Positions 1 to 64,000 of a stretch of DNA of 64,000 bases are shown here, one piece after another. Source of the DNA: an uncultured bacterium. Its GTDB lineage: Bacteria; Fermentibacterota; Fermentibacteria; Fermentibacterales; JCC-6. How positions within the stretch are numbered: the first letter of the stretch is position 1; every line of letters begins with the position of its first letter. The notes beneath the pieces were generated by a model. That model saw nothing but the letters and a program-made list of their open reading frames with translations, was not told the DNA's origin and made no database searches. Where the stretch lies: positions 16,535 through 80,534 of the forward strand of contig CAZRXU010000001.1 of assembly GCA_964604135.1 (NCBI GenBank). Direction: 5' to 3'. The position numbers and the translations under genes were made by a program.

Positions 1-24
1 GGTTTCGGCGAAGAGATGATTTAG

Positions 25-1788
25 ATGTTTTTCAAAGGTGTTCCCGCTTCACACGGTATAGCCATTGGGCCTGCTTTTCTGTTAAAAGTTGAAGAGCTGA
101 GGCACGCAAAACGATTTCTGGAATCGTTTGAGCAGGCTGAGTTTGAGGTAAAAAGATTTCAAGGTGCTGTTTCTTCCGTTCGCCATGATCTTGAAAACAT
201 TGCTGATACCATGGGGGATGTTGTAGAGGGTCGTCAGATTCTTGAATTCCTTCTGCTTCTGCTTCAGGATCCCACGATTAAAAGAGATGTTGAAAGCAGA
301 ATTCAGGATGAGCTGGTTAATGCCGAATACGCAGTAAGCGCAGCGCTGCGCTGTGTTATGGAAAAATTTGAGGTTATGGCCGATCCGTACATCCGCGAAA
401 GGATTGCAGATGTAAGAGATGTGGGTCGCAGGGTTATCGAGAAACTGACAGGTACAGAGAAGGATGTTCTCTACGAGTTGAAAGAGCCTGTGGTTCTTGT
501 GGCAAAAGATCTTGACCCGTCTGAAACCGCCGGATTGAAACCCGGGCAGATACTGGCTTTTGTTACAGATATGGGGGGAAGAACATCCCACACCACCATT
601 CTGGCCCGTGCCCTTGGCATACCTGCCGTGGTTGGTCTTCAAAGAATTACCACCGAAATTAATCCCCGTGACGTGCTCATAGTGGATGGAATACACGGGC
701 ACGTAATTGTTAATCCCACTGAAACAGAGCTTCGTTACTATGCCGGTCTCAGGAAGAAGTTTCAGAAAGCCGAGAAACTGCTTCAGGAGCAGAATCAGGA
801 GCCTGCCGTTACTGAAGACGGTGTTCGAATCGAGCTGGCGGCAAACATCGAGCTTCCATACGAGGTTGAGCTCGTGAACAAACTGGGGGCTGATGGTATA
901 GGTCTGTTCAGAACGGAGTTTCTCAGGCTTGTTCAGGAAAATGGTGAGAGCGAGGAAGACCATTTTGCCATCTATGACGAAGTGGCTTCCCGGCTGAAAC
1001 CGAAACCTGTGATAATAAGAACCTATGATTTGGGTGGAGACAAGTTCAGAACCGGTCTGAATTCCGCACCGGAAGCCAATCCCTTTCTGGGTTACCGTGC
1101 CGTAAGAATTGGTCTTGACAGACCTGAAGAGTTTTCAATTCAGCTGAGAGCTATTTTAAGAGCTTCCGTTCACGGTAACGTACGGCTGATGTTTCCAATG
1201 GTTACCCATGTGGAGCAGCTGCGCAGATTAAGATATCTGCTTGAGAAAGTAAAGGATGAATTACGCGCGGATGAAATTCCATTCGATAGCGAAATGCTTG
1301 TGGGAATAATGGTAGAGACCCCGGCAACGGTTATAGCTCTTGATCTTATGCTGCCCTACGCAGATTTTGTTTCCATTGGAACCAACGATCTCACACAGTA
1401 TTCTCTGGCGGTTGACAGGGGAAATCCCAGGGTGGCCGATCTTTACGATTCATTCCACCCGGCAGTTCTTCGTCAGATTGATACTGTGGTCAGGCAGTGC
1501 CACAGTCACGGAAAATGGGTTGGAGTGTGTGGCTCTATGGCAGGTAACCCACTGGCTGTTCCTCTGATGATCGGATTTGGGGTGGATGAGTTGAGTGTTG
1601 CACCGTCCCTCATACCTGATGTAAAGAAGATGATAGGTGTTGTTTCCACGTACGCTGCCCGTGAAATGGCTGAAAAATCCCTTTTGATTGAAACGGGCCT
1701 TGGTGTTCGGGCGCTTGTTCACTCTTACGTTATAGGAAAATATCCGGAGATTCTTCTGGATGAGAATGACTGGAAAACAGGAGGCTGA
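25..1788 (+). CDS. ptsI: Phosphoenolpyruvate-protein phosphotransferase (PTS Enzyme I)
   Basis: 587 aa ORF. PEP-utilizing enzyme phosphohistidine signature GGRTSHTTILARALGIPAVVG. N-terminal GIAIGPAFLL motif typical of EI. C-terminal TIM-barrel motifs (MVETPA, GTNDLTQY). Confidence 0.93.
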   Translation: MFFKGVPASHGIAIGPAFLLKVEELRHAKRFLESFEQAEFEVKRFQGAVSSVRHDLENIADTMGDVVEGRQILEFLLLLLQDPTIKRDVESRIQDELVNAEYAVSAALRCVMEKFEVMADPYIRERIADVRDVGRRVIEKLTGTEKDVLYELKEPVVLVAKDLDPSETAGLKPGQILAFVTDMGGRTSHTTILARALGIPAVVGLQRITTEINPRDVLIVDGIHGHVIVNPTETELRYYAGLRKKFQKAEKLLQEQNQEPAVTEDGVRIELAANIELPYEVELVNKLGADGIGLFRTEFLRLVQENGESEEDHFAIYDEVASRLKPKPVIIRTYDLGGDKFRTGLNSAPEANPFLGYRAVRIGLDRPEEFSIQLRAILRASVHGNVRLMFPMVTHVEQLRRLRYLLEKVKDELRADEIPFDSEMLVGIMVETPATVIALDLMLPYADFVSIGTNDLTQYSLAVDRGNPRVADLYDSFHPAVLRQIDTVVRQCHSHGKWVGVCGSMAGNPLAVPLMIGFGVDELSVAPSLIPDVKKMIGVVSTYAAREMAEKSLLIETGLGVRALVHSYVIGKYPEILLDENDWKTGG

Positions 1789-1793
1789 TCCAG

Positions 1794-2774
1794 ATGCACT
1801 GTATAATACCTGCCGCTGGCAAGGGAACCAGAATGAGGCCGCTTACATGGTCTCTGCCAAAACCTCTTATACCGGTTGCCGGACGACCGGTACTGGCCCA
1901 CGTGATAGATTCACTTCTCGATGCGGATGTAGACCATATCACGCTTATAACAGGCTATCTTGGAGATGCCATAGTTTCATGGGCCCGGAAGGAATATCCG
2001 GGAATAAGAATAGATTTCGCAGAACAGAAAAAACCTGATGGTCTTGCTTCTGCAGTTCTGCTGGCGGAGCCGTATGTTGAAGATGGCCCTCTGATGGTTG
2101 TTCTGGGCGATACACTTTTTTCCGCAGATCTGTCTGTTCTGCGGGGAGAAACCAGGAACATGATTGTAGCATCCCCAGTGGAAGATCCTTCAAGGTTCGG
2201 TGTGGTTGTTATGGACGGAGATGAAGTTTCAGAACTGGTGGAAAAACCCTCTGAACCTGTAAGCAATCTGGCCATAGTTGGCGTGTACTACTTCTCAGAC
2301 GGAAAAAAGATAATGCAGAGCTGCCGTTACCTGAGGCAGAAAAATATTACAACAAAAGGAGAGTACCAGCTTACAGACGCCATGCAGCTCATGCTTAAGA
2401 ACAGCGAACCATTTGGCATACTGGATATAGACGGGTGGTTTGACTGCGGTAAACCGGAGACCCTTTTAGAAACCAACCGTGTGCTTCTGGAGAGGAATGG
2501 TAGTTCCGGCTCTCCTGTTCTTGAGAATTCTGTGGTTATTGCCCCGTGCTTTTTCGGCGAAGCAACTGTTATCAGAAACTCTGTTGTGGGGCCGTGGTTT
2601 TCCGGCGGCGCTGGTGTTCAGATACAGAACTCAGTGATTACAGATACAATTGCTGGTAAGGGTTCACAGTTCAGAAATGTGATAATGAAGGAATCTGTTA
2701 CAGGGGAAAGGTCTGTTGTACAGGGCACCGCAGCCCGAATGTACACAGGTGACGATTCTTTTGCGGAGACATAG
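1794..2774 (+). CDS. Sugar-phosphate nucleotidyltransferase with C-terminal left-handed beta-helix (G1P thymidylyl/uridylyltransferase-like)
   Basis: N-terminal IIPAAGKGTRMRPLT nucleotidyltransferase motif. C-terminal hexapeptide-like repeats. 6 nt downstream of ptsI. Confidence 0.8.
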   Translation: MHCIIPAAGKGTRMRPLTWSLPKPLIPVAGRPVLAHVIDSLLDADVDHITLITGYLGDAIVSWARKEYPGIRIDFAEQKKPDGLASAVLLAEPYVEDGPLMVVLGDTLFSADLSVLRGETRNMIVASPVEDPSRFGVVVMDGDEVSELVEKPSEPVSNLAIVGVYYFSDGKKIMQSCRYLRQKNITTKGEYQLTDAMQLMLKNSEPFGILDIDGWFDCGKPETLLETNRVLLERNGSSGSPVLENSVVIAPCFFGEATVIRNSVVGPWFSGGAGVQIQNSVITDTIAGKGSQFRNVIMKESVTGERSVVQGTAARMYTGDDSFAET

Positions 2775-3786
2775 CAGGCGGATTGCTCTGTATGCATCTT
2801 CCACGGCCAACAGGGGAGGAACCGGTGTTTACACCGCAAGGTTGATTGAAGGGTTTAAGAAGGCAGGAATATCACAGGTCGTTCCAGTTGGGTTGTCTGG
2901 CTCTGGTTTCCCAGGGAAATTAATTTCGGAGCACGTGGGATTGCGCCGTGTTCTACGGAAACAGCACTTTGATCTGGCTCACCTTCCGGCGTTTGCTGGA
3001 GGGGTTCCAGGTGGTATGCCTTACGCCGTAACCGTTCACGATATGGCTTTTATGGCAGAACCCAGGTGGTTTCCTTTTCTAAAGTCACTGTACTACAGGC
3101 TTCACTTTCCCAAAGTAGCCGCAGGAGCTTCGGTTGTAATAGCAGACAGCGATTTTACTGTTTCGGAAATAAAGAAATATATGGGGCTTTCATCCACAAG
3201 AGTTTACCTTTCAGCACCTGAGAACACAGCTTCCGATGCCATGTTCAGAAAAGCATTCGGAATAGCAGGTGACTACATTCTTTCAACCAGTACAATAGAG
3301 CCCAGGAAGAATATCGATGCATTGCTTGAAGCTTGGCCGCAGATAAGGCAGGTGCACCCGAAAATGACACTGGTGGTCGCAGGCAGATGGGGTTGGGGCA
3401 AAAGAAAAACAAAAAAGGCATTGTTGAATACGCCAGGAGGCGTCAGGTGGATTGGGTCTGTGCGGGAACAGCTGCTTTCAAGTGCGTTTTCCGGTGCAGA
3501 ACTGCTTGTTTACCCTTCACTTTACGAAGGGTTCGGTTTGCCCCCTCTGGAGTCTGCTGCTTCCGGGGTTCCCTTTGTTACAGGGCCTGCGAAGACCCTT
3601 CAGGAGGTGTACGGAGCTGTGGCGGCGGCTATTTCAGGAAGAACATCTCAGTCTATTGTGGAAGCTGTTCTGAATGCTCTTGAAAAGAAGTATAACCCTG
3701 AAGATCTTCGACAGTTCGCCGGTAGATTTACATGCAGAGGTATGGCTGAGAACACATTCCAGGCTTACGGGGAGGCATTTCAGTGA
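2761..3786 (+). CDS. Glycosyltransferase family 1 (GT4-type)
   Basis: C-terminal EGFGLPPLESAASGVPFV E-x7-E-like GT4 motif. The ORF track starts at 2716 inside the upstream gene. A likely real start is a TTG near 2761 or a nearby alternative codon, so the start is uncertain. Confidence 0.75.
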   Translation: MRRHSRRIALYASSTANRGGTGVYTARLIEGFKKAGISQVVPVGLSGSGFPGKLISEHVGLRRVLRKQHFDLAHLPAFAGGVPGGMPYAVTVHDMAFMAEPRWFPFLKSLYYRLHFPKVAAGASVVIADSDFTVSEIKKYMGLSSTRVYLSAPENTASDAMFRKAFGIAGDYILSTSTIEPRKNIDALLEAWPQIRQVHPKMTLVVAGRWGWGKRKTKKALLNTPGGVRWIGSVREQLLSSAFSGAELLVYPSLYEGFGLPPLESAASGVPFVTGPAKTLQEVYGAVAAAISGRTSQSIVEAVLNALEKKYNPEDLRQFAGRFTCRGMAENTFQAYGEAFQ

Positions 3787-4850
3787 AAGTTCTTCAGGTG
3801 TATAAAGATGTTTTTCCTGAAGTTCATGGCGGCATCGAAAGGTACATTCACGATCTGTCACAGTTTCTTGTTTCCAGAGGTCACAGTGTGGAAGTTCTGG
3901 TTACAGGTGGTGGAAACAGAGAGGTGAACGGGCTGGCTGTCAAAGGTGTGTGGTCTCCTTTGCGGGTGCTTTCAAATCCTTTGGCACCGGGCTTCAGTCG
4001 GTTTCTTTCAGAAACAGGCGCAGATGTTGTTCATTTTCATCTGCCGTTGCCCACTGCCGTGCTTGCCTGGGAAGCTGTAAAAAACAAGAAACCGTATGTA
4101 GTTACCTATCACAGCGATATTGTCCGCCAGGCTTTTGTGATGCCCGTTTACGGCCCTGTTCTTAGAAGATTTCTTGCAGGGGCACACAAAGTGATTGTTT
4201 CCTCAGACAACTACACACGAACCTCGCTGTACCTGAAATACCTGCACAACACACAGACTATACCCATCGGGGCCGATCTGGAAAGGTTCAAGCCGGATGA
4301 AACGGCAGCAAAAACCTACTATCTGTTCGTGGGAAGGTTCAGAAGATACAAAGGGATTTTTGTTCTTCTGGATGCCTGGCGGATGATGGAGAACCCTCCA
4401 GATCTCATCCTGGCCGGGGGAGGCGGGCTTGTGAAGAAGGTATACGCATTTATTGAGAAACACAAACTGCCGGTTACTGTTGTAAGCGATGTTGCAGACC
4501 AAAAACTTGTTGCTCTGTACCAGGGAGCAAAAGCTCTTATTCTTCCGTCCACACAGCGCAGTGAAGCCTTTGGAATGGTGCAGGTTGAGGCAATGGCCTG
4601 TGGTACGGCGGTGATTAGCAGCAACCTTCCTACAGGTGTGTCATGGGTAAACCGTCATGGTGAAACTGGTTTGCTTTTTACCCCCGGGGATTCATCTGAT
4701 CTGTGCCGGGCTGTAGCCAGTTTCGAAGAATTGAATACCACCAGAGCCACAATGTACACTCAGGCCAGAAGAAGGGCAGAAGCTCTTTTCAACTCTGGAA
4801 CACTCCTTAAGAAGGTTGAAGAATGCCTGATAGAAGCAACCGGGATCTAA
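3783..4850 (+). CDS. Glycosyltransferase family 1 (GT4-type)
   Basis: GMVQVEAMACGTAVISS...ETGLLF GT4 C-terminal motif. 4 nt GTGA overlap with the upstream GT suggests translational coupling. Confidence 0.85.
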   Translation: MKVLQVYKDVFPEVHGGIERYIHDLSQFLVSRGHSVEVLVTGGGNREVNGLAVKGVWSPLRVLSNPLAPGFSRFLSETGADVVHFHLPLPTAVLAWEAVKNKKPYVVTYHSDIVRQAFVMPVYGPVLRRFLAGAHKVIVSSDNYTRTSLYLKYLHNTQTIPIGADLERFKPDETAAKTYYLFVGRFRRYKGIFVLLDAWRMMENPPDLILAGGGGLVKKVYAFIEKHKLPVTVVSDVADQKLVALYQGAKALILPSTQRSEAFGMVQVEAMACGTAVISSNLPTGVSWVNRHGETGLLFTPGDSSDLCRAVASFEELNTTRATMYTQARRRAEALFNSGTLLKKVEECLIEATGI

Positions 4851-5341
4851 CGGTTCTTGTGTTGTATGCCACTGCACTTGGGGTGATCGACAGCCTTATT
4901 CCAAAGCCTGTTCCGTTTATGAAACTGGGGCTTGCCAATGTTGCGGCGGTTATAGCCGTTGTAAGGTACGGGTTTATAAAAACACTGGAGTTGAATTTAC
5001 TAAGAGTTTTTGCTGTGGCCCTTATCACTGGATTGCTGGCAACGCCCACCTTCATTCTCTCGGTGGCGGGAGCTGTAACAAGTGCTGCTGCAATGGCAAC
5101 CATGAGGCTTGTTTTCAGGAACAGACTGTCTTGTGCCGGTGTGTCTATAGCTGGGGCTGTAGCATCTCTATGGATACAGCTGATTGTTGCAAGAATTGTT
5201 CTGCCGGGACTTCCGCTGCGGAATATTGTATTATTGCTCACATTGTGGGGAGTTATTTCGGGCACAGTTACAGGTCTGATTGCACAGATGGCTGTGTACA
5301 GGAGACGGAAAACTGAAGTGTTGCGCAAAGACGAGCGTTAA
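4823..5341 (+). CDS. Gx transporter family membrane protein (heptaprenyl-diphosphate-synthase-component-I-like, PF07456-like)
   Basis: Five predicted TM helices. KLGLANVAAVIAV motif resembles the Gx transporter family. Assignment is by sequence pattern only. Confidence 0.5.
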   Translation: MPDRSNRDLTVLVLYATALGVIDSLIPKPVPFMKLGLANVAAVIAVVRYGFIKTLELNLLRVFAVALITGLLATPTFILSVAGAVTSAAAMATMRLVFRNRLSCAGVSIAGAVASLWIQLIVARIVLPGLPLRNIVLLLTLWGVISGTVTGLIAQMAVYRRRKTEVLRKDER

Positions 5342-5371
5342 ATTAAGATACAGTTACAGGAAGGACAGGTT

Positions 5372-5644
5372 TTGTTAAACGGGAGATCCACAGGGTTCTG
5401 GGTTTTCATAGCTGTTGCAGGCATGATGACGGGAACGGTGTTTGGCGAGGCTGTGGGTGCCGTATTGCCAGACAATTCTGTGGCGTTGAGGCAGTTCTTC
5501 AGCGGTGGGGCCGAGTTCTCTGTGGGGCCTCTGGGCTTCGATATCTACATACTCAGGTTTCAGATTGCTGAAATCGCGGTGAAACTGAATATAATGACAT
5601 TTGCCGGTCTTCTTGCGGTGGGTGTGCTATACAAATGGTTCTGA
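5372..5644 (+). CDS. Small hypothetical membrane protein (DUF4321-like?)
   Basis: 90 aa, two hydrophobic segments, sits between the Gx transporter gene and tatA. No recognisable catalytic motif. Confidence 0.35.
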   Translation: MLNGRSTGFWVFIAVAGMMTGTVFGEAVGAVLPDNSVALRQFFSGGAEFSVGPLGFDIYILRFQIAEIAVKLNIMTFAGLLAVGVLYKWF

Positions 5645-5662
5645 CTGCACAGGAGGGTTATT

Positions 5663-5860
5663 TTGGGTCGTATTGGAACCACAGAGCTTGTGCTGATTCT
5701 TGTGGTGCTTCTTCTTCTTTTCGGGGCAAAGAGGATTCCCGACATTGCCAGGGCAGTTGGAAGATCCATGAGTCAGTTCAAGAAGGGGTTGAAAGACGTT
5801 GATATTGAGTCAGATGAAATTGGCAGGGAAGGCAAAAATAAAGAGCAGAGCGAGGAGTAA
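5663..5860 (+). CDS. tatA: Sec-independent protein translocase TatA/E
   Basis: 65 aa. N-terminal GRIGTTELVLILVVLLLLFGAKRIPDIARAVGRS is the canonical TatA TM helix plus amphipathic helix. Apparent TTG start. Confidence 0.85.
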   Translation: MGRIGTTELVLILVVLLLLFGAKRIPDIARAVGRSMSQFKKGLKDVDIESDEIGREGKNKEQSEE

Positions 5861-5866
5861 CACTTT

Positions 5867-6469
5867 ATGGCAACTGTGAGCTACAGCGCTAAGGAAATTG
5901 ACTGCAAGATTGTGTATGCAGGCCCGGGGTTGTCAGGGAAAACAACAAATGTGAAGTATATCCACGGTCAGGTTGCTTCTGATTCAAGAGGAAAGCTGAT
6001 TTCTCTTGCCGCTGGCAACGACAGAACTCTGTTCTTTGATTTCCTCCCGCTTGATTCCGGTGAGATCAACGGTTTCAAAATCCGCCTTCACCTCTACAGT
6101 GTTCCTGGTCAGGCCATGTATTCAGACAGTCGCCGCCTGATTCTTCAGGGAGTTGACGGTATTGTTTTTGTTGCGGACTCCCAGGCATCAAGAATGGATG
6201 CTAATATTGCAAGTCTCCGGGATTTGAAAGAGAATCTCCGCAATCAGAGGAGGAAGGGTGTTAGTCTTGTTCTGCAGTGCAACAAGAGAGACTTGCACGA
6301 TGCCATACCGGTGGATGAGATTGTTCGTGAACTGGGGTTGTCTCGTGTTGCGTGTCTTGAATCTGTAGCATCTGAGGGCAAAGGCGTTTTTGAAACCCTG
6401 CGCAGGGTGAGCCGGATGGTAATAGCAAGGTTGCACAGACAATTTGAAATACTGGAGGGAAGAGCCTGA
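5867..6469 (+). CDS. mglA: MglA-family Ras-like small GTPase (paralog 1)
   Basis: P-loop YAGPGLSGKTTN. Switch I RTLFFDFLPL with conserved Arg and Thr. Switch II SVPGQ (catalytic Gln). NKRD G4 motif. Near-collinear with Myxococcus MglA. Confidence 0.9.
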   Translation: MATVSYSAKEIDCKIVYAGPGLSGKTTNVKYIHGQVASDSRGKLISLAAGNDRTLFFDFLPLDSGEINGFKIRLHLYSVPGQAMYSDSRRLILQGVDGIVFVADSQASRMDANIASLRDLKENLRNQRRKGVSLVLQCNKRDLHDAIPVDEIVRELGLSRVACLESVASEGKGVFETLRRVSRMVIARLHRQFEILEGRA

Positions 6470-7899
6470 TGTCTGATTCTTTCGTTGATCTGCTGCTTGT
6501 GAGGCTGGGAAGGGAAGAAGAGAAGAAGAAAGTACTGAAGCTTCTTATAACAACTCTTGATCTTTCCGTGACAGAGGCTGAAAATGCGGTGAACAATTCG
6601 CCGTCCGTGATAAAAGAAGCTGTTCCTATGAATGAAGCCAGGGTTATACAGAAAGACCTCTATCCCTACATCGATCTGCTCCCGCGTCTTGAGGACGAGA
6701 CCGGCACTGATGAAGAACAACTGTCTGAAGTTGTTCTGGATTCTTCAGGAGGAACAGTTGAACCAGGTGAAACCGAGGTTGAACTTGAAGCTGAAACAGC
6801 AGATATACAGGATGATATACAGTATGATATGCAGGAAGAGATAGTTCAGCAAACTGTAGATGAAGAACCAATCGTTATTACTTCAGCGAGCGAGGAAATA
6901 CTCTCTACGGTAAGGTGTCACATCTGCGGAAGAACACCCACAGACGGCGAAAGACTTGCGCCGTGCAGAACCTGTGGAGAGCTAACCTGCAGAGACTGTT
7001 TCGACAGAGTAGCTCACGTATGCAGCCATTGTGCCAGTGACGGAAAGTCTATAGACAGACCAAACAAGGGTGTCAGTGAAGAAAAGAGGGATGGGCTGGA
7101 GTTTGATTCGGAAGAGCCTGCCAGTGGGGAAGCAGATGCCGGATCAACAGTTTTAAAAACAGTTGTTGCTGTTTTCCTGGTACTTGCTCTGGCCGCCGTG
7201 TTTTATTTCATTGATCCGTTGAACCTGTTCACAGAGGTTGCCGGGGATTCCACATCTCAAACTGGGCTGGCTTCTGCCGACACATCCGATACGGCAGGTC
7301 AGGATTCTGTAGGTACGGAAAGTACGGTATCGCTGGACTCGGCGGTTGTTGAAGAAGATACACTGGCGGTAATAGGTGATTCTTCTGCTGTTGAAGACTT
7401 TTACGGTCTGCAGTTTATCACCCTGCCGGACAGTTGTGTTCCAGCGGAGAATCCACTGTCTATCAGTTACCATACAAGAGCTCCCAGGGAAACAGGCGCG
7501 GATATTCCCGCAGAAGGCAGCGAGACAGTGTTCAGAGAGCTGGAACTGCTGGCTTCGGCAATTCCTGTAGTAATAGACGATGGAGCATTTCTGGTTTACG
7601 ATGATTCTACATCAGTTTTAGTCATGGTAATTCTTCATCCGGAAGAAACAGAGGTAAGAATTCGTCTCATGAGAGATGCAGCTGTCATGCTGGAGCGTAC
7701 AAATATTGACCAGCTGGTACTTATCTACAGAGAAAACCGGTATCAGGAGGTTGTTCTGTACAGCTTGGTGCACGAGACTTTCTCTGAGGTGGAGGGTGTT
7801 CTCAGTCCAAGACAGTTTCAGGGCATAATGGGCTACACAGAGAGTTGCTGGGAGTTTGTCAGCGGTCCTGTGGTCTTGTGGCTTTCCGCCATGGAATAA
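6469..7899 (+). CDS. MglA-coupled hypothetical protein: N-terminal ribosomal L7/L12 C-terminal-domain-like fold, acidic linker, 4-Cys zinc ribbon, single TM helix, C-terminal domain
   Basis: ATG overlaps the mglA stop by 1 nt (TGATG). Residues ~20-70 (KVLKLLITTLDLSVTEAENAVNNSPSVIKEAVPMNEARVIQKDL) follow the L7/L12 CTD pattern. D/E-rich linker. CHICG...CRTCG...CRDC...CSHC zinc-ribbon. TM helix VVAVFLVLALAAVFYFI. No obvious roadblock/LC7 domain. Confidence 0.7.
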   Translation: MSDSFVDLLLVRLGREEEKKKVLKLLITTLDLSVTEAENAVNNSPSVIKEAVPMNEARVIQKDLYPYIDLLPRLEDETGTDEEQLSEVVLDSSGGTVEPGETEVELEAETADIQDDIQYDMQEEIVQQTVDEEPIVITSASEEILSTVRCHICGRTPTDGERLAPCRTCGELTCRDCFDRVAHVCSHCASDGKSIDRPNKGVSEEKRDGLEFDSEEPASGEADAGSTVLKTVVAVFLVLALAAVFYFIDPLNLFTEVAGDSTSQTGLASADTSDTAGQDSVGTESTVSLDSAVVEEDTLAVIGDSSAVEDFYGLQFITLPDSCVPAENPLSISYHTRAPRETGADIPAEGSETVFRELELLASAIPVVIDDGAFLVYDDSTSVLVMVILHPEETEVRIRLMRDAAVMLERTNIDQLVLIYRENRYQEVVLYSLVHETFSEVEGVLSPRQFQGIMGYTESCWEFVSGPVVLWLSAME

Positions 7900-7933
7900 T
7901 CGTTCTTACAAGAAAATCAGGAGTTTTGTATCC

Positions 7934-10129
7934 ATGCCAGGTAATACGAAGAAAAAGCTTGTTATCATAGAATCCCCAGCTAAAGCAAAGAGCTTGAAAA
8001 GCTATCTTGGCAGCGGTTGGGATGTTGTTGCTTCATATGGTCATGTAAGAGATCTGCCCCTCAACCGTCTTGGTGTAAACATCGAAACGCTCGAACCCGT
8101 TTACACGATTCTTCCAAAGAAAAGGGCCGCAGTTGCGAAGCTTAGGAAAACCGCATTAGCGTACAGCGAAATCTATCTTGCAGCGGATCCTGACCGCGAG
8201 GGAGAGGCTATCTGCTGGCACATCTATAAGCTGCTGCAGGGTAAAGGGATTTCTTTCAAGAGAATCAGGTTCAATTCTATAACAAGAGAAGCAGTTCAGG
8301 CGGCTTCCAAAACGGCATCAGATATAGATATGAACTTGGTCGATGCACAGCAGGCGAGAAGAGTGATGGATCGTCTGGTGGGTTACAAAATAAGCCCGTA
8401 TCTGTGGAGAACAGTAGGCAAAGGGCTCAGTGCTGGAAGAGTGCAGACTGTGGCTCTGAGGTTAATAACCGAAAGGGAAACAGCCATAAGAGGCTTTGTC
8501 CCCAGAGAGTTTTGGCCCATAACTGCAGAATTCAAGCAGAACAGCTCTGCATTTCAAACAAAACTGTTCAAAATAGACGGCAAAAAGGCTGACGGCGACA
8601 GGTATTCTCCTAAAAATCGTGAAGAAGCAGACAGTGTTCTCGGTCGAGCTCGCGGTGAGGGTTATTGGAAGATCAGTTCTGTGATAGAGAAGAACAAAGC
8701 AAGAAAACCTGTTCCCCCGTTTATTACAAGCTCTCTTCAGGTTGCAGCATCAGCCAGGTTGTCCATGCCGCCATCGGTTACAATGCGGCTGGCTCAGGAT
8801 CTGTATGAAGGTTTTGAAATCGATGGGGAAACTACCGGTCTTATTACGTACATGAGAACGGATTCAGTGCGAATTGAACCAGCTGCAATTGCAGACTGCC
8901 GCAGTTATGTGGAAAACAAATGGGGTATTAAGGAACTTTCGCCTAAACCAAGACGATACAGAGCCAGCGGTGGAGCCCAGGATGCCCACGAAGCCATAAG
9001 ACCTACAGATGTGAGGCGAACACCCGAAGAGATGGCTGGCATCCTGGATGACAGACACCTTAAACTCTATTCTCTTGTATGGAAAAGGTTTGTGGCTACT
9101 CAGATGGCTGATGCTGTTGTGGCTGAAACCACAGTTCTGGTTTCTGGCCGAGAGCTGTTATTCAGGGCTGCCGGACAGAAGGTTGTCAGCCTGGGATTTG
9201 CGCTGGCAGACCCGGCACAGCTTAAAATAACCGGTAAAATCCCAGAGCTTTCAGAAGGGGCCGTTGAACTTCTGGGAGTAACAGCAGAGCAGAAATTCAC
9301 AAAGCCGCAGCCCAGGTATTCTGAAGCATCATTGGTGTCTGAAATGAAGAAGAAGGCTATAGGAAGGCCTTCTACTTATGTGTCTATTTTATCAACGCTG
9401 AAAAAAAGAACCTATGTAGAAGCCCGGGAAAAGAAACTTTTCCCCACAGAAGTGGGAATGGTTACTGCAGACCTTCTTGTTAAGCTTTTTCCTCATCTGT
9501 TTGATGTTGGTTTCACTGCCACCCTTGAGGAGCTGCTCGATCTTGTGGCTTCAGGAAAAACAAGTTACAACCAGGCTGTAAGGAAACTGTATACTCCACT
9601 TGCTGCATCCCTGGAAGAGGCCATGAGACGCCTTCCCGAGATCAAAGCATCCATGGTAAAGGAAACTGCTGAGAAGTGTCCCCTTTGCGGTAAGGTGCTT
9701 CTAGAGAAGATGGGAAAATACGGCAAATTCTTGGCATGCAGCGGATTCCCATCTTGTCGGTATACACGCCCTGTGGATGAAGATTCCGCATCCACTGTGT
9801 CGGATGTCAAATGTGCAAAGTGCGGTAAAAACATGCTTCTTAGAAACGGCAGATACGGCCGATATCTTGCCTGTTCAGATCCGGCATGCGGGTATACTCA
9901 GCCTGTTCCTGTGGGCGTGAAGTGTCCTGTCCCTGACTGCAGCGGTGAGCTTGTTGAAAGGCGGTCACGCAGGGGTAAGGTGTTTTATTCATGCAGCAGA
10001 TACCCCGACTGCGACTTTGCCATGTGGAACAAGCCTGTGGCAAGGGAGTGTCCCAGGTGTGGATTTCCTCTGCTTGAAGAGAGAAAGAAAGGTGTGTTCT
10101 GTCCCAGTTGCAAGAAGAAGATAGACTGA
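7934..10129 (+). CDS. topA: DNA topoisomerase I (type IA) with C-terminal zinc ribbons
   Basis: Toprim N-terminus KKLVIIESPAKAKSL. Active-site region ITYMRTDS. Several C-terminal C4 zinc-ribbon repeats. The track ORF starts at 7856; the internal ATG at 7934 fits the canonical N-terminus. Confidence 0.93.
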   Translation: MPGNTKKKLVIIESPAKAKSLKSYLGSGWDVVASYGHVRDLPLNRLGVNIETLEPVYTILPKKRAAVAKLRKTALAYSEIYLAADPDREGEAICWHIYKLLQGKGISFKRIRFNSITREAVQAASKTASDIDMNLVDAQQARRVMDRLVGYKISPYLWRTVGKGLSAGRVQTVALRLITERETAIRGFVPREFWPITAEFKQNSSAFQTKLFKIDGKKADGDRYSPKNREEADSVLGRARGEGYWKISSVIEKNKARKPVPPFITSSLQVAASARLSMPPSVTMRLAQDLYEGFEIDGETTGLITYMRTDSVRIEPAAIADCRSYVENKWGIKELSPKPRRYRASGGAQDAHEAIRPTDVRRTPEEMAGILDDRHLKLYSLVWKRFVATQMADAVVAETTVLVSGRELLFRAAGQKVVSLGFALADPAQLKITGKIPELSEGAVELLGVTAEQKFTKPQPRYSEASLVSEMKKKAIGRPSTYVSILSTLKKRTYVEAREKKLFPTEVGMVTADLLVKLFPHLFDVGFTATLEELLDLVASGKTSYNQAVRKLYTPLAASLEEAMRRLPEIKASMVKETAEKCPLCGKVLLEKMGKYGKFLACSGFPSCRYTRPVDEDSASTVSDVKCAKCGKNMLLRNGRYGRYLACSDPACGYTQPVPVGVKCPVPDCSGELVERRSRRGKVFYSCSRYPDCDFAMWNKPVARECPRCGFPLLEERKKGVFCPSCKKKID

Positions 10130-10998
10130 TACTGGAGTCTTTCAGAGATGAACTTTCCTACGGCAGAGGGCTTTCTCCACTCACAGTCAAGGCTTACCTT
10201 ACTCAGATGACGGATTTTGCTGTTACCGGAGGATCCTTCGCAGATGGGTTTGATGTTTCCAGGATGCGGGAGTATCTCATGAGGCGTGCCTCTGCCGGTA
10301 TGTCTCCTGGCAGCATTGCAAGAATGGTGAGCTGTTTTCACACCTTTTCCAGATGGCTTGTGGAGACCGGTCGTTCTGAAGTTGACCACGGTGAGCTGCT
10401 CAGGGCTCCAAGAGTACCCAGAAGGCTTCCAGGGTTTCTGGGCGTCAGTGAGGTTAAAAGCGTTTTGAACGCATATGATGTTTCCACCACAATAGGTGTA
10501 CGCAACAGAGCAGTGGTTGAACTTCTTTACGGTGCGGGTTTGAGGGCAGCCGAAGCTTCATCTCTTATACTTCAGAACACAAGTGTTGCCGCAGGTACTG
10601 TGAAGGTTATGGGAAAAGGCAGAAGAGAAAGAATTGTTCCAATTCCAGTTGGAACATCAGAGTATATTGAGAAATGGATTCATAGAAGAAAAGAATTTAC
10701 AGCTGGTGATGATCCTGGAACTCTTTTCATAAGTGTCAGAGGTCGGAAACTTGACCCCAGAGATATACGGCGTATTGTTTCTGCTGGTGTTAACGGTGCA
10801 GCCAGAGCTGCAGGGGCGACTCCTCACACCTTCAGGCACAGTTTTGCCACACATCTTCTTAACGAGGGAGCAGATATCAGAACGGTTCAGGAACTGCTGG
10901 GGCATGCCGGGATAGGAACAACGCAGATATATACGCATCTTACAACGGAAAAACTAAAAGGTGTTTACATGAAAACACATCCCAGGGGGAAGAAGTGA
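10108..10998 (+). CDS. Tyrosine site-specific recombinase XerC/XerD family
   Basis: N-terminal SAM-like domain. C-terminal catalytic R...HxxR...Y motifs (HTFRHSFATHLL, LLGHAGIGTTQIYTHL). Confidence 0.88.
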   Translation: MQEEDRLILESFRDELSYGRGLSPLTVKAYLTQMTDFAVTGGSFADGFDVSRMREYLMRRASAGMSPGSIARMVSCFHTFSRWLVETGRSEVDHGELLRAPRVPRRLPGFLGVSEVKSVLNAYDVSTTIGVRNRAVVELLYGAGLRAAEASSLILQNTSVAAGTVKVMGKGRRERIVPIPVGTSEYIEKWIHRRKEFTAGDDPGTLFISVRGRKLDPRDIRRIVSAGVNGAARAAGATPHTFRHSFATHLLNEGADIRTVQELLGHAGIGTTQIYTHLTTEKLKGVYMKTHPRGKK

Positions 10999-13940
10999 AT
11001 ATCAGAAGTGCATTTACCGCAGACAGGCTTGTTGCACTGGCTGCAGCCATGGCCGCTTTCATCGTTTATACTGTTACACTGGCGCCATCCGTCAGCTTCT
11101 GGGACAGTGGAGAGTACATTACCTGCTCATGGGTTGCAGGGATTCCACACCCGCCGGGAGTACCCTTCTTTGTTCTCCTGGGAAGAGTAAGCACTTTACT
11201 GTTCAGTTTCATCCCTTCCATCGCGGCAAGGGTTAACCTTATGTGCGCGATTGCGGGAACTGTAACCATTGGTTTGGTGGCGAGGCTGATTCAGAGGTGG
11301 AGCATAAGGCTGGGGTTCGAACCGTGGCTTTACAGGCCGGTCTCCGTTGCAGGAGCACTTATGGCAGCTTTCAGCTACACAGTGTGGAGAAACAACAATG
11401 CAACTGAGACCTACGCCATGGCAGCCCTTCTTTCACTTCTTATTCTGTGGGTTTTTGATCTGTGGATAGAAAGAAGACTGCACGGAAAACCGGCAGGTCG
11501 TCAGCTGCTTCTTACCGGTTACCTGATGACGCTTGCAATCGGCAACCATCTCAGTGCTCTTATAGTCACTCTTCCGATAGTGGCCATGTACGTTCTGTAC
11601 GCCATCAGGAAGAAGGCCTTCGAGTGGAGATCACCAGGGTTTCCTGTGATGTTCCTGGGCCTTATGGTTCTTGCTTTCAGTATTCATCTCTATATGCCTG
11701 TTCGTGCCATACAGAACCCCGAGATTAACGAGACAAACCCCTCTGTATGGACAGAATTCAAGGAAGCTATTGAAAGAAAGCAGTATGGTCAGGTTTCCAT
11801 ATTCAGCAGAAAAGGGCCATTTAAGGATCAGCTTGGCCTGTTCGCCGAGTACCTGTCATGGCAGGTGGGAAGACCGGAAGCATGGACAGATGCATTTGGT
11901 ACTTCTGGCGGTGTGGTCTGGGCATTCCTCTGGATGGGGATGGCCGTTCTTGCAGTTACAGGTCTTGTGGTTATGGGAAAAAGGCGTCCGGATCTTTTGG
12001 TTCTTGTAGGATTGTCTTTTATCATGGCTAGTTTCGCCTTTGTGGTGTATCTGAATTTTAAGACAGGTCCCGAGGGTACATCACTGGGTGAAGTCCGCGA
12101 GAGAGATTACTTTTTCGGAGCATCTTTTATCTTCTTTGCCGTTCTTTCAATGACAGGGCTGGGTTCGTTGTTTGCTTCGGTAAAAAGCAGGTTTGCAAAG
12201 AATGCAGCATGGGCAATGGTTGTTTTTCCCATGATATCTCTGGGAATGAACTGGCATCACTGTGACCGTTCAGGCGATTATGCTGCACGGGATTATGGTA
12301 TCAATCTGCTTCAGTCATGTCCGGAAAATGCCGTGATAATCACCAATGGAGACAACGACACCTTTCCACTGTGGTTTGCCCAGGGGGTGCTTGAAGTTCG
12401 CCGTGATGTGATTATCTCCAACTTAAGCCTTATGAATACAAGGTGGTACGTGAAGCAGCTTGTCGCGAAAGATCCTGATCTTCTCAGCTATTCACAGGAA
12501 ACAATAGACCACATGCAGCCTGTGTTCGTCTGGGGACCCAATTTCTTTCATGTTTCATCGGACGGGTTGCCTGTTACAGGCGAATATGACAGGCAGGTGC
12601 TTGACGATACATTCAATGGCCAATGGCCGTGGGTGTTGAATGACGGCAACACAAGCATTCCTGTGCCATCAATGGGAAGAGGAAACCAGGGTTCAGTTCC
12701 AATGCAGGATCTTCTGCTTATAGACATGCTTAGAAACAGAAGCATTCACGGCAGGGAAGTGATGATCGCCGGAACTGTTTCCGGGGAGAACCGAAGCTAT
12801 GTTGAGAACTACCTTCAGATGCAGGGAATTGCTTTCAGGGTAATGCACGAGCCTGTCCGTGAGTTTGTAAACACCGATCTGGGATGGACCCTTGCAGACA
12901 ACTTACTTACCACAGGCCTTGCCGACCCTTCCGTTTACAAGGATGATCAGGCGGTTCAGATCGCCAGAAACTATGTAAGTGCCTATAATCGTCTCGCATA
13001 TCAGTTCATGGCTGAGGGCAACACGGAAATGGTTGGTGTGTGCCTGGACAGGTCAGAAACTTTGTTTGCGGCAATGCCGGAGGAGTGGCTCAGCATTATG
13101 TACAGCTTCGTTCTACTGAAGGCGAGGTATATTCACGGCAAAGATGGAGCCGACGCTGCAATAGAATATATGCAGCAGGCAACAGCGCACATGGACAGTA
13201 TGGCAGTTGAATACAACAATCCGTCCGCGGCTGCTGCAGCATCTCAGCTGCTGTCTATGTCCAGCGAGTTTGATCAGGAGTCAGCGTTTGACGGAGTAAT
13301 TGATTTCATAAGTGATGGTTCTCCTGCCCAGGAATGGATACGCATAGAGAAATATCTTTCATTCGGAAACTACATTGCCGCCCGGGAACATCTGGAGAAT
13401 CTTCAGACGGATTGGGGTTCGGAATACCAGACAGTTCTCGATCTTATGGGGCAGACGGTTGACCAGTACACCATATACTGCCCTGTGACCACAGGTCTTA
13501 GCATGCTCGACACCGCACTTGCATTCGTTTTCAACCACACCGATCAGGAAAGCTCAGCACTGGAATGGAAACAGGATATAACAGCCGCATCCATAGCAGT
13601 TGAAATGGCTGGGCTTGCCGCCAGAGGAAGTGTTATGGCGGCAGTTTCACTGGGAAGCATTATGGTTCCCCAGATGAAGACAGACAGAGAAGCACAGTTG
13701 ATCACTGATCTGTGTGATAAGTTTGTTTCCAATCCTGATCACGCAAAGGAGATGGCTCTGTGGTTTCTTCTTTCCACCGAAACATTTTCATCGGAAGCAA
13801 GAGCGGTGAGTCTTGCCGACGGCGGCTACGCAGGTCTTGCCTATGCTGTTCTTGTAAACGATCTTGAAATCGGTGAAGAATATGCACTATCCCTGGATAT
13901 AACAGGGAATACCCTGGCTCATCTGCTGGAGGCGCAATGA
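10995..13940 (+). CDS. DUF2723-family (TMEM260-like) polytopic membrane protein, putative GT-C glycosyltransferase, with large C-terminal helical-repeat region
   Basis: 981 aa. N-terminal LAPSVSFWDSGEYITCSWVAGIPHPPGVPFFVLLGRV matches the DUF2723 signature. ~10 TM helices followed by ~500 aa of soluble helical repeats. Confidence 0.7.
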   Translation: MNIRSAFTADRLVALAAAMAAFIVYTVTLAPSVSFWDSGEYITCSWVAGIPHPPGVPFFVLLGRVSTLLFSFIPSIAARVNLMCAIAGTVTIGLVARLIQRWSIRLGFEPWLYRPVSVAGALMAAFSYTVWRNNNATETYAMAALLSLLILWVFDLWIERRLHGKPAGRQLLLTGYLMTLAIGNHLSALIVTLPIVAMYVLYAIRKKAFEWRSPGFPVMFLGLMVLAFSIHLYMPVRAIQNPEINETNPSVWTEFKEAIERKQYGQVSIFSRKGPFKDQLGLFAEYLSWQVGRPEAWTDAFGTSGGVVWAFLWMGMAVLAVTGLVVMGKRRPDLLVLVGLSFIMASFAFVVYLNFKTGPEGTSLGEVRERDYFFGASFIFFAVLSMTGLGSLFASVKSRFAKNAAWAMVVFPMISLGMNWHHCDRSGDYAARDYGINLLQSCPENAVIITNGDNDTFPLWFAQGVLEVRRDVIISNLSLMNTRWYVKQLVAKDPDLLSYSQETIDHMQPVFVWGPNFFHVSSDGLPVTGEYDRQVLDDTFNGQWPWVLNDGNTSIPVPSMGRGNQGSVPMQDLLLIDMLRNRSIHGREVMIAGTVSGENRSYVENYLQMQGIAFRVMHEPVREFVNTDLGWTLADNLLTTGLADPSVYKDDQAVQIARNYVSAYNRLAYQFMAEGNTEMVGVCLDRSETLFAAMPEEWLSIMYSFVLLKARYIHGKDGADAAIEYMQQATAHMDSMAVEYNNPSAAAAASQLLSMSSEFDQESAFDGVIDFISDGSPAQEWIRIEKYLSFGNYIAAREHLENLQTDWGSEYQTVLDLMGQTVDQYTIYCPVTTGLSMLDTALAFVFNHTDQESSALEWKQDITAASIAVEMAGLAARGSVMAAVSLGSIMVPQMKTDREAQLITDLCDKFVSNPDHAKEMALWFLLSTETFSSEARAVSLADGGYAGLAYAVLVNDLEIGEEYALSLDITGNTLAHLLEAQ

Positions 13941-14485
13941 ACATTAAATCAACCACGGTTATCGGTATTGTAAGGAACGGTAAAGCTGCAATGGCGGCTG
14001 ATGGTCAGGTTACACTTGGTGATACCATTATGAAGATGAGTGCCCGAAAACTGAGAAAACTCAGTGGGGGAACCGTTCTCGTTGGTTTTTCCGGTGCGGG
14101 AGCAGACGCTTTTGCGCTTGTGGAAAGGCTGGAAGAGAAACTTGAAGCTTTTCGCGGTAATCTTCCAAGGGCGTCAATGGAGCTTGCACGGGAGTGGAGA
14201 GCCGACAAGTATCTCCGGGAACTCAACGCTATGATTGCAGCTGTAGACAGCCATCATGCCCTTGTAATAGGGGGTTCCGGAGAGGTGGTTGAGTCACCTG
14301 ACGGCATAGTTTCGGTTGGTTCAGGGTCTCCCTACGCAATTGCTGCCGCAAGATCTCTTGTTAAGCACACCAGAATGGGCCCTCTGAAAATAGCAAGAGA
14401 AGCAATTGTGATAGCAAGCGAAATCTGTATTTACACTGGTGGCGCGATCATGTCGGAGGAAATATGCAAACCCGGAAAATCATGA
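13937..14485 (+). CDS. hslV: ATP-dependent protease subunit HslV
   Basis: N-terminal TTVIGIVRNGKAAMAADGQVTLG places the Thr nucleophile after Met as in HslV. Length 182 aa. Confidence 0.92.
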   Translation: MNIKSTTVIGIVRNGKAAMAADGQVTLGDTIMKMSARKLRKLSGGTVLVGFSGAGADAFALVERLEEKLEAFRGNLPRASMELAREWRADKYLRELNAMIAAVDSHHALVIGGSGEVVESPDGIVSVGSGSPYAIAAARSLVKHTRMGPLKIAREAIVIASEICIYTGGAIMSEEICKPGKS

Positions 14486-15783
14486 CACCTGCGGAAACTG
14501 TTGCCTGGCTCAACAGGTTTGTTATCGGTCAGGACAAAGCGAAAAGAACAGTCGCGATCGCTTTACGGAACAGATACAGAAGGAAGCTTGTTGAAGAACC
14601 CATGCAGTCGGAAATTTACCCGAGTAACCTGATAATGATGGGCCCAACAGGGGTAGGTAAAACAGAAATTGCCAGAAGAATGGCAAGTCTTGTGGGAGCA
14701 CCTTTCGTTAAGGTTGAAGCAACAAAGTACACGGAAACTGGTTACGTTGGCAGAGATGTTGAAGGAATAATACGCGATCTTGTGCGTTCTGCAGTCAACC
14801 TTGCCACCGGTAAGGCCAGGGAGGAGAAAAAGACTGAAGCCGAGGCAAGGGTAGAGAAGAAACTGCTGGATGCCCTTTCAAGAACCGGTATTGAGTTTGG
14901 TTCTACCGCAGAACTCGAGGGTCTTTTAAAGAATGGCAGACTGGATGATGTTGAGATAGAGCTTACAATCACAGAAAAAGCCATCGGTGTTGAGGTGTTC
15001 CCCATGATACCCGGTCAGGGATTTGACAGCCAGATAAACGACCAGATGAAAAACATGCTTGACAAGGTTATTGGAAAGCGCAGGAAGAAGATCACACTGA
15101 GTGTAGCCGATGCCAGGAACAAACTGTTCGATGACGAAATAGCCAGAATCCTTGACGGAGGCGATCACATTCAGGAAGGGCTTCGTCTAGCACAGGAAGA
15201 GGGTATTGTTTTTGTTGATGAGATCGACAAAATAATTGGTTCGGAAGGCGGAAGCGGGCCTGATGTGTCTAGGATGGGTGTTCAGAGGGACCTTCTTCCC
15301 CTGGTTGAGGGATGCACGGTTTCAACCAGATATGGTCCTGTAAAAACAGATCATATCCTGTTTATAGCAGCGGGAGCTTTTCATGGAAGCAGCCCGGCAG
15401 ACTTGATCCCGGAGCTTCAGGGAAGATTTCCACTGCGGGTTTCACTGGATCCACTTTCAGAGGAAGACCTTTTTCGTATTCTTACAGAACCGGAGGGCTG
15501 TATTCTTGATCAGTACACCAGGCTGCTTGAGGCGGACGATTTGAAACTTGTGGTGGAAGAGCAGGCAAAGAAAAACATAGCTGCAACTGCAAGGTATCTG
15601 AATGAAGAAAAGGAAGACATCGGGGCCAGGAGACTTCGCTCGGTTCTTTCATTTCTGTTCGATGAGTATCTTTTCGGCGCGCCGGATCTCATTCGGGGCA
15701 GAGTCAGGCTCACAGGAAAGAAGGCGAAGGGCAGGCTGGCGGTACTGGTTGAAAGAAAAGACGAAGAGGGTTATATTCTTTAG
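14482..15783 (+). CDS. hslU: ATP-dependent protease ATPase subunit HslU
   Basis: MTPAETVAWLNRFVIGQDKAK N-terminus. Walker A GPTGVGKTEIARR. Intermediate I-domain. ATGA overlap with the hslV stop. The track's upstream ATG at 14464 is an alternative start. Confidence 0.92.
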   Translation: MTPAETVAWLNRFVIGQDKAKRTVAIALRNRYRRKLVEEPMQSEIYPSNLIMMGPTGVGKTEIARRMASLVGAPFVKVEATKYTETGYVGRDVEGIIRDLVRSAVNLATGKAREEKKTEAEARVEKKLLDALSRTGIEFGSTAELEGLLKNGRLDDVEIELTITEKAIGVEVFPMIPGQGFDSQINDQMKNMLDKVIGKRRKKITLSVADARNKLFDDEIARILDGGDHIQEGLRLAQEEGIVFVDEIDKIIGSEGGSGPDVSRMGVQRDLLPLVEGCTVSTRYGPVKTDHILFIAAGAFHGSSPADLIPELQGRFPLRVSLDPLSEEDLFRILTEPEGCILDQYTRLLEADDLKLVVEEQAKKNIAATARYLNEEKEDIGARRLRSVLSFLFDEYLFGAPDLIRGRVRLTGKKAKGRLAVLVERKDEEGYIL

Positions 15784-15818
15784 GATTACTGCGGGTTGCT
15801 TTACGAATAGGGGGAGGG

Positions 15819-16397
15819 ATGCACAGGTCAGGTAATGAGGTTGCATACAAAATAGTCTACTACGGTCCCGGTCTTTCCGGGAAGACTACCAATCTCAGGG
15901 GTATACGCGACATCATCGCTCCTGAAAACAGAGGAAGGCTTGTAACTCTTTGCACCAGGTGCGAGAGAACAGTGTTTTTCGACTTTCTTCCTGTTAATTT
16001 CGCCAGGATCGGAGACATGAAGGTTAAGCTCCATCTGTATTCTGTACCCGGTCAGGCGTACTATGCTCTCAGCAGAAGGGTAATCCTCGATGGTATAGAC
16101 GGGGTGGTTTTCGTTGCCGACAGCCAGAAAGAGAGGGCGGAGGCGAATATCAGCACAATAGATGACCTGGAGCACAACCTGAAAAGCTACGGCCTCGACA
16201 TGTCCATGATTCCCATGGTTCTGCAGTTTAACAAGCGCGACCTTCCCGGTATAATGTCTACCGCCAGAATGAATGAAGAATTAAACAGATTCCAGTGGCC
16301 CACTGTAGAGTCGGTTGCCATTGGCGGAAGTGGTCCTGCGGAAACCCTCAAGATTATTGCTACCCAGATGGCCAAGCGCCATGCACGCACAGGCTGA
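15819..16397 (+). CDS. mglA: MglA-family Ras-like small GTPase (paralog 2)
   Basis: YYGPGLSGKTTN P-loop. RTVFFDFLPV switch I. SVPGQ switch II. NKRD motif. ~45% identical to paralog 1 by eye. Confidence 0.88.
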   Translation: MHRSGNEVAYKIVYYGPGLSGKTTNLRGIRDIIAPENRGRLVTLCTRCERTVFFDFLPVNFARIGDMKVKLHLYSVPGQAYYALSRRVILDGIDGVVFVADSQKERAEANISTIDDLEHNLKSYGLDMSMIPMVLQFNKRDLPGIMSTARMNEELNRFQWPTVESVAIGGSGPAETLKIIATQMAKRHARTG

Positions 16398-18516
16398 CAG
16401 CAGGTCAAAACTCCGCACAGCGCTGCTTCTGCTGTTTCTGGTAGCAGGCGGTTTTGTTTTCCGGAGTGTATTTGCCACATCAGTCATGCCGCCTCCTGCC
16501 AGAATGCAGGGGGAGACAACCCAGGCGTACAGATATACAAAGATGGTTTCAGACGGCGATGGTATACCTACTCTGGATACGCTGGTTATGCGCCCACAGG
16601 GTTTGATAACGGCAGAGAATTCTATTTTTGAAGAGTATATAGCAGGGGGAATACACCGGGTAACAGGTGGTGATTTTGATTCGTTCCTGCATTTGTTCTG
16701 TCTTCTGTTTCCGCTTCTGGTGGTTCCTGTAATCTTCTACTGGATGCGAAGTTCGAACTTCTCCAGTCAGGAGTCTTCCACAGGTGCAGCACTGTACGCT
16801 GTGTTTCTACCGGCACTTCTTCGGGCCAGGGGGGAAAGTTTTTACCGTGAAACAGTGGCACTGCCGCTGATAGTACTCACTTTTGCCCTTATAGATATGA
16901 GCAGCGGTAAAAAAGAGTCTTTGAAATACTCCGTTGCCGCGGCTCTGACACTGTTCCTGGCTCTGGCATCCTGGAAGGTAACAGCGTTTGTATCCTTCTT
17001 TGTTTTCGTATGGATGGCCTTCAAAAGGCCAGGGCTTCGTACTGTTATTCCGCTTGCTGCAAGTCAGTTTCTTGCCTCTGTTGTTCTAAGCCATATGCGT
17101 CACGACGGAGCTGTTCTTTCACCAGCCGTTCTTATGGCTGCTGCAGCTGTGGTTTCAGCGATGTACCGAAGCAGAATTGTTCCATGGGCAGGTCTGGCGG
17201 TTTCTTCAGCTTCCGGTTTCTTTTTCAGGTCTTCCTCGGGCGGGCACGTAGCTGCGGTGATTGCTGCAAAGCTGAAATTCCTGTTCAGTCATCCAGAAAA
17301 TCCTGCTTTGCTTTCAGATGATGCCCGGCTTTTCTGGGTAAGTGGCTACACTTCTCCGTCATCGGGGCAGATCCTTCTTCTGTTCGGCTTTGCATTTGTT
17401 GCGGCTGTTCTGGGGTGGAAGCGGTTCAGAGAGAAAACAGGGCAGTCACTGATGCTGTTCCTGATACCTCTTTCAGTTGCCGGATACCTGTTTTTTGACA
17501 GGCTCATGGTTGTTCTAGCCATCGGGATCATTCCTCTAGTGGTTGCTGCCTGCAGGAATCGCAGGTGGGCTCTTCCGGTTGTTCTTACAGTATTTGGACT
17601 GCAGACCATGTACGCCCCGGGGATAGCAGGTGTGCTTTCAAGAGCAGGTCTGGAATTTGAAGATTCGTCATCTCTTCTAACCGAGAACGAGCTTACCGGG
17701 CTTATCAGGTGGGCGAAAGACAACCACGGAACAGTGCTTTCATTCTGGCATATTTCAGGTCTGCTTTCCGCTTACGCGAACATGCCTGTGGTTACCCACA
17801 CTTTTTTTGAAAACGCAGAAAACCGGGAAACCATCATAGAGTATGCCAGAAGAAGCTTTGGAACCGAGCAGGAAATGATAGACTTCATGGAAGAAAAGGG
17901 TGCAGACTACCTGATTTACCAGGCCGACTTTGTTTTCGACAGATCACCGCAAGGTCTTGTGTATCTGGCCGGTCTTACAGAGATTCCCGATGGTTGTCTC
18001 GCCCTTCGACTTCACTACTATCCCCAGTCTCTTGAGACACTTGGAATAGTCTGGCAGGGACCTTCCGTAAGGGTGTTCGGTATAAACGAAAGCGCGGAAG
18101 AATTGCCAAGGCAGCCGCTGTGGGAAGTTCGCTACGCACCTTTTCTGCATGACAGTGAAATGGCAAACGCAGTTGTGAATTTACCTGTGGAAACGGCTAT
18201 CTATCTTGCAGATCAGGGGATGGAAACAGGTAATATCCAGAAGATATCAGCGGCACTGCTGCTGTTGTCAGGATCTCCCGATGAGGTGCCATCCGATGCT
18301 GCAGTTGGTCTTCTGCAAGAGCTTCTTATGGCTCATCTGGACGGGCACTACTCAATAGAAGATCTGGAAGATGATTTTGTAACGTACCTGCGCGTCTGGG
18401 GGCCGGATCCTCAACTTCGTTTTGACCTGGTAAGGCTGCTTCGAAACAGCAGCCTTTTTGACAGGGCACAGTATCACATGGAAATAATTGAAAGAATGGG
18501 AACGCAGAACCTATGA
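16381..18516 (+). CDS. MglA-coupled large polytopic membrane protein with C-terminal soluble domain (possible GT-C-like fold)
   Basis: Start (ATG 16381) overlaps the mglA-2 3' end by ~17 nt; the track's upstream start at 16315 lies inside mglA-2. At least 10 predicted TM helices over the first ~430 aa, then a ~280 aa soluble domain. No recognisable catalytic motif. A FWHISG stretch faintly recalls the WWDYG motif of oligosaccharyltransferases, which is weak evidence only. Confidence 0.6.
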   Translation: MHAQADSRSKLRTALLLLFLVAGGFVFRSVFATSVMPPPARMQGETTQAYRYTKMVSDGDGIPTLDTLVMRPQGLITAENSIFEEYIAGGIHRVTGGDFDSFLHLFCLLFPLLVVPVIFYWMRSSNFSSQESSTGAALYAVFLPALLRARGESFYRETVALPLIVLTFALIDMSSGKKESLKYSVAAALTLFLALASWKVTAFVSFFVFVWMAFKRPGLRTVIPLAASQFLASVVLSHMRHDGAVLSPAVLMAAAAVVSAMYRSRIVPWAGLAVSSASGFFFRSSSGGHVAAVIAAKLKFLFSHPENPALLSDDARLFWVSGYTSPSSGQILLLFGFAFVAAVLGWKRFREKTGQSLMLFLIPLSVAGYLFFDRLMVVLAIGIIPLVVAACRNRRWALPVVLTVFGLQTMYAPGIAGVLSRAGLEFEDSSSLLTENELTGLIRWAKDNHGTVLSFWHISGLLSAYANMPVVTHTFFENAENRETIIEYARRSFGTEQEMIDFMEEKGADYLIYQADFVFDRSPQGLVYLAGLTEIPDGCLALRLHYYPQSLETLGIVWQGPSVRVFGINESAEELPRQPLWEVRYAPFLHDSEMANAVVNLPVETAIYLADQGMETGNIQKISAALLLLSGSPDEVPSDAAVGLLQELLMAHLDGHYSIEDLEDDFVTYLRVWGPDPQLRFDLVRLLRNSSLFDRAQYHMEIIERMGTQNL

Positions 18517-19316
18517 AATTTACGAAAATGAGCGGTGCCGGGAATGATTTCATTATGGTTGACAACCGTGATGGCAGCCTTTCCCGTGTGCTTGGTCGTG
18601 AAAGAATTGCAGAGTTGTGCAGGAGAGGTCTTTCTGTGGGAGCGGACGGGCTTATTGAAATAAGAGAAGATCCAGTGCACGCTTTTGCCATGAAGTACTA
18701 CAATTCAGATGGTGGAGCAGCAGACATGTGCGGCAACGGAGCAAGATGTATCTGCCGGTTTGCAGCAGAGCTGGGAATGGTGGAGACCGGAGTTGAGTTT
18801 ACCTTTGCCAGCGACGCTGGAATTCATAAAGGCAGTATCACAGGAGACAGGGAAGCAAGAATCTGGATGACTGAACCGATTCTTCACTACCTGGAGAAGG
18901 CAATTGATGTTGCCGACGGTATTGTTATCACTACCGGTTTTGCAGATACAGGTGTACCTCACGCAGTTGTTTTCAGAGACAGCATTGAAGACGGTTCTTT
19001 CGAGAAGTACGCCAGTGTAATAAGATCGCTGGATGAATTCGGGCAGGAGGGCGCGAATGTAAACTGGGTCAGGGTTCAGAGAGACGGGTCAATGTCTATC
19101 AGAACATTTGAGAGGGGCGTAGAAGGTGAAACTCTTGCCTGCGGAACCGGTGCTGTTGCATGCGCTCTTGTGGCCTCTGAAAGATTTGATTCTGTAACTC
19201 TACCTGTTAGAATAGCAGTGAAGAGCGGGCTTCTTCTTACCGTGGGAGAAGACAGCAGCGGCTGGTGGCTTCAGGGTGAAGCCGGTATAATCTACAGAGC
19301 GGAGACAATTTCTTGA
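18513..19316 (+). CDS. dapF: Diaminopimelate epimerase
   Basis: MSGAGNDFIMVDNRDG N-terminus with the first catalytic Cys motif CGNGARC. Second catalytic Cys region ETLACGTGAVA. ATGA overlap with the upstream gene. Confidence 0.92.
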   Translation: MKFTKMSGAGNDFIMVDNRDGSLSRVLGRERIAELCRRGLSVGADGLIEIREDPVHAFAMKYYNSDGGAADMCGNGARCICRFAAELGMVETGVEFTFASDAGIHKGSITGDREARIWMTEPILHYLEKAIDVADGIVITTGFADTGVPHAVVFRDSIEDGSFEKYASVIRSLDEFGQEGANVNWVRVQRDGSMSIRTFERGVEGETLACGTGAVACALVASERFDSVTLPVRIAVKSGLLLTVGEDSSGWWLQGEAGIIYRAETIS

Positions 19317-19321
19317 CAAGA

Positions 19322-19397
19322 GCGGGCATAACTCAGTTGGCAGAGTGTCAGCCTCCCATGCTGAATGTCGCGGGTTCGAAACCCGTTGCCCGCTCCA
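19322..19397 (+). tRNA. tRNA-Gly (anticodon CCC)
   Basis: Manual cloverleaf. Acceptor GCGGGCA/TGCCCGC. D-arm ACTC-AGTTGGCAG-AGTG. Anticodon stem TCAGC/GCTGA with loop CTCCCAT giving anticodon CCC. T-arm GCGGG-TTCGAAA-CCCGT. Discriminator T plus encoded CCA. Confidence 0.85.
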
Positions 19398-19413
19398 GAT
19401 TATCTGTGGAATC

Positions 19414-20007
19414 ATGATGTTTCTCCTTGTGCTGCTTCTTGCAGATCCCCTGTCATCAAACGAAAGCTTGTGGCTTCTGCGTGCAGGGTGTGCAGCGGGC
19501 GGCAATCCTCCAGATATGGCTTCATACCTGTATACAAGTGTTAATACTATTTCGGATATTTCACTTGCAGTTGCAACAGATGGAATCAAAGGGGGAGATG
19601 CTTCAATGCTCGTTCCGCTTGTGGCTTCTCTTGTTTCCCGCGGGGAGACAGAGCTGGCGGAAACCTGCTGGAGTCTTCGGGGAATGGAATTGCCTGCAAC
19701 CAGAAACGATCTGCTCGATGTTCTTGCGTGGTTCGGCAGGTATGAACTGTACCATGAAATGGCGTCGAATCCCTTAATTCCATCCGACATGGAAGGGAAA
19801 ATGCACAGTGATCAGTGTGGGGCTGTCTGTGCTCTGGGATGGATGAGAACCAGAAGCGACGGGATGTTTCACGGTGATGATGCTGTTTCTCCTCTTGATA
19901 TAAAGGTGCTTTCTGCGTATTTCCCATCTATCGATGCATCTGCGGAGTACATAACCACCGCTGAACTTGAGAGTGTTTTTCAGTCTTTGGGCGGAGGTTC
20001 CCGGTGA
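19414..20007 (+). CDS. Hypothetical protein (hydrophobic N-terminus, probably exported)
   Basis: The ORF track starts at 19345 and overlaps the tRNA; the internal ATG at 19414 (MMFLLVLLL...) is a more plausible start. No recognisable domain. Confidence 0.4.
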   Translation: MMFLLVLLLADPLSSNESLWLLRAGCAAGGNPPDMASYLYTSVNTISDISLAVATDGIKGGDASMLVPLVASLVSRGETELAETCWSLRGMELPATRNDLLDVLAWFGRYELYHEMASNPLIPSDMEGKMHSDQCGAVCALGWMRTRSDGMFHGDDAVSPLDIKVLSAYFPSIDASAEYITTAELESVFQSLGGGSR

Positions 20008-20633
20008 AAATCAGCGAAGCTCAGCAGAGACACCTTGAACAGTTTTCTCAAACGATAGAGATGATAAAAAGAACACAGGGGCAGCTTCCTTTCGCTCCTG
20101 CCATGGTCTCATGGGTTCGTATTATTATTCTTCCATTCAGTATCTGGGCTGGCTGGTATGCTCACTTCACCGTTATGTTCTGGTTGTGTCTTGTGGCGGC
20201 TTCAAGCGATTACATTGATGGCTGGCTGGCGAGAAAACTTAAGAAATCCAGTACTCCGGGTAAAACACTTGATATTCTGGCAGATAAACTGTTTCTCTCT
20301 GTAATGCTGATTTTTCTTGCCCGACTCGGTGTGGCAAACACCCTGCTGGCCCTTATCCCCGCGTGGTATCACATAGCTGTGGTTCTTGGTCTGCTGGTTG
20401 TTTCCTGGAGCATAAAAATACCGGTTGTAGCTATTACCACAAGTGAAAGGCTTACAATTATTCTTAGTTACGTAATGGTTCTTACAGCCGCTGGTGTGCT
20501 TGCTTATCCGGCGAAGAGCATATTTGTGAAATTGTTGTGGGTTGCACAGATACTTACGCCGATTGCTGCTATACTTGGCGTTGTGAGTTACTTCAGGTTC
20601 AGCAGAAGACTGATACAGAGGTACCTGCAATGA
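20004..20633 (+). CDS. CDP-alcohol phosphatidyltransferase family membrane protein
   Basis: Signature D-G-x2-A-R-x8-G-x3-D-x3-D present as SDYIDGWLARKLKKSSTPGKTLDILADKL. Multiple TM helices. 4 nt overlap with the upstream gene. Confidence 0.85.
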   Translation: MKISEAQQRHLEQFSQTIEMIKRTQGQLPFAPAMVSWVRIIILPFSIWAGWYAHFTVMFWLCLVAASSDYIDGWLARKLKKSSTPGKTLDILADKLFLSVMLIFLARLGVANTLLALIPAWYHIAVVLGLLVVSWSIKIPVVAITTSERLTIILSYVMVLTAAGVLAYPAKSIFVKLLWVAQILTPIAAILGVVSYFRFSRRLIQRYLQ

Positions 20634-21298
20634 TCGCTGTTCTGCTTTTTATTGTGTGCTTCTCTCCGCTTGAACTGGAGCTGGCTGGAAAACTGCCGGA
20701 AGCAGGTGCTGCCTGGCAGGAAGACGGCAGCCTGTCAGGGCAGGTCAGGGTGATGGGAAGGCTTGTGGAGGAAGCAATATACGCAGGTGACGCCAGACGG
20801 GCATTTTTGCTGGCCGGTGAGCTGGGAAGCATCTGCAACGACGCAGATATTCAGCAGTTCTGGATGGCAAGGATTGCATGGGCTTCAGGTCTTCCTGTGT
20901 TGGCTGCGGAAGAGCTGAAGCAGATGAACCCGTCGGATCCGTGGCTTCTTCACAGAGCTCTCGGATTGTCCGCATTGTTTACAGAAAACGGTGAGGTAGC
21001 CATACGAGAGCTCACAATGTCTGTTGCCGCGGCTTCCACGGCAAGAAAGGCCTTCTGGAGCGGTATAGATCTGTGTTCCGCTTATTTGAATGCTGGAAGG
21101 TATTCTGATGCCCTGCAGCTGTCCCGTCTGATAAAAGTTCGTTACCCTGGAGATGCCATGGGCGATGTGATGTACGGGCTGTGCCTACAGGTTTCAGGGC
21201 AGTTCGGAGAGTCTTCAAGAGTATTAAATTCTATAGATATGGATAATCCGGCAGCAGTTTCTCTTGCCCGGAGTATTATGGAAGGATTTGAGCAGTGA
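20630..21298 (+). CDS. Hypothetical protein, helical/TPR-like
   Basis: ATGA overlap with the CDP-alcohol phosphatidyltransferase stop. N-terminal hydrophobic segment, alpha-helical repeat character. Track ORF 20537 start rejected because it overlaps the upstream gene. Confidence 0.45.
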   Translation: MIAVLLFIVCFSPLELELAGKLPEAGAAWQEDGSLSGQVRVMGRLVEEAIYAGDARRAFLLAGELGSICNDADIQQFWMARIAWASGLPVLAAEELKQMNPSDPWLLHRALGLSALFTENGEVAIRELTMSVAAASTARKAFWSGIDLCSAYLNAGRYSDALQLSRLIKVRYPGDAMGDVMYGLCLQVSGQFGESSRVLNSIDMDNPAAVSLARSIMEGFEQ

Positions 21299-22188
21299 AA
21301 TTTATAAGAGATCTCTTTGGTAAACGAAGAGTAACCAGGGTTTCTTCCAACTGGAGCGATTTCAATTTCCCGTCTGATGTTACGGAACCAGAAGCCGTTG
21401 GAGTGTTTTCTTCTTCAGATATTTCCTCTGCGTGGTCGGCTGTTTACATGGCCAGTGTACTTCAGAATGTGTATCCCTCTATTCCGGTTCACTTTGTGAC
21501 TCACAGCAGTGTGGCCGAGCTCGCCGGATTCCTGCCGGTAACACCGCAGATGCACATATATACCGGTGACCCTGGATCAGTTGATCCCGAGATTCCAGAG
21601 GGTGTTCTTATGTTTTCTCCTCAGCCTGAAGACAGTTTGCTGCGTTTTGTGGAAAAAGCATCTCCTCTTGCGTGTGTTTCAACACAAAAAAACCCGGCTG
21701 TGAATATAATTGTTAAAATAGGATCTGATACTGTGTTACCGCATAGCATCTACGAACTGATGAAGGTTCTCAAAATGGAAGCAGATACAGCGTGGAAACC
21801 GGTAGTGCCGGGTGTTCTGGCCGAGAAGGCTTCCTCTGTTCTGTCCCCTGTGTCTCACCGCACACTGCCGTACATTCTGGCCACTGAAGCTGCAGCAAAT
21901 GTACTGGAGAAAAAACGGGCAGAAGTTCCACTTAAGATTGTTCTTGTAGACGGAAAGACTACTGTTATTCCACCGGAGACAAGTGTCGGTCTGCTGGCGG
22001 CAATGGTTGCCGGTGCTTCCGCTATGGTCACAACGGATCGGAATCTGTGGATACATGCAAGAGCTCTGGGAATACCGGTGATAGGGCTGGACAGAAAGGG
22101 AGTATTCAGCGGATGGGGAGGCGAGCCTGCACCAGGAGACACAATGTTTCTGGAGCAGTGGGCAACCCTTATCAGAGTTGGCTGGTAA
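21295..22188 (+). CDS. Hypothetical protein, divergent GT9 (heptosyltransferase)-like C-terminal region
   Basis: C-terminal VGLLAAMVAGASAMVTTDRNLWIHARALGIPVIGL resembles the GT9 donor-binding region (GNDSGPMHLAAALGxPxVALFG). The N-terminal half is not recognisable. 4 nt overlap with the upstream gene. Confidence 0.4.
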   Translation: MKFIRDLFGKRRVTRVSSNWSDFNFPSDVTEPEAVGVFSSSDISSAWSAVYMASVLQNVYPSIPVHFVTHSSVAELAGFLPVTPQMHIYTGDPGSVDPEIPEGVLMFSPQPEDSLLRFVEKASPLACVSTQKNPAVNIIVKIGSDTVLPHSIYELMKVLKMEADTAWKPVVPGVLAEKASSVLSPVSHRTLPYILATEAAANVLEKKRAEVPLKIVLVDGKTTVIPPETSVGLLAAMVAGASAMVTTDRNLWIHARALGIPVIGLDRKGVFSGWGGEPAPGDTMFLEQWATLIRVGW

Positions 22189-22193
22189 CTTCG

Positions 22194-22595
22194 ATGAAAA
22201 AGGTAATTACATACGGAACATTCGACCTGTTTCACATAGGTCATCTTAACATGTTGAAACGGGCAAAAGCTCTGGGTGACTACCTTGTGGTGGCTGTTTC
22301 CACAGATGAATTCAACACCGGAAAACACAAACAGTGTGTTTATCCATACTCTCACAGAGCGCAGATAGTTGAAGCTATTCGTTGCGTGGACGAGGTGATA
22401 CCGGAGAACAGCTGGGAGCAGAAAATTGATGATGTCAGGAAACACTCCATAGGTATTTTTGTTATAGGGGAAGACTGGGCAGGAAAATTTGATTTTCTTA
22501 AGGAATACTGCGAAGTAGTTTACCTGCCCAGAACGAAGAGCATTTCAACAACATCCATCAGGAACACGGTAAAGAACGGTAAAACGATTATCTGA
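22194..22595 (+). CDS. tagD: Glycerol-3-phosphate cytidylyltransferase (TagD/TarD family)
   Basis: MKKVITYGTFDLFHIGHLNMLKRAKALGDYLVVAVSTDEF is the HxGH cytidylyltransferase motif of the TagD family. ~133 aa. Internal start chosen 6 nt after the upstream stop. Confidence 0.88.
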   Translation: MKKVITYGTFDLFHIGHLNMLKRAKALGDYLVVAVSTDEFNTGKHKQCVYPYSHRAQIVEAIRCVDEVIPENSWEQKIDDVRKHSIGIFVIGEDWAGKFDFLKEYCEVVYLPRTKSISTTSIRNTVKNGKTII

Positions 22596-23635
22596 TGAAA
22601 CTGCTGTTCTACATTTCAAAACTCTACTCTGTTCCAGTTGTGCAGCCTCTGGTGAACGAGGCAAAGAGCAGAGAGGTGGAAGTCGCATTTTTCGTCAGTT
22701 CAAAGGTAAAGAAAGACCTTCCCCATGAAATATCGGATCTTCCGGTATTTACAAACTTGAACAGTACCAAAGCTTTCAAGCCCAACTTTGTTTTGTGCCC
22801 GGGCAATTTCGTGGATTTCCGCTTGTCGGGAATAAAAGTTGAGCTTTTTCACGGCATTGGAGTAGAGAAGCCTTCACACTACAAAATCAGGCACTTTTTC
22901 GATATGTACCTTACCTCAGGGCCGGTTGTGACCGAAAGGTTTGCACAGATGCAGAACAGGTACAGATACTTCAGAACTGTGGAAACCGGGTGGCCGAAGA
23001 TAGATCATATTCTTAAATACAACACCACAGACCTTAAAAAGAAGTACGATATACCTGCAGGCAAAAAGGTTATTCTTTATGCTCCCACGCACAGCAGAAC
23101 CATGGAGTCTGCGACTCTGCTTCTTCCTGAGATTGAAAAAACCATGGAGCCGGATGAGATATGGCTGTGCAAGCCACACGAATTCATGAGCAGATCTCTT
23201 GTAAACGGAATTGCAGACAAACAGCAGTTTCGCCTGATCACCGATTACGATATTACCCCATATCTTCATCTGGCAGATATGATGGTTTCTGACACTTCTT
23301 CTGTGGTCTACGAATTCATGGTTCTGGACAAGCCGGTTGTAACCTTCAGAACACTGGCAAGAAAAGACAAAGGTATCAACATACAGGAGCCCCGGGAGCT
23401 GAGGGCTGCACTGGACCGATCCTTTCTGAATCCTGATGAGTTCTCGAGCAACCGGAAGCGTCATCTTGATGAGGTAAATCCCAGATTAGACGGAAACATA
23501 TCAAAGAACATCATTGATCTTCTTTCCACAGTAGACCCTGAGGAACCAGTGGGAACGAGGCGGAAACCGCTGAATCTGTACCGGAAACTTCAGATTATCT
23601 ATCACAGCCATTTCCGTAAGGGATATATGCGTTAA
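22595..23635 (+). CDS. CDP-glycerol glycerophosphotransferase (TagF/TagB family), paralog 1
   Basis: ILYAPTHS ... DMMVSDTSSVVYEFMVLDKPVV motifs typical of the TagF family. 1 nt overlap with the tagD stop. Confidence 0.85.
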   Translation: MKLLFYISKLYSVPVVQPLVNEAKSREVEVAFFVSSKVKKDLPHEISDLPVFTNLNSTKAFKPNFVLCPGNFVDFRLSGIKVELFHGIGVEKPSHYKIRHFFDMYLTSGPVVTERFAQMQNRYRYFRTVETGWPKIDHILKYNTTDLKKKYDIPAGKKVILYAPTHSRTMESATLLLPEIEKTMEPDEIWLCKPHEFMSRSLVNGIADKQQFRLITDYDITPYLHLADMMVSDTSSVVYEFMVLDKPVVTFRTLARKDKGINIQEPRELRAALDRSFLNPDEFSSNRKRHLDEVNPRLDGNISKNIIDLLSTVDPEEPVGTRRKPLNLYRKLQIIYHSHFRKGYMR

Positions 23636-23749
23636 ATATTTGTAATATGAGCTGGAACAAACGAACGCTGTCGATGCTATTACCTCAGGTGTTACCTATA
23701 CGCCATATCAAGAGTAACAGTGGATTCAAACCGCCTGGCTGGAGGAAAA

Positions 23750-24061
23750 ATGAAGAGAGCGTCAACAGCGATAGTAGCAGTACTGGTACAAGTGTTTCTG
23801 ATCCTGACCGCCTGTGGTAATGACACAACAGGGATAACGCCTCCGCATAACCCTATGGATGAAGGCCAGGAAGCTATCGATAACTACGTGCACGCCTACA
23901 ACACCTTGGATGCTGACCTTCTTACAGTAACTCTGGACAGTGGATTCCTGCACCATCTGCTGGAGGAGAACTGGGCTGACTACAACGGAGACGGAGAAAT
24001 TGACAACACCTGGGGCTACAGCCTGGAACTCTCATTTGCAGAGGGGTACTTCTCCGCATAA
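23750..24061 (+). CDS. Small lipoprotein, hypothetical
   Basis: Signal peptide with lipobox LILTAC (MKRASTAIVAVLVQVFLILTACGND). Acidic mature part. Start chosen at the internal ATG. Confidence 0.5.
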   Translation: MKRASTAIVAVLVQVFLILTACGNDTTGITPPHNPMDEGQEAIDNYVHAYNTLDADLLTVTLDSGFLHHLLEENWADYNGDGEIDNTWGYSLELSFAEGYFSA

Positions 24062-24483
24062 TACGATTGCTGCGAATTTTCTTTAGCAGGAGAGGAGCAG
24101 TATATCTGGCCCGATGACCAATCCGGGGAATCAATTGCATATCCCAGAAGCTATGTGCTGAAATTCTACAACACCGGCCAATCAGGGGTTACAGAAACAG
24201 GAAGCTTTATTCTTGTCTGCAAACCTGACAGCTCCGGAATCTGGCACCTCACACACCTGATCGATCAGGATTCCCTGTAGAGCAGAGGGGCGTGTTCATT
24301 AGAACAATTATGTCCCTCCCCGGCTTTCCCGGGGGACCGAAATAGTTCGATAACTCCGGGATTGATGTGAATACTCCCTTTCAAGAACCGCTCGTTGCGG
24401 GCTGAAAGGGAGTGACCGTGCAAGTTACAAAGTGTTTAAACATTCGGTTACTTTGGTAAATGAATGCCGCCTTCAGGCGGCTC

Positions 24484-24507
24484 AAAAAATTGCCGCTTTG
24501 AGCGGTT
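24484..24507 (-). terminator. Candidate Rho-independent terminator for the minus-strand astacin/radical-SAM operon
   Basis: On the minus strand a 5 bp stem (CCGCT-caa-AGCGG) is followed by T6, then a second GC hairpin (GCCGCC-tgaa-GGCGGC). It lies ~100 nt downstream of the last minus-strand ORF. Confidence 0.3.
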
Positions 24508-24608
24508 CTCATTTCTACAAACCTCCAGCTCTGTTTCGGGGGGTGACCTCCCACCAGATTAGGACAGTTTCATTTGCTGATGATTATCTCTTGTGACAAT
24601 ATTGCGAG

Positions 24609-24953
24609 TTATTGAATCAATTGCAATTCCACGACTATTTCCGTATAGGGGGAATCAGTCTTAACAGGAAAGGCCTGTACTGTAATAAAATCTCCTGATT
24701 GAATTCGCTCTGATCCGGAGATTGAGAGGTGAGCCCAAACATTGAGATGCCGACCTGCAGGATAATTACTGGGTACTTCAAGCAAATCTGTTACTACAGT
24801 GATTCCTGTTTTATCAGCAACGGAAAGCAAATGAGAGCAAACGGTAATTGAGGGTGCATCAAGCAGAGATACATCCCGAATTTCCACTCGACACATAGCT
24901 GTTGCTGGTAGCATAACCTGATTGCGCAGCAAAACTTTAACTTCGACTTTCAT
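24609..24953 (-). CDS. Hypothetical protein (114 aa), last gene of the astacin/rSAM minus-strand cluster
   Basis: ORF with AAAGG upstream of the ATG. No recognised motif; one CxxH-like stretch. Function unknown. Confidence 0.4.
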   Translation of the reverse strand: MKVEVKVLLRNQVMLPATAMCRVEIRDVSLLDAPSITVCSHLLSVADKTGITVVTDLLEVPSNYPAGRHLNVWAHLSISGSERIQSGDFITVQAFPVKTDSPYTEIVVELQLIQ

Positions 24954-25136
24954 ATTATCAGCCTTTCAGTTGAGCAAAGATATCTTCTTTTACCAGAAGC
25001 CTTGCAAAAAATACAACACAGGCATTTGACATCACACGAGCGGCTGCAAAACACGCTGATTCTAGTCAACAGCGCTGCTATTCCTCTCCGATCGACATGC
25101 TTTCCATCTCGTCCGTGAGGTGCTGCTGCTCAATGT

Positions 25137-26477
25137 CTATTCACTGTCAAGCTCCAAATGTACATTTTCGTTCTCAGTTACCAGCCAGCAGTGTCGATTC
25201 GAATGGAACAGTGTTTTTTTGGCAAAATTTGCTGCCTTGCATCCACCACGGCAGACAGGTAACCACTCGCATTGCCTGCAGTATCCACTAATATCACTGA
25301 TTTGCAGACTGCGAAAGTAATTGAGGAATCTGGAGTATTTCCAGATATAACTAAATTTCTGGTTTTTTACACTGTCTGCAGTTACGCCTTCGAAGTAGTG
25401 GCAGGGAAGCACCTCACCAATTGGGGTAACCGTACAATAGTTAAGTGCACCCCCGCATTCACTCGGTTGTGTTTGGTCAATTCTGTAGTGGGGTGGCTCA
25501 GAGAATGTATGCTCAAATTCAAGGGCTGCAATCTCAAAGGGCCAATTGCCCCTCTGCTGCAGCAGGTATGTGTATACTTCTTTTACTCTTTCAGGGGGAA
25601 GCTCCAGTGTGCTGTTACTCTTACCGCGTCCGTTGGGAATAAACGGAATCAGTCTGAATCTCTTTGCTCCAAGCCGTTGAACCAGTTTCAGCATATTCGG
25701 AATATCATCAACATTATGCATCGAGATTAGAGTTCCTATAGTAATCTCATGTCCTGTTCTGACCAGTATTTCAATACCCCTAATCGCTTGATTAAAAGCT
25801 ATTTCGCTGCCTCTGACTCTTGAATAAATCTCAGAAGTGGATCCATCCAGACTAACCTGGATATTTGCCTGAAGTATTTTCAGCTCATCTGCAATTACTG
25901 GTGTGATGAGAGTACCGTTTGTAGCGAGGCTTATGGCCAGATTATTCCTCCTTGCTGCATAGGCAAGCTGGAAAAAATCTTTGCGAATAAGAGGCTCGCC
26001 TCCGCTGAAGGTGATTTCGCGCACTCGCATGTCTCTCCACTCGTTCAGTAGAGCAAGCCCCTCCTGAGTTGACAATTCATTCTCATGCTTTTTCTCAGCA
26101 GAAACAACGCAGTGAAGGCACCTCAAATTACACTCATTTGTTATTTCCCAGAAGATTGAGTCAGGAGGAGGGGCATCAAACCAGCGCATCTTTTCTTTTT
26201 TTATCCAGAGAAGCCCACTGCTTTCAAAATCATTAACGAAGCTTATTGTACGGGTTCTTATCTCATCCTCAGATGACATAAAGAGATTACATAGTTTAGC
26301 TATGATCTCTTCAAGAGACCTGCTGCCGTTGCTCAATTTAAGCAGACATGCTGCAGCCGCATTTATTTCAATATTTTCTTCACTGTAGGGCGATAGGATT
26401 CTAACTTGTTCATCTCTCCCGTGAATCATCTTGAATGGAAAGAAGGGGTAGCACATTAAACACCTCCGATAGGGCAC
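25137..26477 (-). CDS. Radical SAM/SPASM-domain peptide-modifying enzyme with N-terminal PqqD-like RiPP recognition element
   Basis: CNLRCLHC CxxxCxxC radical SAM cluster motif at aa 116-123. GGEP-like FSGGEPL. C-terminal Cys-rich SPASM region (CGGALNYC...PCHY...GYCRQCEWLPVCRGGCKA). Residues ~30-90 (INAAAACLLKLSNGSRSLEEIIAKL...VNDFESSGLLW) match the PqqD/RRE pattern. GTG start. Confidence 0.85.
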   Translation of the reverse strand: MPYRRCLMCYPFFPFKMIHGRDEQVRILSPYSEENIEINAAAACLLKLSNGSRSLEEIIAKLCNLFMSSEDEIRTRTISFVNDFESSGLLWIKKEKMRWFDAPPPDSIFWEITNECNLRCLHCVVSAEKKHENELSTQEGLALLNEWRDMRVREITFSGGEPLIRKDFFQLAYAARRNNLAISLATNGTLITPVIADELKILQANIQVSLDGSTSEIYSRVRGSEIAFNQAIRGIEILVRTGHEITIGTLISMHNVDDIPNMLKLVQRLGAKRFRLIPFIPNGRGKSNSTLELPPERVKEVYTYLLQQRGNWPFEIAALEFEHTFSEPPHYRIDQTQPSECGGALNYCTVTPIGEVLPCHYFEGVTADSVKNQKFSYIWKYSRFLNYFRSLQISDISGYCRQCEWLPVCRGGCKAANFAKKTLFHSNRHCWLVTENENVHLELDSE

Positions 26478-26530
26478 TAAAACCTATATTTACGTGTCTG
26501 GATTGATGATGCGAGTATTGTCGGGGAAAC

Positions 26531-26570
26531 GGAGATTGTATCCCAGCAGAATTACAGGGATACAATCTCT
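26531..26570 (-). promoter_or_regulatory. Strong 13-14 bp inverted repeat (hairpin) in the astacin-rSAM intergenic spacer
   Basis: GGAGATTGTATCCC-agcagaattaca-GGGATACAATCTCT. No T-run follows on either strand. Likely an mRNA processing/stability element or intra-operon attenuator. Confidence 0.4.
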
Positions 26571-26657
26571 GAATCACTACAAGAGAGGAAGCTTGTTCAG
26601 GATGCTTCAACAGGCAGATTGCTCAGCTGCATGACTGAAGATCAGAAAACAGTCTTC

Positions 26658-28124
26658 TTATCTTGGATTGAAACCTCCATATCTACGGGTTCCCTCGCAT
26701 CCGCAATCCTCATTTGGATCGGCAAACTCGGTTGCTCTCCAGTTTGGATTGTAACCGTATCCCATGGGTGCAGGAGGAGCATATCCGTAGTCCATCGGAG
26801 CAGGAGGGGCATACCCGTAGCCCATGGGTGCAGGAGGGGCATACCCGTAGCCCATGGGTGCAGGAGGAGCATATCCGTAGCCCATGGGTGCAGGAGGGGC
26901 ATACCCGTAGCCCATGGGAGCAGGAGGGGCATATCCGTAGTCCATCGGTGCAGGAGGGGCATATCTGTAGCCATAACCGGGCATTCTGGAGCCAGCAAAC
27001 CTGTGACCTCTACTGAAGTAATTAGGTCGTACCTCAGGATAAACCCGGTGTCTCCATATCTCAGGTTTCATGTACGGTCCAGCCATACATCCAACTGTTG
27101 GTGCTGCCGCACAGAAAATTGGTGCAGGGGGACATCTGAGCAATGGAGCAGGGGGACATCTGTGTATCGGTGCAGGGTAACATATGGGTATCGGTGCAGG
27201 GGGACACCTGTGTATCGGTGCTGGGTAACATATGGGTATCGGTGCAGGGGGACACCTGTGTATCGGTGCAGCCATACACTGCATCACCGGTCCACCGGGA
27301 CAAACAAGTTGTGGGGGACAGAAAGTGGCAATTGCGGCGATATCACCTGCACTCAATCCGGTTCTTTGACCAATAACAGCTGTGGAGTCTGTAGGTGTAA
27401 TTGTGTCAGTGCCATCAATAGAGAAGGCCGCACGCCCGTAGTGCATAACCGAGCCGTAGTCATATGCTCCGATATCATCACCATCGGTGATATGCTGGTT
27501 GAAATTGTGTTCTCGTCCGGGAATAATCTTTGCCCAGTTGATTGTGACGAACGCATTTCGATCCTCGCGGCTGTGCTCGTGCCACAAACCAAAAGCATGA
27601 CCTATTTCGTGTATTGTGTTTCCTGTTGAGCACCCACCGGCAAGTGTGATAAACTGCTCACCCCCTTGGCGGCCTACCCAGGAGCTGCAGCCGTTGCCGG
27701 GTCTGAAGGTAACAAAATCGGGGTACTGTGCTGCATTTGCAGCAGTTCTAAGAATAAAGTTAACCTGGGTATTTGCTACCCAATGGGAAATAGCATCAGT
27801 TACTCGAGTTTGATTTGGAAGAGCGTTGTCAATTGTGTAGGGAATGAGACAGTTTGGCCATCTGTAATTGTCACCGGTGATTGCAACACCATTAGCAATT
27901 TCACCACGCATCTCCTGGCGGCGGATTTCTGTTTTTCGCTCAACCTCCTCGGCAGTGCCGAGAACAATATCTCCTTCGAAGATCGCAAGTCCGTCAACTA
28001 CGGTGTATTGAACTTCCTTTGAGTAGAAAGTAGCACCGTCAATGAATGCTGTGAGCACCACATCGGAGCTGTATTGCTCCCCATAGTCTTTAACTGTGTT
28101 TTTTCCTCTTTTCTTCTCAACCAT
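26658..28124 (-). CDS. Astacin-family (M12A) zinc metalloprotease with no signal peptide, fused to a 220 aa Cys/Pro-rich and Tyr-Gly-rich tandem-repeat tail
   Basis: Extended astacin zinc-binding motif HEIGHAFGLWHEHSREDRN (HExxHxxGxxHExxRxDRD) at aa 172-190. Mature-N-terminus-like RWPNCLIPYTID. Met-turn SVMHY. Tail: three CPPAPIPICYPAPIHR repeats, then seven GYGYAPPAPM repeats. Strong GGAGG RBS. Confidence 0.88.
   Translation of the reverse strand: MVEKKRGKNTVKDYGEQYSSDVVLTAFIDGATFYSKEVQYTVVDGLAIFEGDIVLGTAEEVERKTEIRRQEMRGEIANGVAITGDNYRWPNCLIPYTIDNALPNQTRVTDAISHWVANTQVNFILRTAANAAQYPDFVTFRPGNGCSSWVGRQGGEQFITLAGGCSTGNTIHEIGHAFGLWHEHSREDRNAFVTINWAKIIPGREHNFNQHITDGDDIGAYDYGSVMHYGRAAFSIDGTDTITPTDSTAVIGQRTGLSAGDIAAIATFCPPQLVCPGGPVMQCMAAPIHRCPPAPIPICYPAPIHRCPPAPIPICYPAPIHRCPPAPLLRCPPAPIFCAAAPTVGCMAGPYMKPEIWRHRVYPEVRPNYFSRGHRFAGSRMPGYGYRYAPPAPMDYGYAPPAPMGYGYAPPAPMGYGYAPPAPMGYGYAPPAPMGYGYAPPAPMDYGYAPPAPMGYGYNPNWRATEFADPNEDCGCEGTRRYGGFNPR
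26757..26967. repeat. Tandem 30 nt DNA repeat (~7 copies) encoding the GYGYAPPAPM repeats of the astacin tail
   Basis: Unit CCCATGGGTGCAGGAGGGGCATACCCGTAG repeated head-to-tail with a few substitutions. In frame within the minus-strand CDS. Confidence 0.9.
27120..27290. repeat. Tandem ~48 nt DNA repeat (~3 copies) encoding the CPPAPIPICYPAPIHR repeats of the astacin tail
   Basis: Unit GGTGCAGGGGGACACCTGTGTATCGGTGC(A/T)GGGTAACATATGGGTATC repeated. Confidence 0.85.
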
Positions 28125-28641
28125 TGCCTCTCCTCCCGTTGAAACAGTCTTCGTTTCGTATGGATTACAAACTACCTGCAGGGCAAAAACACGGCTCTCG
28201 CACTTTCCGAACTGTCTCCATCTATCACCTCCATTCGAGTCAATAACAGTTCTTCTCTGGTATCAATTTCCAAGAATAGTTAAATCACAGTATATAGTAT
28301 ATTGAAAGCTGCTAAAATGCCTAATCACAGACATAAAATATACAATTATTCCGGCGAAATAACATATTACCATAAAAGAGACTCATAATACGAGTAACCT
28401 CCAAGTTGCTATGAAATTCAACACAAAAATACCAGGAGTGTATCTGACAATCAGTACTGTGCAGTTACGCCACAGGATTGAATAAGAAATCGTCCGGATT
28501 TGAAGAGAGAGTAACAGATGCAACAGTGGGGACATACTGAGGAATAATACGAAATAGCAACGTAATATGATGATATACGATATTGAAGCCGATTATGTAA
28601 CTGCAAATACCAGTACTTCAGCTTCCAATGTACGTTAGATA

Positions 28642-29691
28642 TCAGATGTGCCCGGACTCAAGGAGTTTTTCGAAGCCCGTGAAAACCATTTCCGGTGTAA
28701 TGCCAAAGGTGTTGTCTTCGTATTTTTCAAGACTGCTTGCAAGATAGATGTGTTGGGGCATATGCCAGGCAACCCATTTCAAGGGGTTGGTTCCAGGGCC
28801 GAATACGGTTACGGTAGGTGTTCCCACTGCAACTGCCAGGTGGTGAACACCTCCGTTGTTTCCAATGTAGACCCTGGCGTGTTTAAGCATGGCAGCTGCT
28901 TCATTGAAAGTTGTGGGAGGAGTTATCAACGGCCTGCTTTTCATCATAGAGGCCATGTGTTCAACCTTTTTCTTTTCTCCTGGTCCCCAGAGCAGAACAA
29001 CGGTAAACCCTTGCTTTTCAATAAGCATATCTGCGACAGCTGCGAAACTGCCGAAGTTCCACTGCCTGCTTCTGATTGGAGTTACAGGAGAGAACACGGC
29101 AATGCCTTTGTCAGATATACTCTTTTTATTAAGCCAGTTCTGTATTCTGTTTTCAGACTCTGGAAGCACGTGAATGTATGTGTTGTGCGGGATCTCCTGT
29201 ATTCCAAGGGGGTGCAGCAACCCGAACTTTGCTCTGGCAGAATAGATGTTGTGGTCTTTTAACTCACGGTAGTTGTAAACCCAGTTGTGTCCCTTGAACC
29301 AGCTCCATTTCTTTGTTTTGTGCCAGCCGATACGAATTCCAGCACCACTGAACAAGGTGATCTCGGCAGCACCCGGGCCGCGAGCCTGGTCTATTACAAC
29401 ATCGTAGTGCTGTCTGCGGATATTTGAGATAAGATGGAATCTGTCAATTGTGTAAGCCAGTGTTCCAGTCTTGAGCTTGTTCATCACAACAATGTTGTCA
29501 ACACAGGCATTGTTCTCAAGTATGGTTGCGTAGGGTTTTTGAACCAGATAATCAATAACAGCATCAGGGAAAGCCGCTCTCAGCGCAGGAAGGTAGCCTG
29601 TGTTAAGAAGAACATCTCCGAACGGTTTGTACTGAATAATCAGTATCTTGCTTATCTTCAGCAATCTGCAATGAGGAATGAGTTTGTTCAC
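28642..29691 (-). CDS. Glycosyltransferase family 9 (ADP-heptose:LPS heptosyltransferase-like)
   Basis: N-terminal ILIIQYKPFGDVLLNTGYLPAL and C-terminal GNNGGVHHLAVAVGTPTVTVFGPGTNPLKW are classic GT9 motifs. Confidence 0.85.
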   Translation of the reverse strand: MNKLIPHCRLLKISKILIIQYKPFGDVLLNTGYLPALRAAFPDAVIDYLVQKPYATILENNACVDNIVVMNKLKTGTLAYTIDRFHLISNIRRQHYDVVIDQARGPGAAEITLFSGAGIRIGWHKTKKWSWFKGHNWVYNYRELKDHNIYSARAKFGLLHPLGIQEIPHNTYIHVLPESENRIQNWLNKKSISDKGIAVFSPVTPIRSRQWNFGSFAAVADMLIEKQGFTVVLLWGPGEKKKVEHMASMMKSRPLITPPTTFNEAAAMLKHARVYIGNNGGVHHLAVAVGTPTVTVFGPGTNPLKWVAWHMPQHIYLASSLEKYEDNTFGITPEMVFTGFEKLLESGHI

Positions 29692-30083
29692 TTGAGATTC
29701 AGTCCGTAATTTGTGTACTGCTTTTCTTCCACAACACGGGACTTGTACCGGGTGTTTATCTGCTTTTTCAGTGCAGCCCGTCTGTCGTTGTCGAAGTAAA
29801 CATTTCTTGCAAGTGCAATGAATTTTGCATCAAACCGCTTCTCTGCTTCAAGTCTCCGTATGTTGTCTTCTGTTTCCCATATACGCAGGTTTATTTTCTT
29901 TAATTCCAGAAAAACATCCGAGCGATTTGACAGATTGAGTTCTTTCATGTTCTCCAGCAGAAGGCTGTATTCCACCTGCACGTTGGCCAGCTTTTCTGAA
30001 TCCACTATTTTTTCAAGTTTTATTTCAAGAATAGTAATTTTGTCTACCAGTTCTCCCACGGAAACCTCTATTTTCATCTGCAT
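29688..30083 (-). CDS. Hypothetical coiled-coil protein
   Basis: 131 aa. Heptad-like charged repeats. 4 nt overlap with the downstream GT9 gene. No motif recognised. Confidence 0.45.
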   Translation of the reverse strand: MQMKIEVSVGELVDKITILEIKLEKIVDSEKLANVQVEYSLLLENMKELNLSNRSDVFLELKKINLRIWETEDNIRRLEAEKRFDAKFIALARNVYFDNDRRAALKKQINTRYKSRVVEEKQYTNYGLNLK

Positions 30084-30256
30084 TTCTCCAGTGCGTACAT
30101 GTTAATAAAGTATATCCCTGCAGGCAAATATAACACGGAGCAACAGGTGCTGCGTTTCTTGCAAAAACACGGGCATGTAGTTATAATTCATGCTGGATCC
30201 CATGTCACTGTATTTTGTAACATTCTTTAACGCAATAAGATATACTGGAGCATCTG

Positions 30257-31015
30257 ATGAAGGCAGTCATTATAGCGGCAGGATCAGGCTCTCGTCTTGA
30301 GTCTCGGCACAATGGCATTCCAAAGACACTTCTGAAAATTGGGAAAGACAGAATAGTAGATATTATTCTTAGTTCCATACAACAGTCTGGAATTACGGAT
30401 GTGGTTGTGGTTACAGGCTATAAGGCGCAGATTCTGGAAGACCATCTTACCTCTTCAGCACCGGAATCTCTTAGTATTCAATTCTGCCGCAACCCGTTGT
30501 GGAATCTTTCAAACGGTGTTTCAGTTCTAGCTGCAGAACAGGCAGTAGAGCCTGGTGAAGAGTTTGTTCTTCTTATGAGCGATCACATATTTCAGCCTGA
30601 AATGCTGAAAATAACAGCTGATACACCTCTGGAACACAACAAGGCAGTTCTTGCCGTCGATTTTAAGCTAAACGAAATTCCGGATATCGATGACGGGATG
30701 AAGGTAAAATGTGAAATAGCTGATTCCGGCAGATACCGAATAACCAGTCTGGACAAAAAGTTCACCGACTACCAGGCAGTAGATTGCGGTATGTTTAAAC
30801 TCAACTATGGTTTTTTCGATGTACTGAAACAGTCTATTCACGATGGAAAAGATTCCCTCTCGGATGCCTGCAATGTGTATGCCCTGTTGGGTAACATGAT
30901 CGGTATCGATATAGGGGATCTGCGGTGGATTGACCTGGATACACCAGAGATGTTCGGCTTTAATGATCTAATAGACAGAATTACTGCCCATATGAGAGGC
31001 GACAGTATCCGGTGA
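30257..31015 (+). CDS. LicC/IspD-like nucleotidyltransferase (probable CDP-alcohol donor synthesis)
   Basis: MKAVIIAAGSGSRLESRHNGIPKTLLKIGKDRIVDIILSSIQQSGITDVVVVTGYKAQ resembles LicC-type CTP:phospho-alcohol cytidylyltransferases. Located immediately upstream of three TagF-like genes. Confidence 0.7.
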   Translation: MKAVIIAAGSGSRLESRHNGIPKTLLKIGKDRIVDIILSSIQQSGITDVVVVTGYKAQILEDHLTSSAPESLSIQFCRNPLWNLSNGVSVLAAEQAVEPGEEFVLLMSDHIFQPEMLKITADTPLEHNKAVLAVDFKLNEIPDIDDGMKVKCEIADSGRYRITSLDKKFTDYQAVDCGMFKLNYGFFDVLKQSIHDGKDSLSDACNVYALLGNMIGIDIGDLRWIDLDTPEMFGFNDLIDRITAHMRGDSIR

Positions 31016-32073
31016 ACACTTACTATTTCGCAAATCAAATCTACCAGTTGTCTTATGCGTGGCCGATATTCAACCGTATAGGCGGGGAGTTCATTGTAAG
31101 AAAGTACAAAACACTTCTTAAGTTCAAAAGATTCCTCAGAGGCAGCGTTAAGAGCGGCAGCGGTGCATTCCTTGGAACACCTGTAGTGAAGCGAAGGAAG
31201 CTTCGTTATGTTTCCGACTTAACAGGTGTTGTTCTTTCCCAATCCAATGCATGGGTGCGTAATGACACAGACAAGTCGAGAAGCATTTTCATTGGTCACG
31301 GCACAGGAGACAAGAAGTACGGGGGAAAGGCACACACACTTCTGAACTATCAGTATGTTTTTGTTTCCGGCCCCAAACACATGGAAAAGTTCAAAGACAG
31401 CGATCTGATATTTCCGGAAAGCAGTCTGGTGAAAATAGGGAATCTCAGGTTTGATGACTACGTAAATGGTAAACTGGACAAAAATGCAATCATGAACAGA
31501 ATGGGTGTTCCAGAAACAGACAGGGCAAGAAAAACTGTTCTGTATGCTCCTACATGGGAATGGGGCAACGGAACGCTCGAGAAGTATGCAAAACCATTCA
31601 TGAAGCAGATAACCCAAGAACACAACCTCATTATCAGACCACATCACTTCGATTCCCACAGGGTGCCAAAGTTGAAACTATGGGCAAAACTCAACGGAAT
31701 AAAAAGGGTTTACTTTTCCAATTCCAACAGAATTGCTGTTAGCGATACAATGCATGATTTTGCGGTGTCAGATATTCTTATCAGTGATACCTCTTCTGTG
31801 TTGTACGAGTATCTTATCACAGGGAAGCCAATAGTTATTGCAAACACAGATTTTTCAGGTCTGCACAACATGCCGGACACCATGAATGTAATGAAAATTG
31901 CAGACTTTTTTCGCGGTTCAGAGAAGATTCTGGATGTTGTAAACAGAAACCTGGCGTCAGACACTTCAAAGTATCTGGAAATGCTTCACAACTGCTTCTA
32001 TTTCAACGACGGAAAGTCGGTTGACAGGGCGGTGGAGTTTATAAACGGCGTAGCAGGTGAACTGAAACAATGA
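31012..32073 (+). CDS. CDP-glycerol glycerophosphotransferase (TagF family), paralog 2
   Basis: VLYAPTWEWGNG ... ISDTSSVLYEYLITGKPIVIAN. 4 nt overlap with the upstream gene. Confidence 0.85.
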   Translation: MNTYYFANQIYQLSYAWPIFNRIGGEFIVRKYKTLLKFKRFLRGSVKSGSGAFLGTPVVKRRKLRYVSDLTGVVLSQSNAWVRNDTDKSRSIFIGHGTGDKKYGGKAHTLLNYQYVFVSGPKHMEKFKDSDLIFPESSLVKIGNLRFDDYVNGKLDKNAIMNRMGVPETDRARKTVLYAPTWEWGNGTLEKYAKPFMKQITQEHNLIIRPHHFDSHRVPKLKLWAKLNGIKRVYFSNSNRIAVSDTMHDFAVSDILISDTSSVLYEYLITGKPIVIANTDFSGLHNMPDTMNVMKIADFFRGSEKILDVVNRNLASDTSKYLEMLHNCFYFNDGKSVDRAVEFINGVAGELKQ

Positions 32074-33170
32074 AGAGGATTCTTTTTGATCTGAAGAAGC
32101 AGTATTACTTCAATTCACTTTACCCCCTTTACAGAGTTATGAAGCAGGATCCCCGGTACGATCTGTGGATCAGAGCGGGGAAAGACCAGCACCGGTTTCT
32201 AGGCATGTTTATGATTTCAAACAGGTCAAGAATTCAGGATGAACTTCGTTCCAGAGGGTTTCAGGTAACAGATAGAACCTCTGGGTTTGACGGGGTCGTC
32301 TGCGGAGATGCATTAAAGAAACCTGAAAAATACGGCGATGTTCCGAAGTTTCACCTCGACCACGGAGTGGGAATAAAAACACTTCGTATCAGAAACATTG
32401 TCAGACAGAAAAACGCAAGGTATCATGTTTTCCTTGAGGGGCAGTACTGGTACGATTACATAAGGAGTCTGGGGTACGAAAACAAAGCCGATTTTTATGT
32501 TACAGGTCTGCCGAAGCTCGATCCGTTTTTTCAGTCGGGTTACTACGACAATCAAGCGCTGATAACAAGGTTGGGGCTGGATCCAGGCAAAAAAACTGTA
32601 CTATTCGCACCATCGTACAAACCAAGCTGTATTGATCACATAGGAGGCAGCATTATAAAGCTGTTGCCGGAGTACAATCTGTTGGTTAAGCTTCATCCCT
32701 ATTCATGGGGAGGGAAGTATGCACCACATTCTCAGCATAGACTATATCAGGAACTGGCCGGGAAGCACAGAGAGGTGTTTCTTGTCCCATCTGAGGAATA
32801 CGATGTATATCCCTACCTGTTTCTTGCAGATACACTTATAAGTGACACTTCCAGTGTCGTAAACGAATTTCTTGCGCTGGGAAAACACGGTATTATCTAC
32901 CAGCTGCCTCAGGGTAACCCCAGGCATTCAGACGGTATGCCGGTTCTTTCAATAGCCCCTGAAGATTGGCTCAAGGATGCCTTCCCGCATGTATCCCGTC
33001 CTGATCAGCTTGAAGATGCAGTAGAGGCCGCTGTTTTTCCCACACATGCCATGAAGCAGAAACTTGAAGAATACAGGAGGTACTTCTTTACAGGGCTAGA
33101 TGGAAAGGCTTCCGAAAGGGTAAAACACTGTATAGATTCTGTTCTGCTGGAGAAGAGTCAGCATGCCTGA
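32070..33170 (+). CDS. CDP-glycerol glycerophosphotransferase (TagF family), paralog 3
   Basis: VLFAPSYKPS ... LISDTSSVVNEFLALGKHGIIY. 4 nt overlap with the upstream gene. Confidence 0.82.
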   Translation: MKRILFDLKKQYYFNSLYPLYRVMKQDPRYDLWIRAGKDQHRFLGMFMISNRSRIQDELRSRGFQVTDRTSGFDGVVCGDALKKPEKYGDVPKFHLDHGVGIKTLRIRNIVRQKNARYHVFLEGQYWYDYIRSLGYENKADFYVTGLPKLDPFFQSGYYDNQALITRLGLDPGKKTVLFAPSYKPSCIDHIGGSIIKLLPEYNLLVKLHPYSWGGKYAPHSQHRLYQELAGKHREVFLVPSEEYDVYPYLFLADTLISDTSSVVNEFLALGKHGIIYQLPQGNPRHSDGMPVLSIAPEDWLKDAFPHVSRPDQLEDAVEAAVFPTHAMKQKLEEYRRYFFTGLDGKASERVKHCIDSVLLEKSQHA

Positions 33171-34392
33171 AAACTACAAAATTGCCTACTGGCTAAGAAC
33201 AGATATCCAGCACTTCGCCCATGTTCAGCACATCTATGAAAACCTTGGCGGTGTGATACTAACAAAGAATCCAGATATTTACAGCTATCTCAGCGAGAAG
33301 TATCCTGAACTTGGAGATGATCTAGTTCTGGTAAAGAATTCAACAGAAGCAAAGAAACTGCTGAACCGGTTTGGCACAAAGATAGTGGTGTACACAGGTT
33401 TTCAGATGATTTTCTGGGGGTATTCTGTTCAGGTGTTTCACGGCTCATCCGACAAACACTACTTGCTGAACCACAGGAGGATTCTGCTTTACGACCTGCT
33501 TCTTCTTCCAGGAAACAGGCATATGGAGAGAATAGCAGGTGCATACAGACTGAAACATCCTGAAAAATTCAAAGTTGTAGGGTATCCCAAGTTTGACAAA
33601 CTGGTTAATGGAATCATTACAGAGAAGCCGCTTTTCGACAACGGAAGACCCACGATTCTGTATGCTCCTACCTGGATAACACAGGGTTCCGGCTCAAAGC
33701 TGAAGTTTTCAGAATACGGCGAGAGTTCGCTACCTTTGTGGGGAACAAAACTGATAAAGGCAATCGTACCCCGCTGGAACCTTATAATCAAGTACCACTC
33801 GCGTATATATGAAAGCCACAGGGAAATATACGACGGCATTAACAGTTGCATTGCAGACCTTAACGCCGGGGATCGCGTTAAAGTTGTAATTGACTCCAAT
33901 ATAACAGAGTATATGAACCAGGCTGATCTGATGATCTCCGATATATCGGCGGTGTGCTACGAGTGGTTCCACACAGGCAGACCAATCGTGTTTGCAAATC
34001 CTTCACCGGAACACTATCGACCTTCAGATGATCAGCTTTCAAACACTTACGCGTGGCAGGCCGGAGATGTTCTTTACGCTGAAGAAGACATAGTTCCGAT
34101 TTTGCAGCGAAACATTGCTTCAGACAGCCATGCCGATATTCGTAGGAAACTGCTTGAACACTCGTTCTACATGCCAGATGGTCACGCAGGTGACAGGCAA
34201 CTGGCAGAGATCGTTAAATTCTATGACAGTGTCGTAAGTTTTAGCAAACTGCGAATGGTGCTGCACAACATCGGTGTGTTTGCAAAGGACACTGTACGAC
34301 ACGCCAGGGAAAAACGGAACAGACCTGTTACTTCCGCCATCTCTGATGAAACCAGACCCACTGTTCCGGAGCATCAAGAATCCACCTGCTGA
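33163..34392 (+). CDS. CDP-glycerol glycerophosphotransferase (TagF family), paralog 4
   Basis: ILYAPTWITQG ... MISDISAVCYEWFHTGRPIVFAN. 8 nt overlap with the upstream gene. Confidence 0.82.
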   Translation: MPENYKIAYWLRTDIQHFAHVQHIYENLGGVILTKNPDIYSYLSEKYPELGDDLVLVKNSTEAKKLLNRFGTKIVVYTGFQMIFWGYSVQVFHGSSDKHYLLNHRRILLYDLLLLPGNRHMERIAGAYRLKHPEKFKVVGYPKFDKLVNGIITEKPLFDNGRPTILYAPTWITQGSGSKLKFSEYGESSLPLWGTKLIKAIVPRWNLIIKYHSRIYESHREIYDGINSCIADLNAGDRVKVVIDSNITEYMNQADLMISDISAVCYEWFHTGRPIVFANPSPEHYRPSDDQLSNTYAWQAGDVLYAEEDIVPILQRNIASDSHADIRRKLLEHSFYMPDGHAGDRQLAEIVKFYDSVVSFSKLRMVLHNIGVFAKDTVRHAREKRNRPVTSAISDETRPTVPEHQESTC

Positions 34393-35200
34393 TTTTGTCG
34401 TTGAGCTGTTTCAGTATGTCGGAAACGGAGTTATTTTCGTCAAAGAACACCGGTTTGTCGATTTCAAGAATATAGCTGCGGCTCTTTCTTCTTTTTATGT
34501 GCATTGTTACTACTGGAACCTTCAACCTTTTTGCAAGGATTGCCGGTGACACAGGTGTAGGTGCTTTGCGACCAAGAAACTCGGAAAGCTCACTGTCCAC
34601 CCCCCTGGTGCTCTGGTCGATAAGTATTCCCAGTGCATAGCCGCTGCGAAGCAGACGCACAATGGGGGAAGCACCTGCGTCTCTGTCCACCGTATGAATG
34701 CCCGGTTTCTGCCTGAGTTTATCCAGAACAGGGGAGGCCTGTTTTTGTGAAAGAGATCTTCCAACAACGGCGGTATTAAAACCCAGCAGTTTTATGGCTC
34801 TTGGAATAAGCTCCCAAGGGCCGAAATGGGCAGTTACCGCAATAACTCCTGTCCCCTGGGACATGGCTTCAACCATGTTTTCAGTACCATGAATTTCAAC
34901 CAGTTTTTTGAAAGTCGAATCGTTTCTGTAAGACAGATAGAAGAAGTCAAAGAAACTTGCCAGAACACTTGAGTATATTTCTGCGGCGCAGACGGTGATG
35001 CCATTATCCTTCATGACGCTGCGGGAGTGTTTTTCGATAATTTTGTTGGATGGCAGCGGCAGAATGGATAATATCCGCCCAAGAATGCGGGCATTTAGGT
35101 ATGACAGCCATCTGGGTATTACTGCAGCCCCAAGTATTACCAGCTTGAAAGCCGGAACGGTAAGGGCATGCCGAAGTGTCTTGAAGGGTAGTCTTTTCAT
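34328..35200 (-). CDS. Lipid A biosynthesis lauroyl/myristoyl acyltransferase family (LpxL/HtrB-like lysophospholipid acyltransferase)
   Basis: N-terminal TM segment, then the acyltransferase region VIAVTAHFGPWELIPRA (HX4D-type motif region). Convergent 3'-end overlap with TagF paralog 4. Start at the internal ATG (MKRLPF). Confidence 0.75.
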   Translation of the reverse strand: MKRLPFKTLRHALTVPAFKLVILGAAVIPRWLSYLNARILGRILSILPLPSNKIIEKHSRSVMKDNGITVCAAEIYSSVLASFFDFFYLSYRNDSTFKKLVEIHGTENMVEAMSQGTGVIAVTAHFGPWELIPRAIKLLGFNTAVVGRSLSQKQASPVLDKLRQKPGIHTVDRDAGASPIVRLLRSGYALGILIDQSTRGVDSELSEFLGRKAPTPVSPAILAKRLKVPVVTMHIKRRKSRSYILEIDKPVFFDENNSVSDILKQLNDKISRWILDAPEQWVWFHQRWRK

Positions 35201-35292
35201 AGTTGGTCGAGAATACGAGGTTTGAAGGTGAACTGTCAAGAAAGACAGCCATCTGATTATATTCCGCACTCACTGCGGCGGAAGGAAGAGAC

Positions 35293-37935
35293 GTGGCACA
35301 CAAGCTTATACTGGTAGATACGCTAAGCCTTCTTTACAGAGGCCATTATGCCATGATGAGAAAGCCTCTCAGAGGTTCCGATGGTACTGTTACAAGTGGT
35401 TTGAACTTCCTTCTCAACGAGCTTTACTCCCTTATAAATGCCAATCCCGACAGTTTGGTGGCTGCCGTCAGTGATGCCCCTGGCCCGTCTTTTCGCAAAC
35501 AGCTTTATCCGAAGTACAAGGCCAACAGGCCCCCTGCGCCTCCTGATCTTATAAAGCAGACTGAAATTGCCAGAGAGCTTATACCGCTTCTGGGTATTCC
35601 ATTTGTTGAACAAATGGGTCTCGAGGCTGACGATATCATCGCCGCCTATGCAGGGGAGGCGAGTGTTCCTGTTGTTGTTCTGTCACCGGACAAGGATCTT
35701 CTTCAGCTTGTAACCAGTAATGTATCTGTTCTTCGCCCGGGGAAATACGGTGGTTCTCCAACACTTGTTAAACACGGAGATGTTGCAGAAATAATTGGAG
35801 TTGATGCTGAATATGTGGCTGACTTTCTTGCTATTTCCGGAGACTCTGCAGACAACATACCGGGTGCCCGGGGAATAGGGCCCAAAGGTGCGGTGAAGCT
35901 AATTCGTCAGTTTGGTGGTGTCGAACAGATTTACGGCAGTGTCGCCGATGTAACGCCGGAATCGGTTCGCAAAAAACTTACAGATTCCAGAGAGATGGTA
36001 GAGCTGAGTTTGAAGCTTACCAAGTTGAATACTTCCCTCAGCGACGAGTTGAAACACAGAGATTTGCGTCTTACAGAGCCTGATCTGGAAAGAGCCCTGC
36101 CCATACTGCAGAAACTGGGGCTTTCAAAGGTGGCGGAGCAGATCAGTCACGGGGTATCCGGCTCTGGCGTGCAGGAACTATTTTCCTGCAGAGTAAACAT
36201 CATCGATGATCTCGATCGCCTGGATTTGCCTGGAGATGGGCCAGTGTGTATCGATACGGAAACAACATCAGCCGATCCCATGAGTGCAGAGCTTATTGGT
36301 TTCTCTGTTACTTCAGTGGAAACACAGAGCTGGTACCTTCACTTTGCAGATTCGCTGAACAGGGAACAGGTACTGAAGGATCTTGAAAAACTGTTAAATG
36401 CCAGGGGGTACATAGCTCAGAACGCCAAGTACGACAGCCATGTTCTAGGCAGATACGGAGTAACCCTTCCGGTTCCTGCAGATGACCCGTACCTGGCTGA
36501 CTACATCCTGAGACCAGAGGCAAGAAGCCACGGGCTGAAAAATATTGTTCCGGTCTGGCTTGGAAAAACAATGAAGACCTTCGATGAGGTTTCCGGGGGT
36601 ACCGGTTCTCTCACCGGTGTTCCTGTAGAAACTGTAGCCCGTTACTGCTGCGCAGACTCTGCGTCTACCATTGCACTGGCGCGCAGGATGTCGGTGGAGC
36701 TGTCAGGCGATCCGGAACTGGAAAAGCTATACCGGGAAGTGGAGCTTCCACTTTCGTCGGTTCTGGGAAATATGGAGAGCTTAGGTATAGGAATAGATAG
36801 AGATGCTCTTCGCCGTGAAGGAGAGCTGATAAGCAAAATGATATTTGAACTCATGGAAACTGCCTCTCAGCAGGCTGGGCGGCCTGTGAACCTTGCCAGC
36901 CCCGCCCGGGTGGCTTCTGTTATGTTCGATACTCTTGGTCTTACTCCTGTAAGAAAAACCGCTAAAGGAGCAAGATCAACCGGTATGACCGTGCTTTCCG
37001 CTTTGAGGAATGAACATCCGTTTGTTGAAACACTTATTGAATTCAGAGAGCTTTCAAAGCTTCTTAATACATATGTAGAGAAACTGCCAGGGTATGTAAA
37101 TCCTGTAACAGGGTTGATTCATACCAGTTTTAATCAGGCAGTTACAGCAACCGGCAGACTGAGTTCCAGCAACCCGAACCTGCAGAACATCCCAATCAGA
37201 ACCAGCAGGGGCAGAGAGATCAGAAAGTGTTTCATCCCTCCGGTGAAGGGTCATGTATTTGTATCGGCGGATTACTCGCAGATCGAACTTAGAATTCTGG
37301 CTCATCTTGCCGGAGAAGGCGTACTGCGCGGTGCATACAGAGAAAACGCAGATATTCATTCCAGAACGGCAGAGGCCGTTTTCGGCGATGCCTCTCCGGA
37401 TCACAGAAGGAAAGCCAAAGAGGTTAACTTCTCTATCATATACGGAATAAGTGCTTTTGGTCTTGCGCAGAGGCTGTCTATTTCCCGTGGAGAGGCAGCC
37501 GGTATTATTTCCAGATACTACGAAACCTATCCTGAGGTTGAGTCTTTTTACAGAAAAATGGTGGAGTATGCCGGAAGCAACGGGGAAATCAGAACGATCT
37601 TCGGCAGAAGACGGTTGTTCGGCGGAATAAATAACGCTTCAGGCAACGCAAGAAAACAGATGGAGAGAGCTGCGGTTAACACTGCTGTACAGGGTTCGGC
37701 AGCAGACATAATAAAGGTAGCAATGATCAGGGTAGAGAACCGCCTCAATAAGGAACTTCCAAAGGCAGGTCTGGTATTACAGGTGCATGATGAACTTGTT
37801 GTTTCCTGTCCTGAAGGGCAGAAGAATACAGCAGAGGAAATACTGAAACAGGAAATGCAGGGGGCAGTTCAGCTGCAGGTTCCTCTTACCGTTGAAACTG
37901 GATCCGGCTTCAACTGGCTTGAAGCTGGCCACTAA
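35293..37935 (+). CDS. polA: DNA polymerase I
   Basis: 880 aa. N-terminal 5'-3' exonuclease (LILVDTLSLLYRGHYA). Central 3'-5' exo-like domain. C-terminal pol A motifs (RRKAKEVNFSIIYGISAFGLAQ, QVHDELV). Confidence 0.95.
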   Translation: MAHKLILVDTLSLLYRGHYAMMRKPLRGSDGTVTSGLNFLLNELYSLINANPDSLVAAVSDAPGPSFRKQLYPKYKANRPPAPPDLIKQTEIARELIPLLGIPFVEQMGLEADDIIAAYAGEASVPVVVLSPDKDLLQLVTSNVSVLRPGKYGGSPTLVKHGDVAEIIGVDAEYVADFLAISGDSADNIPGARGIGPKGAVKLIRQFGGVEQIYGSVADVTPESVRKKLTDSREMVELSLKLTKLNTSLSDELKHRDLRLTEPDLERALPILQKLGLSKVAEQISHGVSGSGVQELFSCRVNIIDDLDRLDLPGDGPVCIDTETTSADPMSAELIGFSVTSVETQSWYLHFADSLNREQVLKDLEKLLNARGYIAQNAKYDSHVLGRYGVTLPVPADDPYLADYILRPEARSHGLKNIVPVWLGKTMKTFDEVSGGTGSLTGVPVETVARYCCADSASTIALARRMSVELSGDPELEKLYREVELPLSSVLGNMESLGIGIDRDALRREGELISKMIFELMETASQQAGRPVNLASPARVASVMFDTLGLTPVRKTAKGARSTGMTVLSALRNEHPFVETLIEFRELSKLLNTYVEKLPGYVNPVTGLIHTSFNQAVTATGRLSSSNPNLQNIPIRTSRGREIRKCFIPPVKGHVFVSADYSQIELRILAHLAGEGVLRGAYRENADIHSRTAEAVFGDASPDHRRKAKEVNFSIIYGISAFGLAQRLSISRGEAAGIISRYYETYPEVESFYRKMVEYAGSNGEIRTIFGRRRLFGGINNASGNARKQMERAAVNTAVQGSAADIIKVAMIRVENRLNKELPKAGLVLQVHDELVVSCPEGQKNTAEEILKQEMQGAVQLQVPLTVETGSGFNWLEAGH

Positions 37936-37944
37936 GGGAAAAAC

Positions 37945-39270
37945 ATGAAAATTGGTTTTATTGCAATGGCTGCTGTGATAGTTGTTCTGGTATCTTCCTG
38001 TGGTACAGCTGAACACATTAATGTTGTTTTGATTCTTACAGACACGGTAAGAGCGGATCATCTGAGCTGCTACGGCTACGAAAGAAGTACTTCACCTCAT
38101 ATTGACAGTCTTGCAGCTGCAGGAACCCTGTTCAAAAACTGTCAGGGACAGGCATCGTGGACTCTTCCCTGCATGGCAACAATCATGTCCGGCGTGGCTC
38201 CGGTTGTTCACGGTGCAGGTAGAAACAGTAGTGATTTACACGGGATCTCAACAGAGGTTCCATGGCTGCCGCTGGCTTTTCACCGTGAGGGATACAGAAC
38301 AGCAGCTTTTTTCAATGTGATCTTCATGAATGAAGATTTCAATTTCCACCGGGGTTTTCAGCATTTTGACTGCAGAGGTGTTTCAAGCGGAAACAGTCTT
38401 AGAAAAGCGGGCCCCACGGTGGATGATTTTATGGAATGGCTTGATACCGGTGATGCTAACAAGCCGTTTTTTGCTGCAGTACACTTCTACGACCCTCACA
38501 TTCCTTACAACGCTCCAGAACCTTACAGGTCTCTATACATAAATCCTGACTACAGCGGATATTACGGGGATTTGTGGGGTAGTGTTCCCGAAATGATGGA
38601 GGTGAATTCCGGTGAAGTTGTTCCGTCAGAAGCCGATCTTCAGAACCTCATAGCACTCTACGATGGGGAAATATCATACATGGATTCGGAAATCGGAAAG
38701 CTGCTTGCCGGGTTGCGGGTCAGAGGTTTTTCGGAAAACACCATTGTTTTGATTGTTGGAGATCACGGAGAAGAATTTTTCGATCACGGGGGCATAGAAC
38801 ACGGCCGAAACCTCTATCAGGAAACAACACATGTTCCACTGATAGCTGCAGGCCCCGGCTTTAACAGTGGGGGTGTGGTTACGCAGCGTGTTGCGCAGCT
38901 GGATATCGCGGGAACACTTGCAGAGGCAGTTGGCATTGAGTTCACAGTATGTGAACCATCACAGAACCTTCTTGAGGAAATGAATGCAGCAAGAGATATT
39001 CCTGCAAGCGGTGTTCTGTGGTACCAGCAAGGTGATCTGGTTTCAATTGTATCAGATAACAGCAAAATAATCTGGTCGGTGGAAGATGATTCAGTGGAAT
39101 CATTTAACCTTGCCACAGATCCGCTGGAGCGGGAAATACTTGAACCGGAAGAAAATCTGGTACGGGCAGCAGAGTATTATTGGGCAACACCCCCGGTAGG
39201 GGAGGCACCCCTGGTGAATTGCAGTGAAACTGCAGCCAGGGAACTGAGGAATCTGGGCTACATCAGATAG
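37945..39270 (+). CDS. Sulfatase-family (alkaline-phosphatase superfamily) lipoprotein, non-canonical active-site motif
   Basis: Signal peptide/lipobox LVSSCG. LTDTVRADHLSCYGY...SPHIDSLAAAGTLF sulfatase N-terminal domain. The position of the usual C-x-P-x-R formylglycine motif reads LPCMATIMSG, which is degenerate. Confidence 0.7.
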   Translation: MKIGFIAMAAVIVVLVSSCGTAEHINVVLILTDTVRADHLSCYGYERSTSPHIDSLAAAGTLFKNCQGQASWTLPCMATIMSGVAPVVHGAGRNSSDLHGISTEVPWLPLAFHREGYRTAAFFNVIFMNEDFNFHRGFQHFDCRGVSSGNSLRKAGPTVDDFMEWLDTGDANKPFFAAVHFYDPHIPYNAPEPYRSLYINPDYSGYYGDLWGSVPEMMEVNSGEVVPSEADLQNLIALYDGEISYMDSEIGKLLAGLRVRGFSENTIVLIVGDHGEEFFDHGGIEHGRNLYQETTHVPLIAAGPGFNSGGVVTQRVAQLDIAGTLAEAVGIEFTVCEPSQNLLEEMNAARDIPASGVLWYQQGDLVSIVSDNSKIIWSVEDDSVESFNLATDPLEREILEPEENLVRAAEYYWATPPVGEAPLVNCSETAARELRNLGYIR

Positions 39271-39739
39271 AGGTAATAACCGCCGACTGGTTTTCAGTTA
39301 CAACCAGATATGAGCCTTCCGGCATGTCAGACAGGTTAACTGTGAGGTGTCCCTGATCATCTGCAGATGCCTGAATAATCAGTCGCCCGGCTTTGTCAAG
39401 AATCAGTACTTCCGACAAGGGTACAATTCCCGTTACTGCAACACTGTTCCCTGAAACTGGATTCTGAGAAAAAGATAGAGTTTGTGCCTGCGGATTGTCT
39501 TCTTCGATTCCGGTGTACCATTCTTTGTAGATAGCATTTCTGGGGCAGTAGTTAACACAGATACCGCAGCCGTCACACAACTCTGGGTCTATGTATGCAT
39601 CACCACCAGCCATTGATATTGCACCCTGGGGGCAGGATGACAGACAGTGACCGCAGCCGTTGCATTTAGCGTCGTTAACAACGAAGATCCATCTCATAGG
39701 TGCAAGCAGTACAAAGGCCAGGGCAATGATTTTAAGCAT
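39263..39739 (-). CDS. 2x[4Fe-4S] ferredoxin-domain protein with signal peptide and T9SS (Por) C-terminal sorting-domain-like tail
   Basis: Two CxxCxxCxxxCP motifs (CNGCGHCLSSCP, CDGCGICVNYCP). N-terminal MLKIIALAFVLLAP signal. C-terminal ~70 aa beta-rich segment ending ...GSYLVVTENQSAVITSI, similar to type-A T9SS CTDs. Start chosen at the internal ATG to limit overlap with the SpoU gene. Confidence 0.6.
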   Translation of the reverse strand: MLKIIALAFVLLAPMRWIFVVNDAKCNGCGHCLSSCPQGAISMAGGDAYIDPELCDGCGICVNYCPRNAIYKEWYTGIEEDNPQAQTLSFSQNPVSGNSVAVTGIVPLSEVLILDKAGRLIIQASADDQGHLTVNLSDMPEGSYLVVTENQSAVITSI

Positions 39740-40214
39740 GTCTTTCTCCTGTAAGTCTTCTACGTTGGATTTCCCAGGCAATCATGGCTGCAGTGCTGGA
39801 TACATTGATACATCCTCGTACACCGGACTGGGGTATTACAACTTTCATCTGACACATATCAAGAACTTCCGATGAAATACCATTTGCTTCATTTCCCAGA
39901 ACAAAGGCGCAGTTAGGGGGAAAATCGGCAATGTGAAGCGGAACTGCATCGGGAGTGTTCTCGGCGGCAACAACAATTCTGTTTAATCGTATGTATTCCA
40001 CAGCTTCAGCGGCGCTGTTAAACCACCTCCATGGAACAATACCGTGAGTGCCTCTTGAAGTTCTGCCCACTTTTCTTCCACCGGGTCGTGCTGAAATCCC
40101 GGTTAGCACAACACCGGCTGGTGATACAGCTTCTGCGGTGCGGAAAACAGAGCCCACATTGAAGGCACTTCTCAGCGAATCAAGAACAAAAACGGGAAAA
40201 TTCTGTGTGAACAT
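39732..40214 (-). CDS. SpoU/TrmH-family RNA 2'-O-methyltransferase
   Basis: SPOUT motifs: LRSAFNVGSVFRTAEA, AFVLGNEANGISSEVLDMC, VIPQSG...INVSSTAAMIAWE. Confidence 0.8.
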   Translation of the reverse strand: MFTQNFPVFVLDSLRSAFNVGSVFRTAEAVSPAGVVLTGISARPGGRKVGRTSRGTHGIVPWRWFNSAAEAVEYIRLNRIVVAAENTPDAVPLHIADFPPNCAFVLGNEANGISSEVLDMCQMKVVIPQSGVRGCINVSSTAAMIAWEIQRRRLTGERHA

Positions 40215-40409
40215 GGTTCCAATCCTGTTTTGCATGGCATCTGGAAAAATTACCCGGCAGAAATATACGAAATTACACACAGGTGCAAATGCCATTGACA
40301 ACAGCCGCTGCCGTGTTTAAATAAAGAACGGGAGGCGCATTACGATGTGTATAGTTGCAGTTATTGGCGGGTGTTTACTGCAGAGGTTTCAATACACGAA
40401 GGGTCTTCG

Positions 40410-40811
40410 ATGAACAAGGTTGTGGTTCGCACCCTCACTGGCGAGACTATCAAAGGATACACGGGAGATTTTTCCAGGCACAAGCCGTCATTCCTGCTTT
40501 CCAGTGATGACGGATCTGTGCGAATAAATCAGATTATTGTACTCAAGGAGCTGAAAGCTGTATTTTTCGTTAAGGCATTTGATGGCAATTTCCTGTACAA
40601 GAAGAAGCTGTATTTCGATGAAGACAGTTCATACGGAAAGAGAGTTGTTGTTAAATTCAAAGATGGGGAAGAGTTTATAGGCAGGGTGGAAACCATGCAT
40701 TCTGACCCTGAGGATTTCGGCTTCTTTATCTTTCCTCTGGACACGGACTCAAACACAATCAGAGCATTTTTCCTGAACGGATCTATCGAGAGTATACAGC
40801 CTTACAAGTAA
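40410..40811 (+). CDS. Hypothetical protein with two tandem small beta-barrel (Sm/KOW-like) modules
   Basis: Internal repeat: VVVRTLTGETIKGYTGDF...SFLL and VVVKFKDGEEFIGRVETM...GFFIFP. Start at the internal ATG (MNKVV). Confidence 0.4.
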   Translation: MNKVVVRTLTGETIKGYTGDFSRHKPSFLLSSDDGSVRINQIIVLKELKAVFFVKAFDGNFLYKKKLYFDEDSSYGKRVVVKFKDGEEFIGRVETMHSDPEDFGFFIFPLDTDSNTIRAFFLNGSIESIQPYK

Positions 40812-41562
40812 TAGCAAGATTTCCGGAGTAGCTCAAATTTCTACCGTCAAAGTCAATCTGAACTGCGTAGATCTTAACCCCAGCTGAAATCGCAGTGTCC
40901 AGTGCATCTGCAAATTCCGGATCTGTCAGCCTGTTTGCCGCAAAACAATCAACACCTCTTACAAACACCAGAAATACCACAGCGGTATTTTTACCAGCCA
41001 GTGTCATTTCTGTGAGTTCTTTAACATGTTTCACACCTCTTGATGTAGGTGCGTCTGGAAACAGTGCTTTTTTCCCGGATTTCAATGTGCAGCCCTTTGT
41101 TTCCACCCAGATATTGTCGTTAACGAGAAAGTCAAACCTGCTGCTTCCAGAAGGGGCTTTAACTTCTGCCTGCAGCTTTTTTGCGTGTTCCACTGGGGAG
41201 TGTGGTCCGGAAAGAAGAGCAGCGGCAATTCTGCGGTGGTATCCGGTGTTAACAAGTATCCACCCTGTAGGGTCTTTTGCTGCAACCAGAGACCACTTTG
41301 TTTTGCGTTCGGAGCCTTCAGGTGCGTGGATAATTAGAACTCTGTTACCTGTGTAAAGCAGTTCTTCAAGCCTGCCCGGATCGGCTACATGAGCCATTAC
41401 AGTTTTCCCCCCGGGCAGTTCAGCTTTCATTAGAAACCTGTTTGGTCTGCTGTTAAAAACCGCTGGAACACAGCCGGATACTGAAAACAGAAATCTTGTA
41501 TTTCTTGTTCGATGCAATTTACGTCCCCTGGGAATGCTGCTGGATACCGAAACTCTGTACAT
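40783..41562 (-). CDS. sfsA: Sugar fermentation stimulation protein SfsA (nuclease-fold DNA-binding protein)
   Basis: Collinear with E. coli SfsA: RPNRFL...GRLEELL...RFDFLV...ETKGCTL...FPDAPTSRGVKHVKEL. Start codon uncertain; it is probably a non-ATG start downstream of the track start. Confidence 0.75.
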   Translation of the reverse strand: MYRVSVSSSIPRGRKLHRTRNTRFLFSVSGCVPAVFNSRPNRFLMKAELPGGKTVMAHVADPGRLEELLYTGNRVLIIHAPEGSERKTKWSLVAAKDPTGWILVNTGYHRRIAAALLSGPHSPVEHAKKLQAEVKAPSGSSRFDFLVNDNIWVETKGCTLKSGKKALFPDAPTSRGVKHVKELTEMTLAGKNTAVVFLVFVRGVDCFAANRLTDPEFADALDTAISAGVKIYAVQIDFDGRNLSYSGNLAITCKAVYSR

Positions 41563-41694
41563 GAGTAAATTTCAGGGCAATCGCAAGCGTGCCGCATGCT
41601 GATTGACTGCAAACAATATGGCATGTATAGTGTACCGCTCGACAGCGCAGGGTTTTAGCAAGAGTATTACAATATTCATCAAGAGGGAGATGCA

Positions 41695-42309
41695 ATGGTT
41701 ACAAGAATCTTTTTTGCAGTTGCAATAGCAGCGGTACTGTTTTTAGGCTGCGGAAGTGAAACACCGGGGGAAGACGCTATTGAAGCAGTAGACAGTGTTG
41801 CTGTGGAGCAGGATGTATTTATGGAGGAACCTATTCCTGTTGAAGAGGTTCCACAGGTTGATGTTGCAGTTACCCTTGAGTCAACAAACGGTGCATACAC
41901 AGCTGTAGATACTATTGACTGGTCGGAAATACTTGCACAGCAGGTTCAGTTCTCCGAATTCACAGACAACAGTGTCTGCACCATCTTCATGGCCAATTTT
42001 GAAACCGAAGAAAATCTAAGAACCGTTGAGCTTCAGCCGGGGCAGGCCGTGGTTTACTTTACGCTCACACAGCCAGCTGCTGATGTACCTATGCCGGGTG
42101 TATACGACATCACAACTTCCGGCACAGAGTTTTCAGGCACAGCTTCAGTCAGAGTTGCCGGGGGATCAACTGTTACACTTTCCCAGTCGGCTACAACAGT
42201 TGGGGAGCTGGAAATTCTTGCAGTAACACCTGATTTCGTCACTGGAACTTTTAATATAGAAGAAAGATGGACAACAATGTCGGGAGCATTCCAGGCTTCC
42301 GTACAGTAG
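41695..42309 (+). CDS. Hypothetical lipoprotein
   Basis: Signal peptide with lipobox LFLGCG. Acidic, Thr/Val-rich mature domain. Confidence 0.5.
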   Translation: MVTRIFFAVAIAAVLFLGCGSETPGEDAIEAVDSVAVEQDVFMEEPIPVEEVPQVDVAVTLESTNGAYTAVDTIDWSEILAQQVQFSEFTDNSVCTIFMANFETEENLRTVELQPGQAVVYFTLTQPAADVPMPGVYDITTSGTEFSGTASVRVAGGSTVTLSQSATTVGELEILAVTPDFVTGTFNIEERWTTMSGAFQASVQ

Positions 42310-42390
42310 GAAATCTGTTTTTCAGGCCCCGGCGATGCCGGGGCCTTTGTGCACCTTGAATAACAGCTTTCGCCGGGGGTTATTCCTGTT

Positions 42391-43542
42391 ATGGAACTTT
42401 CAAACCGGTTTGTTGCTGTTGCTTCGTTGCTGCTGGTTTTTGCTTTCATCACCCTGAAGCCGCCGACTGTAACCCGGGGTTCTTCCCACGGAGTATGGAG
42501 GGGAGAGCTTACAACGGTTACAGCAAAAGGTGGCATGATTAGAACAGGAACAGGGAACTACTGGGTTTCAAGCAGTCTGCTGGCAAAAGAAGTGTTGCGT
42601 GGAGACTCACTGCTTGTACTGGGGTACCGCAGTGGAATGTTCATCACCCCTTTTGGTATCAGATCGAAGTTGTCGGGCTCTTTTGTCTCCGGTATTCGCC
42701 GTAGTTATCAGCGCCAGCTTCAGGCTACCATTTCAGATTCCGTTGCCCGGGGTCTTACCGGAGGGTTGGTCATGGGGCTCAGGGGGATGATACCACCCAA
42801 AACAGCCAGTTTGTTCAAACAGTCGGGAACCTCGCATCTGCTGGCTCTGTCCGGGCTTCACACGGGAATTGTCGCATTGGTTCTTCTGTTTCTTGCGAAG
42901 CTTGTTTTCGGGAAAGGTTTTGTCTCCGGTTGGGCTGCAGTAACCGGGATAGTTGTTTTTACTGTTCTATCCGGGGGAAGGGCATCTACGGTACGGGCTG
43001 GAATAATGGCTTCTTCTGTGGTGCTGTGGCTCAGCTACCGTGGTGGAAAAGTGCACCTGCTTACACTGTGGTGGGTTGCGCTTGCTGTGTCTGTCATAAT
43101 CAAGCCAGGCATACTGTCAGACAGGGGGGCTCAGATGTCCTACGGGGCAGTTCTTTCGCTTATTTTATTCGGCGGCAACTTAAGGGGCAGGTTTTCGGTT
43201 GTTCTGGCTCCACTGTACGCCGGAGTTACAGTTACAGTGTGTCTCGCACCTCTTATAACTGCTGTTTACGGGGGTTTTTCATGGACAGGCCCTGTTGCCA
43301 CCGCGGTTTCGCTTCCATTCATGCTGGCCGTGATGGCGCTTGGTCTTTTGAGTTCAGCAGGAATTACTGTGGTCTGTGTTCTTTTGAACCCTGTCACTCA
43401 TCTGTGGATGAATACACTGGAGCTGTTTCAGTGTACACCGGTTACACTCTCTCCCGGTCTGATGTACCCAGTATGGGCATTCCTGCTTGTGTGTTTAAGG
43501 GTTATCTCCAGGTGGAACCGGTTCAACAGAAGGTTCAGATAA
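42391..43542 (+). CDS. comEC: ComEC/Rec2-family competence membrane protein (DUF4131 + competence domain; no beta-lactamase-like domain)
   Basis: N-terminal TM plus OB-like region. HLLALSGLHTGIVALVLLFL core competence motif. Multiple TM helices. Confidence 0.75.
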   Translation: MELSNRFVAVASLLLVFAFITLKPPTVTRGSSHGVWRGELTTVTAKGGMIRTGTGNYWVSSSLLAKEVLRGDSLLVLGYRSGMFITPFGIRSKLSGSFVSGIRRSYQRQLQATISDSVARGLTGGLVMGLRGMIPPKTASLFKQSGTSHLLALSGLHTGIVALVLLFLAKLVFGKGFVSGWAAVTGIVVFTVLSGGRASTVRAGIMASSVVLWLSYRGGKVHLLTLWWVALAVSVIIKPGILSDRGAQMSYGAVLSLILFGGNLRGRFSVVLAPLYAGVTVTVCLAPLITAVYGGFSWTGPVATAVSLPFMLAVMALGLLSSAGITVVCVLLNPVTHLWMNTLELFQCTPVTLSPGLMYPVWAFLLVCLRVISRWNRFNRRFR

Positions 43543-44455
43543 AAGTGTATCAGAAGGCAGGCTGTCTGCTTCAAAAGAAACTGAATCTTCAGGTGTTTCC
43601 TCGGCAGTTACAGTATCAACGACCATCACAACATCAACAGCGGGAAAAGAGTCTACCGCAGTGGTATAGGCCTCTACAGTGGTATCGGCTTCAACCACTT
43701 CCGGAAGGGAATCTTCCAAGGCTGTAGTTTCAGGTTCTTCAACCACCTCCGGAACGGTATCTACTGGAACGGGCGACGCAGATTCATCTCTTACAAATCT
43801 GATGAAAATTGAACCCACATTGTCTAGAGCCCCTTCAAGGTTATCAAGACCCACTGCCTCAAATTCTGCGCCAAGGGGCAGATCAATGGTCATCGTATCA
43901 CCGGGGAAAAGCGTCCACGCATCTCTCACATTACCGGGAAAATGCCCGATCAGTATTGTCAGGCCGTCGTAGTTCTGAAGGTTTTCGCCTTCGACTGCGA
44001 TTGTGTAGCTGCCTGCAGGCAGTGAGAGGAACCGGGATCTCTCAAGAATGGCAAGATGGTAAGCGCTGGACACTGTTATAGTGGGTGTTACCTCAAGAAT
44101 TACGGGAAGAAACCTAACTGTGTCTGTGGCTGATGGTGTTACCACAACAACTGTTACGCTGTCTATATATCCCGGGGATGCCTGCCATGTAACACTTCTG
44201 CCGTAAGCTTCTGACGAACCTGTGCTTGTGAACTCGCCTGAGCTGCAGGACCACACTGCCTGGGCACCGTCCGGTAGAATTGTAGAGAGATAGGCTGTTC
44301 CATCTCCCGAAGGATCGATGGACGCGAGAATTTGAACAGGATCGTTCAACTGCCCGAGACTTTCCTTAACCAGGTAGGTTAGAAGAAGAGCCACAGGAAG
44401 AAGAATCGGGAGAAGCACCGGAAGCAGCTGTTTGATTTTTCCTTTTCTTGCCATA
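43495..44455 (-). CDS. Hypothetical signal-anchored protein with Ig-like beta domain and acidic Pro/Glu/Val-rich C-terminus
   Basis: MARKGKIKQLLPVLLPILLPVALLLTYLV signal-anchor. No enzymatic motif. Convergent 48 nt overlap with comEC. Confidence 0.45.
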
Positions 44456-44498
44456 GTACGGGGAATATAGTTTCTCAAACACGGGAAAGGAAACAATC

Positions 44499-45521
44499 GT
44501 GCAGAACACAATGGAGTTTCTTATGCAGCTTCTCAGAACGAGGAGCGTTACAGGGAACACGGATATGGTACTTGAGATTGTAAAAAACCGCATGACTTCC
44601 CTGGGCCTTAAAGTTATAGTGACCAACAAAGGCTCCCTGATTGCATCTATGGAAGGGACAACAGACGATTCTGCTGTTATCAGTGCGCACCTGGATACTC
44701 TTGGAGCTGTAGTGTCAAAGATTGAGACTGGTGGAAAACTGAAGTACCATATCGTGGGTGGGTTTACTGCCAGCAGCATAGAGGGCGAATACTGCTCGGT
44801 TGAAACATTTTCAGGTAAGCTGATTCCCGGTACGATTCTTTATAAAAACACCTCGGTTCATGTACACGGCAGGGAAAAAAGCAGCGCGAAAAGATCACAC
44901 GAAGACATGTACATAAGGCTTGATGATAAAGCAGGTTCTTCTGAAGAGGTAATAAAGCTTGGTGTGAGCGTAGGAAACTACATACATTTTGAGCCAAGAG
45001 CTCAGCATCTGGACACAGGTTACGTAAAGAGCCGTCACATTGACGACAAAGCCGGAGTAGCTGTGCTTGTGGCAGCAGCAGAAAGACTTGTTAAAATGAA
45101 GGTAAAACCCCAGAGGAACATCCATTTCCTGTTTACAGTTCATGAGGAGGTTGGTCACGGTGCAGCAGGTTGGCTTCCGGAAAATGTTTCCGACTTTCTG
45201 GCTGTAGACATGGGTGTGTGCGGTGCAGACCAGACTTCAGATGAAAGAAAAGTAACCGTGTGCGCAGCAGACAGTTCCGGTCCGTACAACTATGAGCTCA
45301 CGAAACATCTCATCAACCTGTCGGAAATGAATGGTATTCCATATGTTGTGGATACTTTTCCGTTCTACGGGTCCGATGCCGGAGCTGCAATGAGAATGGG
45401 GCTTGATGCAAGGCACGCTCTCGTGGGGCCTGGTGTTGATACCTCACACTCAATTGAGAGAACACACGAAGAGGCAATCAAGGCAACAATCGATCTGGTA
45501 ACGATCTTTGCTATGGAGTAA
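44499..45521 (+). CDS. M42-family metallo-aminopeptidase (FrvX/CelM-like)
   Basis: Collinear with M42 peptidases: SAHLDTLGAVV, HIDDKAGVAVLV, HEEVGHGAAG metal-binding regions. Confidence 0.8.
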   Translation: MQNTMEFLMQLLRTRSVTGNTDMVLEIVKNRMTSLGLKVIVTNKGSLIASMEGTTDDSAVISAHLDTLGAVVSKIETGGKLKYHIVGGFTASSIEGEYCSVETFSGKLIPGTILYKNTSVHVHGREKSSAKRSHEDMYIRLDDKAGSSEEVIKLGVSVGNYIHFEPRAQHLDTGYVKSRHIDDKAGVAVLVAAAERLVKMKVKPQRNIHFLFTVHEEVGHGAAGWLPENVSDFLAVDMGVCGADQTSDERKVTVCAADSSGPYNYELTKHLINLSEMNGIPYVVDTFPFYGSDAGAAMRMGLDARHALVGPGVDTSHSIERTHEEAIKATIDLVTIFAME

Positions 45522-46056
45522 GAATCAGTCTGACGGCAGATATCACAGAGTCAGTTACATAATCGGGAAGGGGAAGGTTTTCTGTGGTTATCTTCTCGAG
45601 CTGAGTCTGTCCACGCCCGGAAAGAACCAGTACTGTTTTAAGACCAGCCCTTCTTCCAAGCTCCATATCACTTTCAGCGTCACCTATCATCCAACCACCG
45701 GAAGGCAGGTTAAGCTCGTGTCTGGCCTGGTTAATCATGCCAGTCTCGGGTTTTCTGCAACCACATTTTTCGTTGGGGCGGTGGGGGCAGTAGTAGATGG
45801 CTGCGTCGTTTACACCAGCTGCAGCAAAGGCACTTTGAAGCACATCATGGATAAGCTCAACATCTTCAGCAGTGTAGAGCCCTCTGCCTATACCCGACTG
45901 GTTTGTAACAACAATGATTCGGTGACCCGCCCTGTGAAGAGATGCAATGGCGGCTACAGCTCCGGGATATGGCCTCCACTCTGAGGGGCTTTTTACATAG
46001 TCGGCTCTGTTTTCGTTTATAACTCCGTCTCTGTCCAGAAAAATAGGAAGCTTCAT
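45511..46056 (-). CDS. gmhB: D-glycero-D-manno-heptose 1,7-bisphosphate phosphatase (HAD-IIIA)
   Basis: IFLDRDGVIN HAD motif I. VVTNQSGIGRG motif. Cys-rich zinc site CPHRPNEKCGCRKP typical of GmhB. Confidence 0.85.
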   Translation of the reverse strand: MKLPIFLDRDGVINENRADYVKSPSEWRPYPGAVAAIASLHRAGHRIIVVTNQSGIGRGLYTAEDVELIHDVLQSAFAAAGVNDAAIYYCPHRPNEKCGCRKPETGMINQARHELNLPSGGWMIGDAESDMELGRRAGLKTVLVLSGRGQTQLEKITTENLPLPDYVTDSVISAVRLILTP

Positions 46057-46991
46057 CGGGAAACTCTGGTTCTGTGGTACTCAACAAGGTCTTTAAGACC
46101 TTCCTCAAAAGGGATTTCAGCTTTCCAGTTAAGGAGGGAGTTTGCTTTTGTCGGATCAAGAGCAACTTTCAGTATTTCCTCTGCAAGCGCCGGGCCGTAC
46201 GAAGGCTTAAGATCGGTGCCCACGTATCCCCGGATGATCCTGTCAAGCTCTTCCACAGAGCTTCCCTTTCCCCAGCCAATATTGAATATCTCTCCGTCAA
46301 TGTCTGAGCGCGATAGATCCATGGCAGCCTGATTTGCTTTGGCAATATCCTTCACATGAACGTAATCACGGAGCTGCTGACCGTCTCCATTGATAACGGG
46401 GGCTTCACCGCGAAGGTACTTCACGGTAAATATCGCTGTTACACCGGCCTCGCCGAATGGGTTCTGCCTGGGGCCGTAAACATTCGGGTATCTGAGTACT
46501 ACGTAGTTAAGTTTGTAGAGGTATCTGTACAGGAAGAGGTAGTGTTCCACCGTGTGCTTGCTTATTCCGTAGTGGCAGATGGGGTTTATCGGGTGGTCTT
46601 CCCTTACGGGGATGTACTGAGGTTCGCCGTATACTGCTCCGCCTGTTGATGCGTACACAACCCTCTTTACATTGCCTTTAATAGCGGCTTCAAGAATGTT
46701 CAGCGTTCCCTTGATGTTTACATCGGCGTCAAACTGGGGTTCTCTCACAGATCTGCGGACATCCATCTGAGCAGCATGATGGCACACAATATCGAAGCCG
46801 CCGTTTTCAATGAGCCCGGCAGCATCTTCCGACCTAACATCCAGCTCGTGAAGGGTGATACCGTCTGAAATATTGTCTTTGAACCCGGTGGACAGATCGT
46901 CGAGAACATGCACGGAATGACCGGCTTCCATAAGGGTGTCTGCGATGTTGGATCCGATAAAACCTGCTCCGCCTGTGATGAGAATTTTCAA
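46053..46991 (-). CDS. NAD-dependent epimerase/dehydratase (extended SDR; GalE/WbpP-like)
   Basis: Rossmann ILITGGAGFIGSN. YxxxK ICHYGISK. TTG start with GGAGG RBS at 46991. The track's longer ORF start was rejected. 4 nt overlap with gmhB. Confidence 0.8.
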   Translation of the reverse strand: MKILITGGAGFIGSNIADTLMEAGHSVHVLDDLSTGFKDNISDGITLHELDVRSEDAAGLIENGGFDIVCHHAAQMDVRRSVREPQFDADVNIKGTLNILEAAIKGNVKRVVYASTGGAVYGEPQYIPVREDHPINPICHYGISKHTVEHYLFLYRYLYKLNYVVLRYPNVYGPRQNPFGEAGVTAIFTVKYLRGEAPVINGDGQQLRDYVHVKDIAKANQAAMDLSRSDIDGEIFNIGWGKGSSVEELDRIIRGYVGTDLKPSYGPALAEEILKVALDPTKANSLLNWKAEIPFEEGLKDLVEYHRTRVSR

Positions 46992-47107
46992 GTGTAAACC
47001 TCCGTGATTGGTTCTAAGCAATACTGCAATGGGCGAATATACCAAAGATAGACCTTGCATGTTGTTCCCTTTTATAATCACCACTACCGGCAGACAAGGA
47101 GGTTTTC

Positions 47108-48142
47108 ATGAGGGTTCTGGTTGTGTCCGGCGGAAGATCGGCCGAAAGGGAGATAAGTCTTCGATCCGCCAGGTGGGTGTTGGGAGAGCTCGAGGCGGCG
47201 GGGCACGTAGTTCTGGGGGTAACTATAAGCAGTGAAGGAATATGGACACCTGCTGAATCGTCTGGAAGCCTATCGATTGAGGCAGGCTGTTTTCCTTGGA
47301 AGCTGGTATCTAACGGGAAAGAAGTTGTTTTTGATGTGGTGTTTCCTGTTCTGCACGGTGTCTACGGTGAAGATGGTACTGTGCAGGGGATGTGTGCCAC
47401 TGCAGGATGGCCTTGTGCCGGTACTCCAGTTATGGGCTCTGCTGTTGCCATAGAGAAAAACACGCTGAAGAACCTGGCTTCAAAGGCGGGTATTCCAGTG
47501 GTTCCATGGGTGTTTATTGACGAAAGTACAGAACTTTCAGCTGAAGCATTGATAGACGATATTGCCGCTCTTGGCTTTCCACTGTTTGTAAAACCTTCCC
47601 GTCTTGGTTCAAGTGTTGGAGTGGGGAAGGCGGAAAACGCTGAAGAGCTGGCTAGAGCAATACAGCAGGCGTTAAACTACGACTCTATGATTCTTGTCGA
47701 AAAGGCGGTGGAATCTCCCAGAGAAATTGAAGTCAGCGTGATTGGTAACGGTGCTCAGGTATTCAGTTCTCTGCCGGGGGAGGTACTTCCAGAGAGAGAG
47801 TGGTACGATTACACGGCAAAGTATGTAAGCGGCGATTCAAAGCTGGCTGTTCCTGCTGATCTTTCCGATGCAGTGCAGCAGAATATCCGGATGATGGCCG
47901 TAAAGGTCTTTCGTCTGCTGGGCAGCCGGGGGTTTGCCAGGGTGGATTTTTTTGTAAATGAAAACGGTATCTGGCTTAATGAGGTAAACACTATTCCCGG
48001 TTTTACAAGTGTAAGCATGTTTCCCAAACTGTGGGCGGCAACCGGAATGAATTCTGAAAAGTTGCTAAGTTTTATTCTAGAGGAGGCTGTTTCAAGAGAT
48101 GAATACGGTTTGGGAAGGGAAAACGATGAACTGCAGTCTTGA
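47108..48142 (+). CDS. ddl: D-alanine--D-alanine ligase
   Basis: MRVLVVSGGRSAEREISLRSA N-terminus. ATP-grasp motifs (FPLFVKPSRLGSSVGV, ARVDFFV, LNEVNTIPG). Confidence 0.92.
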   Translation: MRVLVVSGGRSAEREISLRSARWVLGELEAAGHVVLGVTISSEGIWTPAESSGSLSIEAGCFPWKLVSNGKEVVFDVVFPVLHGVYGEDGTVQGMCATAGWPCAGTPVMGSAVAIEKNTLKNLASKAGIPVVPWVFIDESTELSAEALIDDIAALGFPLFVKPSRLGSSVGVGKAENAEELARAIQQALNYDSMILVEKAVESPREIEVSVIGNGAQVFSSLPGEVLPEREWYDYTAKYVSGDSKLAVPADLSDAVQQNIRMMAVKVFRLLGSRGFARVDFFVNENGIWLNEVNTIPGFTSVSMFPKLWAATGMNSEKLLSFILEEAVSRDEYGLGRENDELQS

Positions 48143-49151
48143 ACTGAGAAGCGATACTTTCTCAATACCAACCGATCCCATGAGAAATGCCATGGCGCAG
48201 GCTGAAGTAGGCGATGACGTTTTCAGGGAAGACCCTACAATAAACTCGCTGGAGCAGAGAGTAGCAGAGCTTCTTGGGAAACAGGCCGCTCTTTTTGTGC
48301 CGTCGGGAACAATGGGAAACGGGCTTGCAATCAGGTCTCTTGTTTCCCCGGGGCAACGCGTGCTCTGCGGATCGAAGAGCCATGTTTACAATTTCGAGGG
48401 TGATCAGTTCGCCCTTAACTGCGGTATTCAGATGCACAGGCTTGATGAAGAAGCCAGCGGTATGATACCGTATGAAAAGATACAGACTGCCCTTGAAATA
48501 CCCAAGAACATACACCGTGCTCCGGTAGCTGTTCTGGCACTTGAGAACACTCACAATTTTCAGGGAGGAACAATACTGCCGCAGAATGAAGTTGTGGAAG
48601 CATGTTCCCTTGCCCGTTCAAGAGGTGTCCGAACATACCTTGACGGAGCGCGTCTGTGGCATACCCATGCAGCCACAGGGATTCCACTGAATGAGCTGGT
48701 GCTGCCGTTCGATATGGTCTCGCTGTGTTTTTCCAAAGCTCTGGGTGCTCCTGTCGGTTCAATAGTTGCAGGATCTTTTGACCTTGTAGATAGAGCCAGA
48801 TGGTTCAGGAAGAGGATGGGCGGCGGAATGAGACAGGCAGGTATTCTGGGTGCTGCATGTCACTACGCTCTTGACCACAATCTGCCCAGGCTGGAGATTA
48901 CCCATGAATACGCCATGAAGCTGGCCGAAGCATTCAGATCCAGGGGCAGGTTCGGGGTTACCAGGGTGGATACTAATATTGTTATACTGAAAACACAGCA
49001 GGGTAAGGCTGCAGACCTTGCTTCAAAACTTGCTGAGCTGAACATTGCCGTTCTGGCAATAGACAGCAGTTCTGTGCGTTTTGTAACACATCTTTCTTTG
49101 GATCCTGAATGTGTGGACGAAGCTGCAGAAACAATTGAAAGGGAGTTATAG
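48126..49151 (+). CDS. ltaE: Low-specificity L-threonine aldolase (PLP-dependent beta-eliminating lyase family)
   Basis: LRSDTFSIPTDPMRNAMAQAEVGDDVF ... PSGTMGNGLAI ... FSKALGAPVGS (PLP Lys). Start at the internal ATG overlapping the ddl 3' end. Confidence 0.78.
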   Translation: MNCSLELRSDTFSIPTDPMRNAMAQAEVGDDVFREDPTINSLEQRVAELLGKQAALFVPSGTMGNGLAIRSLVSPGQRVLCGSKSHVYNFEGDQFALNCGIQMHRLDEEASGMIPYEKIQTALEIPKNIHRAPVAVLALENTHNFQGGTILPQNEVVEACSLARSRGVRTYLDGARLWHTHAATGIPLNELVLPFDMVSLCFSKALGAPVGSIVAGSFDLVDRARWFRKRMGGGMRQAGILGAACHYALDHNLPRLEITHEYAMKLAEAFRSRGRFGVTRVDTNIVILKTQQGKAADLASKLAELNIAVLAIDSSSVRFVTHLSLDPECVDEAAETIEREL

Positions 49152-50069
49152 ATGAAAGCAGGAGTGACCGGAGTTGGTCATCTCGGTTTCCATCATGCCA
49201 GAATAATGAAAATTCTGGCTGATGAAGTAATGATTCACGACACAGATCCGGTTCGTCTGCAGAAAGTTTCAGAAGAACTTGGAATTCGGGCAGCGAGTTC
49301 TGTTGAGGAGCTTGTTGAATGGGCAGATGCGCTTGACGTTTCCTGCACTACTTCCGCCCACTATGAAGTGGTGCAGACTGCTCTTAAAAAGGGTGTTCCT
49401 GTTCTTGTAGAGAAACCCATTGCAGCCACTGTGGAGCAGGGTACCGAGATGGTTGAAACAGCTGATGAAAAAGGTCTTGTGCTTGCAGTGGGGCACATAG
49501 AAAGGTTCAACCCCGCAATGATTGCAGTGAACAATGCCATACAGAAACCGATCTTCATGGAAGGTCACCGTCTGGCCGGTTTCAGTGTTCGCGCCACAGA
49601 TGTTTCGGTTGTAATGGATCTGATGATACACGACATAGACATTGTTCTGTGGAAAGCGGCATCTCCTGTAGCCGAGATCCACGCCTCCGGTGTGCCGGTG
49701 CTTACAGAGACTGTGGATATTTGCAATGCCAGAATCCTGTTCGAGAACGGTGCTGTGGCAAACCTTACTGCCAGCAGAATTTCAGCAGCGCCCAAGAGAA
49801 AACTCCGCTTCTTCCAGAAGCACGGTTACGTGTCTGTAGACTTTGCTGCCCGGGAGGTAACAGCGCTGCAGCTCAAGGGTGGTTCAATAGTTCCCGTACC
49901 GGTAACCGTTCTGGAAAGTGATGCTCTCACAGCTGAAATCAGAAGCTTTTTAAGTGCGGTTACAGACAAAACACCTGTTGCTGTGTCCGGCAGGGAGGGG
50001 CTGAAAGCCCTTACTGCAGCAGCGGCAATACTGGAGAAATCCGAGAAGAGCATTCTCAACCTTCCATGA
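49152..50069 (+). CDS. Gfo/Idh/MocA-family NAD(P)-dependent oxidoreductase
   Basis: N-terminal Rossmann GVTGVGHLGFHHA. EKP motif VLVEKP. Immediately upstream of lpxB and overlapping it by 4 nt. Confidence 0.75.
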   Translation: MKAGVTGVGHLGFHHARIMKILADEVMIHDTDPVRLQKVSEELGIRAASSVEELVEWADALDVSCTTSAHYEVVQTALKKGVPVLVEKPIAATVEQGTEMVETADEKGLVLAVGHIERFNPAMIAVNNAIQKPIFMEGHRLAGFSVRATDVSVVMDLMIHDIDIVLWKAASPVAEIHASGVPVLTETVDICNARILFENGAVANLTASRISAAPKRKLRFFQKHGYVSVDFAAREVTALQLKGGSIVPVPVTVLESDALTAEIRSFLSAVTDKTPVAVSGREGLKALTAAAAILEKSEKSILNLP

Positions 50070-51163
50070 AACTGCTTGTATCCGCAGGAGAAGCTTCAGG
50101 AGACCAGAGGGCGGCAGAGGTTCTAGCCGTCCTTAACCGGACTGAACCGGTGAATGCTTTCGGCCTGGGAGGAAACATGCTTGCCGCCGGGGGAATGAAA
50201 GTCAACCATCACTTAAGCAGTTATGCGGTTATGGGATTCGGAGAAATACTGTTTTCTCTGGGAAAATTTCTTAAACTGGAAAAAAGTCTCAAAGCTCTGT
50301 GCCTGAGGGAACAACCGGATTGTGTTCTTCTTGTGGACTACCCTGGATTCAACATGCGTTTCGGCAGGTGGGCAAAGAAGCACGGTTTTCCTGTGGTGCA
50401 CTACGTTGCTCCGCAGATGTGGGCATGGGGTGCGTGGCGCGCACGGAAACTGAAGAAGAGCACACACATCCTGCTTACACTGTTTGCCTTCGAAGTTCCT
50501 TTCTTCAGAAGCAGAGGGATAAAAGCAGTGTTTACAGGGCATCCGCTGAAAAAGCTCATACCGGTTCCCTTGCCAGGAGGTGATGCACTGGGTTTACTGC
50601 CTGGAAGCAGACATCAGGAGGTACACTATCTGCTGCCGTCAATGCTTGAGGCCTTTAAAACTCTTCGCGCAAGAGGGGTTGTAAACAAGGCACTGGTTGC
50701 TGTTTCAGCACACATTAACAGAGACATATACGCTGAAGCTGAAGCCACACAGGGTGTGGAGCTTGTCACGGGAACGAAGAAAGTACTTGCAGGTTCACGT
50801 GCTGCACTGGTGTGTTCCGGTACTGCCACACTGGAAACCGCACTCTCTGGTGTTCCGTTCGTTGTGTGCTACAGAACCGGTGCCTTTAGCTACGCACTTG
50901 CAAAGCTCCTGGTGAAGGGTGTTAAAAGAATTGGTCTTGCAAACATCATCGCCGGAACAGATGTGGCCGCAGAGCTGATACAGAACGATGTTACACCGCA
51001 GAACATCATCAGCCGTATTGAACCTCTGTTAAGCAGCAGAACTGCAGCAGAAGTTGCCCGAAAAAAGTTCCTGCTTGTTGGAGATGCCCTGGGTAACGGA
51101 GATCCTGCCGGGAACGCTGCTGCTGCAATACTGGAATTTGTTAGGGAATTCGATGAGAGATGA
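50066..51163 (+). CDS. lpxB: Lipid-A-disaccharide synthase
   Basis: MKLLVSAGEASGDQRAAEVL N-terminus typical of LpxB. GT19-like layout. 365 aa. Confidence 0.88.
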   Translation: MKLLVSAGEASGDQRAAEVLAVLNRTEPVNAFGLGGNMLAAGGMKVNHHLSSYAVMGFGEILFSLGKFLKLEKSLKALCLREQPDCVLLVDYPGFNMRFGRWAKKHGFPVVHYVAPQMWAWGAWRARKLKKSTHILLTLFAFEVPFFRSRGIKAVFTGHPLKKLIPVPLPGGDALGLLPGSRHQEVHYLLPSMLEAFKTLRARGVVNKALVAVSAHINRDIYAEAEATQGVELVTGTKKVLAGSRAALVCSGTATLETALSGVPFVVCYRTGAFSYALAKLLVKGVKRIGLANIIAGTDVAAELIQNDVTPQNIISRIEPLLSSRTAAEVARKKFLLVGDALGNGDPAGNAAAAILEFVREFDER

Positions 51164-52934
51164 AACAGCAGGCTCTGCAGCACGAATTGTTCTGAGTCTG
51201 CTTGGTAAGTCATGGAGAATTTCAAGACTGAAGCCTGTAACAGGTCTCTGGAGCAGTTCTGCTCTGTTTGCCCTGTGGCACAGTGTTCAGCTGCCACTGA
51301 TGTATACCCACAGAAAAAAGGGGGTACGGCTGCTTATAAGCCGCAGCAGAGATGGATCACTTGTTTCCGCCCTTGGCAGAAAAATGGGATTCGGGATAGT
51401 AAGGGGTTCATCCAGCAGAGGAGGGGCTTCAGCGGCCCGTGAGATAGTTAAGGTTCTTCGCGCGGGGAATCAGGTGGCAATTACTCCCGACGGCCCTAAA
51501 GGGCCCCCGGAGGCGGTAAAGAAGGGAGTTTCTCTTATTGCCCGGAGGGCTGGTGTTCCAGTGGTTCCCTGTGGTGTTTCCGCGTTTCCTGCACTTCACC
51601 TTAAAAGCTGGGACAGGTTTACAATACCGATTCCTTTTGCAAGGGTGGTTATCAGCGAAGGCAGGCCGATTATGCCTGAAAGGTGTACGCAGTACACACT
51701 GAACGCAGCTATCAACTCAGAGGCGAGGCGAGCGGAGCTTATTACAAGCCCTGCAGCGTCTGTTTCTATCGGCATCATAAAAGCAATTGCATTCCTGCTG
51801 ACTCCACTTGCAGAGCTTGTTCTTGTGTTCAGACCAGGGAGCGAGCGCAGGGAGCGTAGAGGTATCGTTCTGGAAAACACTAGCAGGCCGGTGTGGCTGC
51901 ATGGTTCAAGTCTGGGCGAGCTTAAAGGGTTGATGCCTGTCATCGATATTTTCAAGGCTGAAGTCATTCCCTTCTTCGTTACTTGCTCAACTCCTGCTGC
52001 AAGGGAATTCCTGGAAAAGGAGAAACTCCCGGGTGCTTTTCAACCACTAGACACTTCTGCAGCAGTATCACGGTTTCTGAACAACATTAAACCAAGTGCG
52101 CTTATTCTTGCTGAAACCGAATTCTGGCCGATCCTTCTGCACGAAACAATTTCAAGAGGTATTACGGCAGGAATGGTAAACGCCAGGCTATCTGCAAAGA
52201 GTGCATCACGTTACAGACTGATAAAACCCCTGTTCAGCAGAACACTCCGGTGTTTCAGAGGTATTCTTGCAAGGTCAAAGGCGGATTCCGACAGGTTCCT
52301 GAAGCTCGGTGTAACAGCCGAAACTGCAGGTGACGGTAAATCTGCAGTGAAACCTGAACCGGCAGACCCAGCGTGGATGAAGAGAATAAAAAAAGGAAGC
52401 AACGGAATTTTAGTTGCAGGCTCAACAAGGAGTGGTGAGGAGCGGGTACTGCTGGAGATGGCCAGGATAGCAGGGCTTACGCCTGTAATAGTTCCAAGAC
52501 ATGCCAGTCGCGTGGCAGCGGTTGTTGCCCTTGCAGATAAGGCAGGGTTCAAACCTGATCTCTGGTCGGAAAACCCTGCAGACTCAGCGTGCCTGATAGT
52601 CGATGTCAGGGGTATTCTTGCATCTCTCTACAGCCTTGCAGATATAGCTTTTGTAGGGGGAACACTTGCACCTGTGGGAGGGCACAACATTCTTGAACCG
52701 CTTGCCCACGGTGTTTCAGTTATCGTAGGGCCTGAACACTTTCATTTTACCGATGTTGTGAAGCATGCCACAAGGAACAATATTTGCAGGGTGTTTTCCG
52801 ATGTGGAAAGTGGTGTTTCCGCCATTGATAAACTGCTGAGCCTTAAGTCGGAAAAGATCAGTTTTGATTACGGCGGTGAACTGTTTACGGGTAAACTAAG
52901 AGAACTTCTACAGAAAATGGATATAGTGCAGTAA
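51153..52934 (+). CDS. waaA: Fusion protein: DUF374 (lysophospholipid-acyltransferase-like) domain + 3-deoxy-D-manno-octulosonic acid (Kdo) transferase WaaA/KdtA (GT30)
   Basis: N-terminal ~200 aa match DUF374 (LISRSRDGSLVSALGRKMGFGIVRGSS...ITPDGPKGP). The rest is collinear with KdtA (WLHGSSLGELKGLMPVI, AGSTRSGEE, FVGGTLAPVGGHNILEP). Start at the internal ATG overlaps the lpxB end by 11 nt. Confidence 0.82.
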   Translation: MRDETAGSAARIVLSLLGKSWRISRLKPVTGLWSSSALFALWHSVQLPLMYTHRKKGVRLLISRSRDGSLVSALGRKMGFGIVRGSSSRGGASAAREIVKVLRAGNQVAITPDGPKGPPEAVKKGVSLIARRAGVPVVPCGVSAFPALHLKSWDRFTIPIPFARVVISEGRPIMPERCTQYTLNAAINSEARRAELITSPAASVSIGIIKAIAFLLTPLAELVLVFRPGSERRERRGIVLENTSRPVWLHGSSLGELKGLMPVIDIFKAEVIPFFVTCSTPAAREFLEKEKLPGAFQPLDTSAAVSRFLNNIKPSALILAETEFWPILLHETISRGITAGMVNARLSAKSASRYRLIKPLFSRTLRCFRGILARSKADSDRFLKLGVTAETAGDGKSAVKPEPADPAWMKRIKKGSNGILVAGSTRSGEERVLLEMARIAGLTPVIVPRHASRVAAVVALADKAGFKPDLWSENPADSACLIVDVRGILASLYSLADIAFVGGTLAPVGGHNILEPLAHGVSVIVGPEHFHFTDVVKHATRNNICRVFSDVESGVSAIDKLLSLKSEKISFDYGGELFTGKLRELLQKMDIVQ

Positions 52935-52943
52935 GGTGGAACT

Positions 52944-54026
52944 ATGCGTCTTGACGAATTGCACAGAAATCTGACAGAGAGAGAAGGCTACTGGCTCTGG
53001 GGTGCCTGGTTTCTTCAGCCGGTGGCGTTTCTGTACTCTGTGGCTGCAGCATTTCACCGTTTTCTTTACGCGAAGGGCCTGCTGCCTGTTCGTTCTTTCA
53101 ATACCGTGGTGGTGAGCATAGGCAACATCGAGGTGGGAGGCGTTGGCAAAACCCCTGTAACCATCAGAATTGCCCGCAGTCTCTCCAAAATGGGAATAAG
53201 AACTGCCGTTGTATGTAAAAATATGTCACCTGGAAGCGTTCCTCCCATCGCTGTTCGTCAGGGCAACGCTTCAGGGGGCCCGTCTCTCAGTGACGAGGCT
53301 GTTCTGCTGGGCAAACTGCTGGGCAGTTCGTGTTCTGTGTACACAGCAGGAGACAAAACCGCTGCTGTGGAGCGAGCAGTGAGGGAGATGAAACCCGAAG
53401 TGGTCATAATCGACGACGGGTTTCAACACCATAAGTTGAAGAAAGACATCAATATAGTTGTTCTCAATGCCGACCATCCATTCGGCCAGGGGGGTGTTCT
53501 GCCAACTGGTACTTTAAGGGAATCTTCCAGGGCTCTGTCTCATGCTGACTACCTGTGGATTAACGGGGTTACATCAGACGCGCAGCTGTCTCTTGCCAGA
53601 AGGCTTGTTTCAGGCAGAAACTGGAAAGCACCTTTCGTTCCAAGCAGTGTTGTTCCCGGGAAACCTCAGCTGTACGACGGAACAACAGACAGAATCGGAA
53701 AGGTTGTTGCTTTCTGCGGCATAGGCAAGCCCCAGGGCTTCAGGAGCACACTGGAAAAAACAGGGTTTGAGATAGCAAAGTTCCACATATACCCAGATCA
53801 CTGGAACTACACGGAAAGCGATACAAAGCACCTTCTGGAAAGTCTTAGAAAGTCTTCAGCAGACTATCTCATCACCACAGAGAAAGATGCTGCCAGACTT
53901 GGCCCTGTTGCGGTAAAAACAATGGAACTGAGGGTTCTTCCAATAAGGCTGTCTGTGCTTGACCGGTCTGCCGAGGAAGAGCTGCTGGGCAGCATACTGG
54001 AGCTGACAGGGGGGAACCGTGACTAA
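52944..54026 (+). CDS. lpxK: Tetraacyldisaccharide 4'-kinase
   Basis: Walker A in GNIEVGGVGKTPVT. Length and position directly after waaA. Confidence 0.88.
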   Translation: MRLDELHRNLTEREGYWLWGAWFLQPVAFLYSVAAAFHRFLYAKGLLPVRSFNTVVVSIGNIEVGGVGKTPVTIRIARSLSKMGIRTAVVCKNMSPGSVPPIAVRQGNASGGPSLSDEAVLLGKLLGSSCSVYTAGDKTAAVERAVREMKPEVVIIDDGFQHHKLKKDINIVVLNADHPFGQGGVLPTGTLRESSRALSHADYLWINGVTSDAQLSLARRLVSGRNWKAPFVPSSVVPGKPQLYDGTTDRIGKVVAFCGIGKPQGFRSTLEKTGFEIAKFHIYPDHWNYTESDTKHLLESLRKSSADYLITTEKDAARLGPVAVKTMELRVLPIRLSVLDRSAEEELLGSILELTGGNRD

Positions 54027-55605
54027 AAAAACAGATGTTCTGATAATAGGCGGGGGAATGGCCGGACTTACATGTGCCCTGGAAATATCCACTAACTATT
54101 CTGTAACGGTACTCAGCAAAATAAATCTTCCTGCAGGAAGCACATTCCTGGCCCAGGGTGGGCTTGCTGCAGTTACATCTGAGGCCGACAGCTTTGAAAG
54201 CCACCTGAAAGACACTCAGAAGTCCGGTGCTGGAATGGTTGATGAGGCTGTGGCCCGTCAGATAATTTCCATGGGGCCGGAACTTGTTAATACCCTGTCA
54301 AACTTGGGTATAACTCTTGAGGGCTCCAATGGAGACGGCGGGGGAATGGAAGGGGGCCACTCTTTCAGGCGGGTGCTGCATTACTTCGACCAGACAGGCA
54401 GGTTTATCTCCGAGCACCTCGCTGAAGAGTGCAGAAAAAGAAAAAACATCACCATTGTCGAGGGAGCATTCGCCATCAATCTTATCACCGCTTCCCGGGA
54501 GGCACTGCCTCTTCTTGATATGGGCAGCGACAGATGTCTTGGTGCCTATGTGCTTATTGAAGGGGATGTTGTTACATTTCTGGCCGGTGAAACGGTTATC
54601 GCCACTGGAGGTGCAGGCAAAACGTACCGCTACACATCCAACCAGGATTCCTCAACAGGTGACGGTATAGCAATGGCATACAGAGCTGGCCTTCCTGTGA
54701 AGAACATGGAGTTTTACCAGTTTCATCCAACCTGCCTTTACCATCCAGACAAGAGGAACTTCCTTATTACAGAGGCTCTCCGAGGAGAGGGCGCAAAACT
54801 CTTGAACGAGGCTGGAAAGCGGTTCATGAAGTACTATGACCCGGAGAGAATGGAACTTGCTCCCAGGGACGTTGTTGCCAGAGCTATCGACAGTGAAATG
54901 AAACGTCTTGGCACCGATCACATGCTTCTGGATGCCACACACCTGTCACGGCAGTTCCTTGAAGAGCACTTTCCTGAGGTAACTTCAGGCGTAACCTCTG
55001 TTGGAATACAACCCTGGGAAGACCCCATTCCGGTTGTTCCTGCGGCACACTATTGTGTGGGGGGCATATCCGCAGCAACAGATGGTTCAACAGAGATGTC
55101 AGCTCTTCGCGTTATCGGCGAAGCGTCCTGCACAGGCTTTCACGGGGCCAACCGTCTTGGCAGCAACAGCCTTCTTGAAGCCGGTGTTATGGGGCTTCTG
55201 TGCGCCAGATCCTTTGAAGGCGACCTTTTTCGCCGCGTAACAGACCTTGAGGTGAGAGACTGGTCTTACGGCAGGGCGGAACCTCTTGAGGAAAGTGTTC
55301 TGGTAGATCATTCCTGGGCAAGTCTTAGAAGTGTAATGTGGGATTATGTTGGCATAGTAAAAACCGACAAGCGTCTCAGGCGGGCTCTTAAACTTCTCGA
55401 TGTGCTTGCCGATGAGGTGGAGGAAGACTACTGGACTCTTCTACCCACAGTAGAACAGCTGGAGCTTAGGAACCTCACCACAGTGGCAAGGGTTATAGTA
55501 AGAAGTGCGCTTCTGCGCAGAGAGAGTGTAGGGCTTCATTACCTTGTAGACTGTCCCCACAAATCGCACACAAGAACAGATACGGTACTGAGAATAAACC
55601 CGTAG
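54019..55605 (+). CDS. nadB: L-aspartate oxidase (FAD flavoprotein; succinate dehydrogenase/fumarate reductase flavoprotein family)
   Basis: DVLIIGGGMAGL FAD motif. RSHTVAAxGG-like FLAQGGLAA. HPT FQFHPTCL. C-terminal capping domain. 528 aa is typical NadB size. Confidence 0.8.
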   Translation: MTKKTDVLIIGGGMAGLTCALEISTNYSVTVLSKINLPAGSTFLAQGGLAAVTSEADSFESHLKDTQKSGAGMVDEAVARQIISMGPELVNTLSNLGITLEGSNGDGGGMEGGHSFRRVLHYFDQTGRFISEHLAEECRKRKNITIVEGAFAINLITASREALPLLDMGSDRCLGAYVLIEGDVVTFLAGETVIATGGAGKTYRYTSNQDSSTGDGIAMAYRAGLPVKNMEFYQFHPTCLYHPDKRNFLITEALRGEGAKLLNEAGKRFMKYYDPERMELAPRDVVARAIDSEMKRLGTDHMLLDATHLSRQFLEEHFPEVTSGVTSVGIQPWEDPIPVVPAAHYCVGGISAATDGSTEMSALRVIGEASCTGFHGANRLGSNSLLEAGVMGLLCARSFEGDLFRRVTDLEVRDWSYGRAEPLEESVLVDHSWASLRSVMWDYVGIVKTDKRLRRALKLLDVLADEVEEDYWTLLPTVEQLELRNLTTVARVIVRSALLRRESVGLHYLVDCPHKSHTRTDTVLRINP

Positions 55606-55612
55606 GGAGTTC

Positions 55613-56137
55613 ATGAAGAAGCTTCTCCCCGTATTCCTGCTCATGGCAGCCTGCGTACCGGCTCCGGTGTACCGGGGCGCAGGTGTGAACTGTCGGGGTC
55701 CAATGCCTTCCTCTTGCGGAACAGTGGATTCTTCCACCGGGGAACCTGTACCTCCGCCTACCCCCGCCACATCAGTAGAGCACCGTATTCAGGGGGAAAT
55801 AGACAGCTGGATGGGCACACCATACGTGTACGGCGGCGTTTCCCACAACGGGGTAGACTGCTCTGGATTTACACAGGCTGTGTACCGTTCCGTTGGCATT
55901 GAAATTCCCAGAAGGGCATCCAGACAGGCTGCAGCTGCAGAAACAGTGAGAAGGGAAAACCTCAAGTACGGCGATCTTGTGTTCTTCAACACTTCAGGTT
56001 CAGGAATCTCCCACTGTGGTATCTACCTTGGAAATGGTGAGTTCGTACACGCTTCCAGCAGCAGGGGAGTAGTGCGGGATCTGCTGAATCACCCATACTA
56101 TTCCACTCGGTATGTGACCGGTGGAAGGTTCCTGTAG
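55613..56137 (+). CDS. NlpC/P60-family cell-wall hydrolase lipoprotein
   Basis: Lipobox LLMAACV. GTPYVYGGVSHNGVDCSGFTQAVY catalytic Cys motif. His in GISHCGIYLG. Confidence 0.85.
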   Translation: MKKLLPVFLLMAACVPAPVYRGAGVNCRGPMPSSCGTVDSSTGEPVPPPTPATSVEHRIQGEIDSWMGTPYVYGGVSHNGVDCSGFTQAVYRSVGIEIPRRASRQAAAAETVRRENLKYGDLVFFNTSGSGISHCGIYLGNGEFVHASSSRGVVRDLLNHPYYSTRYVTGGRFL

Positions 56138-56142
56138 CGCCA

Positions 56143-57285
56143 ATGAAAATACTTGATATAAATAATCTTTACTCCCCATCCGGTGGCGGAATAAGAGTGT
56201 ATCACCACGAGAAGCTGAACTGGTGCAGCAAAAGTGGAATCGAAAATCTTCTGCTGTATCCAGCCCGGCAAAACACAACAGTTCATGTAAACGGAGGTAC
56301 CGTTCGCGGTATAAAATCTCCCGGCCTCGGAGGCAGCGGTTACAGCTTTTTCACCAGAGGAAAACCACTCAGGGAGATAATCGCCCGGTACAATCCAGAT
56401 GTAATTGAACTGGGCAGTGGCATTGTTGTTCCAGGAATGGTCAGAAATGCACTGCAAACAAAACCAGTATTCGCATACTTCCACTCAAACTGGCCTGAAA
56501 CTCTGCCAATGAGCGTTCTTGGTATCACCGGCAGATTGCAGCGAAATCTATTCAGAAAGCTAACAACCCCGCTTATGCACAGAGCCTACAGAGATCTGAA
56601 TGCTGTTATGGCAGGAAGCAATTACTCAATAGACTGCTTAAAACAGGCAGGCATAACAAGAATAAAAAAGATTCCCCTTGGTACAGATCCTGAAGTGTTC
56701 CACCCGAACAGGAGATCAACAGCACTTAGAAATGCCCTGGAAGTGCCTCCGGAAGGGAAGATAGTTCTTTACATGGGCCGTCTGGCTCCTGAAAAAGGAA
56801 TACAGGTTCTTCTTGAGGCATGTACCCCTCTGTTCAGAGAAAAACAGCTGACAGTGGTAATAGCAGGCAGTGGACACTGGAACAAAAAGGTACGCAAGGC
56901 TGCACACAGATATCCAGACAGGCTTAAACTGGTAAGCAGGGTTGAAACAAAATACCAGGCGGCAGAGCTTATGGCCAGCGCAGATGTGTTCGTTTCCGCA
57001 GGACCGCTGGAAACCTTTTCCCTCACAACACTTGAAGCCCTTGCCTGCGGAACTCCTGTTGCAGCCTGCACACAGGCAGCTGCCTCGGAACTGGTAACAC
57101 AGGCCGGGGGCAGTTCCACCTATTCTCCATGGAATTCAGGTGAAGCCCTTGCAGAAGCCATCTTTACGGCTGCATCAGCAACCCTTGAACAAAGAAAAAA
57201 ATACCGTGCCTTCGCAGAGCAGTACACCTGGAACACCTGTTTTGAAAAAGTGTTCAGGTTGTATAATTCAGAGTTGAACGCATAA
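56143..57285 (+). CDS. Glycosyltransferase family 1 (GT4-type)
   Basis: C-terminal ETFSLTTLEALACGTPVAA. N-terminal GT4 fold features. Confidence 0.8.
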   Translation: MKILDINNLYSPSGGGIRVYHHEKLNWCSKSGIENLLLYPARQNTTVHVNGGTVRGIKSPGLGGSGYSFFTRGKPLREIIARYNPDVIELGSGIVVPGMVRNALQTKPVFAYFHSNWPETLPMSVLGITGRLQRNLFRKLTTPLMHRAYRDLNAVMAGSNYSIDCLKQAGITRIKKIPLGTDPEVFHPNRRSTALRNALEVPPEGKIVLYMGRLAPEKGIQVLLEACTPLFREKQLTVVIAGSGHWNKKVRKAAHRYPDRLKLVSRVETKYQAAELMASADVFVSAGPLETFSLTTLEALACGTPVAACTQAAASELVTQAGGSSTYSPWNSGEALAEAIFTAASATLEQRKKYRAFAEQYTWNTCFEKVFRLYNSELNA

Positions 57286-57678
57286 ATAGCACTATTTCAG
57301 GCTCTCCAGCTATGGGGAACGGCAGAATCTCTTCGTGACACAGGGATCATTTCCGCAACGTCACGAAAATGATGCGGGATGAACTCACAAGGAATACTTG
57401 TTAGTTGCTCTGAAGGCTCCGGCGGATGCAGCAGAAGAAACAGCAGTGTAACACTGCCGCGGGTATTCCGGTCTGTGTATAGGAGCAAAGAAATACCCGG
57501 GTGTGGGATATTGCTTTGATTTGTGACTAAGCGATGGGTTATTGTATTCGATATCAGTAGTACTAACTAATGCAGGGAAGGAACAGTATTAGAGCGAATC
57601 AACTCAATCAATTTCACTTTCACCTTAGGCTATTGAGAGTGAAGCAGTTTTGTAAACACCTATACCAGGAGGTATACG

Positions 57679-59367
57679 ATGATAATAGTTGCATTGATAT
57701 CCGCAATTCTCTCGGCTTCCGGTGTTGCCATCACAGAGCCTGTAGACGGTGAAACCTACAACGGTGACTGGCTTACAGTTCGGGCAATTGTAGAGAATGA
57801 TAACACACTGCCTGATTCTGTGCACTACACCCTTAACGGGGGTAACGCTGTAACAGTTCCGAGGCTGAACACAGACTGGTATACTTACATGGCAAACGAC
57901 TGCCACACTGGATATTCAGAGTCTCCAGGACCTGTGGACAGTACAATTCTGTGGACTGCGCAGGTAACAGGCAGCTACCATGAATTCCCTACGCCTGTAG
58001 TTGTAGACGGTATTGTGTACTATCCACAGGATTCCACAGGTGATTCCCTGTACGCCCTGAACGCTGCAACGGGAGAAATTATCTGGAGTTACCGAACTGG
58101 CTACACCGATGACGCTGTAACCGTAAAGAACGGATACCTCTACACTTCCAGTGATTCGCTGTGGTGCCTTGATGCACTTACCGGAGAGAGGATATGGGCC
58201 AATGGTGAGGCAACAGGAGACGCAAGCACACCGGCAGTACATGGTAACGCAGTATTCAACTGCAGCAACAATTACGCAGCGAGCAACAGCACTGTGTATT
58301 CGCTCGATACTGAAACAGGAGATGTGAACTGGACCAGAGATGTATCCGGTTACGTGGCAAGCTGTCTCACCGTCTGGAACGATATGTTGTTCATGCCTAC
58401 ATACTACGGCCCTCTGTACGCCTTCAATATCAGCAACGGAGATATTATATGGCAGAACACTGATGCGCAGAATGGTTACTGGGATTCCTCTCCTGTAATA
58501 GTTGACGGGTATCTTTACATCCTGGGTAATGACAGCAGGGCAAGGGCATTTGATCCGCTTACAGGAAACATGGTGTGGGAAACAAGTATCACACCTGGAA
58601 CATACCTTTCCGCTACTCCTGCATTCCACGATAACAGATTGTACTTTGGTGATCAGGTTGATTCCTTCCACTGCCTGGAAACTGTTGCAGGAGGTTCTGT
58701 GTGGAAAGTACCGGGAGTGTTGCATGGTTCCCCCGGGGTTGCAGACGGTATGGTGTTCTACGGAGAGGGCAGCAACTACTACGACAGAACAGCACATGTC
58801 TACGCTCTGGATTGTGAAAACGGTGAGGTTGTATGGAGTTATCTTACAAACTGCGGTCCGTTCGGTATTGTTTCCAGCCCGTCAATTGTTGATGGAATTG
58901 TGTACATTGCAGGAACAGATGGGAATATGTATGCCTTCGGTACAGGGCTTAAGTATACATACCTCGACGACCTTTACGCACAGGTGGGGGCCAATGAGCT
59001 GATAGTAACATCTTTTGCAGGCGGCACTGCCGTTGCAGCGGACACAATCAGCTTCACCGTGTCCGGTACCGGTTTCACACCGGAAACGTCCCGTGTGTTC
59101 AGCATAACAGCAGGGCCAAACCCGTTTGCAGTAAGTGCCGACATCTCGTTTGAACTGCCGAACAGTGGCTATACCAGTGTCTCAATATTTGATCTTGCCG
59201 GAAGAGAAGTGGCAACACTGCTTAACGGAGAAATGGTTCAGGGAAGCCATTCTGTAAGCTGGAACGGCAGTCTGAAGAGCGGGGAAGAGGCCGCGTCAGG
59301 TCTGTACCTCGTCCGAATTGAATCAGACGGTGTTGTTGAAACAACAGGATTGTGTCTGCTGCGGTAG
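57679..59367 (+). CDS. PQQ-like beta-propeller repeat protein with T9SS (Por) C-terminal sorting domain
   Basis: Signal peptide. Repeated ...LYALNAATGEIIWSY / LWCLDALTGERIW / VYALDCENGEVVWSY PQQ-propeller blades. C-terminal ...AGPNPFAVSADISFELPNSGYTSVSIFDLAGREVATLLNGEMVQGSHSVSWNG...SGLYLVRIESDGVVETTGLCLLR is a canonical TIGR04183-type CTD. Confidence 0.85.
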   Translation: MIIVALISAILSASGVAITEPVDGETYNGDWLTVRAIVENDNTLPDSVHYTLNGGNAVTVPRLNTDWYTYMANDCHTGYSESPGPVDSTILWTAQVTGSYHEFPTPVVVDGIVYYPQDSTGDSLYALNAATGEIIWSYRTGYTDDAVTVKNGYLYTSSDSLWCLDALTGERIWANGEATGDASTPAVHGNAVFNCSNNYAASNSTVYSLDTETGDVNWTRDVSGYVASCLTVWNDMLFMPTYYGPLYAFNISNGDIIWQNTDAQNGYWDSSPVIVDGYLYILGNDSRARAFDPLTGNMVWETSITPGTYLSATPAFHDNRLYFGDQVDSFHCLETVAGGSVWKVPGVLHGSPGVADGMVFYGEGSNYYDRTAHVYALDCENGEVVWSYLTNCGPFGIVSSPSIVDGIVYIAGTDGNMYAFGTGLKYTYLDDLYAQVGANELIVTSFAGGTAVAADTISFTVSGTGFTPETSRVFSITAGPNPFAVSADISFELPNSGYTSVSIFDLAGREVATLLNGEMVQGSHSVSWNGSLKSGEEAASGLYLVRIESDGVVETTGLCLLR

Positions 59368-59496
59368 AGTTCTCTATTTAGGAAAATGCCTTGAGGAAAG
59401 CCTTCAGCAACTGTGGTATGTATAAAATACTTGACATGATGTAAGAAATAGCATACATTCTTTCTGTGTTGATAAACTCTCATTGCACAGGAGGAA

Positions 59497-59922
59497 ATGA
59501 TGCAGAACAGACACGAGAAACTTGCGGTTTTCAATCTCTCCATAATTGCAGCAGGTATCCTGCTTTTCATTCTGATATGGCAAACCATGGGAATCAGTCG
59601 AGCATACGGAGGGTTTGCTGTGTTCGCTTTCATGGCTGTTGGTCACCTGGTGTTTCTGAGGAAGAGGAAATCTCCTGAAGTTGTGGAAGATGAGCGCGAT
59701 GCATCTATCCGGATAAAGGCAAACTCTGTTGCGCTTGCCTTTATGAATACCTATTTCATCTTCGTGTCGCTTGCGGTGTACTTCACTTATTCAGACGCAG
59801 GAGTTGTTTCGGTTGATTTCTTTCCTCTGTTTGTGTACATCGGCTGGGCAGTACAGGTTTTTGCGTTTTCCGTAACAACACTTGTACAGTACAGAAGGGG
59901 AACCAGCTGTGGAACCTGCTGA
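59497..59922 (+). CDS. Hypothetical membrane protein (4 TM)
   Basis: 141 aa, four hydrophobic helices, no motif. Confidence 0.4.
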   Translation: MMQNRHEKLAVFNLSIIAAGILLFILIWQTMGISRAYGGFAVFAFMAVGHLVFLRKRKSPEVVEDERDASIRIKANSVALAFMNTYFIFVSLAVYFTYSDAGVVSVDFFPLFVYIGWAVQVFAFSVTTLVQYRRGTSCGTC

Positions 59923-60121
59923 GCTCAGGAATCAAATCAGGCGTTTGCGATTCGAACACGGAGAAATGACACAACAGAAACTGGCTGATCTGGTTCATGT
60001 AACCAGGCAAACGATCATCGCTCTTGAGGCGCACAGATACAACCCTTCTCTTCTGCTTGCTCTGAGAATTGCAAAGGTTTTCGGAGTATCTGTGGATGAT
60101 GTGTTCGAGTACAATGAATAA
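59882..60121 (+). CDS. XRE-family helix-turn-helix transcriptional regulator
   Basis: EMTQQKLADLVHVTRQTIIALEAHRYNPSLLLALRIAKVFGVSVDDVFEY is a Cro/C1 HTH. Start uncertain. Confidence 0.7.
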   Translation: MYSTEGEPAVEPAELRNQIRRLRFEHGEMTQQKLADLVHVTRQTIIALEAHRYNPSLLLALRIAKVFGVSVDDVFEYNE

Positions 60122-60199
60122 GAGAGCAGGTTGTAGGTACGATCTCCTTGTGTTTTGACTACAGTATAAGTATCTTCATTGTAGAAACAGGAGGAGCTG

Positions 60200-60442
60200 A
60201 TGCAAACTAGAATACAGAAGTGGGGAAACAGTCTTGCCGTGCGGATTCCAAAGGCATTTGTAAGTGAGATAAACATCTCGTACGGTACTTCTGTAGATAT
60301 CACTGTTGATAAAGGCAGAATTATTATAGATCCAAATGTCAGACACGAGTACAGGCTGGAAGACCTGCTCAGTGATGTCAGCAGGCAGAATCTTCATGCC
60401 GAGGTTGAAACAGATGATGCTGTGGGGCGGGAAAGCCTGTGA
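60200..60442 (+). CDS. mazE: MazE/AbrB-family type II antitoxin
   Basis: IQKWGNSLAVRIPKAF swapped-hairpin AbrB/MazE motif. 80 aa. 4 nt overlap with the downstream toxin gene. Confidence 0.82.
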   Translation: MQTRIQKWGNSLAVRIPKAFVSEINISYGTSVDITVDKGRIIIDPNVRHEYRLEDLLSDVSRQNLHAEVETDDAVGRESL

Positions 60443-60780
60443 CTGGCGGAAACTATTGTCCGAAAAGGGGAGACATTGTGTGGCTTTCCTTCAACCCGCA
60501 TGCCGGTCATGAGCAGGCGGGGAGGCGTCCTGCGCTTGTGCTTTCACTACTGTCATACAACAGGAAAGTTGGTCTGGCTCTGCACTGTCCTGTTATCAGT
60601 GAGGTAAAGGGCTATCCTTTTGAAGTGAAGATACCTTCCGGTCTTGAGGTTTCGGGCGTAGTTCTGTCTGACCAGATAAAAAGCCTCGACTGGGCAGCTC
60701 GAAAAGCAACCTTTGCCTGTACTCTGCCAGAGAAGACGATAAGAGAAGTTCTGGGGAAAGCTGGAACGCTTCTGAGGTAA
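60439..60780 (+). CDS. mazF: MazF/PemK-family type II toxin endoribonuclease
   Basis: PKRGDIVWLSFNPHAGHEQAGRRPALVLS ... MazF/PemK fold. 113 aa. Confidence 0.82.
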   Translation: MTGGNYCPKRGDIVWLSFNPHAGHEQAGRRPALVLSLLSYNRKVGLALHCPVISEVKGYPFEVKIPSGLEVSGVVLSDQIKSLDWAARKATFACTLPEKTIREVLGKAGTLLR

Positions 60781-60847
60781 ACAATTTCTGAAAACCACGG
60801 CAGCTTCTGCAGCCGGACTGTTAATAAGTTAAACAAGGAAAACCGGA

Positions 60848-61624
60848 ATGCTAAATATCAAAGAAATCGAAGCAGCTCTATCGCCAGTTATTCTAAAACA
60901 ACAGCAAGCCTGCAGTATTCATACTCTTTTCAGTTATCAATATCCAATTGGAATAGGTGTATCAAACAAGCTACATGTTTTTCTGGAGCAATTAGGAACA
61001 TATCAGTACAAATCAACAGTTACTCTTCCGATGCAAATCCGAGAGGGCACACAAGCCGCTTTCTATATTGACGAGCTGCAAGATTGCTGTTGTGTTGTAA
61101 CTCCCAGTTGTCTGAAAGAATCGAATTTCTTCGCAACGATTCTTCATGAATTTGTCCACTGTTATCAAAACAGAACATGTGAGGATAACCTGAAGACAAA
61201 ACTGAGTATTTATCAACGCGCAAAAAGTACTCAGGATTATATGTGGGAGATAAATCATCCATTCCCGTATGAAAATCTTAGCTTCCAGAAGCTTTTACAA
61301 AGCATCACAAGATATAGTCTCGATGATACTATGGATGTACTTTCTATACTATCAGCAAAACTTGAAATCTATGACTACGAGTACATGATATGGCAACTCT
61401 GGAAAGAGGGCTTTGCTCGGTATATTGAGAATGGAATCCTTCGGATGAATGATATTGAAGAAAACAACGGTGGTTCAAATATAGAATCGCCGAATAGAAC
61501 TTCTCTTTACTTTGTTGGTGACTGGATCTGGCGACAACTGGAGGCTCGAGATAGGAATTTAATTGAGGATATTGAAAAGGCATTTTCTATCTTGAAACAC
61601 AATTATGGTTTAACAATGGCGTGA
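60848..61624 (+). CDS. Hypothetical protein with HExxH motif (putative metallopeptidase-like)
   Basis: ATILHEFVHCYQ contains HEFVH. No signal peptide. Otherwise unrecognised. Confidence 0.4.
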   Translation: MLNIKEIEAALSPVILKQQQACSIHTLFSYQYPIGIGVSNKLHVFLEQLGTYQYKSTVTLPMQIREGTQAAFYIDELQDCCCVVTPSCLKESNFFATILHEFVHCYQNRTCEDNLKTKLSIYQRAKSTQDYMWEINHPFPYENLSFQKLLQSITRYSLDDTMDVLSILSAKLEIYDYEYMIWQLWKEGFARYIENGILRMNDIEENNGGSNIESPNRTSLYFVGDWIWRQLEARDRNLIEDIEKAFSILKHNYGLTMA

Positions 61625-61640
61625 ACTTATCACAGTCGCT

Positions 61641-62450
61641 TTGGATACCGAAGCTAATATCATAACTATGCAAGTTACGCCAGAAGTTCATGTTCCGTGG
61701 AGAGGTTGGATGAAACACAAAGAGCAGTGGAAACCTGGGAAGTTTGTTTACAGGCGGGGCAGGCTGGCAGCGTCGGGGGATACAGCCGAGGTATCTGCAG
61801 CGTCACGGCTGGTTACAGATCTGATCGCAGGCTGTTATCAGGAATACCTGGGGAAGTATGCAAGTGGCAGGCTGCTTGACCTTGGCTGCGGCAAAGTTCC
61901 TCTGTACGGGGCATATAAGGGCTTCATTACAGACAATACCTGCGTAGACTGGGGAAACAGTCTGCACAGCAACCCTTTTCTCGATCACCAGTGTGACCTT
62001 ACGCAGCAGCTTCCATTTTCAGACGGGGAGTACAACACAGTAATTCTTTCAGATGTGCTTGAGCATATTCCTGAACCAGGGCACCTTATGGGGGAGATAG
62101 CTCGTGTGCTTGCCCCGGGAGGCACTCTTGTAATGAATGTACCGTTCATGTACTGGCTTCACGAAGAGCCTTATGACTTCCACAGATACACTTCTTTTGC
62201 CCTGAGAAGGATGGCAGAATTGGCAGGGCTTGAAGTGGAAGAGCTCATACCCATCGGCGGGGCACTGTGTGTATTAACAGATATCTATGCAAAATATGTC
62301 ATCCGTCTGCCGCATATTGGAAGAATTCTTGCAGTTCTGGCACAGTGGTCTACAGGAATAGTTCACAGGTCGAAGATGGGCGGTAAGTTGTTCAGAGCCA
62401 CTGCGAAGAAGTTTCCTCTCGGGTACTTCATGGTTGCCATTAAGCGTTGA
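61641..62450 (+). CDS. Class I SAM-dependent methyltransferase
   Basis: Motif I LLDLGCGKVP. Post-I and motif II VLAPGGTLVMNVP. Confidence 0.75.
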   Translation: MDTEANIITMQVTPEVHVPWRGWMKHKEQWKPGKFVYRRGRLAASGDTAEVSAASRLVTDLIAGCYQEYLGKYASGRLLDLGCGKVPLYGAYKGFITDNTCVDWGNSLHSNPFLDHQCDLTQQLPFSDGEYNTVILSDVLEHIPEPGHLMGEIARVLAPGGTLVMNVPFMYWLHEEPYDFHRYTSFALRRMAELAGLEVEELIPIGGALCVLTDIYAKYVIRLPHIGRILAVLAQWSTGIVHRSKMGGKLFRATAKKFPLGYFMVAIKR

Positions 62451-62524
62451 AATTTGCACAGAACACTATAGTAGTATTATCATACCACTATACCGTAACT
62501 CTTTGTTGAAAGAAGAGCCGAACC

Positions 62525-63772
62525 GTGCAAAGGAAAAAAATGAAACACTTCGACGGAAACACAACTCTGTGGGATATAACCAGCAGCTATCCTGAAACAA
62601 TTCCTGTTTTTGTCTCCAACGGTTTTCCCCTGATGCAGCATGAAAAACAGAGGGAAAAGTTCGCTAAATCAATAACGCTTGAAACAGCGCTTATGCTAAA
62701 GCAGCTTGACTATGAAACATTCTCTAAACTGCTTCGGGAAGCCATAGAGCAGGACGACAGCTCTGTTGATGTAACCCTTGCAAACACGGAAAGAGCTGTG
62801 AGCGGTGAGGGCCTCAGCGTGGTGGGGCTGCTGCCGTGCCCTGTAAGAATTCCCCTTCTTGAAAGATTCAACGATTTTGTAAAGAAGTATTCTTCCAGTC
62901 ACGGTGTTGCTGTTAATCACCAGCTGAAAGCCGCCTCCATGGGGCTGGAGTGGGTCGAAAACAACATCAAAGGTGTAACAGATGCCTCAGATCTGCCCGA
63001 TCTTTTCATCTCGGCGGGGTTTGACATGTTCTTTGACGAGAAAATGATCGGTAAGTTCAAGAGGCAGGGTGTGTTTAAGGATACAACAACGCTTAAGAAG
63101 TTCAGCACGCTGTTTGACGGGCTTGATCTTAAAGACCCTGCAGGCCACTACGCAATGATAGGTGTGGTGCCGGCTGTGTTTCTTGTGAACACAGATGAAC
63201 TGGACGGAAGAGAGATCCCCCGTACCTGGGAAGACATCATGAAACCGGAGTTTGAGAACAGGGTGTCGCTTCCTGTAGGTGATTTTGACCTGTTCAACGG
63301 TATACTGCTCAACATCCACAAACACTACGGGGAGCAGGGCGTTACAAAACTGGGCCGCAGTCTGCTGCAGTCTATGCATCCTTCCCAGATGGTGAAGAGT
63401 GACAGGTTGAAAACACAGAGACCTATTGTTACGATCATGCCATATTTCTTCACGAAGGTTGTGAAGGAAGGAGGCCCCATGGTTGCTGTGTGGCCTGAAG
63501 ACGGAGCCATAATAAGCCCTATCTTCATGCTGGCAAAAAAGCAGAAGATAGAAACACTTCAGCCGGTGGTTGACTTCTTCGCGTCGGTTGAGGTTGGAAA
63601 GATTCTGTCACACAGCGGGTTGTTTCCAAGTGTGCATCCGGATCTTGATAACCATATATCACCGGATAACAAATTCATGTGGCTGGGTTGGGACTACATC
63701 TACAGCAACGACATAAGCGCTCTTATTGTGAAGTGCGAGGCACTGTTCAACGAAGCGACGGGAAAATCATGA
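62525..63772 (+). CDS. DUF1858-domain protein fused to a ~330 aa C-terminal domain of unknown function
   Basis: N-terminal TTLWDITSSYPETIPVFVSNGF...ITLETALMLKQLDYETFSKLLREA resembles the DUF1858 (hybrid-cluster-protein-associated) helical domain. The remainder is unassigned. Confidence 0.45.
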   Translation: MQRKKMKHFDGNTTLWDITSSYPETIPVFVSNGFPLMQHEKQREKFAKSITLETALMLKQLDYETFSKLLREAIEQDDSSVDVTLANTERAVSGEGLSVVGLLPCPVRIPLLERFNDFVKKYSSSHGVAVNHQLKAASMGLEWVENNIKGVTDASDLPDLFISAGFDMFFDEKMIGKFKRQGVFKDTTTLKKFSTLFDGLDLKDPAGHYAMIGVVPAVFLVNTDELDGREIPRTWEDIMKPEFENRVSLPVGDFDLFNGILLNIHKHYGEQGVTKLGRSLLQSMHPSQMVKSDRLKTQRPIVTIMPYFFTKVVKEGGPMVAVWPEDGAIISPIFMLAKKQKIETLQPVVDFFASVEVGKILSHSGLFPSVHPDLDNHISPDNKFMWLGWDYIYSNDISALIVKCEALFNEATGKS

Positions 63773-64000
63773 ACCTTGTAACAGTTTCCGGGCCGCCTTC
63801 ATCAGGCAAAACTTCAGTGATTCTGAAAACCATCGATTCACTGAAGAAGAGAGGCCTGAAGGTGGCGGTGGCAAAGTTTGACTGCCTGTACACAGACGAT
63901 GATGTACTGTACGAAAAGGCAGGTATTCCCGTTAAGAAAGGTCTTTCAGGTGCCTTGTGCCCGGACCACTACTTTGTAAGCAACGTTGAAGAGATCACAA
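63769..64000 (+). CDS. P-loop NTPase (MobB/HypB-like?), 5' partial, truncated by the window end
   Basis: MNLVTVSGPPSSGKTSVILKTIDSLKKRGLKVAVAKFD has a Walker A. ATGA overlap with the upstream gene. Runs off the end of the window. Confidence 0.5.
   Translation, partial: MNLVTVSGPPSSGKTSVILKTIDSLKKRGLKVAVAKFDCLYTDDDVLYEKAGIPVKKGLSGALCPDHYFVSNVEEIT

What the first reader, a model, noticed from the sequence alone, without database searches (positions are those of the whole stretch)
5867..7899. MglA-like GTPase translationally coupled to a non-MglB partner with an L7/L12-CTD-like domain, zinc ribbon and TM helix
The first MglA paralog has all catalytic hallmarks (GPGLSGKTT, switch-I Arg/Thr, PGQ). 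Its stop overlaps the start of a 476 aa protein (TGATG), as mglA-mglB pairs usually do. The partner does not look like a roadblock/LC7 MglB. Its first ~70 aa follow the fold pattern of the ribosomal bL12 C-terminal domain, the GTPase-recruiting element of the ribosome stalk. This is followed by an acidic linker, a 4-Cys zinc ribbon, one TM helix and a ~230 aa distal domain. A bL12-CTD-like module next to a small GTPase suggests a GAP/GEF-like or GTPase-docking role borrowed from the translation machinery.
Basis: partly seen in the sequence, partly recalled or inferred. Interest (0 to 1): 0.62.

Follow-up and report, generated by a model that had tools for sequence, protein, structure and literature searches.

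The report
MglA GTPase with novel membrane partner
In the candidate phylum Fermentibacteria, the polarity GTPase MglA is encoded next to an uncharacterised membrane-spanning protein instead of its usual regulator MglB, and that protein's cytoplasmic tip is a copy of the ribosomal stalk domain bL12-CTD; what the protein does has not been tested.

Summary
ORF 5867-6469 is a bona fide group-1 MglA (E=1e-63 to solved MglA; R53, T54, Q82 present). Its TGA overlaps the ATG of a 476-aa ORF (6469-7899).

The partner is a bitopic N-in/C-out inner-membrane protein:
- aa 1-76 are a real bL12-CTD homologue: Pfam PF00542 30.1 bits (cut-off 25.9), AF2 pLDDT ~96, top ten Foldseek hits all bL12 CTD, TM 0.81 to 1ctf.
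- An acidic disordered linker follows.
- The zinc module has eight Cys (FYVE/RING-like), not four.
- One TM helix and a D/S/T-rich linker follow.
- The ~165-aa periplasmic alpha/beta domain has no detectable relative. It is not Roadblock (hhalign 0.15% to MglB; no Pfam hit; no significant Foldseek hit).

The family was found only in Fermentibacteria. mglA-1 lies directly upstream in 58 of 59 evaluable species genomes. The three nearest outgroup MglAs all have mglB upstream.

A functional link is inferred, not shown. The whole region is syntenic and gene overlaps are common there. One lineage keeps the partner without mglA-1. The bL12 factor-binding residues are not conserved.

Best reading: a phylum-specific membrane adaptor for MglA-1 (confidence 0.42). 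This is a new variant of a known kind, of moderate interest.

The parts
5867..6469 (+). mglA-1: group-1 MglA GTPase, 200 aa, with P-loop aa 19-27, Arg finger R53, T54, S78-V-P-G-Q82 and NKRD
   Evidence: ORF. phmmer against the PDB gives 3t12 E=1.1e-63 and M. xanthus MglA E=2.6e-62. 56% identity to T. thermophilus MglA. Named 'gliding-motility protein MglA' by NCBI in orthologues.
6454..6471 (+). Coupling junction: Shine-Dalgarno-like GGAGGG (6454-6459), mglA-1 stop TGA (6467-6469), partner ATG (6469-6471)
   Evidence: Sequence. The junction is -8 to +2 nt in 50 of 52 Fermentibacteria loci, 30 of them with a 1-nt overlap, and a purine-rich Shine-Dalgarno-like stretch (GGAGG/GGAAGG, AGAGAGG in some lineages) lies just upstream of the start in most loci.
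6469..7899 (+). Partner gene: 476-aa bitopic membrane protein of a family found only in Fermentibacteria
   Evidence: 119 full-length homologues, all named ones from Fermentibacteria, Sabulitectum or Aegiribacteria. 61 genome loci, every taxonomically named one Fermentibacteria/Hyd24-12 and the rest unnamed MAGs.
6469..6696 (+). aa 1-76: bL12-CTD-like domain (b-a-a-b-a-b)
   Evidence: PF00542 at 30.1 bits, above the 25.9 cut-off, E=6e-7, with 14 of 27 members hitting. AF2 pLDDT ~96 with strands 5-10, 46-53, 68-72 and helices 16-30, 34-42, 54-64. Foldseek top ten hits are all bL12 CTD; 1ctf TM 0.81, rmsd 1.6 A. hhalign to E. coli bL12 gives E=3.6e-5. The domain profile retrieves multi-PF00542 proteins from 1.84 billion representatives.
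6697..6861 (+). aa 77-131: acidic disordered linker (43-187 aa across the family)
   Evidence: pLDDT below 50. Mean D+E fraction 39%, and length is variable.
6862..7053 (+). aa 132-195: conserved helix (ITSASEExL) plus an 8-Cys two-zinc FYVE/RING-like module
   Evidence: Invariant C150, C153, C166, C169, C174, C177, C185, C188, H151 and H183. pLDDT 90-94. 27 of 29 members give sub-threshold FYVE hits. Foldseek matches FYVE 1vfy at TM 0.53.
7147..7209 (+). aa 227-247: single transmembrane helix, N-in/C-out
   Evidence: Kyte-Doolittle 19-residue maximum 2.52 here, family mean 2.56, present in 115 of 115 homologues. K+R count is 2.87 before the helix against 0.31 after it.
7210..7404 (+). aa 248-312: DPLxLF motif followed by a periplasmic D/S/T-rich low-complexity linker
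   Evidence: family mean 37% D+S+T.
7405..7896 (+). aa 313-476: periplasmic alpha/beta domain with no detected relative (a-b-b-a-b-b-a-a-a; invariant H390, R397, E422)
   Evidence: AF2 pLDDT 93.7, pTM 0.87. No Pfam hit in 34 members. No PDB sequence hit. No Foldseek hit at E<=1e-3 in PDB or BFVD. hhalign to MglB gives 0.15% probability. No homologue found outside the family.
15819..16397 (+). mglA-2: divergent MglA paralogue, also overlapping a downstream membrane-protein gene; the only MglA near the partner in the lineage that lacks mglA-1

Best explanation
The 476-aa protein is a Fermentibacteria-specific bitopic inner-membrane adaptor that works with the MglA-1 GTPase.

Shown:
- It is co-translated with a canonical group-1 MglA in a locus that lacks MglB.
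- Its cytoplasmic half carries a bL12-CTD-like head on a 43-187-residue acidic flexible tether. The tether leads to a conserved helix and a membrane-proximal two-zinc finger.
- Its other half is a well-folded periplasmic domain.

Inferred:
- The cytoplasmic modules bind MglA-1, most likely in a nucleotide-dependent way. This would recruit or hold MglA-1 at the membrane and couple it to an envelope structure contacted by the periplasmic domain, for example the type IV pilus machinery, the only motility system reported in these rods.
- This would resemble the way M. xanthus GltJ, another bitopic protein with two small cytoplasmic domains joined by a flexible linker, senses MglA-GTP.
- The mobile head on a flexible tether copies the design of the ribosomal stalk, but it probably uses a different binding surface.

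Whether it acts as effector, anchor, GAP or GEF is open.
For: - MglA-1 is a true MglA.
- mglA-1 lies directly upstream of the partner in 58 of 59 evaluable species-level genomes. The junction is -8 to +2 nt in 50 of 52 loci, with an embedded Shine-Dalgarno-like motif.
- No Roadblock gene lies in the locus, in the 64-kb window, or in any Fermentibacteria locus fetched. All three nearest outgroup MglAs (58% identity) have a Robl_LC7 gene 10-16 nt upstream.
- The MglA-1 clade is sharply separate: at least 73% identity inside it and at most 60% outside.
- That clade has 14 diagnostic substitutions, several of them by switch I and II (E50G, T78S, V83A, A87D). Its net charge is +7.6 against +2.5 in outgroups, which faces an acidic partner.
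- The cytoplasmic modules are as conserved as TopA, while the periplasmic domain evolves about twice as fast.
- Topology is N-in/C-out in 115 of 115 homologues.
- The bL12-CTD fold is established.
- Precedent: the GltJ ZnR-linker-GYF region binds MglA-GTP (PMC11135422).
- Hyd24-12 cells are diderm rods without flagella that carry type IV pilus genes (PMC5030696).
Against: - No interaction was tested.
- The whole ~20-kb region (ptsI to mglA-2) keeps its gene order across the phylum. Overlapping junctions also join unrelated neighbours. Adjacency and coupling are therefore weak evidence.
- One lineage (P0118, L053) has lost mglA-1 yet keeps an intact, conserved partner.
- A mirror-tree test gave the same partial correlation for the control TopA (0.68) as for the partner domains (0.68-0.70).
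- Residues that bL12 uses to bind translation GTPases are variable here.
- bL12-CTD repeats also occur in proteins that look secreted, so the fold does not by itself imply GTPase binding.
Confidence: 0.42

Rival explanations
1. The two genes are merely neighbours. The partner is an envelope, division or secretion-related membrane protein whose position next to mglA-1 reflects frozen synteny in a compact, co-directional housekeeping array. It has no functional tie to MglA.
For: - The entire ptsI-GT4-GT4-HepI-DUF4321-tatA-(mglA)-partner-topA-xerC-TMEM260-hslVU order is conserved.
- 4-nt and larger overlaps join xerC/TMEM260-like/hslV/hslU and the two GT4 genes.
- The partner persists without mglA-1 in the P0118/L053 lineage, with its invariant residues largely intact.
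- The mirror-tree signal is no higher than for TopA.
Against: - mglA elsewhere is almost always paired with its regulator: 390 of 449 in PMC4316618, and 3 of 3 nearest outgroups here. In this phylum that regulator's place in the locus is empty, and this gene is the one stop/start-coupled to mglA-1.
- The MglA-1 clade has fixed substitutions near the switch regions and a raised positive charge opposite an acidic partner.
- The lineage without mglA-1 still keeps mglA-2 nearby.
Confidence: 0.3
2. One reading: the bL12-CTD-like head docks on the MglA G domain through the same helix a4/a5 face that the ribosomal stalk uses for EF-Tu, EF-G, IF2 and RF3. It thereby acts as a GAP- or GEF-like element that replaces MglB.
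For: - The domain is a genuine bL12-CTD homologue on a flexible tether.
- MglB is absent from the locus.
- From general knowledge, the bL12 CTD recruits translational GTPases and stimulates their GTPase activity.
Against: - Positions aligned to bL12 V66, I69, K70, R73, K81 and K84 have entropies of 1.5-2.7 bits, which puts most of them among the most variable positions. Only the K65 equivalent is 83% conserved.
- The invariant residues form a different surface: b1 VDLLLVRL, R58, Q61, Y65-P66, b3 DLLPR.
- Group-1 MglA already carries its own Arg finger and Gln.
- Small Ras-like GTPases lack the G' domain and the EF-Tu helix D context that bL12 contacts (general knowledge).
Confidence: 0.1
3. 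The bL12-like head binds ribosomes or translational GTPases rather than MglA, for example by tethering them at the membrane. Alternatively it acts like ClpS, which has the same fold, as a protease adaptor.
For: After bL12, the next Foldseek hits are ClpS structures. The zinc module's outer CxxC knuckles weakly resemble bL28 (E=0.0035).
Against: The bL12 factor-binding residues are not kept. There is no bL12 N-terminal domain for binding bL10. ClpS matches have only 9-14% identity. No Clp or ribosomal genes lie in the locus.
Confidence: 0.06
4. The partner is a disguised MglB: its C-terminal domain is a divergent Roadblock/LC7 GAP, which would make this an ordinary MglAB pair.
For: The first elements of the C-terminal domain (a-b-b-a-b-b) superficially recall the start of the Roadblock fold.
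Against: - hhalign probability to M. xanthus MglB is 0.15%.
- No Robl_LC7 hit in 34 members.
- No MglB or Roadblock structure appears among the top 50 Foldseek PDB hits, and none reaches E<=1e-3.
- The domain ends in three helices instead of a fifth strand.
- It lies on the periplasmic side of the TM helix, so it is out of reach of cytoplasmic MglA.
Confidence: 0.01

Closest known systems
GltJ of Myxococcus xanthus (Agl-Glt gliding machinery; PMC11135422)
   Same: Both are bitopic inner-membrane proteins with an N-in topology. In each, the cytoplasmic part is two small globular domains, one zinc-binding, joined by a long flexible linker, followed by a TM helix and a periplasmic domain. Both are associated with MglA; for GltJ the linker binds MglA-GTP.
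   Different: There is no sequence or domain homology. GltJ has an N-terminal 4-Cys ZnR and a GYF domain, whereas this protein has a bL12-CTD-like head and an 8-Cys FYVE/RING-like finger in the opposite order. GltJ works together with MglB and AglZ, and no MglB was found near this locus. Binding to MglA is untested here.
Canonical mglB-mglA module (Roadblock/LC7 GAP plus group-1 MglA; PMC4316618)
   Same: The GTPase is an orthodox group-1 MglA with an intrinsic Arg finger and Gln. It is coupled to one conserved partner gene.
   Different: The partner lies downstream, not upstream. It is membrane-anchored, about three times larger, and has no Roadblock domain. The nearest outgroup MglAs keep mglB upstream.
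Ribosomal protein bL12 (L7/L12), C-terminal domain (PF00542; 1ctf)
   Same: Same fold and detectable homology: TM 0.81, rmsd 1.6 A, 25% identity, and a Pfam score above the gathering cut-off. Both are globular heads on a flexible tether.
   Different: This protein has no bL10-binding N-terminal domain. The factor-binding residues on helices a4 and a5 are not conserved, and a different invariant surface is present. The head is attached to a membrane protein.
Orphan MglA-family GTPases (M. xanthus SofG, Bdellovibrio MglA)
   Same: These are MglA proteins encoded without a neighbouring MglB that act through other partners.
   Different: Their known partners (bactofilins, a TPR protein and RomR, from general knowledge) are unrelated to this protein. 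Here the alternative neighbour is fixed across a whole phylum.
Non-ribosomal proteins with tandem bL12-CTD repeats (e.g. Nannocystis pusilla WP_346660302.1)
   Same: They are the closest sequence relatives of the N-domain outside the family. They show that the stalk domain has been reused outside the ribosome.
   Different: They carry 3-7 repeats and lack the zinc finger, TM helix and periplasmic-domain architecture. Their function is unknown, and one looks secreted.

Membership tests
MglA family, group 1 (for ORF 5867-6469) | Ras-like G domain with close similarity to characterised MglA | tested here: met
   E=1.1e-63 to T. thermophilus MglA and 2.6e-62 to M. xanthus MglA over the full length; 56% identity.
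MglA family, group 1 (for ORF 5867-6469) | Intrinsic arginine finger in switch I and a [TS]VPGQ G3 motif in place of DxxGQ | tested here: met
   R53-T54 and S78-V-P-G-Q82 were read from the translation. The criteria come from PMC4316618. T78 is replaced by S throughout the clade.
MglA family, group 1 (for ORF 5867-6469) | Coupling to an mglB gene within four genes (typical of the family, not obligatory) | tested here: not met
   No Robl_LC7 gene in the locus in any lineage. An MglB HMM finds nothing in the window or the loci.
Roadblock/LC7 MglB (for the partner) | Sequence membership in PF03259 or similarity to MglB | tested here: not met
   No Pfam hit for the whole protein or for 34 C-domains. 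hhalign to M. xanthus MglB gives 0.15% probability.
Roadblock/LC7 MglB (for the partner) | Roadblock fold (a-b-b-a-b-b-b) | tested here: not met
Roadblock/LC7 MglB (for the partner) | Cytoplasmic location, giving access to MglA | tested here: not met
   The C-domain follows a TM helix with a positive-inside bias that places it outside the cytoplasm. This is a prediction only.
bL12 C-terminal domain superfamily (PF00542) (for aa 1-76) | Profile score at or above the Pfam gathering cut-off | tested here: met
   30.1 bits against 25.9 on the isolated domain, and 25.7 bits in the full-length context. 14 of 27 family members hit at E<=0.01.
bL12 C-terminal domain superfamily (PF00542) (for aa 1-76) | b-a-a-b-a-b fold superposable on the bL12 CTD | tested here: met
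   pLDDT ~96. 1ctf gives TM 0.81 and rmsd 1.6 A over 68 columns, and the top ten hits are all bL12.
Ribosomal protein bL12 proper | N-terminal dimerisation/bL10-binding domain and hinge | tested here: not met
   The domain starts at residue 1 of the protein. TIGR00855 matches only the CTD part, at 21.5 bits against a cut-off of 84.4.
Ribosomal protein bL12 proper | Conserved factor-binding residues on helices a4 and a5 (K65, V66, I69, K70, R73, K81, K84; residue list from general knowledge) | tested here: not met
   The equivalent positions have entropies of 1.5-2.7 bits. Only the K65 equivalent is 83% conserved.
FYVE zinc finger (PF01363) (for aa 149-192) | Eight zinc ligands as four CxxC pairs with FYVE-like spacing | tested here: met
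   The spacing is C-x2-C-x12-C-x2-C-x4-C-x2-C-x7-C-x2-C and all eight Cys are invariant. Foldseek matches 1vfy at TM 0.53.
FYVE zinc finger (PF01363) (for aa 149-192) | Pfam score above the cut-off, and the PI3P-binding motifs (WxxD, RR/KHHCR) | tested here: not met
   The window protein scores 16.8 bits against the 27.8-bit cut-off. The best member E-value is 1.9e-4, which by its size should also be sub-threshold, though its bit score was not returned. Prok-RING and B-box models score similarly. The sequence reads LAPCRTCG with no basic cluster (motifs from general knowledge).
GltJ-like ZnR-linker-GYF switch proteins | GYF domain and N-terminal 4-Cys ZnR | tested here: not met
   No GYF hit in the Pfam scan. 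The zinc module has eight Cys and is membrane-proximal.
GltJ-like ZnR-linker-GYF switch proteins | [quoted passage not shown] | not testable with these tools
   This needs a multimer prediction or biochemistry.

The most novel reading that the evidence does not exclude
Fermentibacteria have replaced the universal Roadblock regulator MglB with a transmembrane protein. In this reading, its tethered domain derived from the ribosomal stalk (bL12-CTD) captures MglA and controls its nucleotide state. It would be an independent reuse of the ribosome's GTPase-recruiting design for a Ras-like polarity switch, wired directly to a periplasmic sensor domain of a previously unseen fold.
Probability: 0.15. 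Interest if true: 0.8.

Novelty: new variant of a known kind. Interest (0 to 1): 0.5.

Why it matters
MglA/MglB is the model bacterial small-GTPase polarity switch, and nearly all MglA genes travel with a Roadblock GAP. Here a whole phylum carries a highly conserved canonical MglA that lacks the neighbouring GAP. In its place sits a conserved, uncharacterised membrane-spanning protein.

If the two proteins interact, this would be a new class of MglA regulator or effector that links the switch directly across the inner membrane. It would also be the first assigned role for a bL12-CTD domain outside the ribosome.

The hypothesis is directly testable with two recombinant proteins. The periplasmic domain is also a confidently modelled fold with no detected relatives.

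Tried and rejected
- A fused-chain AF2 prediction was considered as a stand-in for AlphaFold-Multimer and dropped.
- The mirror-tree co-evolution test of MglA-1 against the partner domains gave partial r of 0.68-0.70, but the control TopA gave 0.68. It is uninformative.
- A profile search for remote homologues of the C-domain returned only fragments of the same family. Its profile had no hit at E<=0.1 among PDB sequences; the single match, a topoisomerase I at E=0.13, is chance.
- The promoter and terminator scan of 4700-8300 found nothing above the shuffled expectation.
- Literature searches for Fermentibacteria with MglA, and for PF00542 in non-ribosomal contexts, found nothing relevant.
- Whether mglB exists elsewhere in Fermentibacteria genomes could not be checked, because only about 20 kb around the locus and the 64-kb window were available.
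- The idea that the C-domain is a Roadblock domain was rejected.
Full report
**Observation**

ORF 5867-6469 (+) encodes 200 aa and ORF 6469-7899 (+) encodes 476 aa. The mglA-1 stop TGA (6467-6469) shares its A with the partner's ATG (6469-6471). A GGAGGG motif lies ten bases upstream of that ATG, inside the end of mglA-1. Upstream are a DUF4321 gene (5372-5644) and tatA (5663-5860, ending 6 nt before mglA-1). Downstream are topA, xerC, a TMEM260-like GT-C glycosyltransferase, hslV and hslU. A second MglA paralogue follows at 15819-16397.

**The GTPase**

MglA-1 matches solved T. thermophilus MglA at E=1.1e-63 and M. xanthus MglA at E=2.6e-62, over the full length. It is 56% identical to the Thermus protein. 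The second paralogue is 44% identical to it. MglA-1 has the P-loop GPGLSGKTT, R53-T54, S78-V-P-G-Q82 and NKRD. This is the group-1 signature of an intrinsic arginine finger plus glutamine described by Wuichet and Sogaard-Andersen (PMC4316618). It is therefore an orthodox MglA.

**Identity of the partner's source**

A search of 5.8 billion proteins gave 119 full-length homologues of 436-610 aa. Every named one is from Candidatus Fermentibacteria, Fermentibacteraceae, Sabulitectum or Aegiribacteria. A scan of one genome per GTDB species returned 61 loci. Every taxonomically named locus is Fermentibacteria or Hyd24-12, and the rest are unnamed 'uncultured bacterium' MAGs. An exhaustive HMMER search of 1.84 billion cluster representatives with the N-domain profile found about twenty representatives of this family and no other protein with this architecture.

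**N-terminal domain (aa 1-76)**

Five lines of evidence agree:
- Pfam PF00542 (Ribosomal_L12 C-terminal domain) scores 25.7 bits in the full protein. On the isolated domain it scores 30.1 bits, above the 25.9 cut-off, with E=6e-7. Fourteen of 27 diverse family members hit at E<=0.01.
- A profile of the family domain hits almost only bL12 chains among PDB sequences, at weak E-values of 0.055-0.37. hhalign against E. coli bL12 gives E=3.6e-5 over 46 columns at 30% identity.
- The AF2 model has pLDDT ~96 and the b-a-a-b-a-b order.
- Its ten best Foldseek hits in the PDB are all bL12 C-terminal domains. The best, 1ctf, has TM 0.81, rmsd 1.6 A and 25% identity. ClpS, which shares the fold, comes next.
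- Outside the family, the same profile retrieves proteins with 3-7 tandem, strongly scoring PF00542 repeats. One is annotated 'ribosomal protein L7/L12' in Nannocystis pusilla.

**The bL12 factor-binding surface is not conserved**

By general knowledge, the stalk domain binds EF-Tu, EF-G, IF2 and RF3 through conserved residues on helices a4 and a5. I mapped family conservation onto the bL12 alignment. Positions equivalent to V66, I69, K70, R73, K81 and K84 have entropies of 1.5-2.7 bits, and most are among the most variable in the domain. The invariant residues are elsewhere:
- strand b1 (V6-D7-L8-L9-L10-V11-R12-L13);
- E17 and E18;
- R58 and Q61 on helix a6;
- Y65 and P66;
- strand b3 (D69-L70-L71-P72-R73).

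The fold was borrowed, but the functional surface looks new.

**The rest of the cytoplasmic part**

- Residues 77-131 are disordered (pLDDT below 50). Across the family this linker varies from 43 to 187 residues and averages 39% D+E.
- A conserved helix (ITSASEExL) follows, and then a zinc module with eight invariant cysteines: C-x2-C-x12-C-x2-C-x4-C-x2-C-x7-C-x2-C, plus H151 and H183. It is modelled at pLDDT 90-94.
- Twenty-seven of 29 members give sub-threshold FYVE hits, and Prok-RING and B-box models score similarly. Foldseek matches the Vps27 FYVE domain at TM 0.53.
- The module is therefore a two-zinc FYVE/RING-like finger, not a 4-Cys ribbon. It lacks the basic PI3P-binding motif.

**Topology**

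All 115 full-length homologues have exactly one strongly hydrophobic segment (mean 19-residue Kyte-Doolittle score 2.56). The 15 residues before it hold on average 2.87 K+R, and the 15 after it hold 0.31. This predicts N-in/C-out. That topology fits a cysteine-rich zinc finger on the cytoplasmic side.

**C-terminal part**

After a conserved DPLxLF motif comes a ~65-residue D/S/T-rich linker. A globular domain follows, and AF2 models it very confidently (pLDDT 93.7, pTM 0.87). Its element order is a-b-b-a-b-b-a-a-a, and H390, R397 and E422 are invariant.

Tests for relatives of this domain were all negative:
- no Pfam hit in any of 34 members;
- no hit at E<=0.1 among PDB sequences, the single match being a topoisomerase I at E=0.13;
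- no homologue outside the family;
- no Foldseek hit at E<=1e-3 in either the PDB or BFVD, only weak alignments with TM at or below about 0.3, mostly to PD-(D/E)xK nucleases;
- hhalign probability to M. xanthus MglB of 0.15% (the MglB sequence was verified against 6h5b).

**Association with mglA**

- Among 59 species-level loci with usable upstream sequence, 58 have an MglA-1 orthologue (73-100% identity) immediately upstream of the partner.
- In 50 of 52 loci where both gene ends could be placed, the junction is -8 to +2 nt. Thirty of them have the one-base TGATG/TAATG overlap, and the Shine-Dalgarno-like motif is conserved.
- No Roadblock gene occurs in the locus in any lineage, among the small ORFs of the window, or anywhere in the window and all fetched loci when searched with an MglB HMM.
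- MglA-1 orthologues form a tight clade, with at least 73% identity inside it and a drop to 60% or less outside.
- All three nearest outgroup MglAs that I looked up have a Robl_LC7 gene 10-16 nt upstream. Two are from named phyla (Acidobacteriota and Gemmatimonadota) and one is from an unnamed 5.4-Mb genome.
- The Fermentibacteria clade has 14 fixed differences from those outgroups. They include E50G next to the arginine finger, T78S in G3, and V83A and A87D in switch II. Its mean net charge is +7.6 against +2.5. The cytoplasmic half of the partner is strongly acidic.

**Caveats on that association**

- The whole ~20-kb array from ptsI to mglA-2 keeps its order across the phylum. Conserved adjacency is therefore not specific to this pair.
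- Overlapping junctions also join plainly unrelated neighbours: xerC and the TMEM260-like gene, the TMEM260-like gene and hslV, hslV and hslU, and the two GT4 genes.
- One lineage (P0118, L053) has only 146 nt between tatA and the partner and no mglA-1. Its partner is nevertheless intact and keeps nearly all invariant residues. That lineage keeps mglA-2 after hslU.
- A mirror-tree test gave partial correlations of 0.68-0.70 between MglA-1 and the partner domains, and 0.68 for the control TopA, so it says nothing.
- The same analysis does show relative rates. The cytoplasmic modules (mean distance 0.42-0.46) are slightly more conserved than TopA (0.52). The periplasmic domain evolves about twice as fast (1.06).

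**Most likely mechanism**

I propose that the protein is a phylum-specific membrane adaptor for MglA-1.

What is shown is the architecture and the genetic coupling:
- a globular head on a long flexible acidic tether;
- a conserved helix and zinc finger close to the membrane;
- a TM helix;
- a folded periplasmic domain;
- co-translation with a canonical MglA whose usual neighbour is missing.

What is inferred is the function. One or more cytoplasmic modules would bind MglA-1, probably depending on the bound nucleotide. This would localise or regulate MglA-1 at the membrane and link it to an envelope structure.

The closest functional precedent is M. xanthus GltJ. GltJ is a bitopic protein whose ZnR-linker-GYF region binds MglA-GTP through the linker and switches conformation (PMC11135422). 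Hyd24-12 cells are diderm rods without flagella that carry type IV pilus genes (PMC5030696), so pilus polarity is the obvious process to be controlled.

The tethered head resembles the ribosomal stalk in design. The residue data argue against the same binding mode. I put this explanation at 0.42, the 'mere neighbours' alternative at 0.30, and the literal stalk-like GAP/GEF model at 0.10.

**Novelty**

No paper in the searchable library mentions MglA together with Fermentibacteria. All database names for the partner are 'hypothetical protein', or in single cases 'FYVE zinc finger domain-containing protein' and 'uncharacterized protein YlaI'.

The GTPase is a known kind. The partner's architecture, its periplasmic domain and the loss of the adjacent MglB are new. 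I rate the finding a new variant of a known kind, with moderate interest (0.5). The structural observations are solid and the hypothesis is easy to test, but the functional link rests on inference.

Noticed in passing
window 15819-18516: The second, more divergent MglA paralogue (44% identity to Thermus MglA) also overlaps the start of a downstream membrane-protein gene. That gene encodes a 733-aa polytopic protein with a weak Dpy19/GT-C-like hit (E=0.006). The pairing is kept in the lineage that lacks mglA-1 (L065 19736-20320 and 20298 onward). Both MglA paralogues of this phylum are thus coupled to membrane proteins rather than to MglB.
   Followed up: partly
L001 5855-6001; L053 7807-7950; L065-L067: One Fermentibacteria lineage (partner P0118, 565 aa) has no mglA-1 between tatA and the partner gene, only a 146-nt gap. 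It keeps a conserved partner and mglA-2. Whether mglA-1 was lost or moved could not be checked.
   Followed up: partly
window 7210-7404 and 10995-13940: The partner's periplasmic linker is rich in D, S and T, with conserved D-[ST] positions. A TMEM260-like GT-C glycosyltransferase lies three genes downstream, and two GT4 genes lie upstream. The linker could be an O-glycosylation substrate. This is speculation.
   Followed up: no
proteins P0127, P0128, P0132-P0138 (not in the window): Non-ribosomal proteins with 3-7 tandem, strongly scoring bL12-CTD (PF00542) repeats exist in metagenomes and in Nannocystis pusilla (WP_346660302.1, 593 aa). One (P0138) also carries Dockerin, SprB and Ig domains and looks secreted. 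Their function is unknown.
   Followed up: partly
window 6913-7035 (partner aa 149-189): The first and last CxxC knuckles of the zinc module (RCHICGRTPTxGE ... HVCxKCAxxGK) resemble the zinc knuckles of ribosomal protein bL28 (2jz6, E=0.0035). This is probably a generic knuckle similarity, but it is a second best match to a ribosomal protein within the same protein.
   Followed up: no
window 5867-6469 compared with P0246-P0296: The Fermentibacteria MglA-1 clade differs from MglB-coupled outgroup MglAs at 14 fixed positions: V4, S5, D12, S23, V29, H33, G50, L74, S78, A83, D87, Q94, D119 and S133. It also carries about five more net positive charges.
   Followed up: partly
L068 3093-3449; L069 3178-3498; L070 3165-3491: In all three outgroup mglB-mglA loci, a 106-118-aa ORF with no Pfam hit sits directly upstream of mglB, overlapping it by 4 nt in two of them. 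It may be a third conserved member of those modules.
   Followed up: no
window 7405-7896: The periplasmic domain's only structural matches in both the PDB and BFVD are to PD-(D/E)xK nuclease-fold proteins such as Rai1/DXO, MGME1 and Cas4. They are non-significant, with TM at or below about 0.3.
   Followed up: partly
L026 7909-7995; L030 1212-1298: Two loci have an 85-nt spacer between mglA-1 and the partner instead of the overlap, yet they still show TGATG at the partner start. This suggests a short remnant ORF or an early stop in mglA-1.
   Followed up: no
window 60439-60780: A 113-aa ORF reads like a MazF/PemK-type toxin (GDIVWLSFNPHAGHEQAGRRPALVLS). It was not tested.
   Followed up: no

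Follow-up and report, generated by a model that had tools for sequence, protein, structure and literature searches.

Gene organization around mglA-2

Two overlapping genes on the forward strand occupy the analysed region of the 64-kb window, which is the whole stretch of DNA under study, in the positions given by the preliminary description (Table 1). The first gene, mglA-2, is an intact open reading frame of 192 aa that contains YYGPGLSGKTTN, RTVFFDFLPV and SVPGQ. The second encodes a polytopic membrane protein. Its open reading frame extends at most from a TTG at 16315 to 18516 on the forward strand, and the start conserved among orthologs, an ATG at 16381, defines a protein of 711 aa. The reported overlap of the 3' end of mglA-2 with the start of the membrane protein gene is present with this start codon. 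The distance between the two mglA copies of the window, previously put at 8.7 kb, was corrected to 9.35 kb from end to start (6469 to 15819), or about 9.95 kb from start to start.

Table 1. Features of the mglA-2 locus and its genomic context, in window coordinates
Feature	Position	Strand	Basis
mglA-2, putative orphan Group-1 MglA paralog	15819..16397	+	ORF; PDB matches, motifs, tree
Overlap of mglA-2 3' end with ATG of GT-C gene, 17 nt, different frames	16381..16397	+	mglA-2 stop at 16395-16397
Predicted DPY19/STT3-class GT-C glycosyltransferase, 711 aa, whole gene with stop	16381..18516	+	AF2, Foldseek, profile
Membrane domain, aa 1-421; 13 TM, N-terminus cytoplasmic, long periplasmic EL1 (aa 36-98) and EL5 (aa 282-327)	16381..17643	+	DSSP of model; positive-inside rule
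EL1 (aa 36-98), conserved E45 in QGETTQ, candidate catalytic base	16486..16674	+	Motif conservation
EL2 motif R148-x6-Y-R156-E157 (R148-ARGESF-YRE157)	16822..16851	+	HMM alignment to 7zlg_A
EL6/TM12: R374, V377, and P385 within TM12	17500..17535	+	HMM alignment to CeDPY19
Predicted periplasmic alpha/beta dome, aa 422-590, including FFEN..NR	17644..18150	+	Model; alignment to CeDPY19
Degenerate TPR-like C-terminal tail, entirely helical (aa 591-711), predicted to be periplasmic	18151..18513	+	Eight helices in model
mglA-1 (context), MglA of 200 aa, more similar to canonical MglA, without adjacent MglB	5867..6469	+	213-217 bits to MglA structures; tree
TMEM260-like (DUF2723) GT-C (context), 981 aa	10995..13940	+	Pfam PF11028, 8.5e-36
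hslV-hslU (context), separating the TMEM260-like gene from mglA-2 in this genome	13937..15783	+	
dapF (context), start overlapping GT-C stop by 4 nt	18513..19316	+	TIGR00652, 5.2e-62
tRNA-Gly(CCC), 3' of dapF	19322-19397		

The pair lies within a block of about 16 kb that includes mglA-1, topA, xerC, the TMEM260-like GT-C gene, hslVU and dapF, among others. Start/stop overlaps are the rule across this operon (topA/xerC, 22 nt; xerC/TMEM260, 4 nt; TMEM260/hslV, 4 nt; hslV/hslU, 22 nt; GT-C/dapF, 4 nt), and are hence generic. The window is rich in genes for the biosynthesis of LPS, teichoic-like polymers and peptidoglycan, encoding LpxB, LpxK, KdtA, a heptosyltransferase, a lipid A acyltransferase, four TagF-like glycerophosphotransferases, a CDP-alcohol phosphatidyltransferase and GT4 enzymes. 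A link of the locus to type IX secretion (T9SS) or surface motility, proposed in the preliminary description, finds no counterpart in the 64-kb window, where none of the genes identified belongs to the T9SS machinery, to gliding or to type IV pili and the only two matches to Por_Secre_tail were weak and sub-threshold.

MglA-2 and the search for an MglB partner

All PDB matches of MglA-2 were to MglA proteins (M. xanthus, 4.4e-54; T. thermophilus, 3.5e-49), and its alignment with M. xanthus MglA was ungapped across residues 4-183. The criteria that define Group-1 MglA proteins include an Arg finger adjoining the G2 Thr (PMC4316618). This intrinsic finger is present in MglA-2 (ERTVFFDF) and, as [ED]RT.FFDF, in 60/60 orthologs, as are the G1 P-loop GxxxxGK[ST], in the form GPGLSGKT, and the G4 motif [NT]KxD, in the form NKRD. 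The G3 motif, which lacks the Asp and retains the catalytic Gln, reads SVPGQ in 59 of the 60 orthologs, a conservative Thr-to-Ser change with respect to TVPGQ; in M. xanthus, the MglA-T78S variant is stable and largely functional (PMC3000849). All GTPase residues are thus kept on alignment, with the motifs present in 59-60 of the 60 orthologs, and the earlier designation of mglA-2 as a complete MglA stands. Both copies, for which a phylogenetic placement had been proposed, were located in the tree: MglA-2 falls in a clade of its own, apart from both MglA-1 and canonical MglA and limited among the sampled sequences to the Fermentibacterota, and MglA-1 groups with canonical MglA. These sequence features point to MglA-2 as a catalytically intact Group-1 MglA of a Fermentibacterota-specific clade, which presumably operates as a cytoplasmic GTP/GDP switch.

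With the MglA proteins of M. xanthus and T. thermophilus (PDB 5ymx, 6h17, 3t12), to which it is about 50% identical, MglA-2 shares the P-loop, the Arg finger, the Asp of FFDF, the xVPGQ motif without Asp and NKRD. It departs from them in carrying SVPGQ instead of TVPGQ, in an N-terminus shorter by three residues, in a G5 sequence reading VA(I/L)GGxGP and a basic (K/R)RHA(R) tail, in its confinement to a Fermentibacterota-only clade and in having neither mglB nor motility genes nearby.

Coupling to the gene for the MglB GAP is typical of the MglA family but not obligatory, and orphans exist. The observation that no MglB-like gene lies near mglA-2 was extended here to the whole 64-kb window: Pfam scans returned no Robl_LC7 match among its small ORFs, and a genuine MglB from a related locus (L073) used as query yielded nothing against its six-frame ORFs (best E = 4.1), nor against those of 64 related loci. 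The nearest MglA from outside the Fermentibacteria served as a control and was found to sit in a classical Robl_LC7-mglA pair. SofG of M. xanthus, an orphan MglA, bears N- and C-terminal extensions that are absent from MglA-2. Both SofG and Bdellovibrio MglA are of Group-1 type with no mglB alongside, as is MglA-2, and belong to a class for which Wuichet & Sogaard-Andersen catalogued 59 orphan MglAs in 2014 (PMC4316618). Compared with other orphan MglAs, MglA-2 keeps the Gly at the position equivalent to Ras G12 (GPGLSGKT), and the GT-C gene that always follows it constitutes an MglA neighbourhood not described in that survey (PMC4316618).

A GT-C protein related to DPY19 and STT3

The AF2 model of the 711-aa protein (pLDDT 88.3, pTM 0.85) presents 13 TM helices followed by a soluble C-terminal part of 290 aa, in line with the at least 10 TM helices and soluble tail of about 280 aa anticipated from the sequence. 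Its periplasmic loops total 129 aa and contain 51 invariant positions; its cytoplasmic loops total 27 aa, of which eight are K/R, with 0 invariant positions and a mean conservation of 0.42. As to the C-terminal tail, the family profile gave a weak match (0.0017) to a consensus TPR protein. Foldseek searches with the model returned STT3 subunits as top matches (1.4e-13 to 1e-11, the best at TM 0.62), together with CeDPY19 at about 3e-11 (TM 0.61-0.67; 7zlg, 7zlh, 7zli), which gave the lowest rmsd, about 6 A. Full-length alignments to STT3 and DPY19 spanned 680-730 columns, and ArnT (2.6e-4) and AftD (3.7e-4) were weaker matches. When the family profile was compared with PDB sequences, dpy-19 (7zlg_A) was the best GT-C match (4.4e-23 and 6.2e-18), and STT3 was also matched (1.5e-19 and 1.4e-18). 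The protein moreover displays the DPY19 architecture of 13 TM helices, a dome, long EL1 and EL5 loops, and conservation confined to the extracytoplasmic loops. The GT-C-like features described earlier as faint correspond in the model to a GT-C/STT3-like fold, with DPY19 the best match at the sequence level, and the protein can be assigned to the GT-C_A glycosyltransferases of the STT3/DPY19 class.

In EL1 of this protein, QGE[TA]TQ is conserved in 58/58 orthologs and the E45 column holds E or D in all 12 diverse homologs examined. E45 is located about 10 residues past TM1, as a lone acidic residue and not as part of an ExE motif. In CeDPY19 the catalytic base is Glu71 (PMC10154233), and its equivalence with E45 can only be inferred, because the HMM alignment with 7zlg does not include E45. 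In EL2, R148 aligns with CeDPY19 Arg211, which binds phosphate (PMC10154233), and is part of an Rx6YRE motif found in 58/58 orthologs with the same spacing as the Rx6LRE of DPY19; oligosaccharyltransferases carry instead an acidic, metal-binding DxD or Rx6DNE at this point (PMC6801728). No such acidic pair is present in EL2 of the GT-C, and the WWDYG motif, also searched for as WWD(Y/W)G, was found in 0/58 orthologs, which together make a metal-dependent N-glycosylation mechanism unlikely. In EL6, R374 aligns with CeDPY19 Arg471 and V377 with the sequon-specificity residue Leu474; the Arg...Pro arrangement of this loop is a DPY19 hallmark (PMC6801728), and the strict pattern DR(L/M)x9P occurs in 52/58 orthologs. 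Within the dome, F476, E477 and R482 align respectively with Tyr578, Glu579 and Arg584 of CeDPY19. The protein nevertheless scores below the gathering threshold of Pfam PF10034 (15.2 vs 27.2 bits; E = 0.0061), a family for which one ortholog (P0083) has a precomputed match.

The window GT-C hence has in common with C. elegans DPY-19 and human DPY19L1-4 (tryptophan C-mannosyltransferases; CAZy GT98, PF10034, PDB 7zlg-7zlj) the 13-TM GT-C_A fold with its dome, the EL2 motif Rx6(L/Y)RE and the EL6 Arg followed by a Pro in TM12. The reaction characteristic of the DPY19 enzymes moves mannose from polyprenyl-P-Man onto C2 of Trp in WxxW/C. It differs from them in its bacterial origin, in an identity of only about 14%, in the single EL1 Glu (QGETTQ) in place of ExE, in Phe476 instead of the 'peptide sensor' Tyr578, and in the additional C-terminal TPR-like tail. 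With STT3, AglB and PglB the window GT-C shares its topology of 13 TM helices and the arginines conserved in EL2 and EL6, but neither WWDYG nor the acidic DxD/DNE of EL2.

More distant bacterial homologs, in which both the membrane domain and the dome are homologous to those of the window GT-C (profile E values of 1e-45 to 1e-100), match Pfam Dpy19 rather than STT3, with PF10034 scores of 23-85 bits on ten of them, nine of which lie above the cut-off. Scores of 63-85 bits, together with TPR matches, were reached among these homologs. These uncharacterised DPY19-TPR proteins, often encoded in envelope glycosylation neighbourhoods, differ from the window GT-C in passing the Pfam Dpy19 threshold, in lacking an MglA-like neighbour (0/8 loci) and in presenting canonical TPR repeats where the window protein has a degenerate tail. 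Relative to these bacterial DPY19-TPR proteins, the Fermentibacteria orthogroup forms a divergent branch whose TPR tail is degenerate.

The putative catalytic residues E45, R148-x6-YRE157 and R374...P385 are predicted to face the periplasm. Judging from the motifs, the GT-C most likely takes one sugar unit from a polyprenyl-monophosphate donor and transfers it to an acceptor in the periplasm, probably a protein, because its EL2 is of DPY19 type without the metal-binding acidic pair and because it carries a TPR tail. Tails of this kind typify GT-Cs that recognise proteins, among them TMTC and the bacterial PMT_2-TPR proteins. It seems improbable that the enzyme acts on an envelope lipid or polysaccharide, as an ArnT-, Emb- or AftD-like protein modifying lipid A, the LPS core or a teichoic-like polymer independently of MglA-2: the abundance of LPS and polymer genes in the window and the weaker structural matches to ArnT and AftD are compatible with this role, but the best structural and sequence relatives, STT3 and DPY19, modify proteins, and the TPR tail, with canonical repeats in the distant homologs, likewise argues against it. 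An oligosaccharyltransferase of the STT3/PglB/AglB type, transferring a preassembled glycan from polyprenyl-diphosphate to Asn, is highly improbable, since the leading position of STT3 in Foldseek and its profile matches are offset by the lack of WWDYG in every ortholog, a YRE motif where STT3 and PglB have acidic DNE or DxD, the precedence of dpy-19 at the sequence level and of CeDPY19 in rmsd, and the match of the distant homologs to Pfam Dpy19.

Conservation of the gene pair and its interpretation

The comparative analysis bore out the expectation that the membrane protein gene would be syntenic with mglA in relatives. The two genes are adjacent in 62 of the 63 loci that hold both (61 species loci and two metagenome contigs), the exception being a fragmented MAG, and they are adjacent too, with a 23-nt overlap, in a further locus for which the most divergent MglA-2 served as seed (L072, 64% identity). 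The junction consists of an overlap of 17-23 nt in 41/63 loci; most of the others have a gap of 13-76 nt, apart from one locus with a gap of 210 nt and the fragmented MAG. The only local rearrangement seen is the absence of hslVU from four loci (L041, L047, L048 and L063), where the TMEM260-like gene is directly followed by mglA-2 and the pair is still adjacent. In the sampled loci, the MglA-2 clade and the GT-C orthogroup are always found together, and both are restricted to this one phylum. The whole 16-kb block is, however, equally syntenic, with median identities of 77% for mglA-2, 47% for the DPY19-like gene, 58% for topA and 55% for dapF.

The reading we favour, and consider probable, is that mglA-2 and the GT-C gene are two genuine operon genes, encoding an intact orphan MglA and a DPY19/STT3-class GT-C, which lie side by side because they are co-expressed as part of an ancient operon of envelope and housekeeping genes. 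The two genes would be co-transcribed and probably translationally coupled, like most other genes of this operon, and any effect of MglA-2 on the GT-C would be indirect, for instance through control of the placement of envelope machinery. The preliminary description had gone further in regarding MglA-2 as wired to its membrane partner, a claim drawn from adjacency alone. Such specific coupling is unproven because the block is as syntenic as the pair, because the overlaps are generic, because none of eight distant DPY19-like genes outside the orthogroup has an MglA-like gene within 1.2-8 kb (flanks of 5-8 kb for most, and of only 1.2 kb upstream in L069), and because the roughly 27 cytoplasmic residues of the GT-C are poorly conserved and offer no conserved cytoplasmic surface.

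A direct functional connection, in which GTP-bound MglA-2 binds, recruits or gates the DPY19-like GT-C or its complex, is conceivable but rather unlikely. Such a switch would restrict envelope protein glycosylation in space (e.g. to a pole) or in time, and the GT-C would be an MglA effector of a new class, taking the place of the MglB-coupled motility role. The near-universal adjacency of the pair, retained without hslVU and at the lowest MglA-2 identity, the recurrent overlap, the matching phyletic range of both families and the strong constraint on MglA-2 are all consistent with this arrangement, and so is the lack of a neighbouring MglB, owing to which the partners of MglA-2 must differ from the canonical ones. 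Against it stand a cytoplasmic face of some 27 loop residues with none invariant, set against the 51 invariant periplasmic positions, the eight distant genes devoid of an MglA-like neighbour, and the generic overlaps and equal synteny of flanking genes as unrelated as topA, xerC, hslVU and dapF. The adjacency pattern is also what a dedicated module would be expected to produce, and the gene order of the block appears too conserved to separate the two readings. We deem distinctly doubtful a bacterial system of a new kind, in which MglA-2 would be a Ras-like cytoplasmic switch gating in space a periplasmic protein glycosyltransferase of DPY19 type, which may add a C- or O-linked hexose to envelope proteins. 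If true, GTPase gating of a GT-C would tie cell polarity to protein glycosylation, and a chemistry thought confined to metazoa and alveolates would extend to bacteria.

Co-expression in a shared operon, the favoured reading, still leaves a conserved, MglB-less MglA-2 ahead of an envelope GT-C. In a field dominated by the MglA/MglB paradigm of motility and polarity, this makes MglA-2 a candidate for a non-motility MglA function, linked to the GT-C by gene order only. DPY19-family GT-Cs have been treated as eukaryotic in the literature, with C-mannosylation described as 'restricted to metazoa and alveolata' (PMC6801728). The 865 clusters (50% identity) that match the GT-C family profile at E <= 0.001 outline a large uncharacterised bacterial DPY19-like branch, usually with TPR tails and often beside PMT-type GT-Cs, and bacterial DPY19-type protein glycosylation thereby becomes directly testable. 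A PMT or PMT_2 GT-C is encoded next door in 4-5 of the eight distant DPY19-like loci, and in the Fermentibacteria the DPY19-like gene lies in the same operon as the TMEM260-like GT-C.

Organization of the mglA-2 region

The genes surrounding mglA-2 are all encoded on the forward strand and closely spaced (Table). As stated in the preliminary description, mglA-2 is complete, carries the motifs quoted for it and overlaps at its 3' end the start of the membrane protein gene. It encodes 192 aa, and the overlap measures 17 nt, in another frame. The open reading frame of the membrane protein opens at a TTG codon (16315), the start conserved among orthologs being the ATG at 16381, which yields a 711-aa product. 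The two mglA genes are 9.35 kb apart (end to start) and not 8.7 kb, the sole inaccuracy of that description. A mechanically called ORF (19345-20007) overlaps the tRNA-Gly(CCC) gene, and the true start of that conserved gene therefore lies further downstream.

Scans of positions 5300-24300 for promoters and terminators were at chance level (16 promoter-like sites versus 18.1 expected; 20 terminator-like sites versus 17.1 expected). Sigma-70-like hexamer pairs occur on the forward strand just upstream of mglA-2 (15749-15777, TTGAAA-17-TATATT) and within it, some 125 nt 5' of the GT-C start codon (16228-16255, TTAACA-16-TATAAT, 11/12 matches); given the chance-level scan, these sites are no evidence of promoters.

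Table. Features of the mglA-2 region and of the wider window
Feature	Position	Strand	Remarks
mglA-1	5867-6469	+	
p476, 476 aa	6469-7899	+	
topA	7856-10129	+	
xerC	10108-10998	+	
TMEM260-like (DUF2723) GT-C, 981 aa	10995-13940	+	Pfam 8.5e-36
hslV and hslU	13937-15783	+	
mglA-2, 192 aa	15819-16397	+	
Membrane protein (DPY19-like GT-C), 711 aa	16381-18516	+	
dapF	18513-19316	+	
tRNA-Gly(CCC)	19322-19397	+	6 nt past dapF
CDP-alcohol phosphatidyltransferase, TPR protein at 20537-21298, more envelope genes		+	3' of tRNA-Gly(CCC)
Gene with no assigned function, 297 aa	21295-22188	+	3' end of conserved block
Cytidylyltransferase	22047-22595	+	
TagF-like CDP-glycerol glycerophosphotransferases (four)	22595-23635, 31012-32073, 32070-33170, 33163-34392	+	
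Radical-SAM/SPASM enzyme with PqqD-like domain	25137-26477	-	
Astacin-family metalloprotease	26658-28124	-	Adjoins radical-SAM/SPASM gene
2x[4Fe-4S] ferredoxin-like ORF	39263-39781	-	Ig/FlgD_ig/Por_Secre_tail-like C-terminus
PQQ beta-propeller protein	57679-59367	+	Ig/FlgD_ig/Por_Secre_tail-like C-terminus

MglA-2 and the search for MglB

Searches of MglA-2 against PDB sequences matched only MglA proteins, aligning without gaps over residues 4-183 to Myxococcus xanthus MglA (4.4e-54) and also matching Thermus thermophilus MglA (3.5e-49). Of the features defining Group-1 MglA (Wuichet & Sogaard-Andersen, PMC4316618), MglA-2 presents the P-loop, the intrinsic Arg finger beside the G2 Thr (ERT), the Asp of FFDF, the Asp-less xVPGQ G3 motif and NKRD. 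These motifs are conserved in 59-60 of the 60 orthologs, and the GTPase residues are intact on alignment. Both Fermentibacteria paralogs have Ser instead of Thr in G3; the equivalent T78S variant of M. xanthus MglA is stable and largely functional (PMC3000849).

Homolog searches delimited a compact MglA-2 clade (at least 64% identity), composed of Fermentibacteria throughout, below which identity drops to 52-55% with generic MglA proteins, such as that of Thermovibrio. A neighbour-joining tree places MglA-2 in a separate clade and MglA-1 with canonical MglA, and MglA-1 also scores higher than MglA-2 against MglA structures (213-217 versus 186 bits). Taken together, the motifs, the tree and the limits of the clade indicate that MglA-2 is a phylum-specific orphan paralog, which is probably catalytically competent. 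A literature search returned no paper naming both Fermentibacteria and MglA.

The initial observation that no MglB-like gene lies near mglA-2 was corroborated by Pfam and six-frame searches of the window, which were blank. No Robl_LC7 Pfam match was detected among its small ORFs, and a genuine MglB, that of locus L073, used as query, matched no six-frame ORF in either the window or 64 related loci. This locus harbors a classical mglB (Robl_LC7)-mglA pair (5453-6591) among translation and DNA-repair genes, which served as positive control for MglB detection, and its MglA (P0383) is the closest relative of MglA-2 outside the Fermentibacteria (55% identity).

The gene encoding p476 keeps its place beside mglA-1 throughout the phylum, its ATG overlapping the mglA-1 stop codon (ATGA). 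The N-terminus of p476 presents a conserved ~75-aa domain resembling the C-terminal domain of ribosomal protein L7/L12, with which the ribosome binds GTPases. An acidic linker, an invariant eight-Cys double zinc ribbon (C150-C188) and one TM helix lie beyond this domain, and the C-terminus holds a conserved ~140-aa domain with no fold assigned. The L7/L12-like domain was detected in 14 of 19 orthologs, with a best E-value (1.1e-5) just under the Pfam cut-off. No Roadblock fold was identified in p476, whether by Pfam or by a profile search against PDB sequences, and its single-sequence AF2 model was unusable (pLDDT 38.4). The p476 protein is a candidate MglA-1 partner replacing MglB.

Fold, family and predicted chemistry of the membrane protein

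An AF2 model of the membrane protein built on 28 orthologs (pLDDT 88.3, pTM 0.85) comprises 13 TM helices and, after them, a soluble part of 290 residues, in agreement with the polytopic protein with a soluble tail first described. In Foldseek searches of the PDB, this model aligned full-length with STT3 (1.4e-13, TM 0.62) and, at the lowest rmsd (~6 A), with C. elegans DPY-19 (about 3e-11, TM 0.61-0.67); AglB, PglB, ArnT and AftD were more distant matches. Pfam Dpy19 is sub-threshold in the window protein (E = 0.0061), and a profile of the Fermentibacteria-only ortholog alignment (A1) did not reach DPY19 among PDB sequences. That match needs profiles in which distant homologs are included, and with these dpy-19 is the best GT-C sequence match (4.4e-23 and 6.2e-18), with STT3 behind it.

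Exhaustive searching with a profile built from the ortholog alignment outlined a large bacterial DPY19-like family in which C-terminal TPR repeats are usual, with 865 representatives (clusters at 50% identity) at E <= 0.001, 320 of them below 1e-30. A word-indexed search with the distant alignment recovered mostly TPR proteins and only 6 true family members. All ten distant representatives compared with Pfam Dpy19 (PF10034) matched it, in nine cases above the gathering score (up to 85 bits), and most contain canonical C-terminal TPR repeats; the corresponding tail is degenerate in the window GT-C. From the profiles and the model we conclude that the membrane protein is a predicted DPY19-class GT-C_A enzyme, which bears out, and sharpens, the faint GT-C-like features noted at the outset. 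The family assignment is not new, since bacterial PF10034 members are already present in databases, one of them under the JGI label 'Q-cell neuroblast polarisation'. No functional characterisation of these members was found in the literature or databases searched, and a 2026 review of C-mannosyltransferases makes no mention of prokaryotic DPY19 homologs. The GT-C, a divergent member of this bacterial family, and the orphan MglA paralog are each of known kind and stand together in a phylum-specific arrangement.

HMM alignment to C. elegans DPY-19 (CeDPY19, PDB 7zlg) equates R148, R374, V377, F476, E477 and R482 with Arg211, Arg471, Leu474, Tyr578, Glu579 and Arg584, respectively, the roles of the CeDPY19 residues being those given in the structure paper (PMC10154233). 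The hallmarks of DPY19 encompass Rx6LRE in extracytoplasmic loop 2 (EL2) and an EL6 Arg followed by a Pro in TM12 (PMC6801728). The GT-C counterpart of the former is Rx6YRE, in 58 of 58 orthologs, and the latter is also present (52/58, strict pattern). The EL1 ExE motif has as its sole counterpart in the GT-C one conserved Glu (E45 of QGETTQ, 58/58), which we infer to be equivalent to the catalytic Glu71. The WWDYG motif of oligosaccharyltransferases was identified in none of the 58 orthologs, and the GT-C EL2 lacks the acidic metal-binding pair that those enzymes carry there. The predicted donor is most likely a polyprenyl-monophosphate sugar, used without a metal; judging by the TPR tail and the closest relatives, the acceptor is probably a periplasmic protein. 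In keeping with the positive-inside rule, Lys and Arg account for 30% of the residues in cytoplasmic loops and 10% in periplasmic ones, and strong conservation is entirely periplasmic, with 51 invariant loop residues versus 0 on the cytoplasmic side.

Conservation of the gene pair and its surroundings

All 61 species-level loci recovered in the genome scan belong to Candidatus Fermentibacteria, recorded in databases also as Fermentibacteraceae, Sabulitectum, Aegiribacteria and Hyd24-12, as do the best matches of the membrane protein (100%, 89% and 86% identity). With two metagenome contigs included, the GT-C gene directly follows mglA-2 in 62 of 63 loci; only a fragmented MAG departs from this order, and synteny in relatives thus holds within the phylum. 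The two genes overlap by 17-23 nt in 41 loci, with mostly 13-76 nt gaps elsewhere, and the arrangement is kept, with a 23-nt overlap, at the most divergent MglA-2 ortholog (64%), a locus seeded from the MglA-2 side. Four loci (L041, L047, L048 and L063) lack hslVU at this position and present the TMEM260-like GT-C gene, mglA-2 and the DPY19-like gene in that order, indicating that the pair survives the sole rearrangement seen. In these loci mglA-2 is hence located between two GT-C genes; the TMEM260 family is known as a eukaryotic protein O-mannosyltransferase.

This persistent adjacency would be expected if MglA-2 and the GT-C formed a dedicated switch-effector module, a possibility that we nonetheless regard as rather unlikely. 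The whole block from mglA-1 to the 297-aa gene, including topA, xerC, hslVU and dapF, is conserved in the same loci, and at nearly all junctions of the operon neighbouring genes overlap by 4-22 nt. Furthermore, MglA-2 must be cytoplasmic, and on that side the GT-C exposes only ~27 loop residues, which are poorly conserved; neither gene calls nor tblastn identified an MglA or Arf-like gene beside any of eight singly sampled DPY19-like genes outside the orthogroup (L064-L071; flanks of 1.2-8 kb, 5-8 kb for most, with only 1.2 kb upstream in L069). The favoured reading is that mglA-2 and the GT-C gene would be co-expressed within an ancient envelope and housekeeping operon, functional wiring from MglA-2 to the GT-C being unproven and, on topology and outgroup contexts, somewhat disfavoured. 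All genes of the block are vertically co-inherited, and a mirror-tree or co-evolution comparison would therefore not discriminate. A PMT or PMT_2 GT-C adjoins the DPY19-like gene in 4-5 of the eight outside loci, suggesting that several uncultured lineages encode protein-glycosylation enzymes in pairs.

Envelope biogenesis genes dominate the window (GT4 enzymes, the four TagF-like enzymes, cytidylyltransferase, heptosyltransferase, lipid A acyltransferase, LpxB, LpxK, KdtA, Ddl and dapF), and the combination of TagF-like and LPS genes implies, on gene content, the synthesis of a teichoic-acid-like polymer in an LPS-bearing diderm. The suggested link to T9SS or motility finds no support in the window: genes for type IV pili, gliding or the T9SS machinery were not found, and the only T9SS-related hints are the sub-threshold Por_Secre_tail matches in the ferredoxin-like and PQQ beta-propeller products. 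The radical-SAM/SPASM and astacin-family pair may mediate RiPP-like peptide maturation, and the GC content of this region (25137-28124) is lower, at 0.42-0.45.

What the first reader, a model, noticed from the sequence alone, without database searches (positions are those of the whole stretch)
24609..28124. Astacin metalloprotease with a long Cys/Pro and Tyr-Gly repeat tail, directly followed by an RRE-containing radical SAM/SPASM enzyme: candidate undescribed RiPP-like maturation system
Three co-directional minus-strand genes (26658-28124, 25137-26477, 24609-24953) are separated by only ~180 nt and ~180 nt. The first has an unambiguous astacin zinc site (HEIGHAFGLWHEHSREDRN, Met-turn SVMHY) but no signal peptide, so it is probably cytoplasmic, which is unusual for astacins. 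After the catalytic domain it carries a 220 aa tail of three CPPAPIPICYPAPIHR repeats and seven GYGYAPPAPM repeats. The second gene is a radical SAM enzyme (CNLRCLHC) with a C-terminal SPASM domain and an N-terminal PqqD-like RiPP recognition element. That is the architecture of sactipeptide/ranthipeptide/PqqE/QhpD-type peptide cross-linking enzymes. No separate precursor peptide of at least 60 aa is encoded here. The repeat tail itself (Cys thioether or Tyr cross-links) is therefore a plausible substrate, with the fused astacin acting as the releasing protease. Alternatively a tiny unannotated precursor lies in the flanks. QhpD (rSAM/SPASM cross-linking Cys in a protein subunit) is a precedent for protein-domain substrates. 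The island sits inside an envelope-biosynthesis region and is bounded by AT-rich or hairpin-dense non-coding DNA.
Basis: partly seen in the sequence, partly recalled or inferred. Interest (0 to 1): 0.88.

Follow-up and report, generated by a model that had tools for sequence, protein, structure and literature searches.

The report
Protease with radical-SAM-modified Cys-Pro tail
A zinc protease carries a long cysteine-proline repeat tail that is very probably chemically modified by the radical-SAM enzyme encoded next to it; this gene pairing is conserved from green sulfur bacteria to methanogens, and I found no description of it.

Summary
The three minus-strand genes are real. They are a leaderless LegP-type astacin (26658-28124) with a disordered 220-aa tail, an RRE-radical SAM-SPASM enzyme (25137-26477) and a YscW-fold protein (24609-24953).

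In about 60 related loci from bacteria and archaea, this rSAM family almost always sits directly downstream of a protein with 4-29 C-P-P-[A/S/G]-P units (period 8); a few distant members have variant or few units. About 90 control loci with other rSAM/SPASM enzymes have 0-2. The head domain varies (astacin, thermolysin M4, subtilisin S8, phosphoesterase, none), and the rSAM tree splits by head class. So the Cys-Pro repeats are the likely substrate, not the Tyr-Gly repeats or a hidden small ORF.

Sister astacins with Thr/Lys/Glu/Asp or Pro-rich tails are paired with an ATP-grasp or a 2OG-oxygenase-like gene instead. That independently marks the tail as a modification target. The YscW-fold gene follows the astacin whatever the modifying enzyme. 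S8 and M4 loci carry free-standing propeptide paralogues, which suggests protease-specific chaperones or inhibitors.

The chemistry (thioether or Cys oxidation) and the tail's fate (retained stalk or released peptides) are unresolved. No description was found in the searchable literature.

The parts
26658..28124 (-). Gene 1: leaderless LegP-type astacin with a 220-aa repeat tail (488 aa)
   Evidence: ORF; Pfam Astacin and NCBIfam LegP; a 100%-identical protein, P0121, is in public data.
27864..28124 (-). N-terminal pro-like domain, aa 1-87. It has no signal peptide. A conserved FEGDI(V/I)LG motif is present.
   Evidence: AF2 gives confident strands and a helix at aa 23-72. The region is covered by the LegP model from residue 25. 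Hydropathy is, and invariant columns.
27324..27863 (-). Astacin catalytic domain, aa 88-267. The zinc motif is at nt 27573-27611 and the Met-turn at nt 27438-27452.
27069..27320 (-). Cys-Pro unit array, aa 269-352. It holds 11 Cys spaced 6-8 residues apart; ten of them fit C-x-x-[A/G]-P, ending in CMAGPYMKP. This is the proposed rSAM substrate.
   Evidence: Family-wide unit logo: C1 P2 P3 [A/S/G]4 P5 x [I/L/V] x. AF2 pLDDT is below 50 here.
26742..26981 (-). Seven [G/D]YGYAPPAPM repeats, aa 382-461. This is a Tyr/Gly-rich low-complexity spacer that varies within the astacin clade.
   Evidence: Comparison of tails.
26661..26741 (-). C-terminal motif WRATEFADPNEDCGCEGTRRYGGFNPR. The conserved pattern E[YF]..P ... 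F[DN]P followed by 1-4 residues and the C-terminus is shared by the astacin and S8 classes.
25137..26477 (-). Gene 2: RRE-radical SAM-SPASM enzyme. The probable start is the ATG at 26456. RRE is at nt 26208-26378, the rSAM core at 25683-26147 with CNLRCLHC at 26109-26132, and SPASM at 25188-25457.
24609..24953 (-). Gene 3: 114-aa all-beta YscW/ExsB/AspS-fold protein without a signal peptide or lipobox. It is an astacin-specific partner.
24466..24505 (-). Terminator-like hairpins about 100 nt after the gene 3 stop; the probable operon end.

Best explanation
This is a three-gene protein-maturation cassette.

- Gene 1 encodes a leaderless LegP-type astacin zymogen. Its disordered C-terminal tail carries ten C-x-x-[A/G]-P units.
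- Gene 2, an RRE-radical SAM-SPASM enzyme, binds that tail and modifies the unit cysteines one after another. The binding site is probably the last unit, C[W/M/L][A/P]GP, and/or the C-terminal E[YF]...F[DN]P motif. The most likely chemistry is intramolecular Cys thioether cross-links, with the small residue at position 4 or a neighbouring residue as acceptor. The second option is anSME-like oxidation of the Cys beta-carbon.
- The modified Pro-rich segment stays attached. It then serves as a cross-linked, protease-resistant stalk or hinge between the protease head and the C-terminal motif.
- Gene 3, a pilotin-fold beta-sandwich, is the astacin's own chaperone or inhibitor.

How firm each step is:
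- Shown here: the domain architectures, the near-invariant pairing of this rSAM family with Cys-Pro-unit proteins, the co-divergence of the rSAM with the head class, and the fact that gene 3 follows the astacin.
- Inferred: that the units are the substrate (about 0.8), the chemistry, that the tail is retained (about 0.5), and the inhibitor or chaperone role of gene 3.
For: 1. The architecture is that of a peptide-modifying rSAM. The RRE, CX3CX2C and seven invariant SPASM Cys are all present. The nearest solved relatives are PqqE, SkfB and CteB.
2. In family loci from the GTDB genome and JGI metagenome scans and the protein-identity look-ups (about 60 distinct upstream proteins), the ORF directly upstream on the same strand carries 4-29 Cys-Pro units in all but a handful. 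About 90 control loci with 29-33%-identical rSAM/SPASM enzymes that lack the RRE match have 0-2.
3. The unit logo from 581 units is C1 P2(68%) P3(70%) [A53/S20/G12]4 P5(93%), with a modal Cys spacing of 8.
4. The head domains differ: astacin, M4, S8, Metallophos, Big_2 or none. The only shared feature is the units.
5. The rSAM NJ tree resolves into clades that match the head class.
6. LegP-type astacins with Thr/Lys/Glu/Asp repeat tails have an MvdD-type ATP-grasp downstream in 3 of 3 loci examined. One with a Pro-rich tail has a 2OG-Fe(II) oxygenase-like gene downstream.
7. The tail is predicted to be disordered and therefore accessible.
8. There is no conserved small ORF.
9. For a retained tail: the astacin head is 64-70% identical across unrelated tails in most of the 120 best-scoring homologue clusters; M4-class proteins carry an HHH_5 domain after the units; and unit order is conserved position by position among Methanolobus species.
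10. For gene 3: the YscW-like HMM hits only astacin loci, including ATP-grasp ones. S8 and M4 loci instead have paralogues of their own propeptides.
Against: - No experiment shows any modification.
- Gene adjacency and co-evolution do not prove an enzyme-substrate relation.
- Sequence does not fix the chemistry. The eighth SPASM-region Cys (C348), which in my recollection of anSME completes the first auxiliary cluster, is present here but in only 26 of 34 family members.
- A Thorarchaeota member has only one unit, CWPGPDP. The true site could therefore be only the last unit.
- RRE-bearing rSAM enzymes normally make released peptides, and a cis protease would fit release.
- The 2OG-oxygenase hit is just under Pfam's cut-off (26.4 against 27), and only one such locus was seen.
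- The inhibitor or chaperone role of gene 3 is by analogy only.
Confidence: 0.5

Rival explanations
1. Self-processing multi-core RiPP precursor. The rSAM modifies each Cys-Pro unit as above. The fused protease, once activated, then cuts the tail between units and releases many small modified peptides. This is essentially the first reader's model.
For: - The RRE domain is typical of RiPP maturases.
- Tandem units resemble multi-core precursors.
- A protease is fused in most family members.
- The sister astacins pair with graspetide-type ATP-grasp enzymes.
- A repeat-only, 260-aa precursor-like protein occurs in Methanoregula.
Against: - The astacin head is nearly identical across chemically unrelated tails, so its specificity does not track the tail.
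- The units contain 3-4 prolines out of 8 residues, which makes them poor endopeptidase substrates (general knowledge).
- Folded or conserved modules follow the units: HHH_5 in the M4 class, and the E[YF]..F[DN]P motif in the astacin and S8 classes.
- Some heads are not proteases: Metallophos, Big_2.
- No transporter is conserved nearby.
- A 2023 review of RiPP leader proteases mentions no precursor-fused protease, so there is no precedent.
Confidence: 0.28
2. Single-site maturation. The rSAM acts only on one conserved site, either the last unit C[W/L/M][A/P]GP[Y/D/W] or the C-terminal DCGC...GGF[N/D]P. It would make one cross-link or a cofactor-like group, as MftC and PqqE do at a C-terminal site. 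The remaining Cys-Pro units would be only a linker.
For: - The last unit is the best conserved.
- The Thorarchaeota homologue has only this unit.
- MftC and PqqE are among the better NCBIfam and PDB hits.
- The C-terminal F[DN]P motif is shared by two head classes.
Against: - Cys is kept at every unit in about 50 proteins across phyla, with P5 at 93%. A mere linker would not require this, and the sister astacins use Cys-free linkers.
- The C-terminal Cys are absent in several astacin-clade members, for example L092-L094.
- All NCBIfam equivalog scores are far below their cut-offs.
Confidence: 0.12
3. Neighbours without an enzyme-substrate relation. The rSAM would act on a cofactor or tetrapyrrole (AhbD/NirJ-like) or on an unlinked peptide, and the Cys-Pro tail would be an unmodified, perhaps metal-binding, linker.
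For: - The best NCBIfam hits are AhbD, MftC and NirJ2.
- No direct evidence of modification exists.
Against: - Those hits reach 196 bits against a cut-off of 500 and 177 bits against 265, which is superfamily-level only.
- AhbD and NirJ lack an RRE (my recollection).
- The pairing with Cys-Pro proteins holds across bacteria and archaea in otherwise unrelated neighbourhoods, and it shows co-divergence.
Confidence: 0.05

Closest known systems
Ranthipeptide and sactipeptide maturases (CteB with SCIFF; PapB with PapA/freyrasin, which has six repeated CX3D motifs)
   Same: - They are RRE + radical SAM + SPASM enzymes encoded next to a Cys-rich substrate.
- They act iteratively on repeated Cys motifs.
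- CteB (5wgg) aligns over residues 61-418.
   Different: - The sequence matches are only superfamily-level. NCBIfam PapB scores 97 bits against a cut-off of 340, and StsB 149 against 625.
- Here the substrate is the tail of a 400-750-aa hydrolase, not a peptide of about 50 aa.
- The unit C-P-P-A-P has no Asp, Asn or Thr acceptor.
- No thioether has been shown.
QhpD acting on QhpC (quinohemoprotein amine dehydrogenase gamma subunit)
   Same: An rSAM/SPASM enzyme makes several Cys thioether cross-links in a protein that stays functional rather than being released as a peptide. This is the mechanistic precedent for a 'retained' product (my recollection of the literature).
   Different: - There are no qhp genes here.
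- QhpC is a small stand-alone subunit with Cys-Asp/Glu links and a CTQ cofactor.
- No QhpD model appears among the 25 best NCBIfam families listed, none of which passes its cut-off.
Anaerobic sulfatase-maturating enzyme (anSME) and the sulfatase motif C-x-P-[S/A]-R
   Same: - It is an rSAM/SPASM enzyme acting on Cys in a folded enzyme's own sequence.
- The unit here shares C1, P3 and [A/S]4 with the sulfatase motif.
- The window enzyme has an eighth SPASM-region Cys, C348, as I recall anSME does.
   Different: - Position 5 is Pro (93%), not Arg.
- The motif is repeated 4-29 times outside the catalytic domain.
- anSME has no RRE.
- The sequence match to anSME is only 28 bits.
Enzyme-fused multi-core precursors (plant BURP-domain cyclases with core repeats; borosin OphMA) and graspetide multi-core precursors such as plesiocin
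   Same: - A large N-terminal enzyme domain is followed by tandem core-like repeats in one polypeptide.
- The sister astacins here pair with MvdD-type ATP-grasp enzymes.
   Different: - In those systems the fused domain is the modifying enzyme itself. Here it is a protease, and the modifying enzyme is a separate gene.
- These comparisons rest on my recollection of the literature and were not tested here.
LegP (Legionella astacin-like effector, NCBIfam NF045530)
   Same: Residues 25-268 score 314.9 bits, above the equivalog cut-off of 300. It is the same N-terminal region plus astacin domain.
   Different: - The LegP model is 244 positions long and has no repeat tail.
- There is no rSAM partner.
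- Nothing here suggests Dot/Icm translocation.
- The name is transferred by annotation pipelines to Chlorobium and actinobacterial proteins.

Membership tests
Radical SAM/SPASM peptide maturase with RRE (sacti/ranthipeptide-type architecture) | CX3CX2C radical SAM cluster motif | tested here: met
   CNLRCLHC at aa 116-123. C116, C120 and C123 are invariant in 34 of 34 sequences. Pfam Radical_SAM scores 82.9 bits.
Radical SAM/SPASM peptide maturase with RRE (sacti/ranthipeptide-type architecture) | C-terminal SPASM domain with the 7-Cys motif CX9-15GX4C...CX2CX5CX3C...C | tested here: met
   Pfam SPASM scores 31.2 bits (cut-off 21.5). C341, C359, C400, C403, C409, C413 and C430 are invariant in 34 of 34 sequences.
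Radical SAM/SPASM peptide maturase with RRE (sacti/ranthipeptide-type architecture) | N-terminal PqqD-like RiPP recognition element | tested here: met
   Pfam PqqD scores 28.5 bits (cut-off 23.4) at residues 34-90. PF05402 is precomputed for most homologues.
Radical SAM/SPASM peptide maturase with RRE (sacti/ranthipeptide-type architecture) | Adjacent small precursor peptide with a leader and a Cys-containing core | tested here: not met
   No conserved small ORF lies in the flanks or gaps. The only conserved Cys-rich partner is the tail of a large protein.
Radical SAM/SPASM peptide maturase with RRE (sacti/ranthipeptide-type architecture) | Demonstrated thioether (or other) cross-link in the product | not testable with these tools
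   This needs mass spectrometry or NMR of co-expressed proteins.
Named rSAM equivalogs (AhbD, MftC, NirJ, PqqE, StsB, WgkB, PapB, ScmE/F, ACGX, SkfB) | Score at or above the curated NCBIfam cut-off | tested here: not met
   The best scores are AhbD 196 bits against 500, MftC 177 against 265, PqqE 132 against 381 and PapB 97 against 340.
Astacin (M12A) / LegP | HExxHxxGxxHExxRxDRD zinc site and SxMHY Met-turn, with the astacin fold | tested here: met
   HEIGHAFGLWHEHSREDRN and SVMHY. Pfam E 1.4e-45. Foldseek to BMP1/astacin, E 3e-15. LegP equivalog 314.9 bits, above 300.
Astacin (M12A) / LegP | Secretion signal or demonstrated translocation | tested here: not met
   The N-terminus has no hydrophobic stretch. 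Translocation itself cannot be tested. Four Cys of the head are invariant; by my recollection they match the astacin disulfide positions, which hints at an extracytoplasmic life.
Anaerobic sulfatase-maturating enzyme system | Substrate motif C/S-x-P-x-R in the target | tested here: not met
   The units have P (93%), not R, at position 5.
Anaerobic sulfatase-maturating enzyme system | Both auxiliary clusters fully Cys-ligated (eighth Cys) | tested here: inconclusive
   C348 is present in the window enzyme and in 26 of 34 family members. That it is equivalent to the anSME ligand is inferred from its position only.
YscW/ExsB/AspS secretin pilotins | Pilotin beta-sandwich fold | tested here: met
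YscW/ExsB/AspS secretin pilotins | Lipoprotein signal peptide with a lipobox Cys, and a secretin partner gene | tested here: not met
   The protein starts MKVEVKVLL with no signal peptide. No secretin gene was seen in the surveyed loci; the constant partner is the astacin.

The most novel reading that the evidence does not exclude
This would be a cross-domain class of leaderless hydrolases built as head-stalk-tail, in which the stalk is a swappable post-translational-modification cassette:
- Cys-Pro units with an RRE-rSAM-SPASM enzyme.
- Thr/Lys/Glu/Asp units with a graspetide-type ATP-grasp.
- Pro-rich units with a 2OG oxygenase.

Each head would come with its own inhibitor-like partner, which resembles the effector-immunity logic of polymorphic toxins. 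On the C-P-P-A-P unit the rSAM would perform chemistry not yet described, for example Cys-to-Ala/Pro C-alpha thioethers forming very small rings, or poly-formylglycine. The result would be either an enzymatically cross-linked protein stalk or a self-releasing peptide factory.
Probability: 0.35. Interest if true: 0.9.

Novelty: new variant of a known kind. Interest (0 to 1): 0.8.

Why it matters
- It would add a new substrate class for RRE-dependent radical SAM enzymes: tandem C-P-P-A-P units in the tail of full-size proteases. That probably means new cross-link chemistry.
- It points to a general design in which one protease chassis carries different repeat tails matched to different modifying enzymes (rSAM, ATP-grasp, 2OG oxygenase). 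This may explain why precursors could not be found for some ATP-grasp loci that encode zincin peptidases (noted in PMC8939145).
- It shows that 'LegP' is a widespread environmental family, not a Legionella speciality.
- A cultured, fully sequenced host exists: Chlorobium phaeobacteroides DSM 266, protein ABL64126.1. The idea is therefore directly testable.

Tried and rejected
- **Exact-sequence look-ups.** The window rSAM and astacin found no record. The YscW-like protein is on a 41-kb ENA metagenome contig, but this gave no taxonomy.
- **Literature.** Eight full-text searches covered rSAM with proteases, Cys-Pro repeats, CPPAP strings, astacin with ATP-grasp or graspetide, and precursor-fused proteases. 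I also read PMC7159879, PMC8939145 and PMC10885120. None describes this cassette. Haft and Basu 2011 (PMC3133131) is not held. The library is limited, so absence is not proof.
- **Family size.** A search of the 1.84-billion-protein library with the 98-aa RRE region gave only 11 weak hits and says nothing about family size.
- **PADLOC.** Only generic viperin-like rSAM core hits were found, so this is not a known defence system.
- **Rfam.** Nothing was found in or around the cassette.
- **Hidden small precursor.** Six-frame peptides from all four non-coding stretches give only chance hits (E above 0.02), none syntenic. Rejected.
- **Gene 3 as a copy of the astacin pro-region**, as in the S8 and M4 loci: no similarity was found.
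- **Membership in AhbD, NirJ, MftC or PqqE.** Rejected on curated cut-offs.
- **Protein complexes.** A linker-fused AF2 model of astacin with the YscW-like protein, or of the rSAM with the tail, was considered.
- **Tyr-Gly repeats as the target.** Rejected as the conserved target, because they are confined to the astacin clade of the rSAM tree and absent from the M4 class and the main S8 clade.

Full report
**Observation**

The three co-directional minus-strand ORFs are present exactly as described.

Gene 1 (26658-28124, 488 aa) is an astacin.
- Pfam Astacin gives E 1.4e-45 over residues 88-267.
- It passes the NCBIfam LegP equivalog cut-off (314.9 bits against 300) over residues 25-268.
- The zinc motif HEIGHAFGLWHEH is at aa 172-184 and the Met-turn SVMHY at aa 225-229.
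- The N-terminus has no hydrophobic segment.
- An AlphaFold2 model built on 42 homologues is confident for an N-terminal domain (aa 23-72) and for the catalytic domain. It gives pLDDT below 50 and no secondary structure from about residue 290 onwards. The head matches BMP1 and astacin structures.

The tail of gene 1 has three parts.
- Eleven Cys lie 6-8 residues apart at aa 269-346, and ten of them fit C-x-x-[A/G]-P.
- Seven [G/D]YGYAPPAPM units follow.
- The tail ends in WRATEFADPNEDCGCEGTRRYGGFNPR.
- C269 is invariant even in homologues with Cys-free tails, so it belongs to the head.

Gene 2 (25137-26477) has PqqD/RRE, Radical_SAM and SPASM domains, all above Pfam gathering scores.
- In an alignment of 34 family members the CX3CX2C motif and seven SPASM cysteines are invariant. 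An eighth Cys (C348) is present in 26 of 34.
- No NCBIfam equivalog comes near its cut-off.
- The best solved relatives are PqqE, SkfB and CteB, at 58-71 bits.
- The true start is probably the ATG at 26456.

A terminator-like hairpin follows about 100 nt after gene 3.

**What the rSAM family is always found with**

Homologues of the rSAM are numerous and occur in both bacteria and archaea. I fetched their genomic contexts in three ways: by protein identity, from one genome per GTDB species, and from JGI metagenomes. I then scripted a comparison.

The results for family members (full-length matches that include the RRE region):
- In all but a handful of family loci with readable upstream DNA, the ORF immediately upstream on the same strand carries 4-29 Cys-Pro units.
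- About 90 control loci brought in by the same scans have 0-2 such motifs. Their rSAM/SPASM enzymes are 29-33% identical and lack the RRE match.
- Pooling 581 units from 52 distinct proteins gives the logo C1 P2(68%) P3(70%) [A53/S20/G12]4 P5(93%) x [I/L/V] x, with a modal Cys-to-Cys spacing of 8.
- The array nearly always ends in C[W/L/M/A][A/P]GP[Y/D/W].

Exceptions and variants among the more distant members:
- CPP[K/L]P units in repeat-only Methanoregula proteins.
- CIPGxP in one metagenome contig.
- CTGATPTV after Big_2 domains in Desulfuromonas.
- A single CWPGPDP in a Thorarchaeota protein.
- The Metallophos protein L123 has only a few C-x(2-4)-P motifs, and two of the most distant members (L121, L126) have one or no unit.

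**The head is interchangeable; the units are not**

The N-terminal domain differs between upstream proteins:
- Astacin in the window, Chlorobium, Thermodesulfobacteriota and Nitrospinota.
- Thermolysin-type M4 with its FTP propeptide in Methanolobus, Anaerolineae, Bacteroidales and others.
- Subtilisin S8 in Methanosarcina, Brocadia and deltaproteobacterial MAGs.
- A calcineurin-like phosphoesterase with CarboxypepD_reg domains, Big_2, or nothing.

The N-termini I read lack a signal peptide.

A neighbour-joining tree of the rSAM proteins resolves into clades that match the head class. One informative exception is an S8 head (L095) that carries an astacin-type Tyr/Gly tail and an astacin-clade rSAM.

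What follows the units also differs. M4 proteins either stop or continue into a helix-hairpin-helix domain (Pfam HHH_5). Astacin and S8 proteins share a C-terminal E[YF]..P ... F[DN]P motif 1-4 residues from the end.

Only the Cys-Pro units are common to all partners of this rSAM family. That makes them the likeliest substrate. The Tyr-Gly repeats of the window protein are clade-specific, variable low-complexity sequence. No conserved small ORF exists in the non-coding stretches.

**Independent support from sister astacins**

A protein search with gene 1 found 3763 proteins with E at or below 1e-10 among the candidates scored. Among the 120 best-scoring clusters, most are about 430-450 aa with heads 64-70% identical to the window protein.
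- Of the 120 best clusters, 15 have Cys-Pro tails. The rest have Cys-free repeat tails that begin at the same junction.
- I looked up four of these. Three have Thr/Lys/Glu/Asp-rich repeats (ET.KER.ET.KE, DTRKE.VKD, PRTINKF.DDG) and an MvdD-type ATP-grasp immediately downstream.
- The fourth has Pro-rich PRLPFPPIRPFV repeats and a 2OG-Fe(II) oxygenase-like gene downstream. That hit scores 26.4 bits, just under the cut-off of 27.

The residues enriched in each tail are those that the neighbouring enzyme class is known to modify: Thr/Ser/Lys with Asp/Glu for graspetide ligases, and Pro for prolyl hydroxylases. This is established knowledge and was not tested here. The parallel argues that in this protein family the repeat tail is the target of the adjacent enzyme.

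**The third gene**

An HMM of the YscW-like protein hits only astacin-type loci. It hits them whether the modifying enzyme is the rSAM or the ATP-grasp.
- S8-type loci instead have a roughly 105-aa downstream protein that is a paralogue of the S8 protein's own N-terminal pro-region (E 2e-9).
- One M4 locus has a paralogue of the FTP propeptide (E 8e-12).

Protease propeptides commonly act as folding chaperones and inhibitors (general knowledge). I therefore infer that the third gene in each class is a head-specific chaperone or inhibitor and is not part of the modification chemistry.

**Mechanism and its limits**

The best-supported reading is that the rSAM modifies the unit cysteines of the upstream protein's disordered tail.

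The chemistry is open.
- Thioether formation is the commonest outcome for RRE-SPASM enzymes acting on Cys-rich substrates. The small residue at position 4 is a plausible acceptor.
- The unit also resembles the sulfatase motif C-x-P-[S/A]-R at three of four positions, and the window enzyme has the eighth Cys (C348). However, position 5 is Pro, and anSME has no RRE.

Whether the tail is kept or cut up is also open.
- For a retained, cross-linked stalk: near-identical heads occur on unrelated tails; folded or conserved modules lie beyond the units; some heads are not proteases; no transporter is conserved nearby; and unit order is conserved position by position among Methanolobus species.
- For release: the RRE, the multi-core look of the tail, and the cis protease.

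Four Cys of the head are invariant. By my recollection of the astacin structure they correspond to its two disulfides, which suggests the protein works outside the cytoplasm despite lacking a signal peptide. How it would get there is unknown.

**Comparison with known systems and novelty**

The enzyme has the architecture of sacti/ranthipeptide maturases but belongs to none of the curated families.
- The closest functional precedents are PapB acting on repeated CX3D motifs, QhpD acting on a protein subunit, and anSME acting on an enzyme's own Cys.
- None of these has a hydrolase-fused tandem C-P-P-A-P substrate.
- Eight literature searches and three papers read turned up no description.
- A 2022 survey of graspetide loci noted zincin peptidases next to ATP-grasp genes for which no precursor could be found. 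That may be the sister architecture seen here.

I rate this a new variant of a known kind, with high interest.

The cassette occurs in the complete genome of Chlorobium phaeobacteroides DSM 266 (astacin ABL64126.1 annotated as LegP, then the rSAM, then the YscW-like gene). This gives a cultured organism for tests.

Noticed in passing
L167 5001-7347; L168 4480-6686; L169 3462-6271: LegP-type astacins with Cys-free Thr/Lys/Glu/Asp repeat tails are followed directly by an MvdD-type ATP-grasp (graspetide-like ligase). L169 also has the YscW-like gene downstream, and L167 and L168 have it adjacent on the other strand. This may be an undescribed protease-fused graspetide-type architecture.
   Followed up: partly
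L170 2067-4444: An astacin with a Pro-rich PRLPFPPIRPFV repeat tail and a Gln/Trp/Glu repeat is followed by a 226-aa 2OG-Fe(II) oxygenase-like protein (PF13640, 26.4 bits, just below the cut-off). Only one locus was seen.
   Followed up: partly
L009 7331-7654; L014 1852-2178; L033 4797-5114; L012 5174-5869: In S8-type and one M4-type locus, the gene after the rSAM is a free-standing paralogue of the protease's own N-terminal propeptide (E 2e-9 and 8e-12). It is a candidate trans-acting inhibitor or chaperone.
   Followed up: partly
L095 2492-4468: A subtilisin S8 head sits on an astacin-type Cys-Pro plus Tyr/Gly tail ending in ...TFDPTYKG, next to an rSAM that falls in the astacin clade. This looks like head swapping on a constant tail-plus-maturase module.
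   Followed up: partly
L031 2-4758; L032 1-3810: In the Desulfuromonas variant, a Big_2-domain protein with CTGATPTV-type Cys repeats precedes the rSAM. A 736-aa protein with an eCIS-core (DUF4157-type) domain and LysM follows it.
   Followed up: no
L164 610-4468 (Chlorobium phaeobacteroides DSM 266, CP000492.1): The cassette lies next to divergently oriented CHAT-protease and DUF900 genes. In L002 it lies among transposases and a KAP NTPase. These neighbourhoods are typical of mobile or conflict-related islands.
   Followed up: no
window 23720-24280 (+): The lipoprotein gene beside the cassette appears interrupted. The ORF 23720-24061 ends at ...EGYFSA, and the ORF 24155-24280 continues the sequence that is one uninterrupted protein in the 94%-related contig L001 (2338-2757). 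This is a pseudogene or a sequence error.
   Followed up: partly
window 19322-19397 (+): tRNA-Gly (CCC) is the only RNA gene found in the window. The listed ORF 19345-20007 overlaps it, so that ORF's start is probably spurious.
   Followed up: no
window 20004-23635 and 28642-33170: The cassette sits inside a cluster of envelope-polymer genes: CDP-alcohol phosphatidyltransferase, cytidylyltransferase, CDP-glycerol glycerophosphotransferases, GT9 heptosyltransferase and DUF6165. The arrangement on the Glyphos_transf side is the same in L001.
   Followed up: partly
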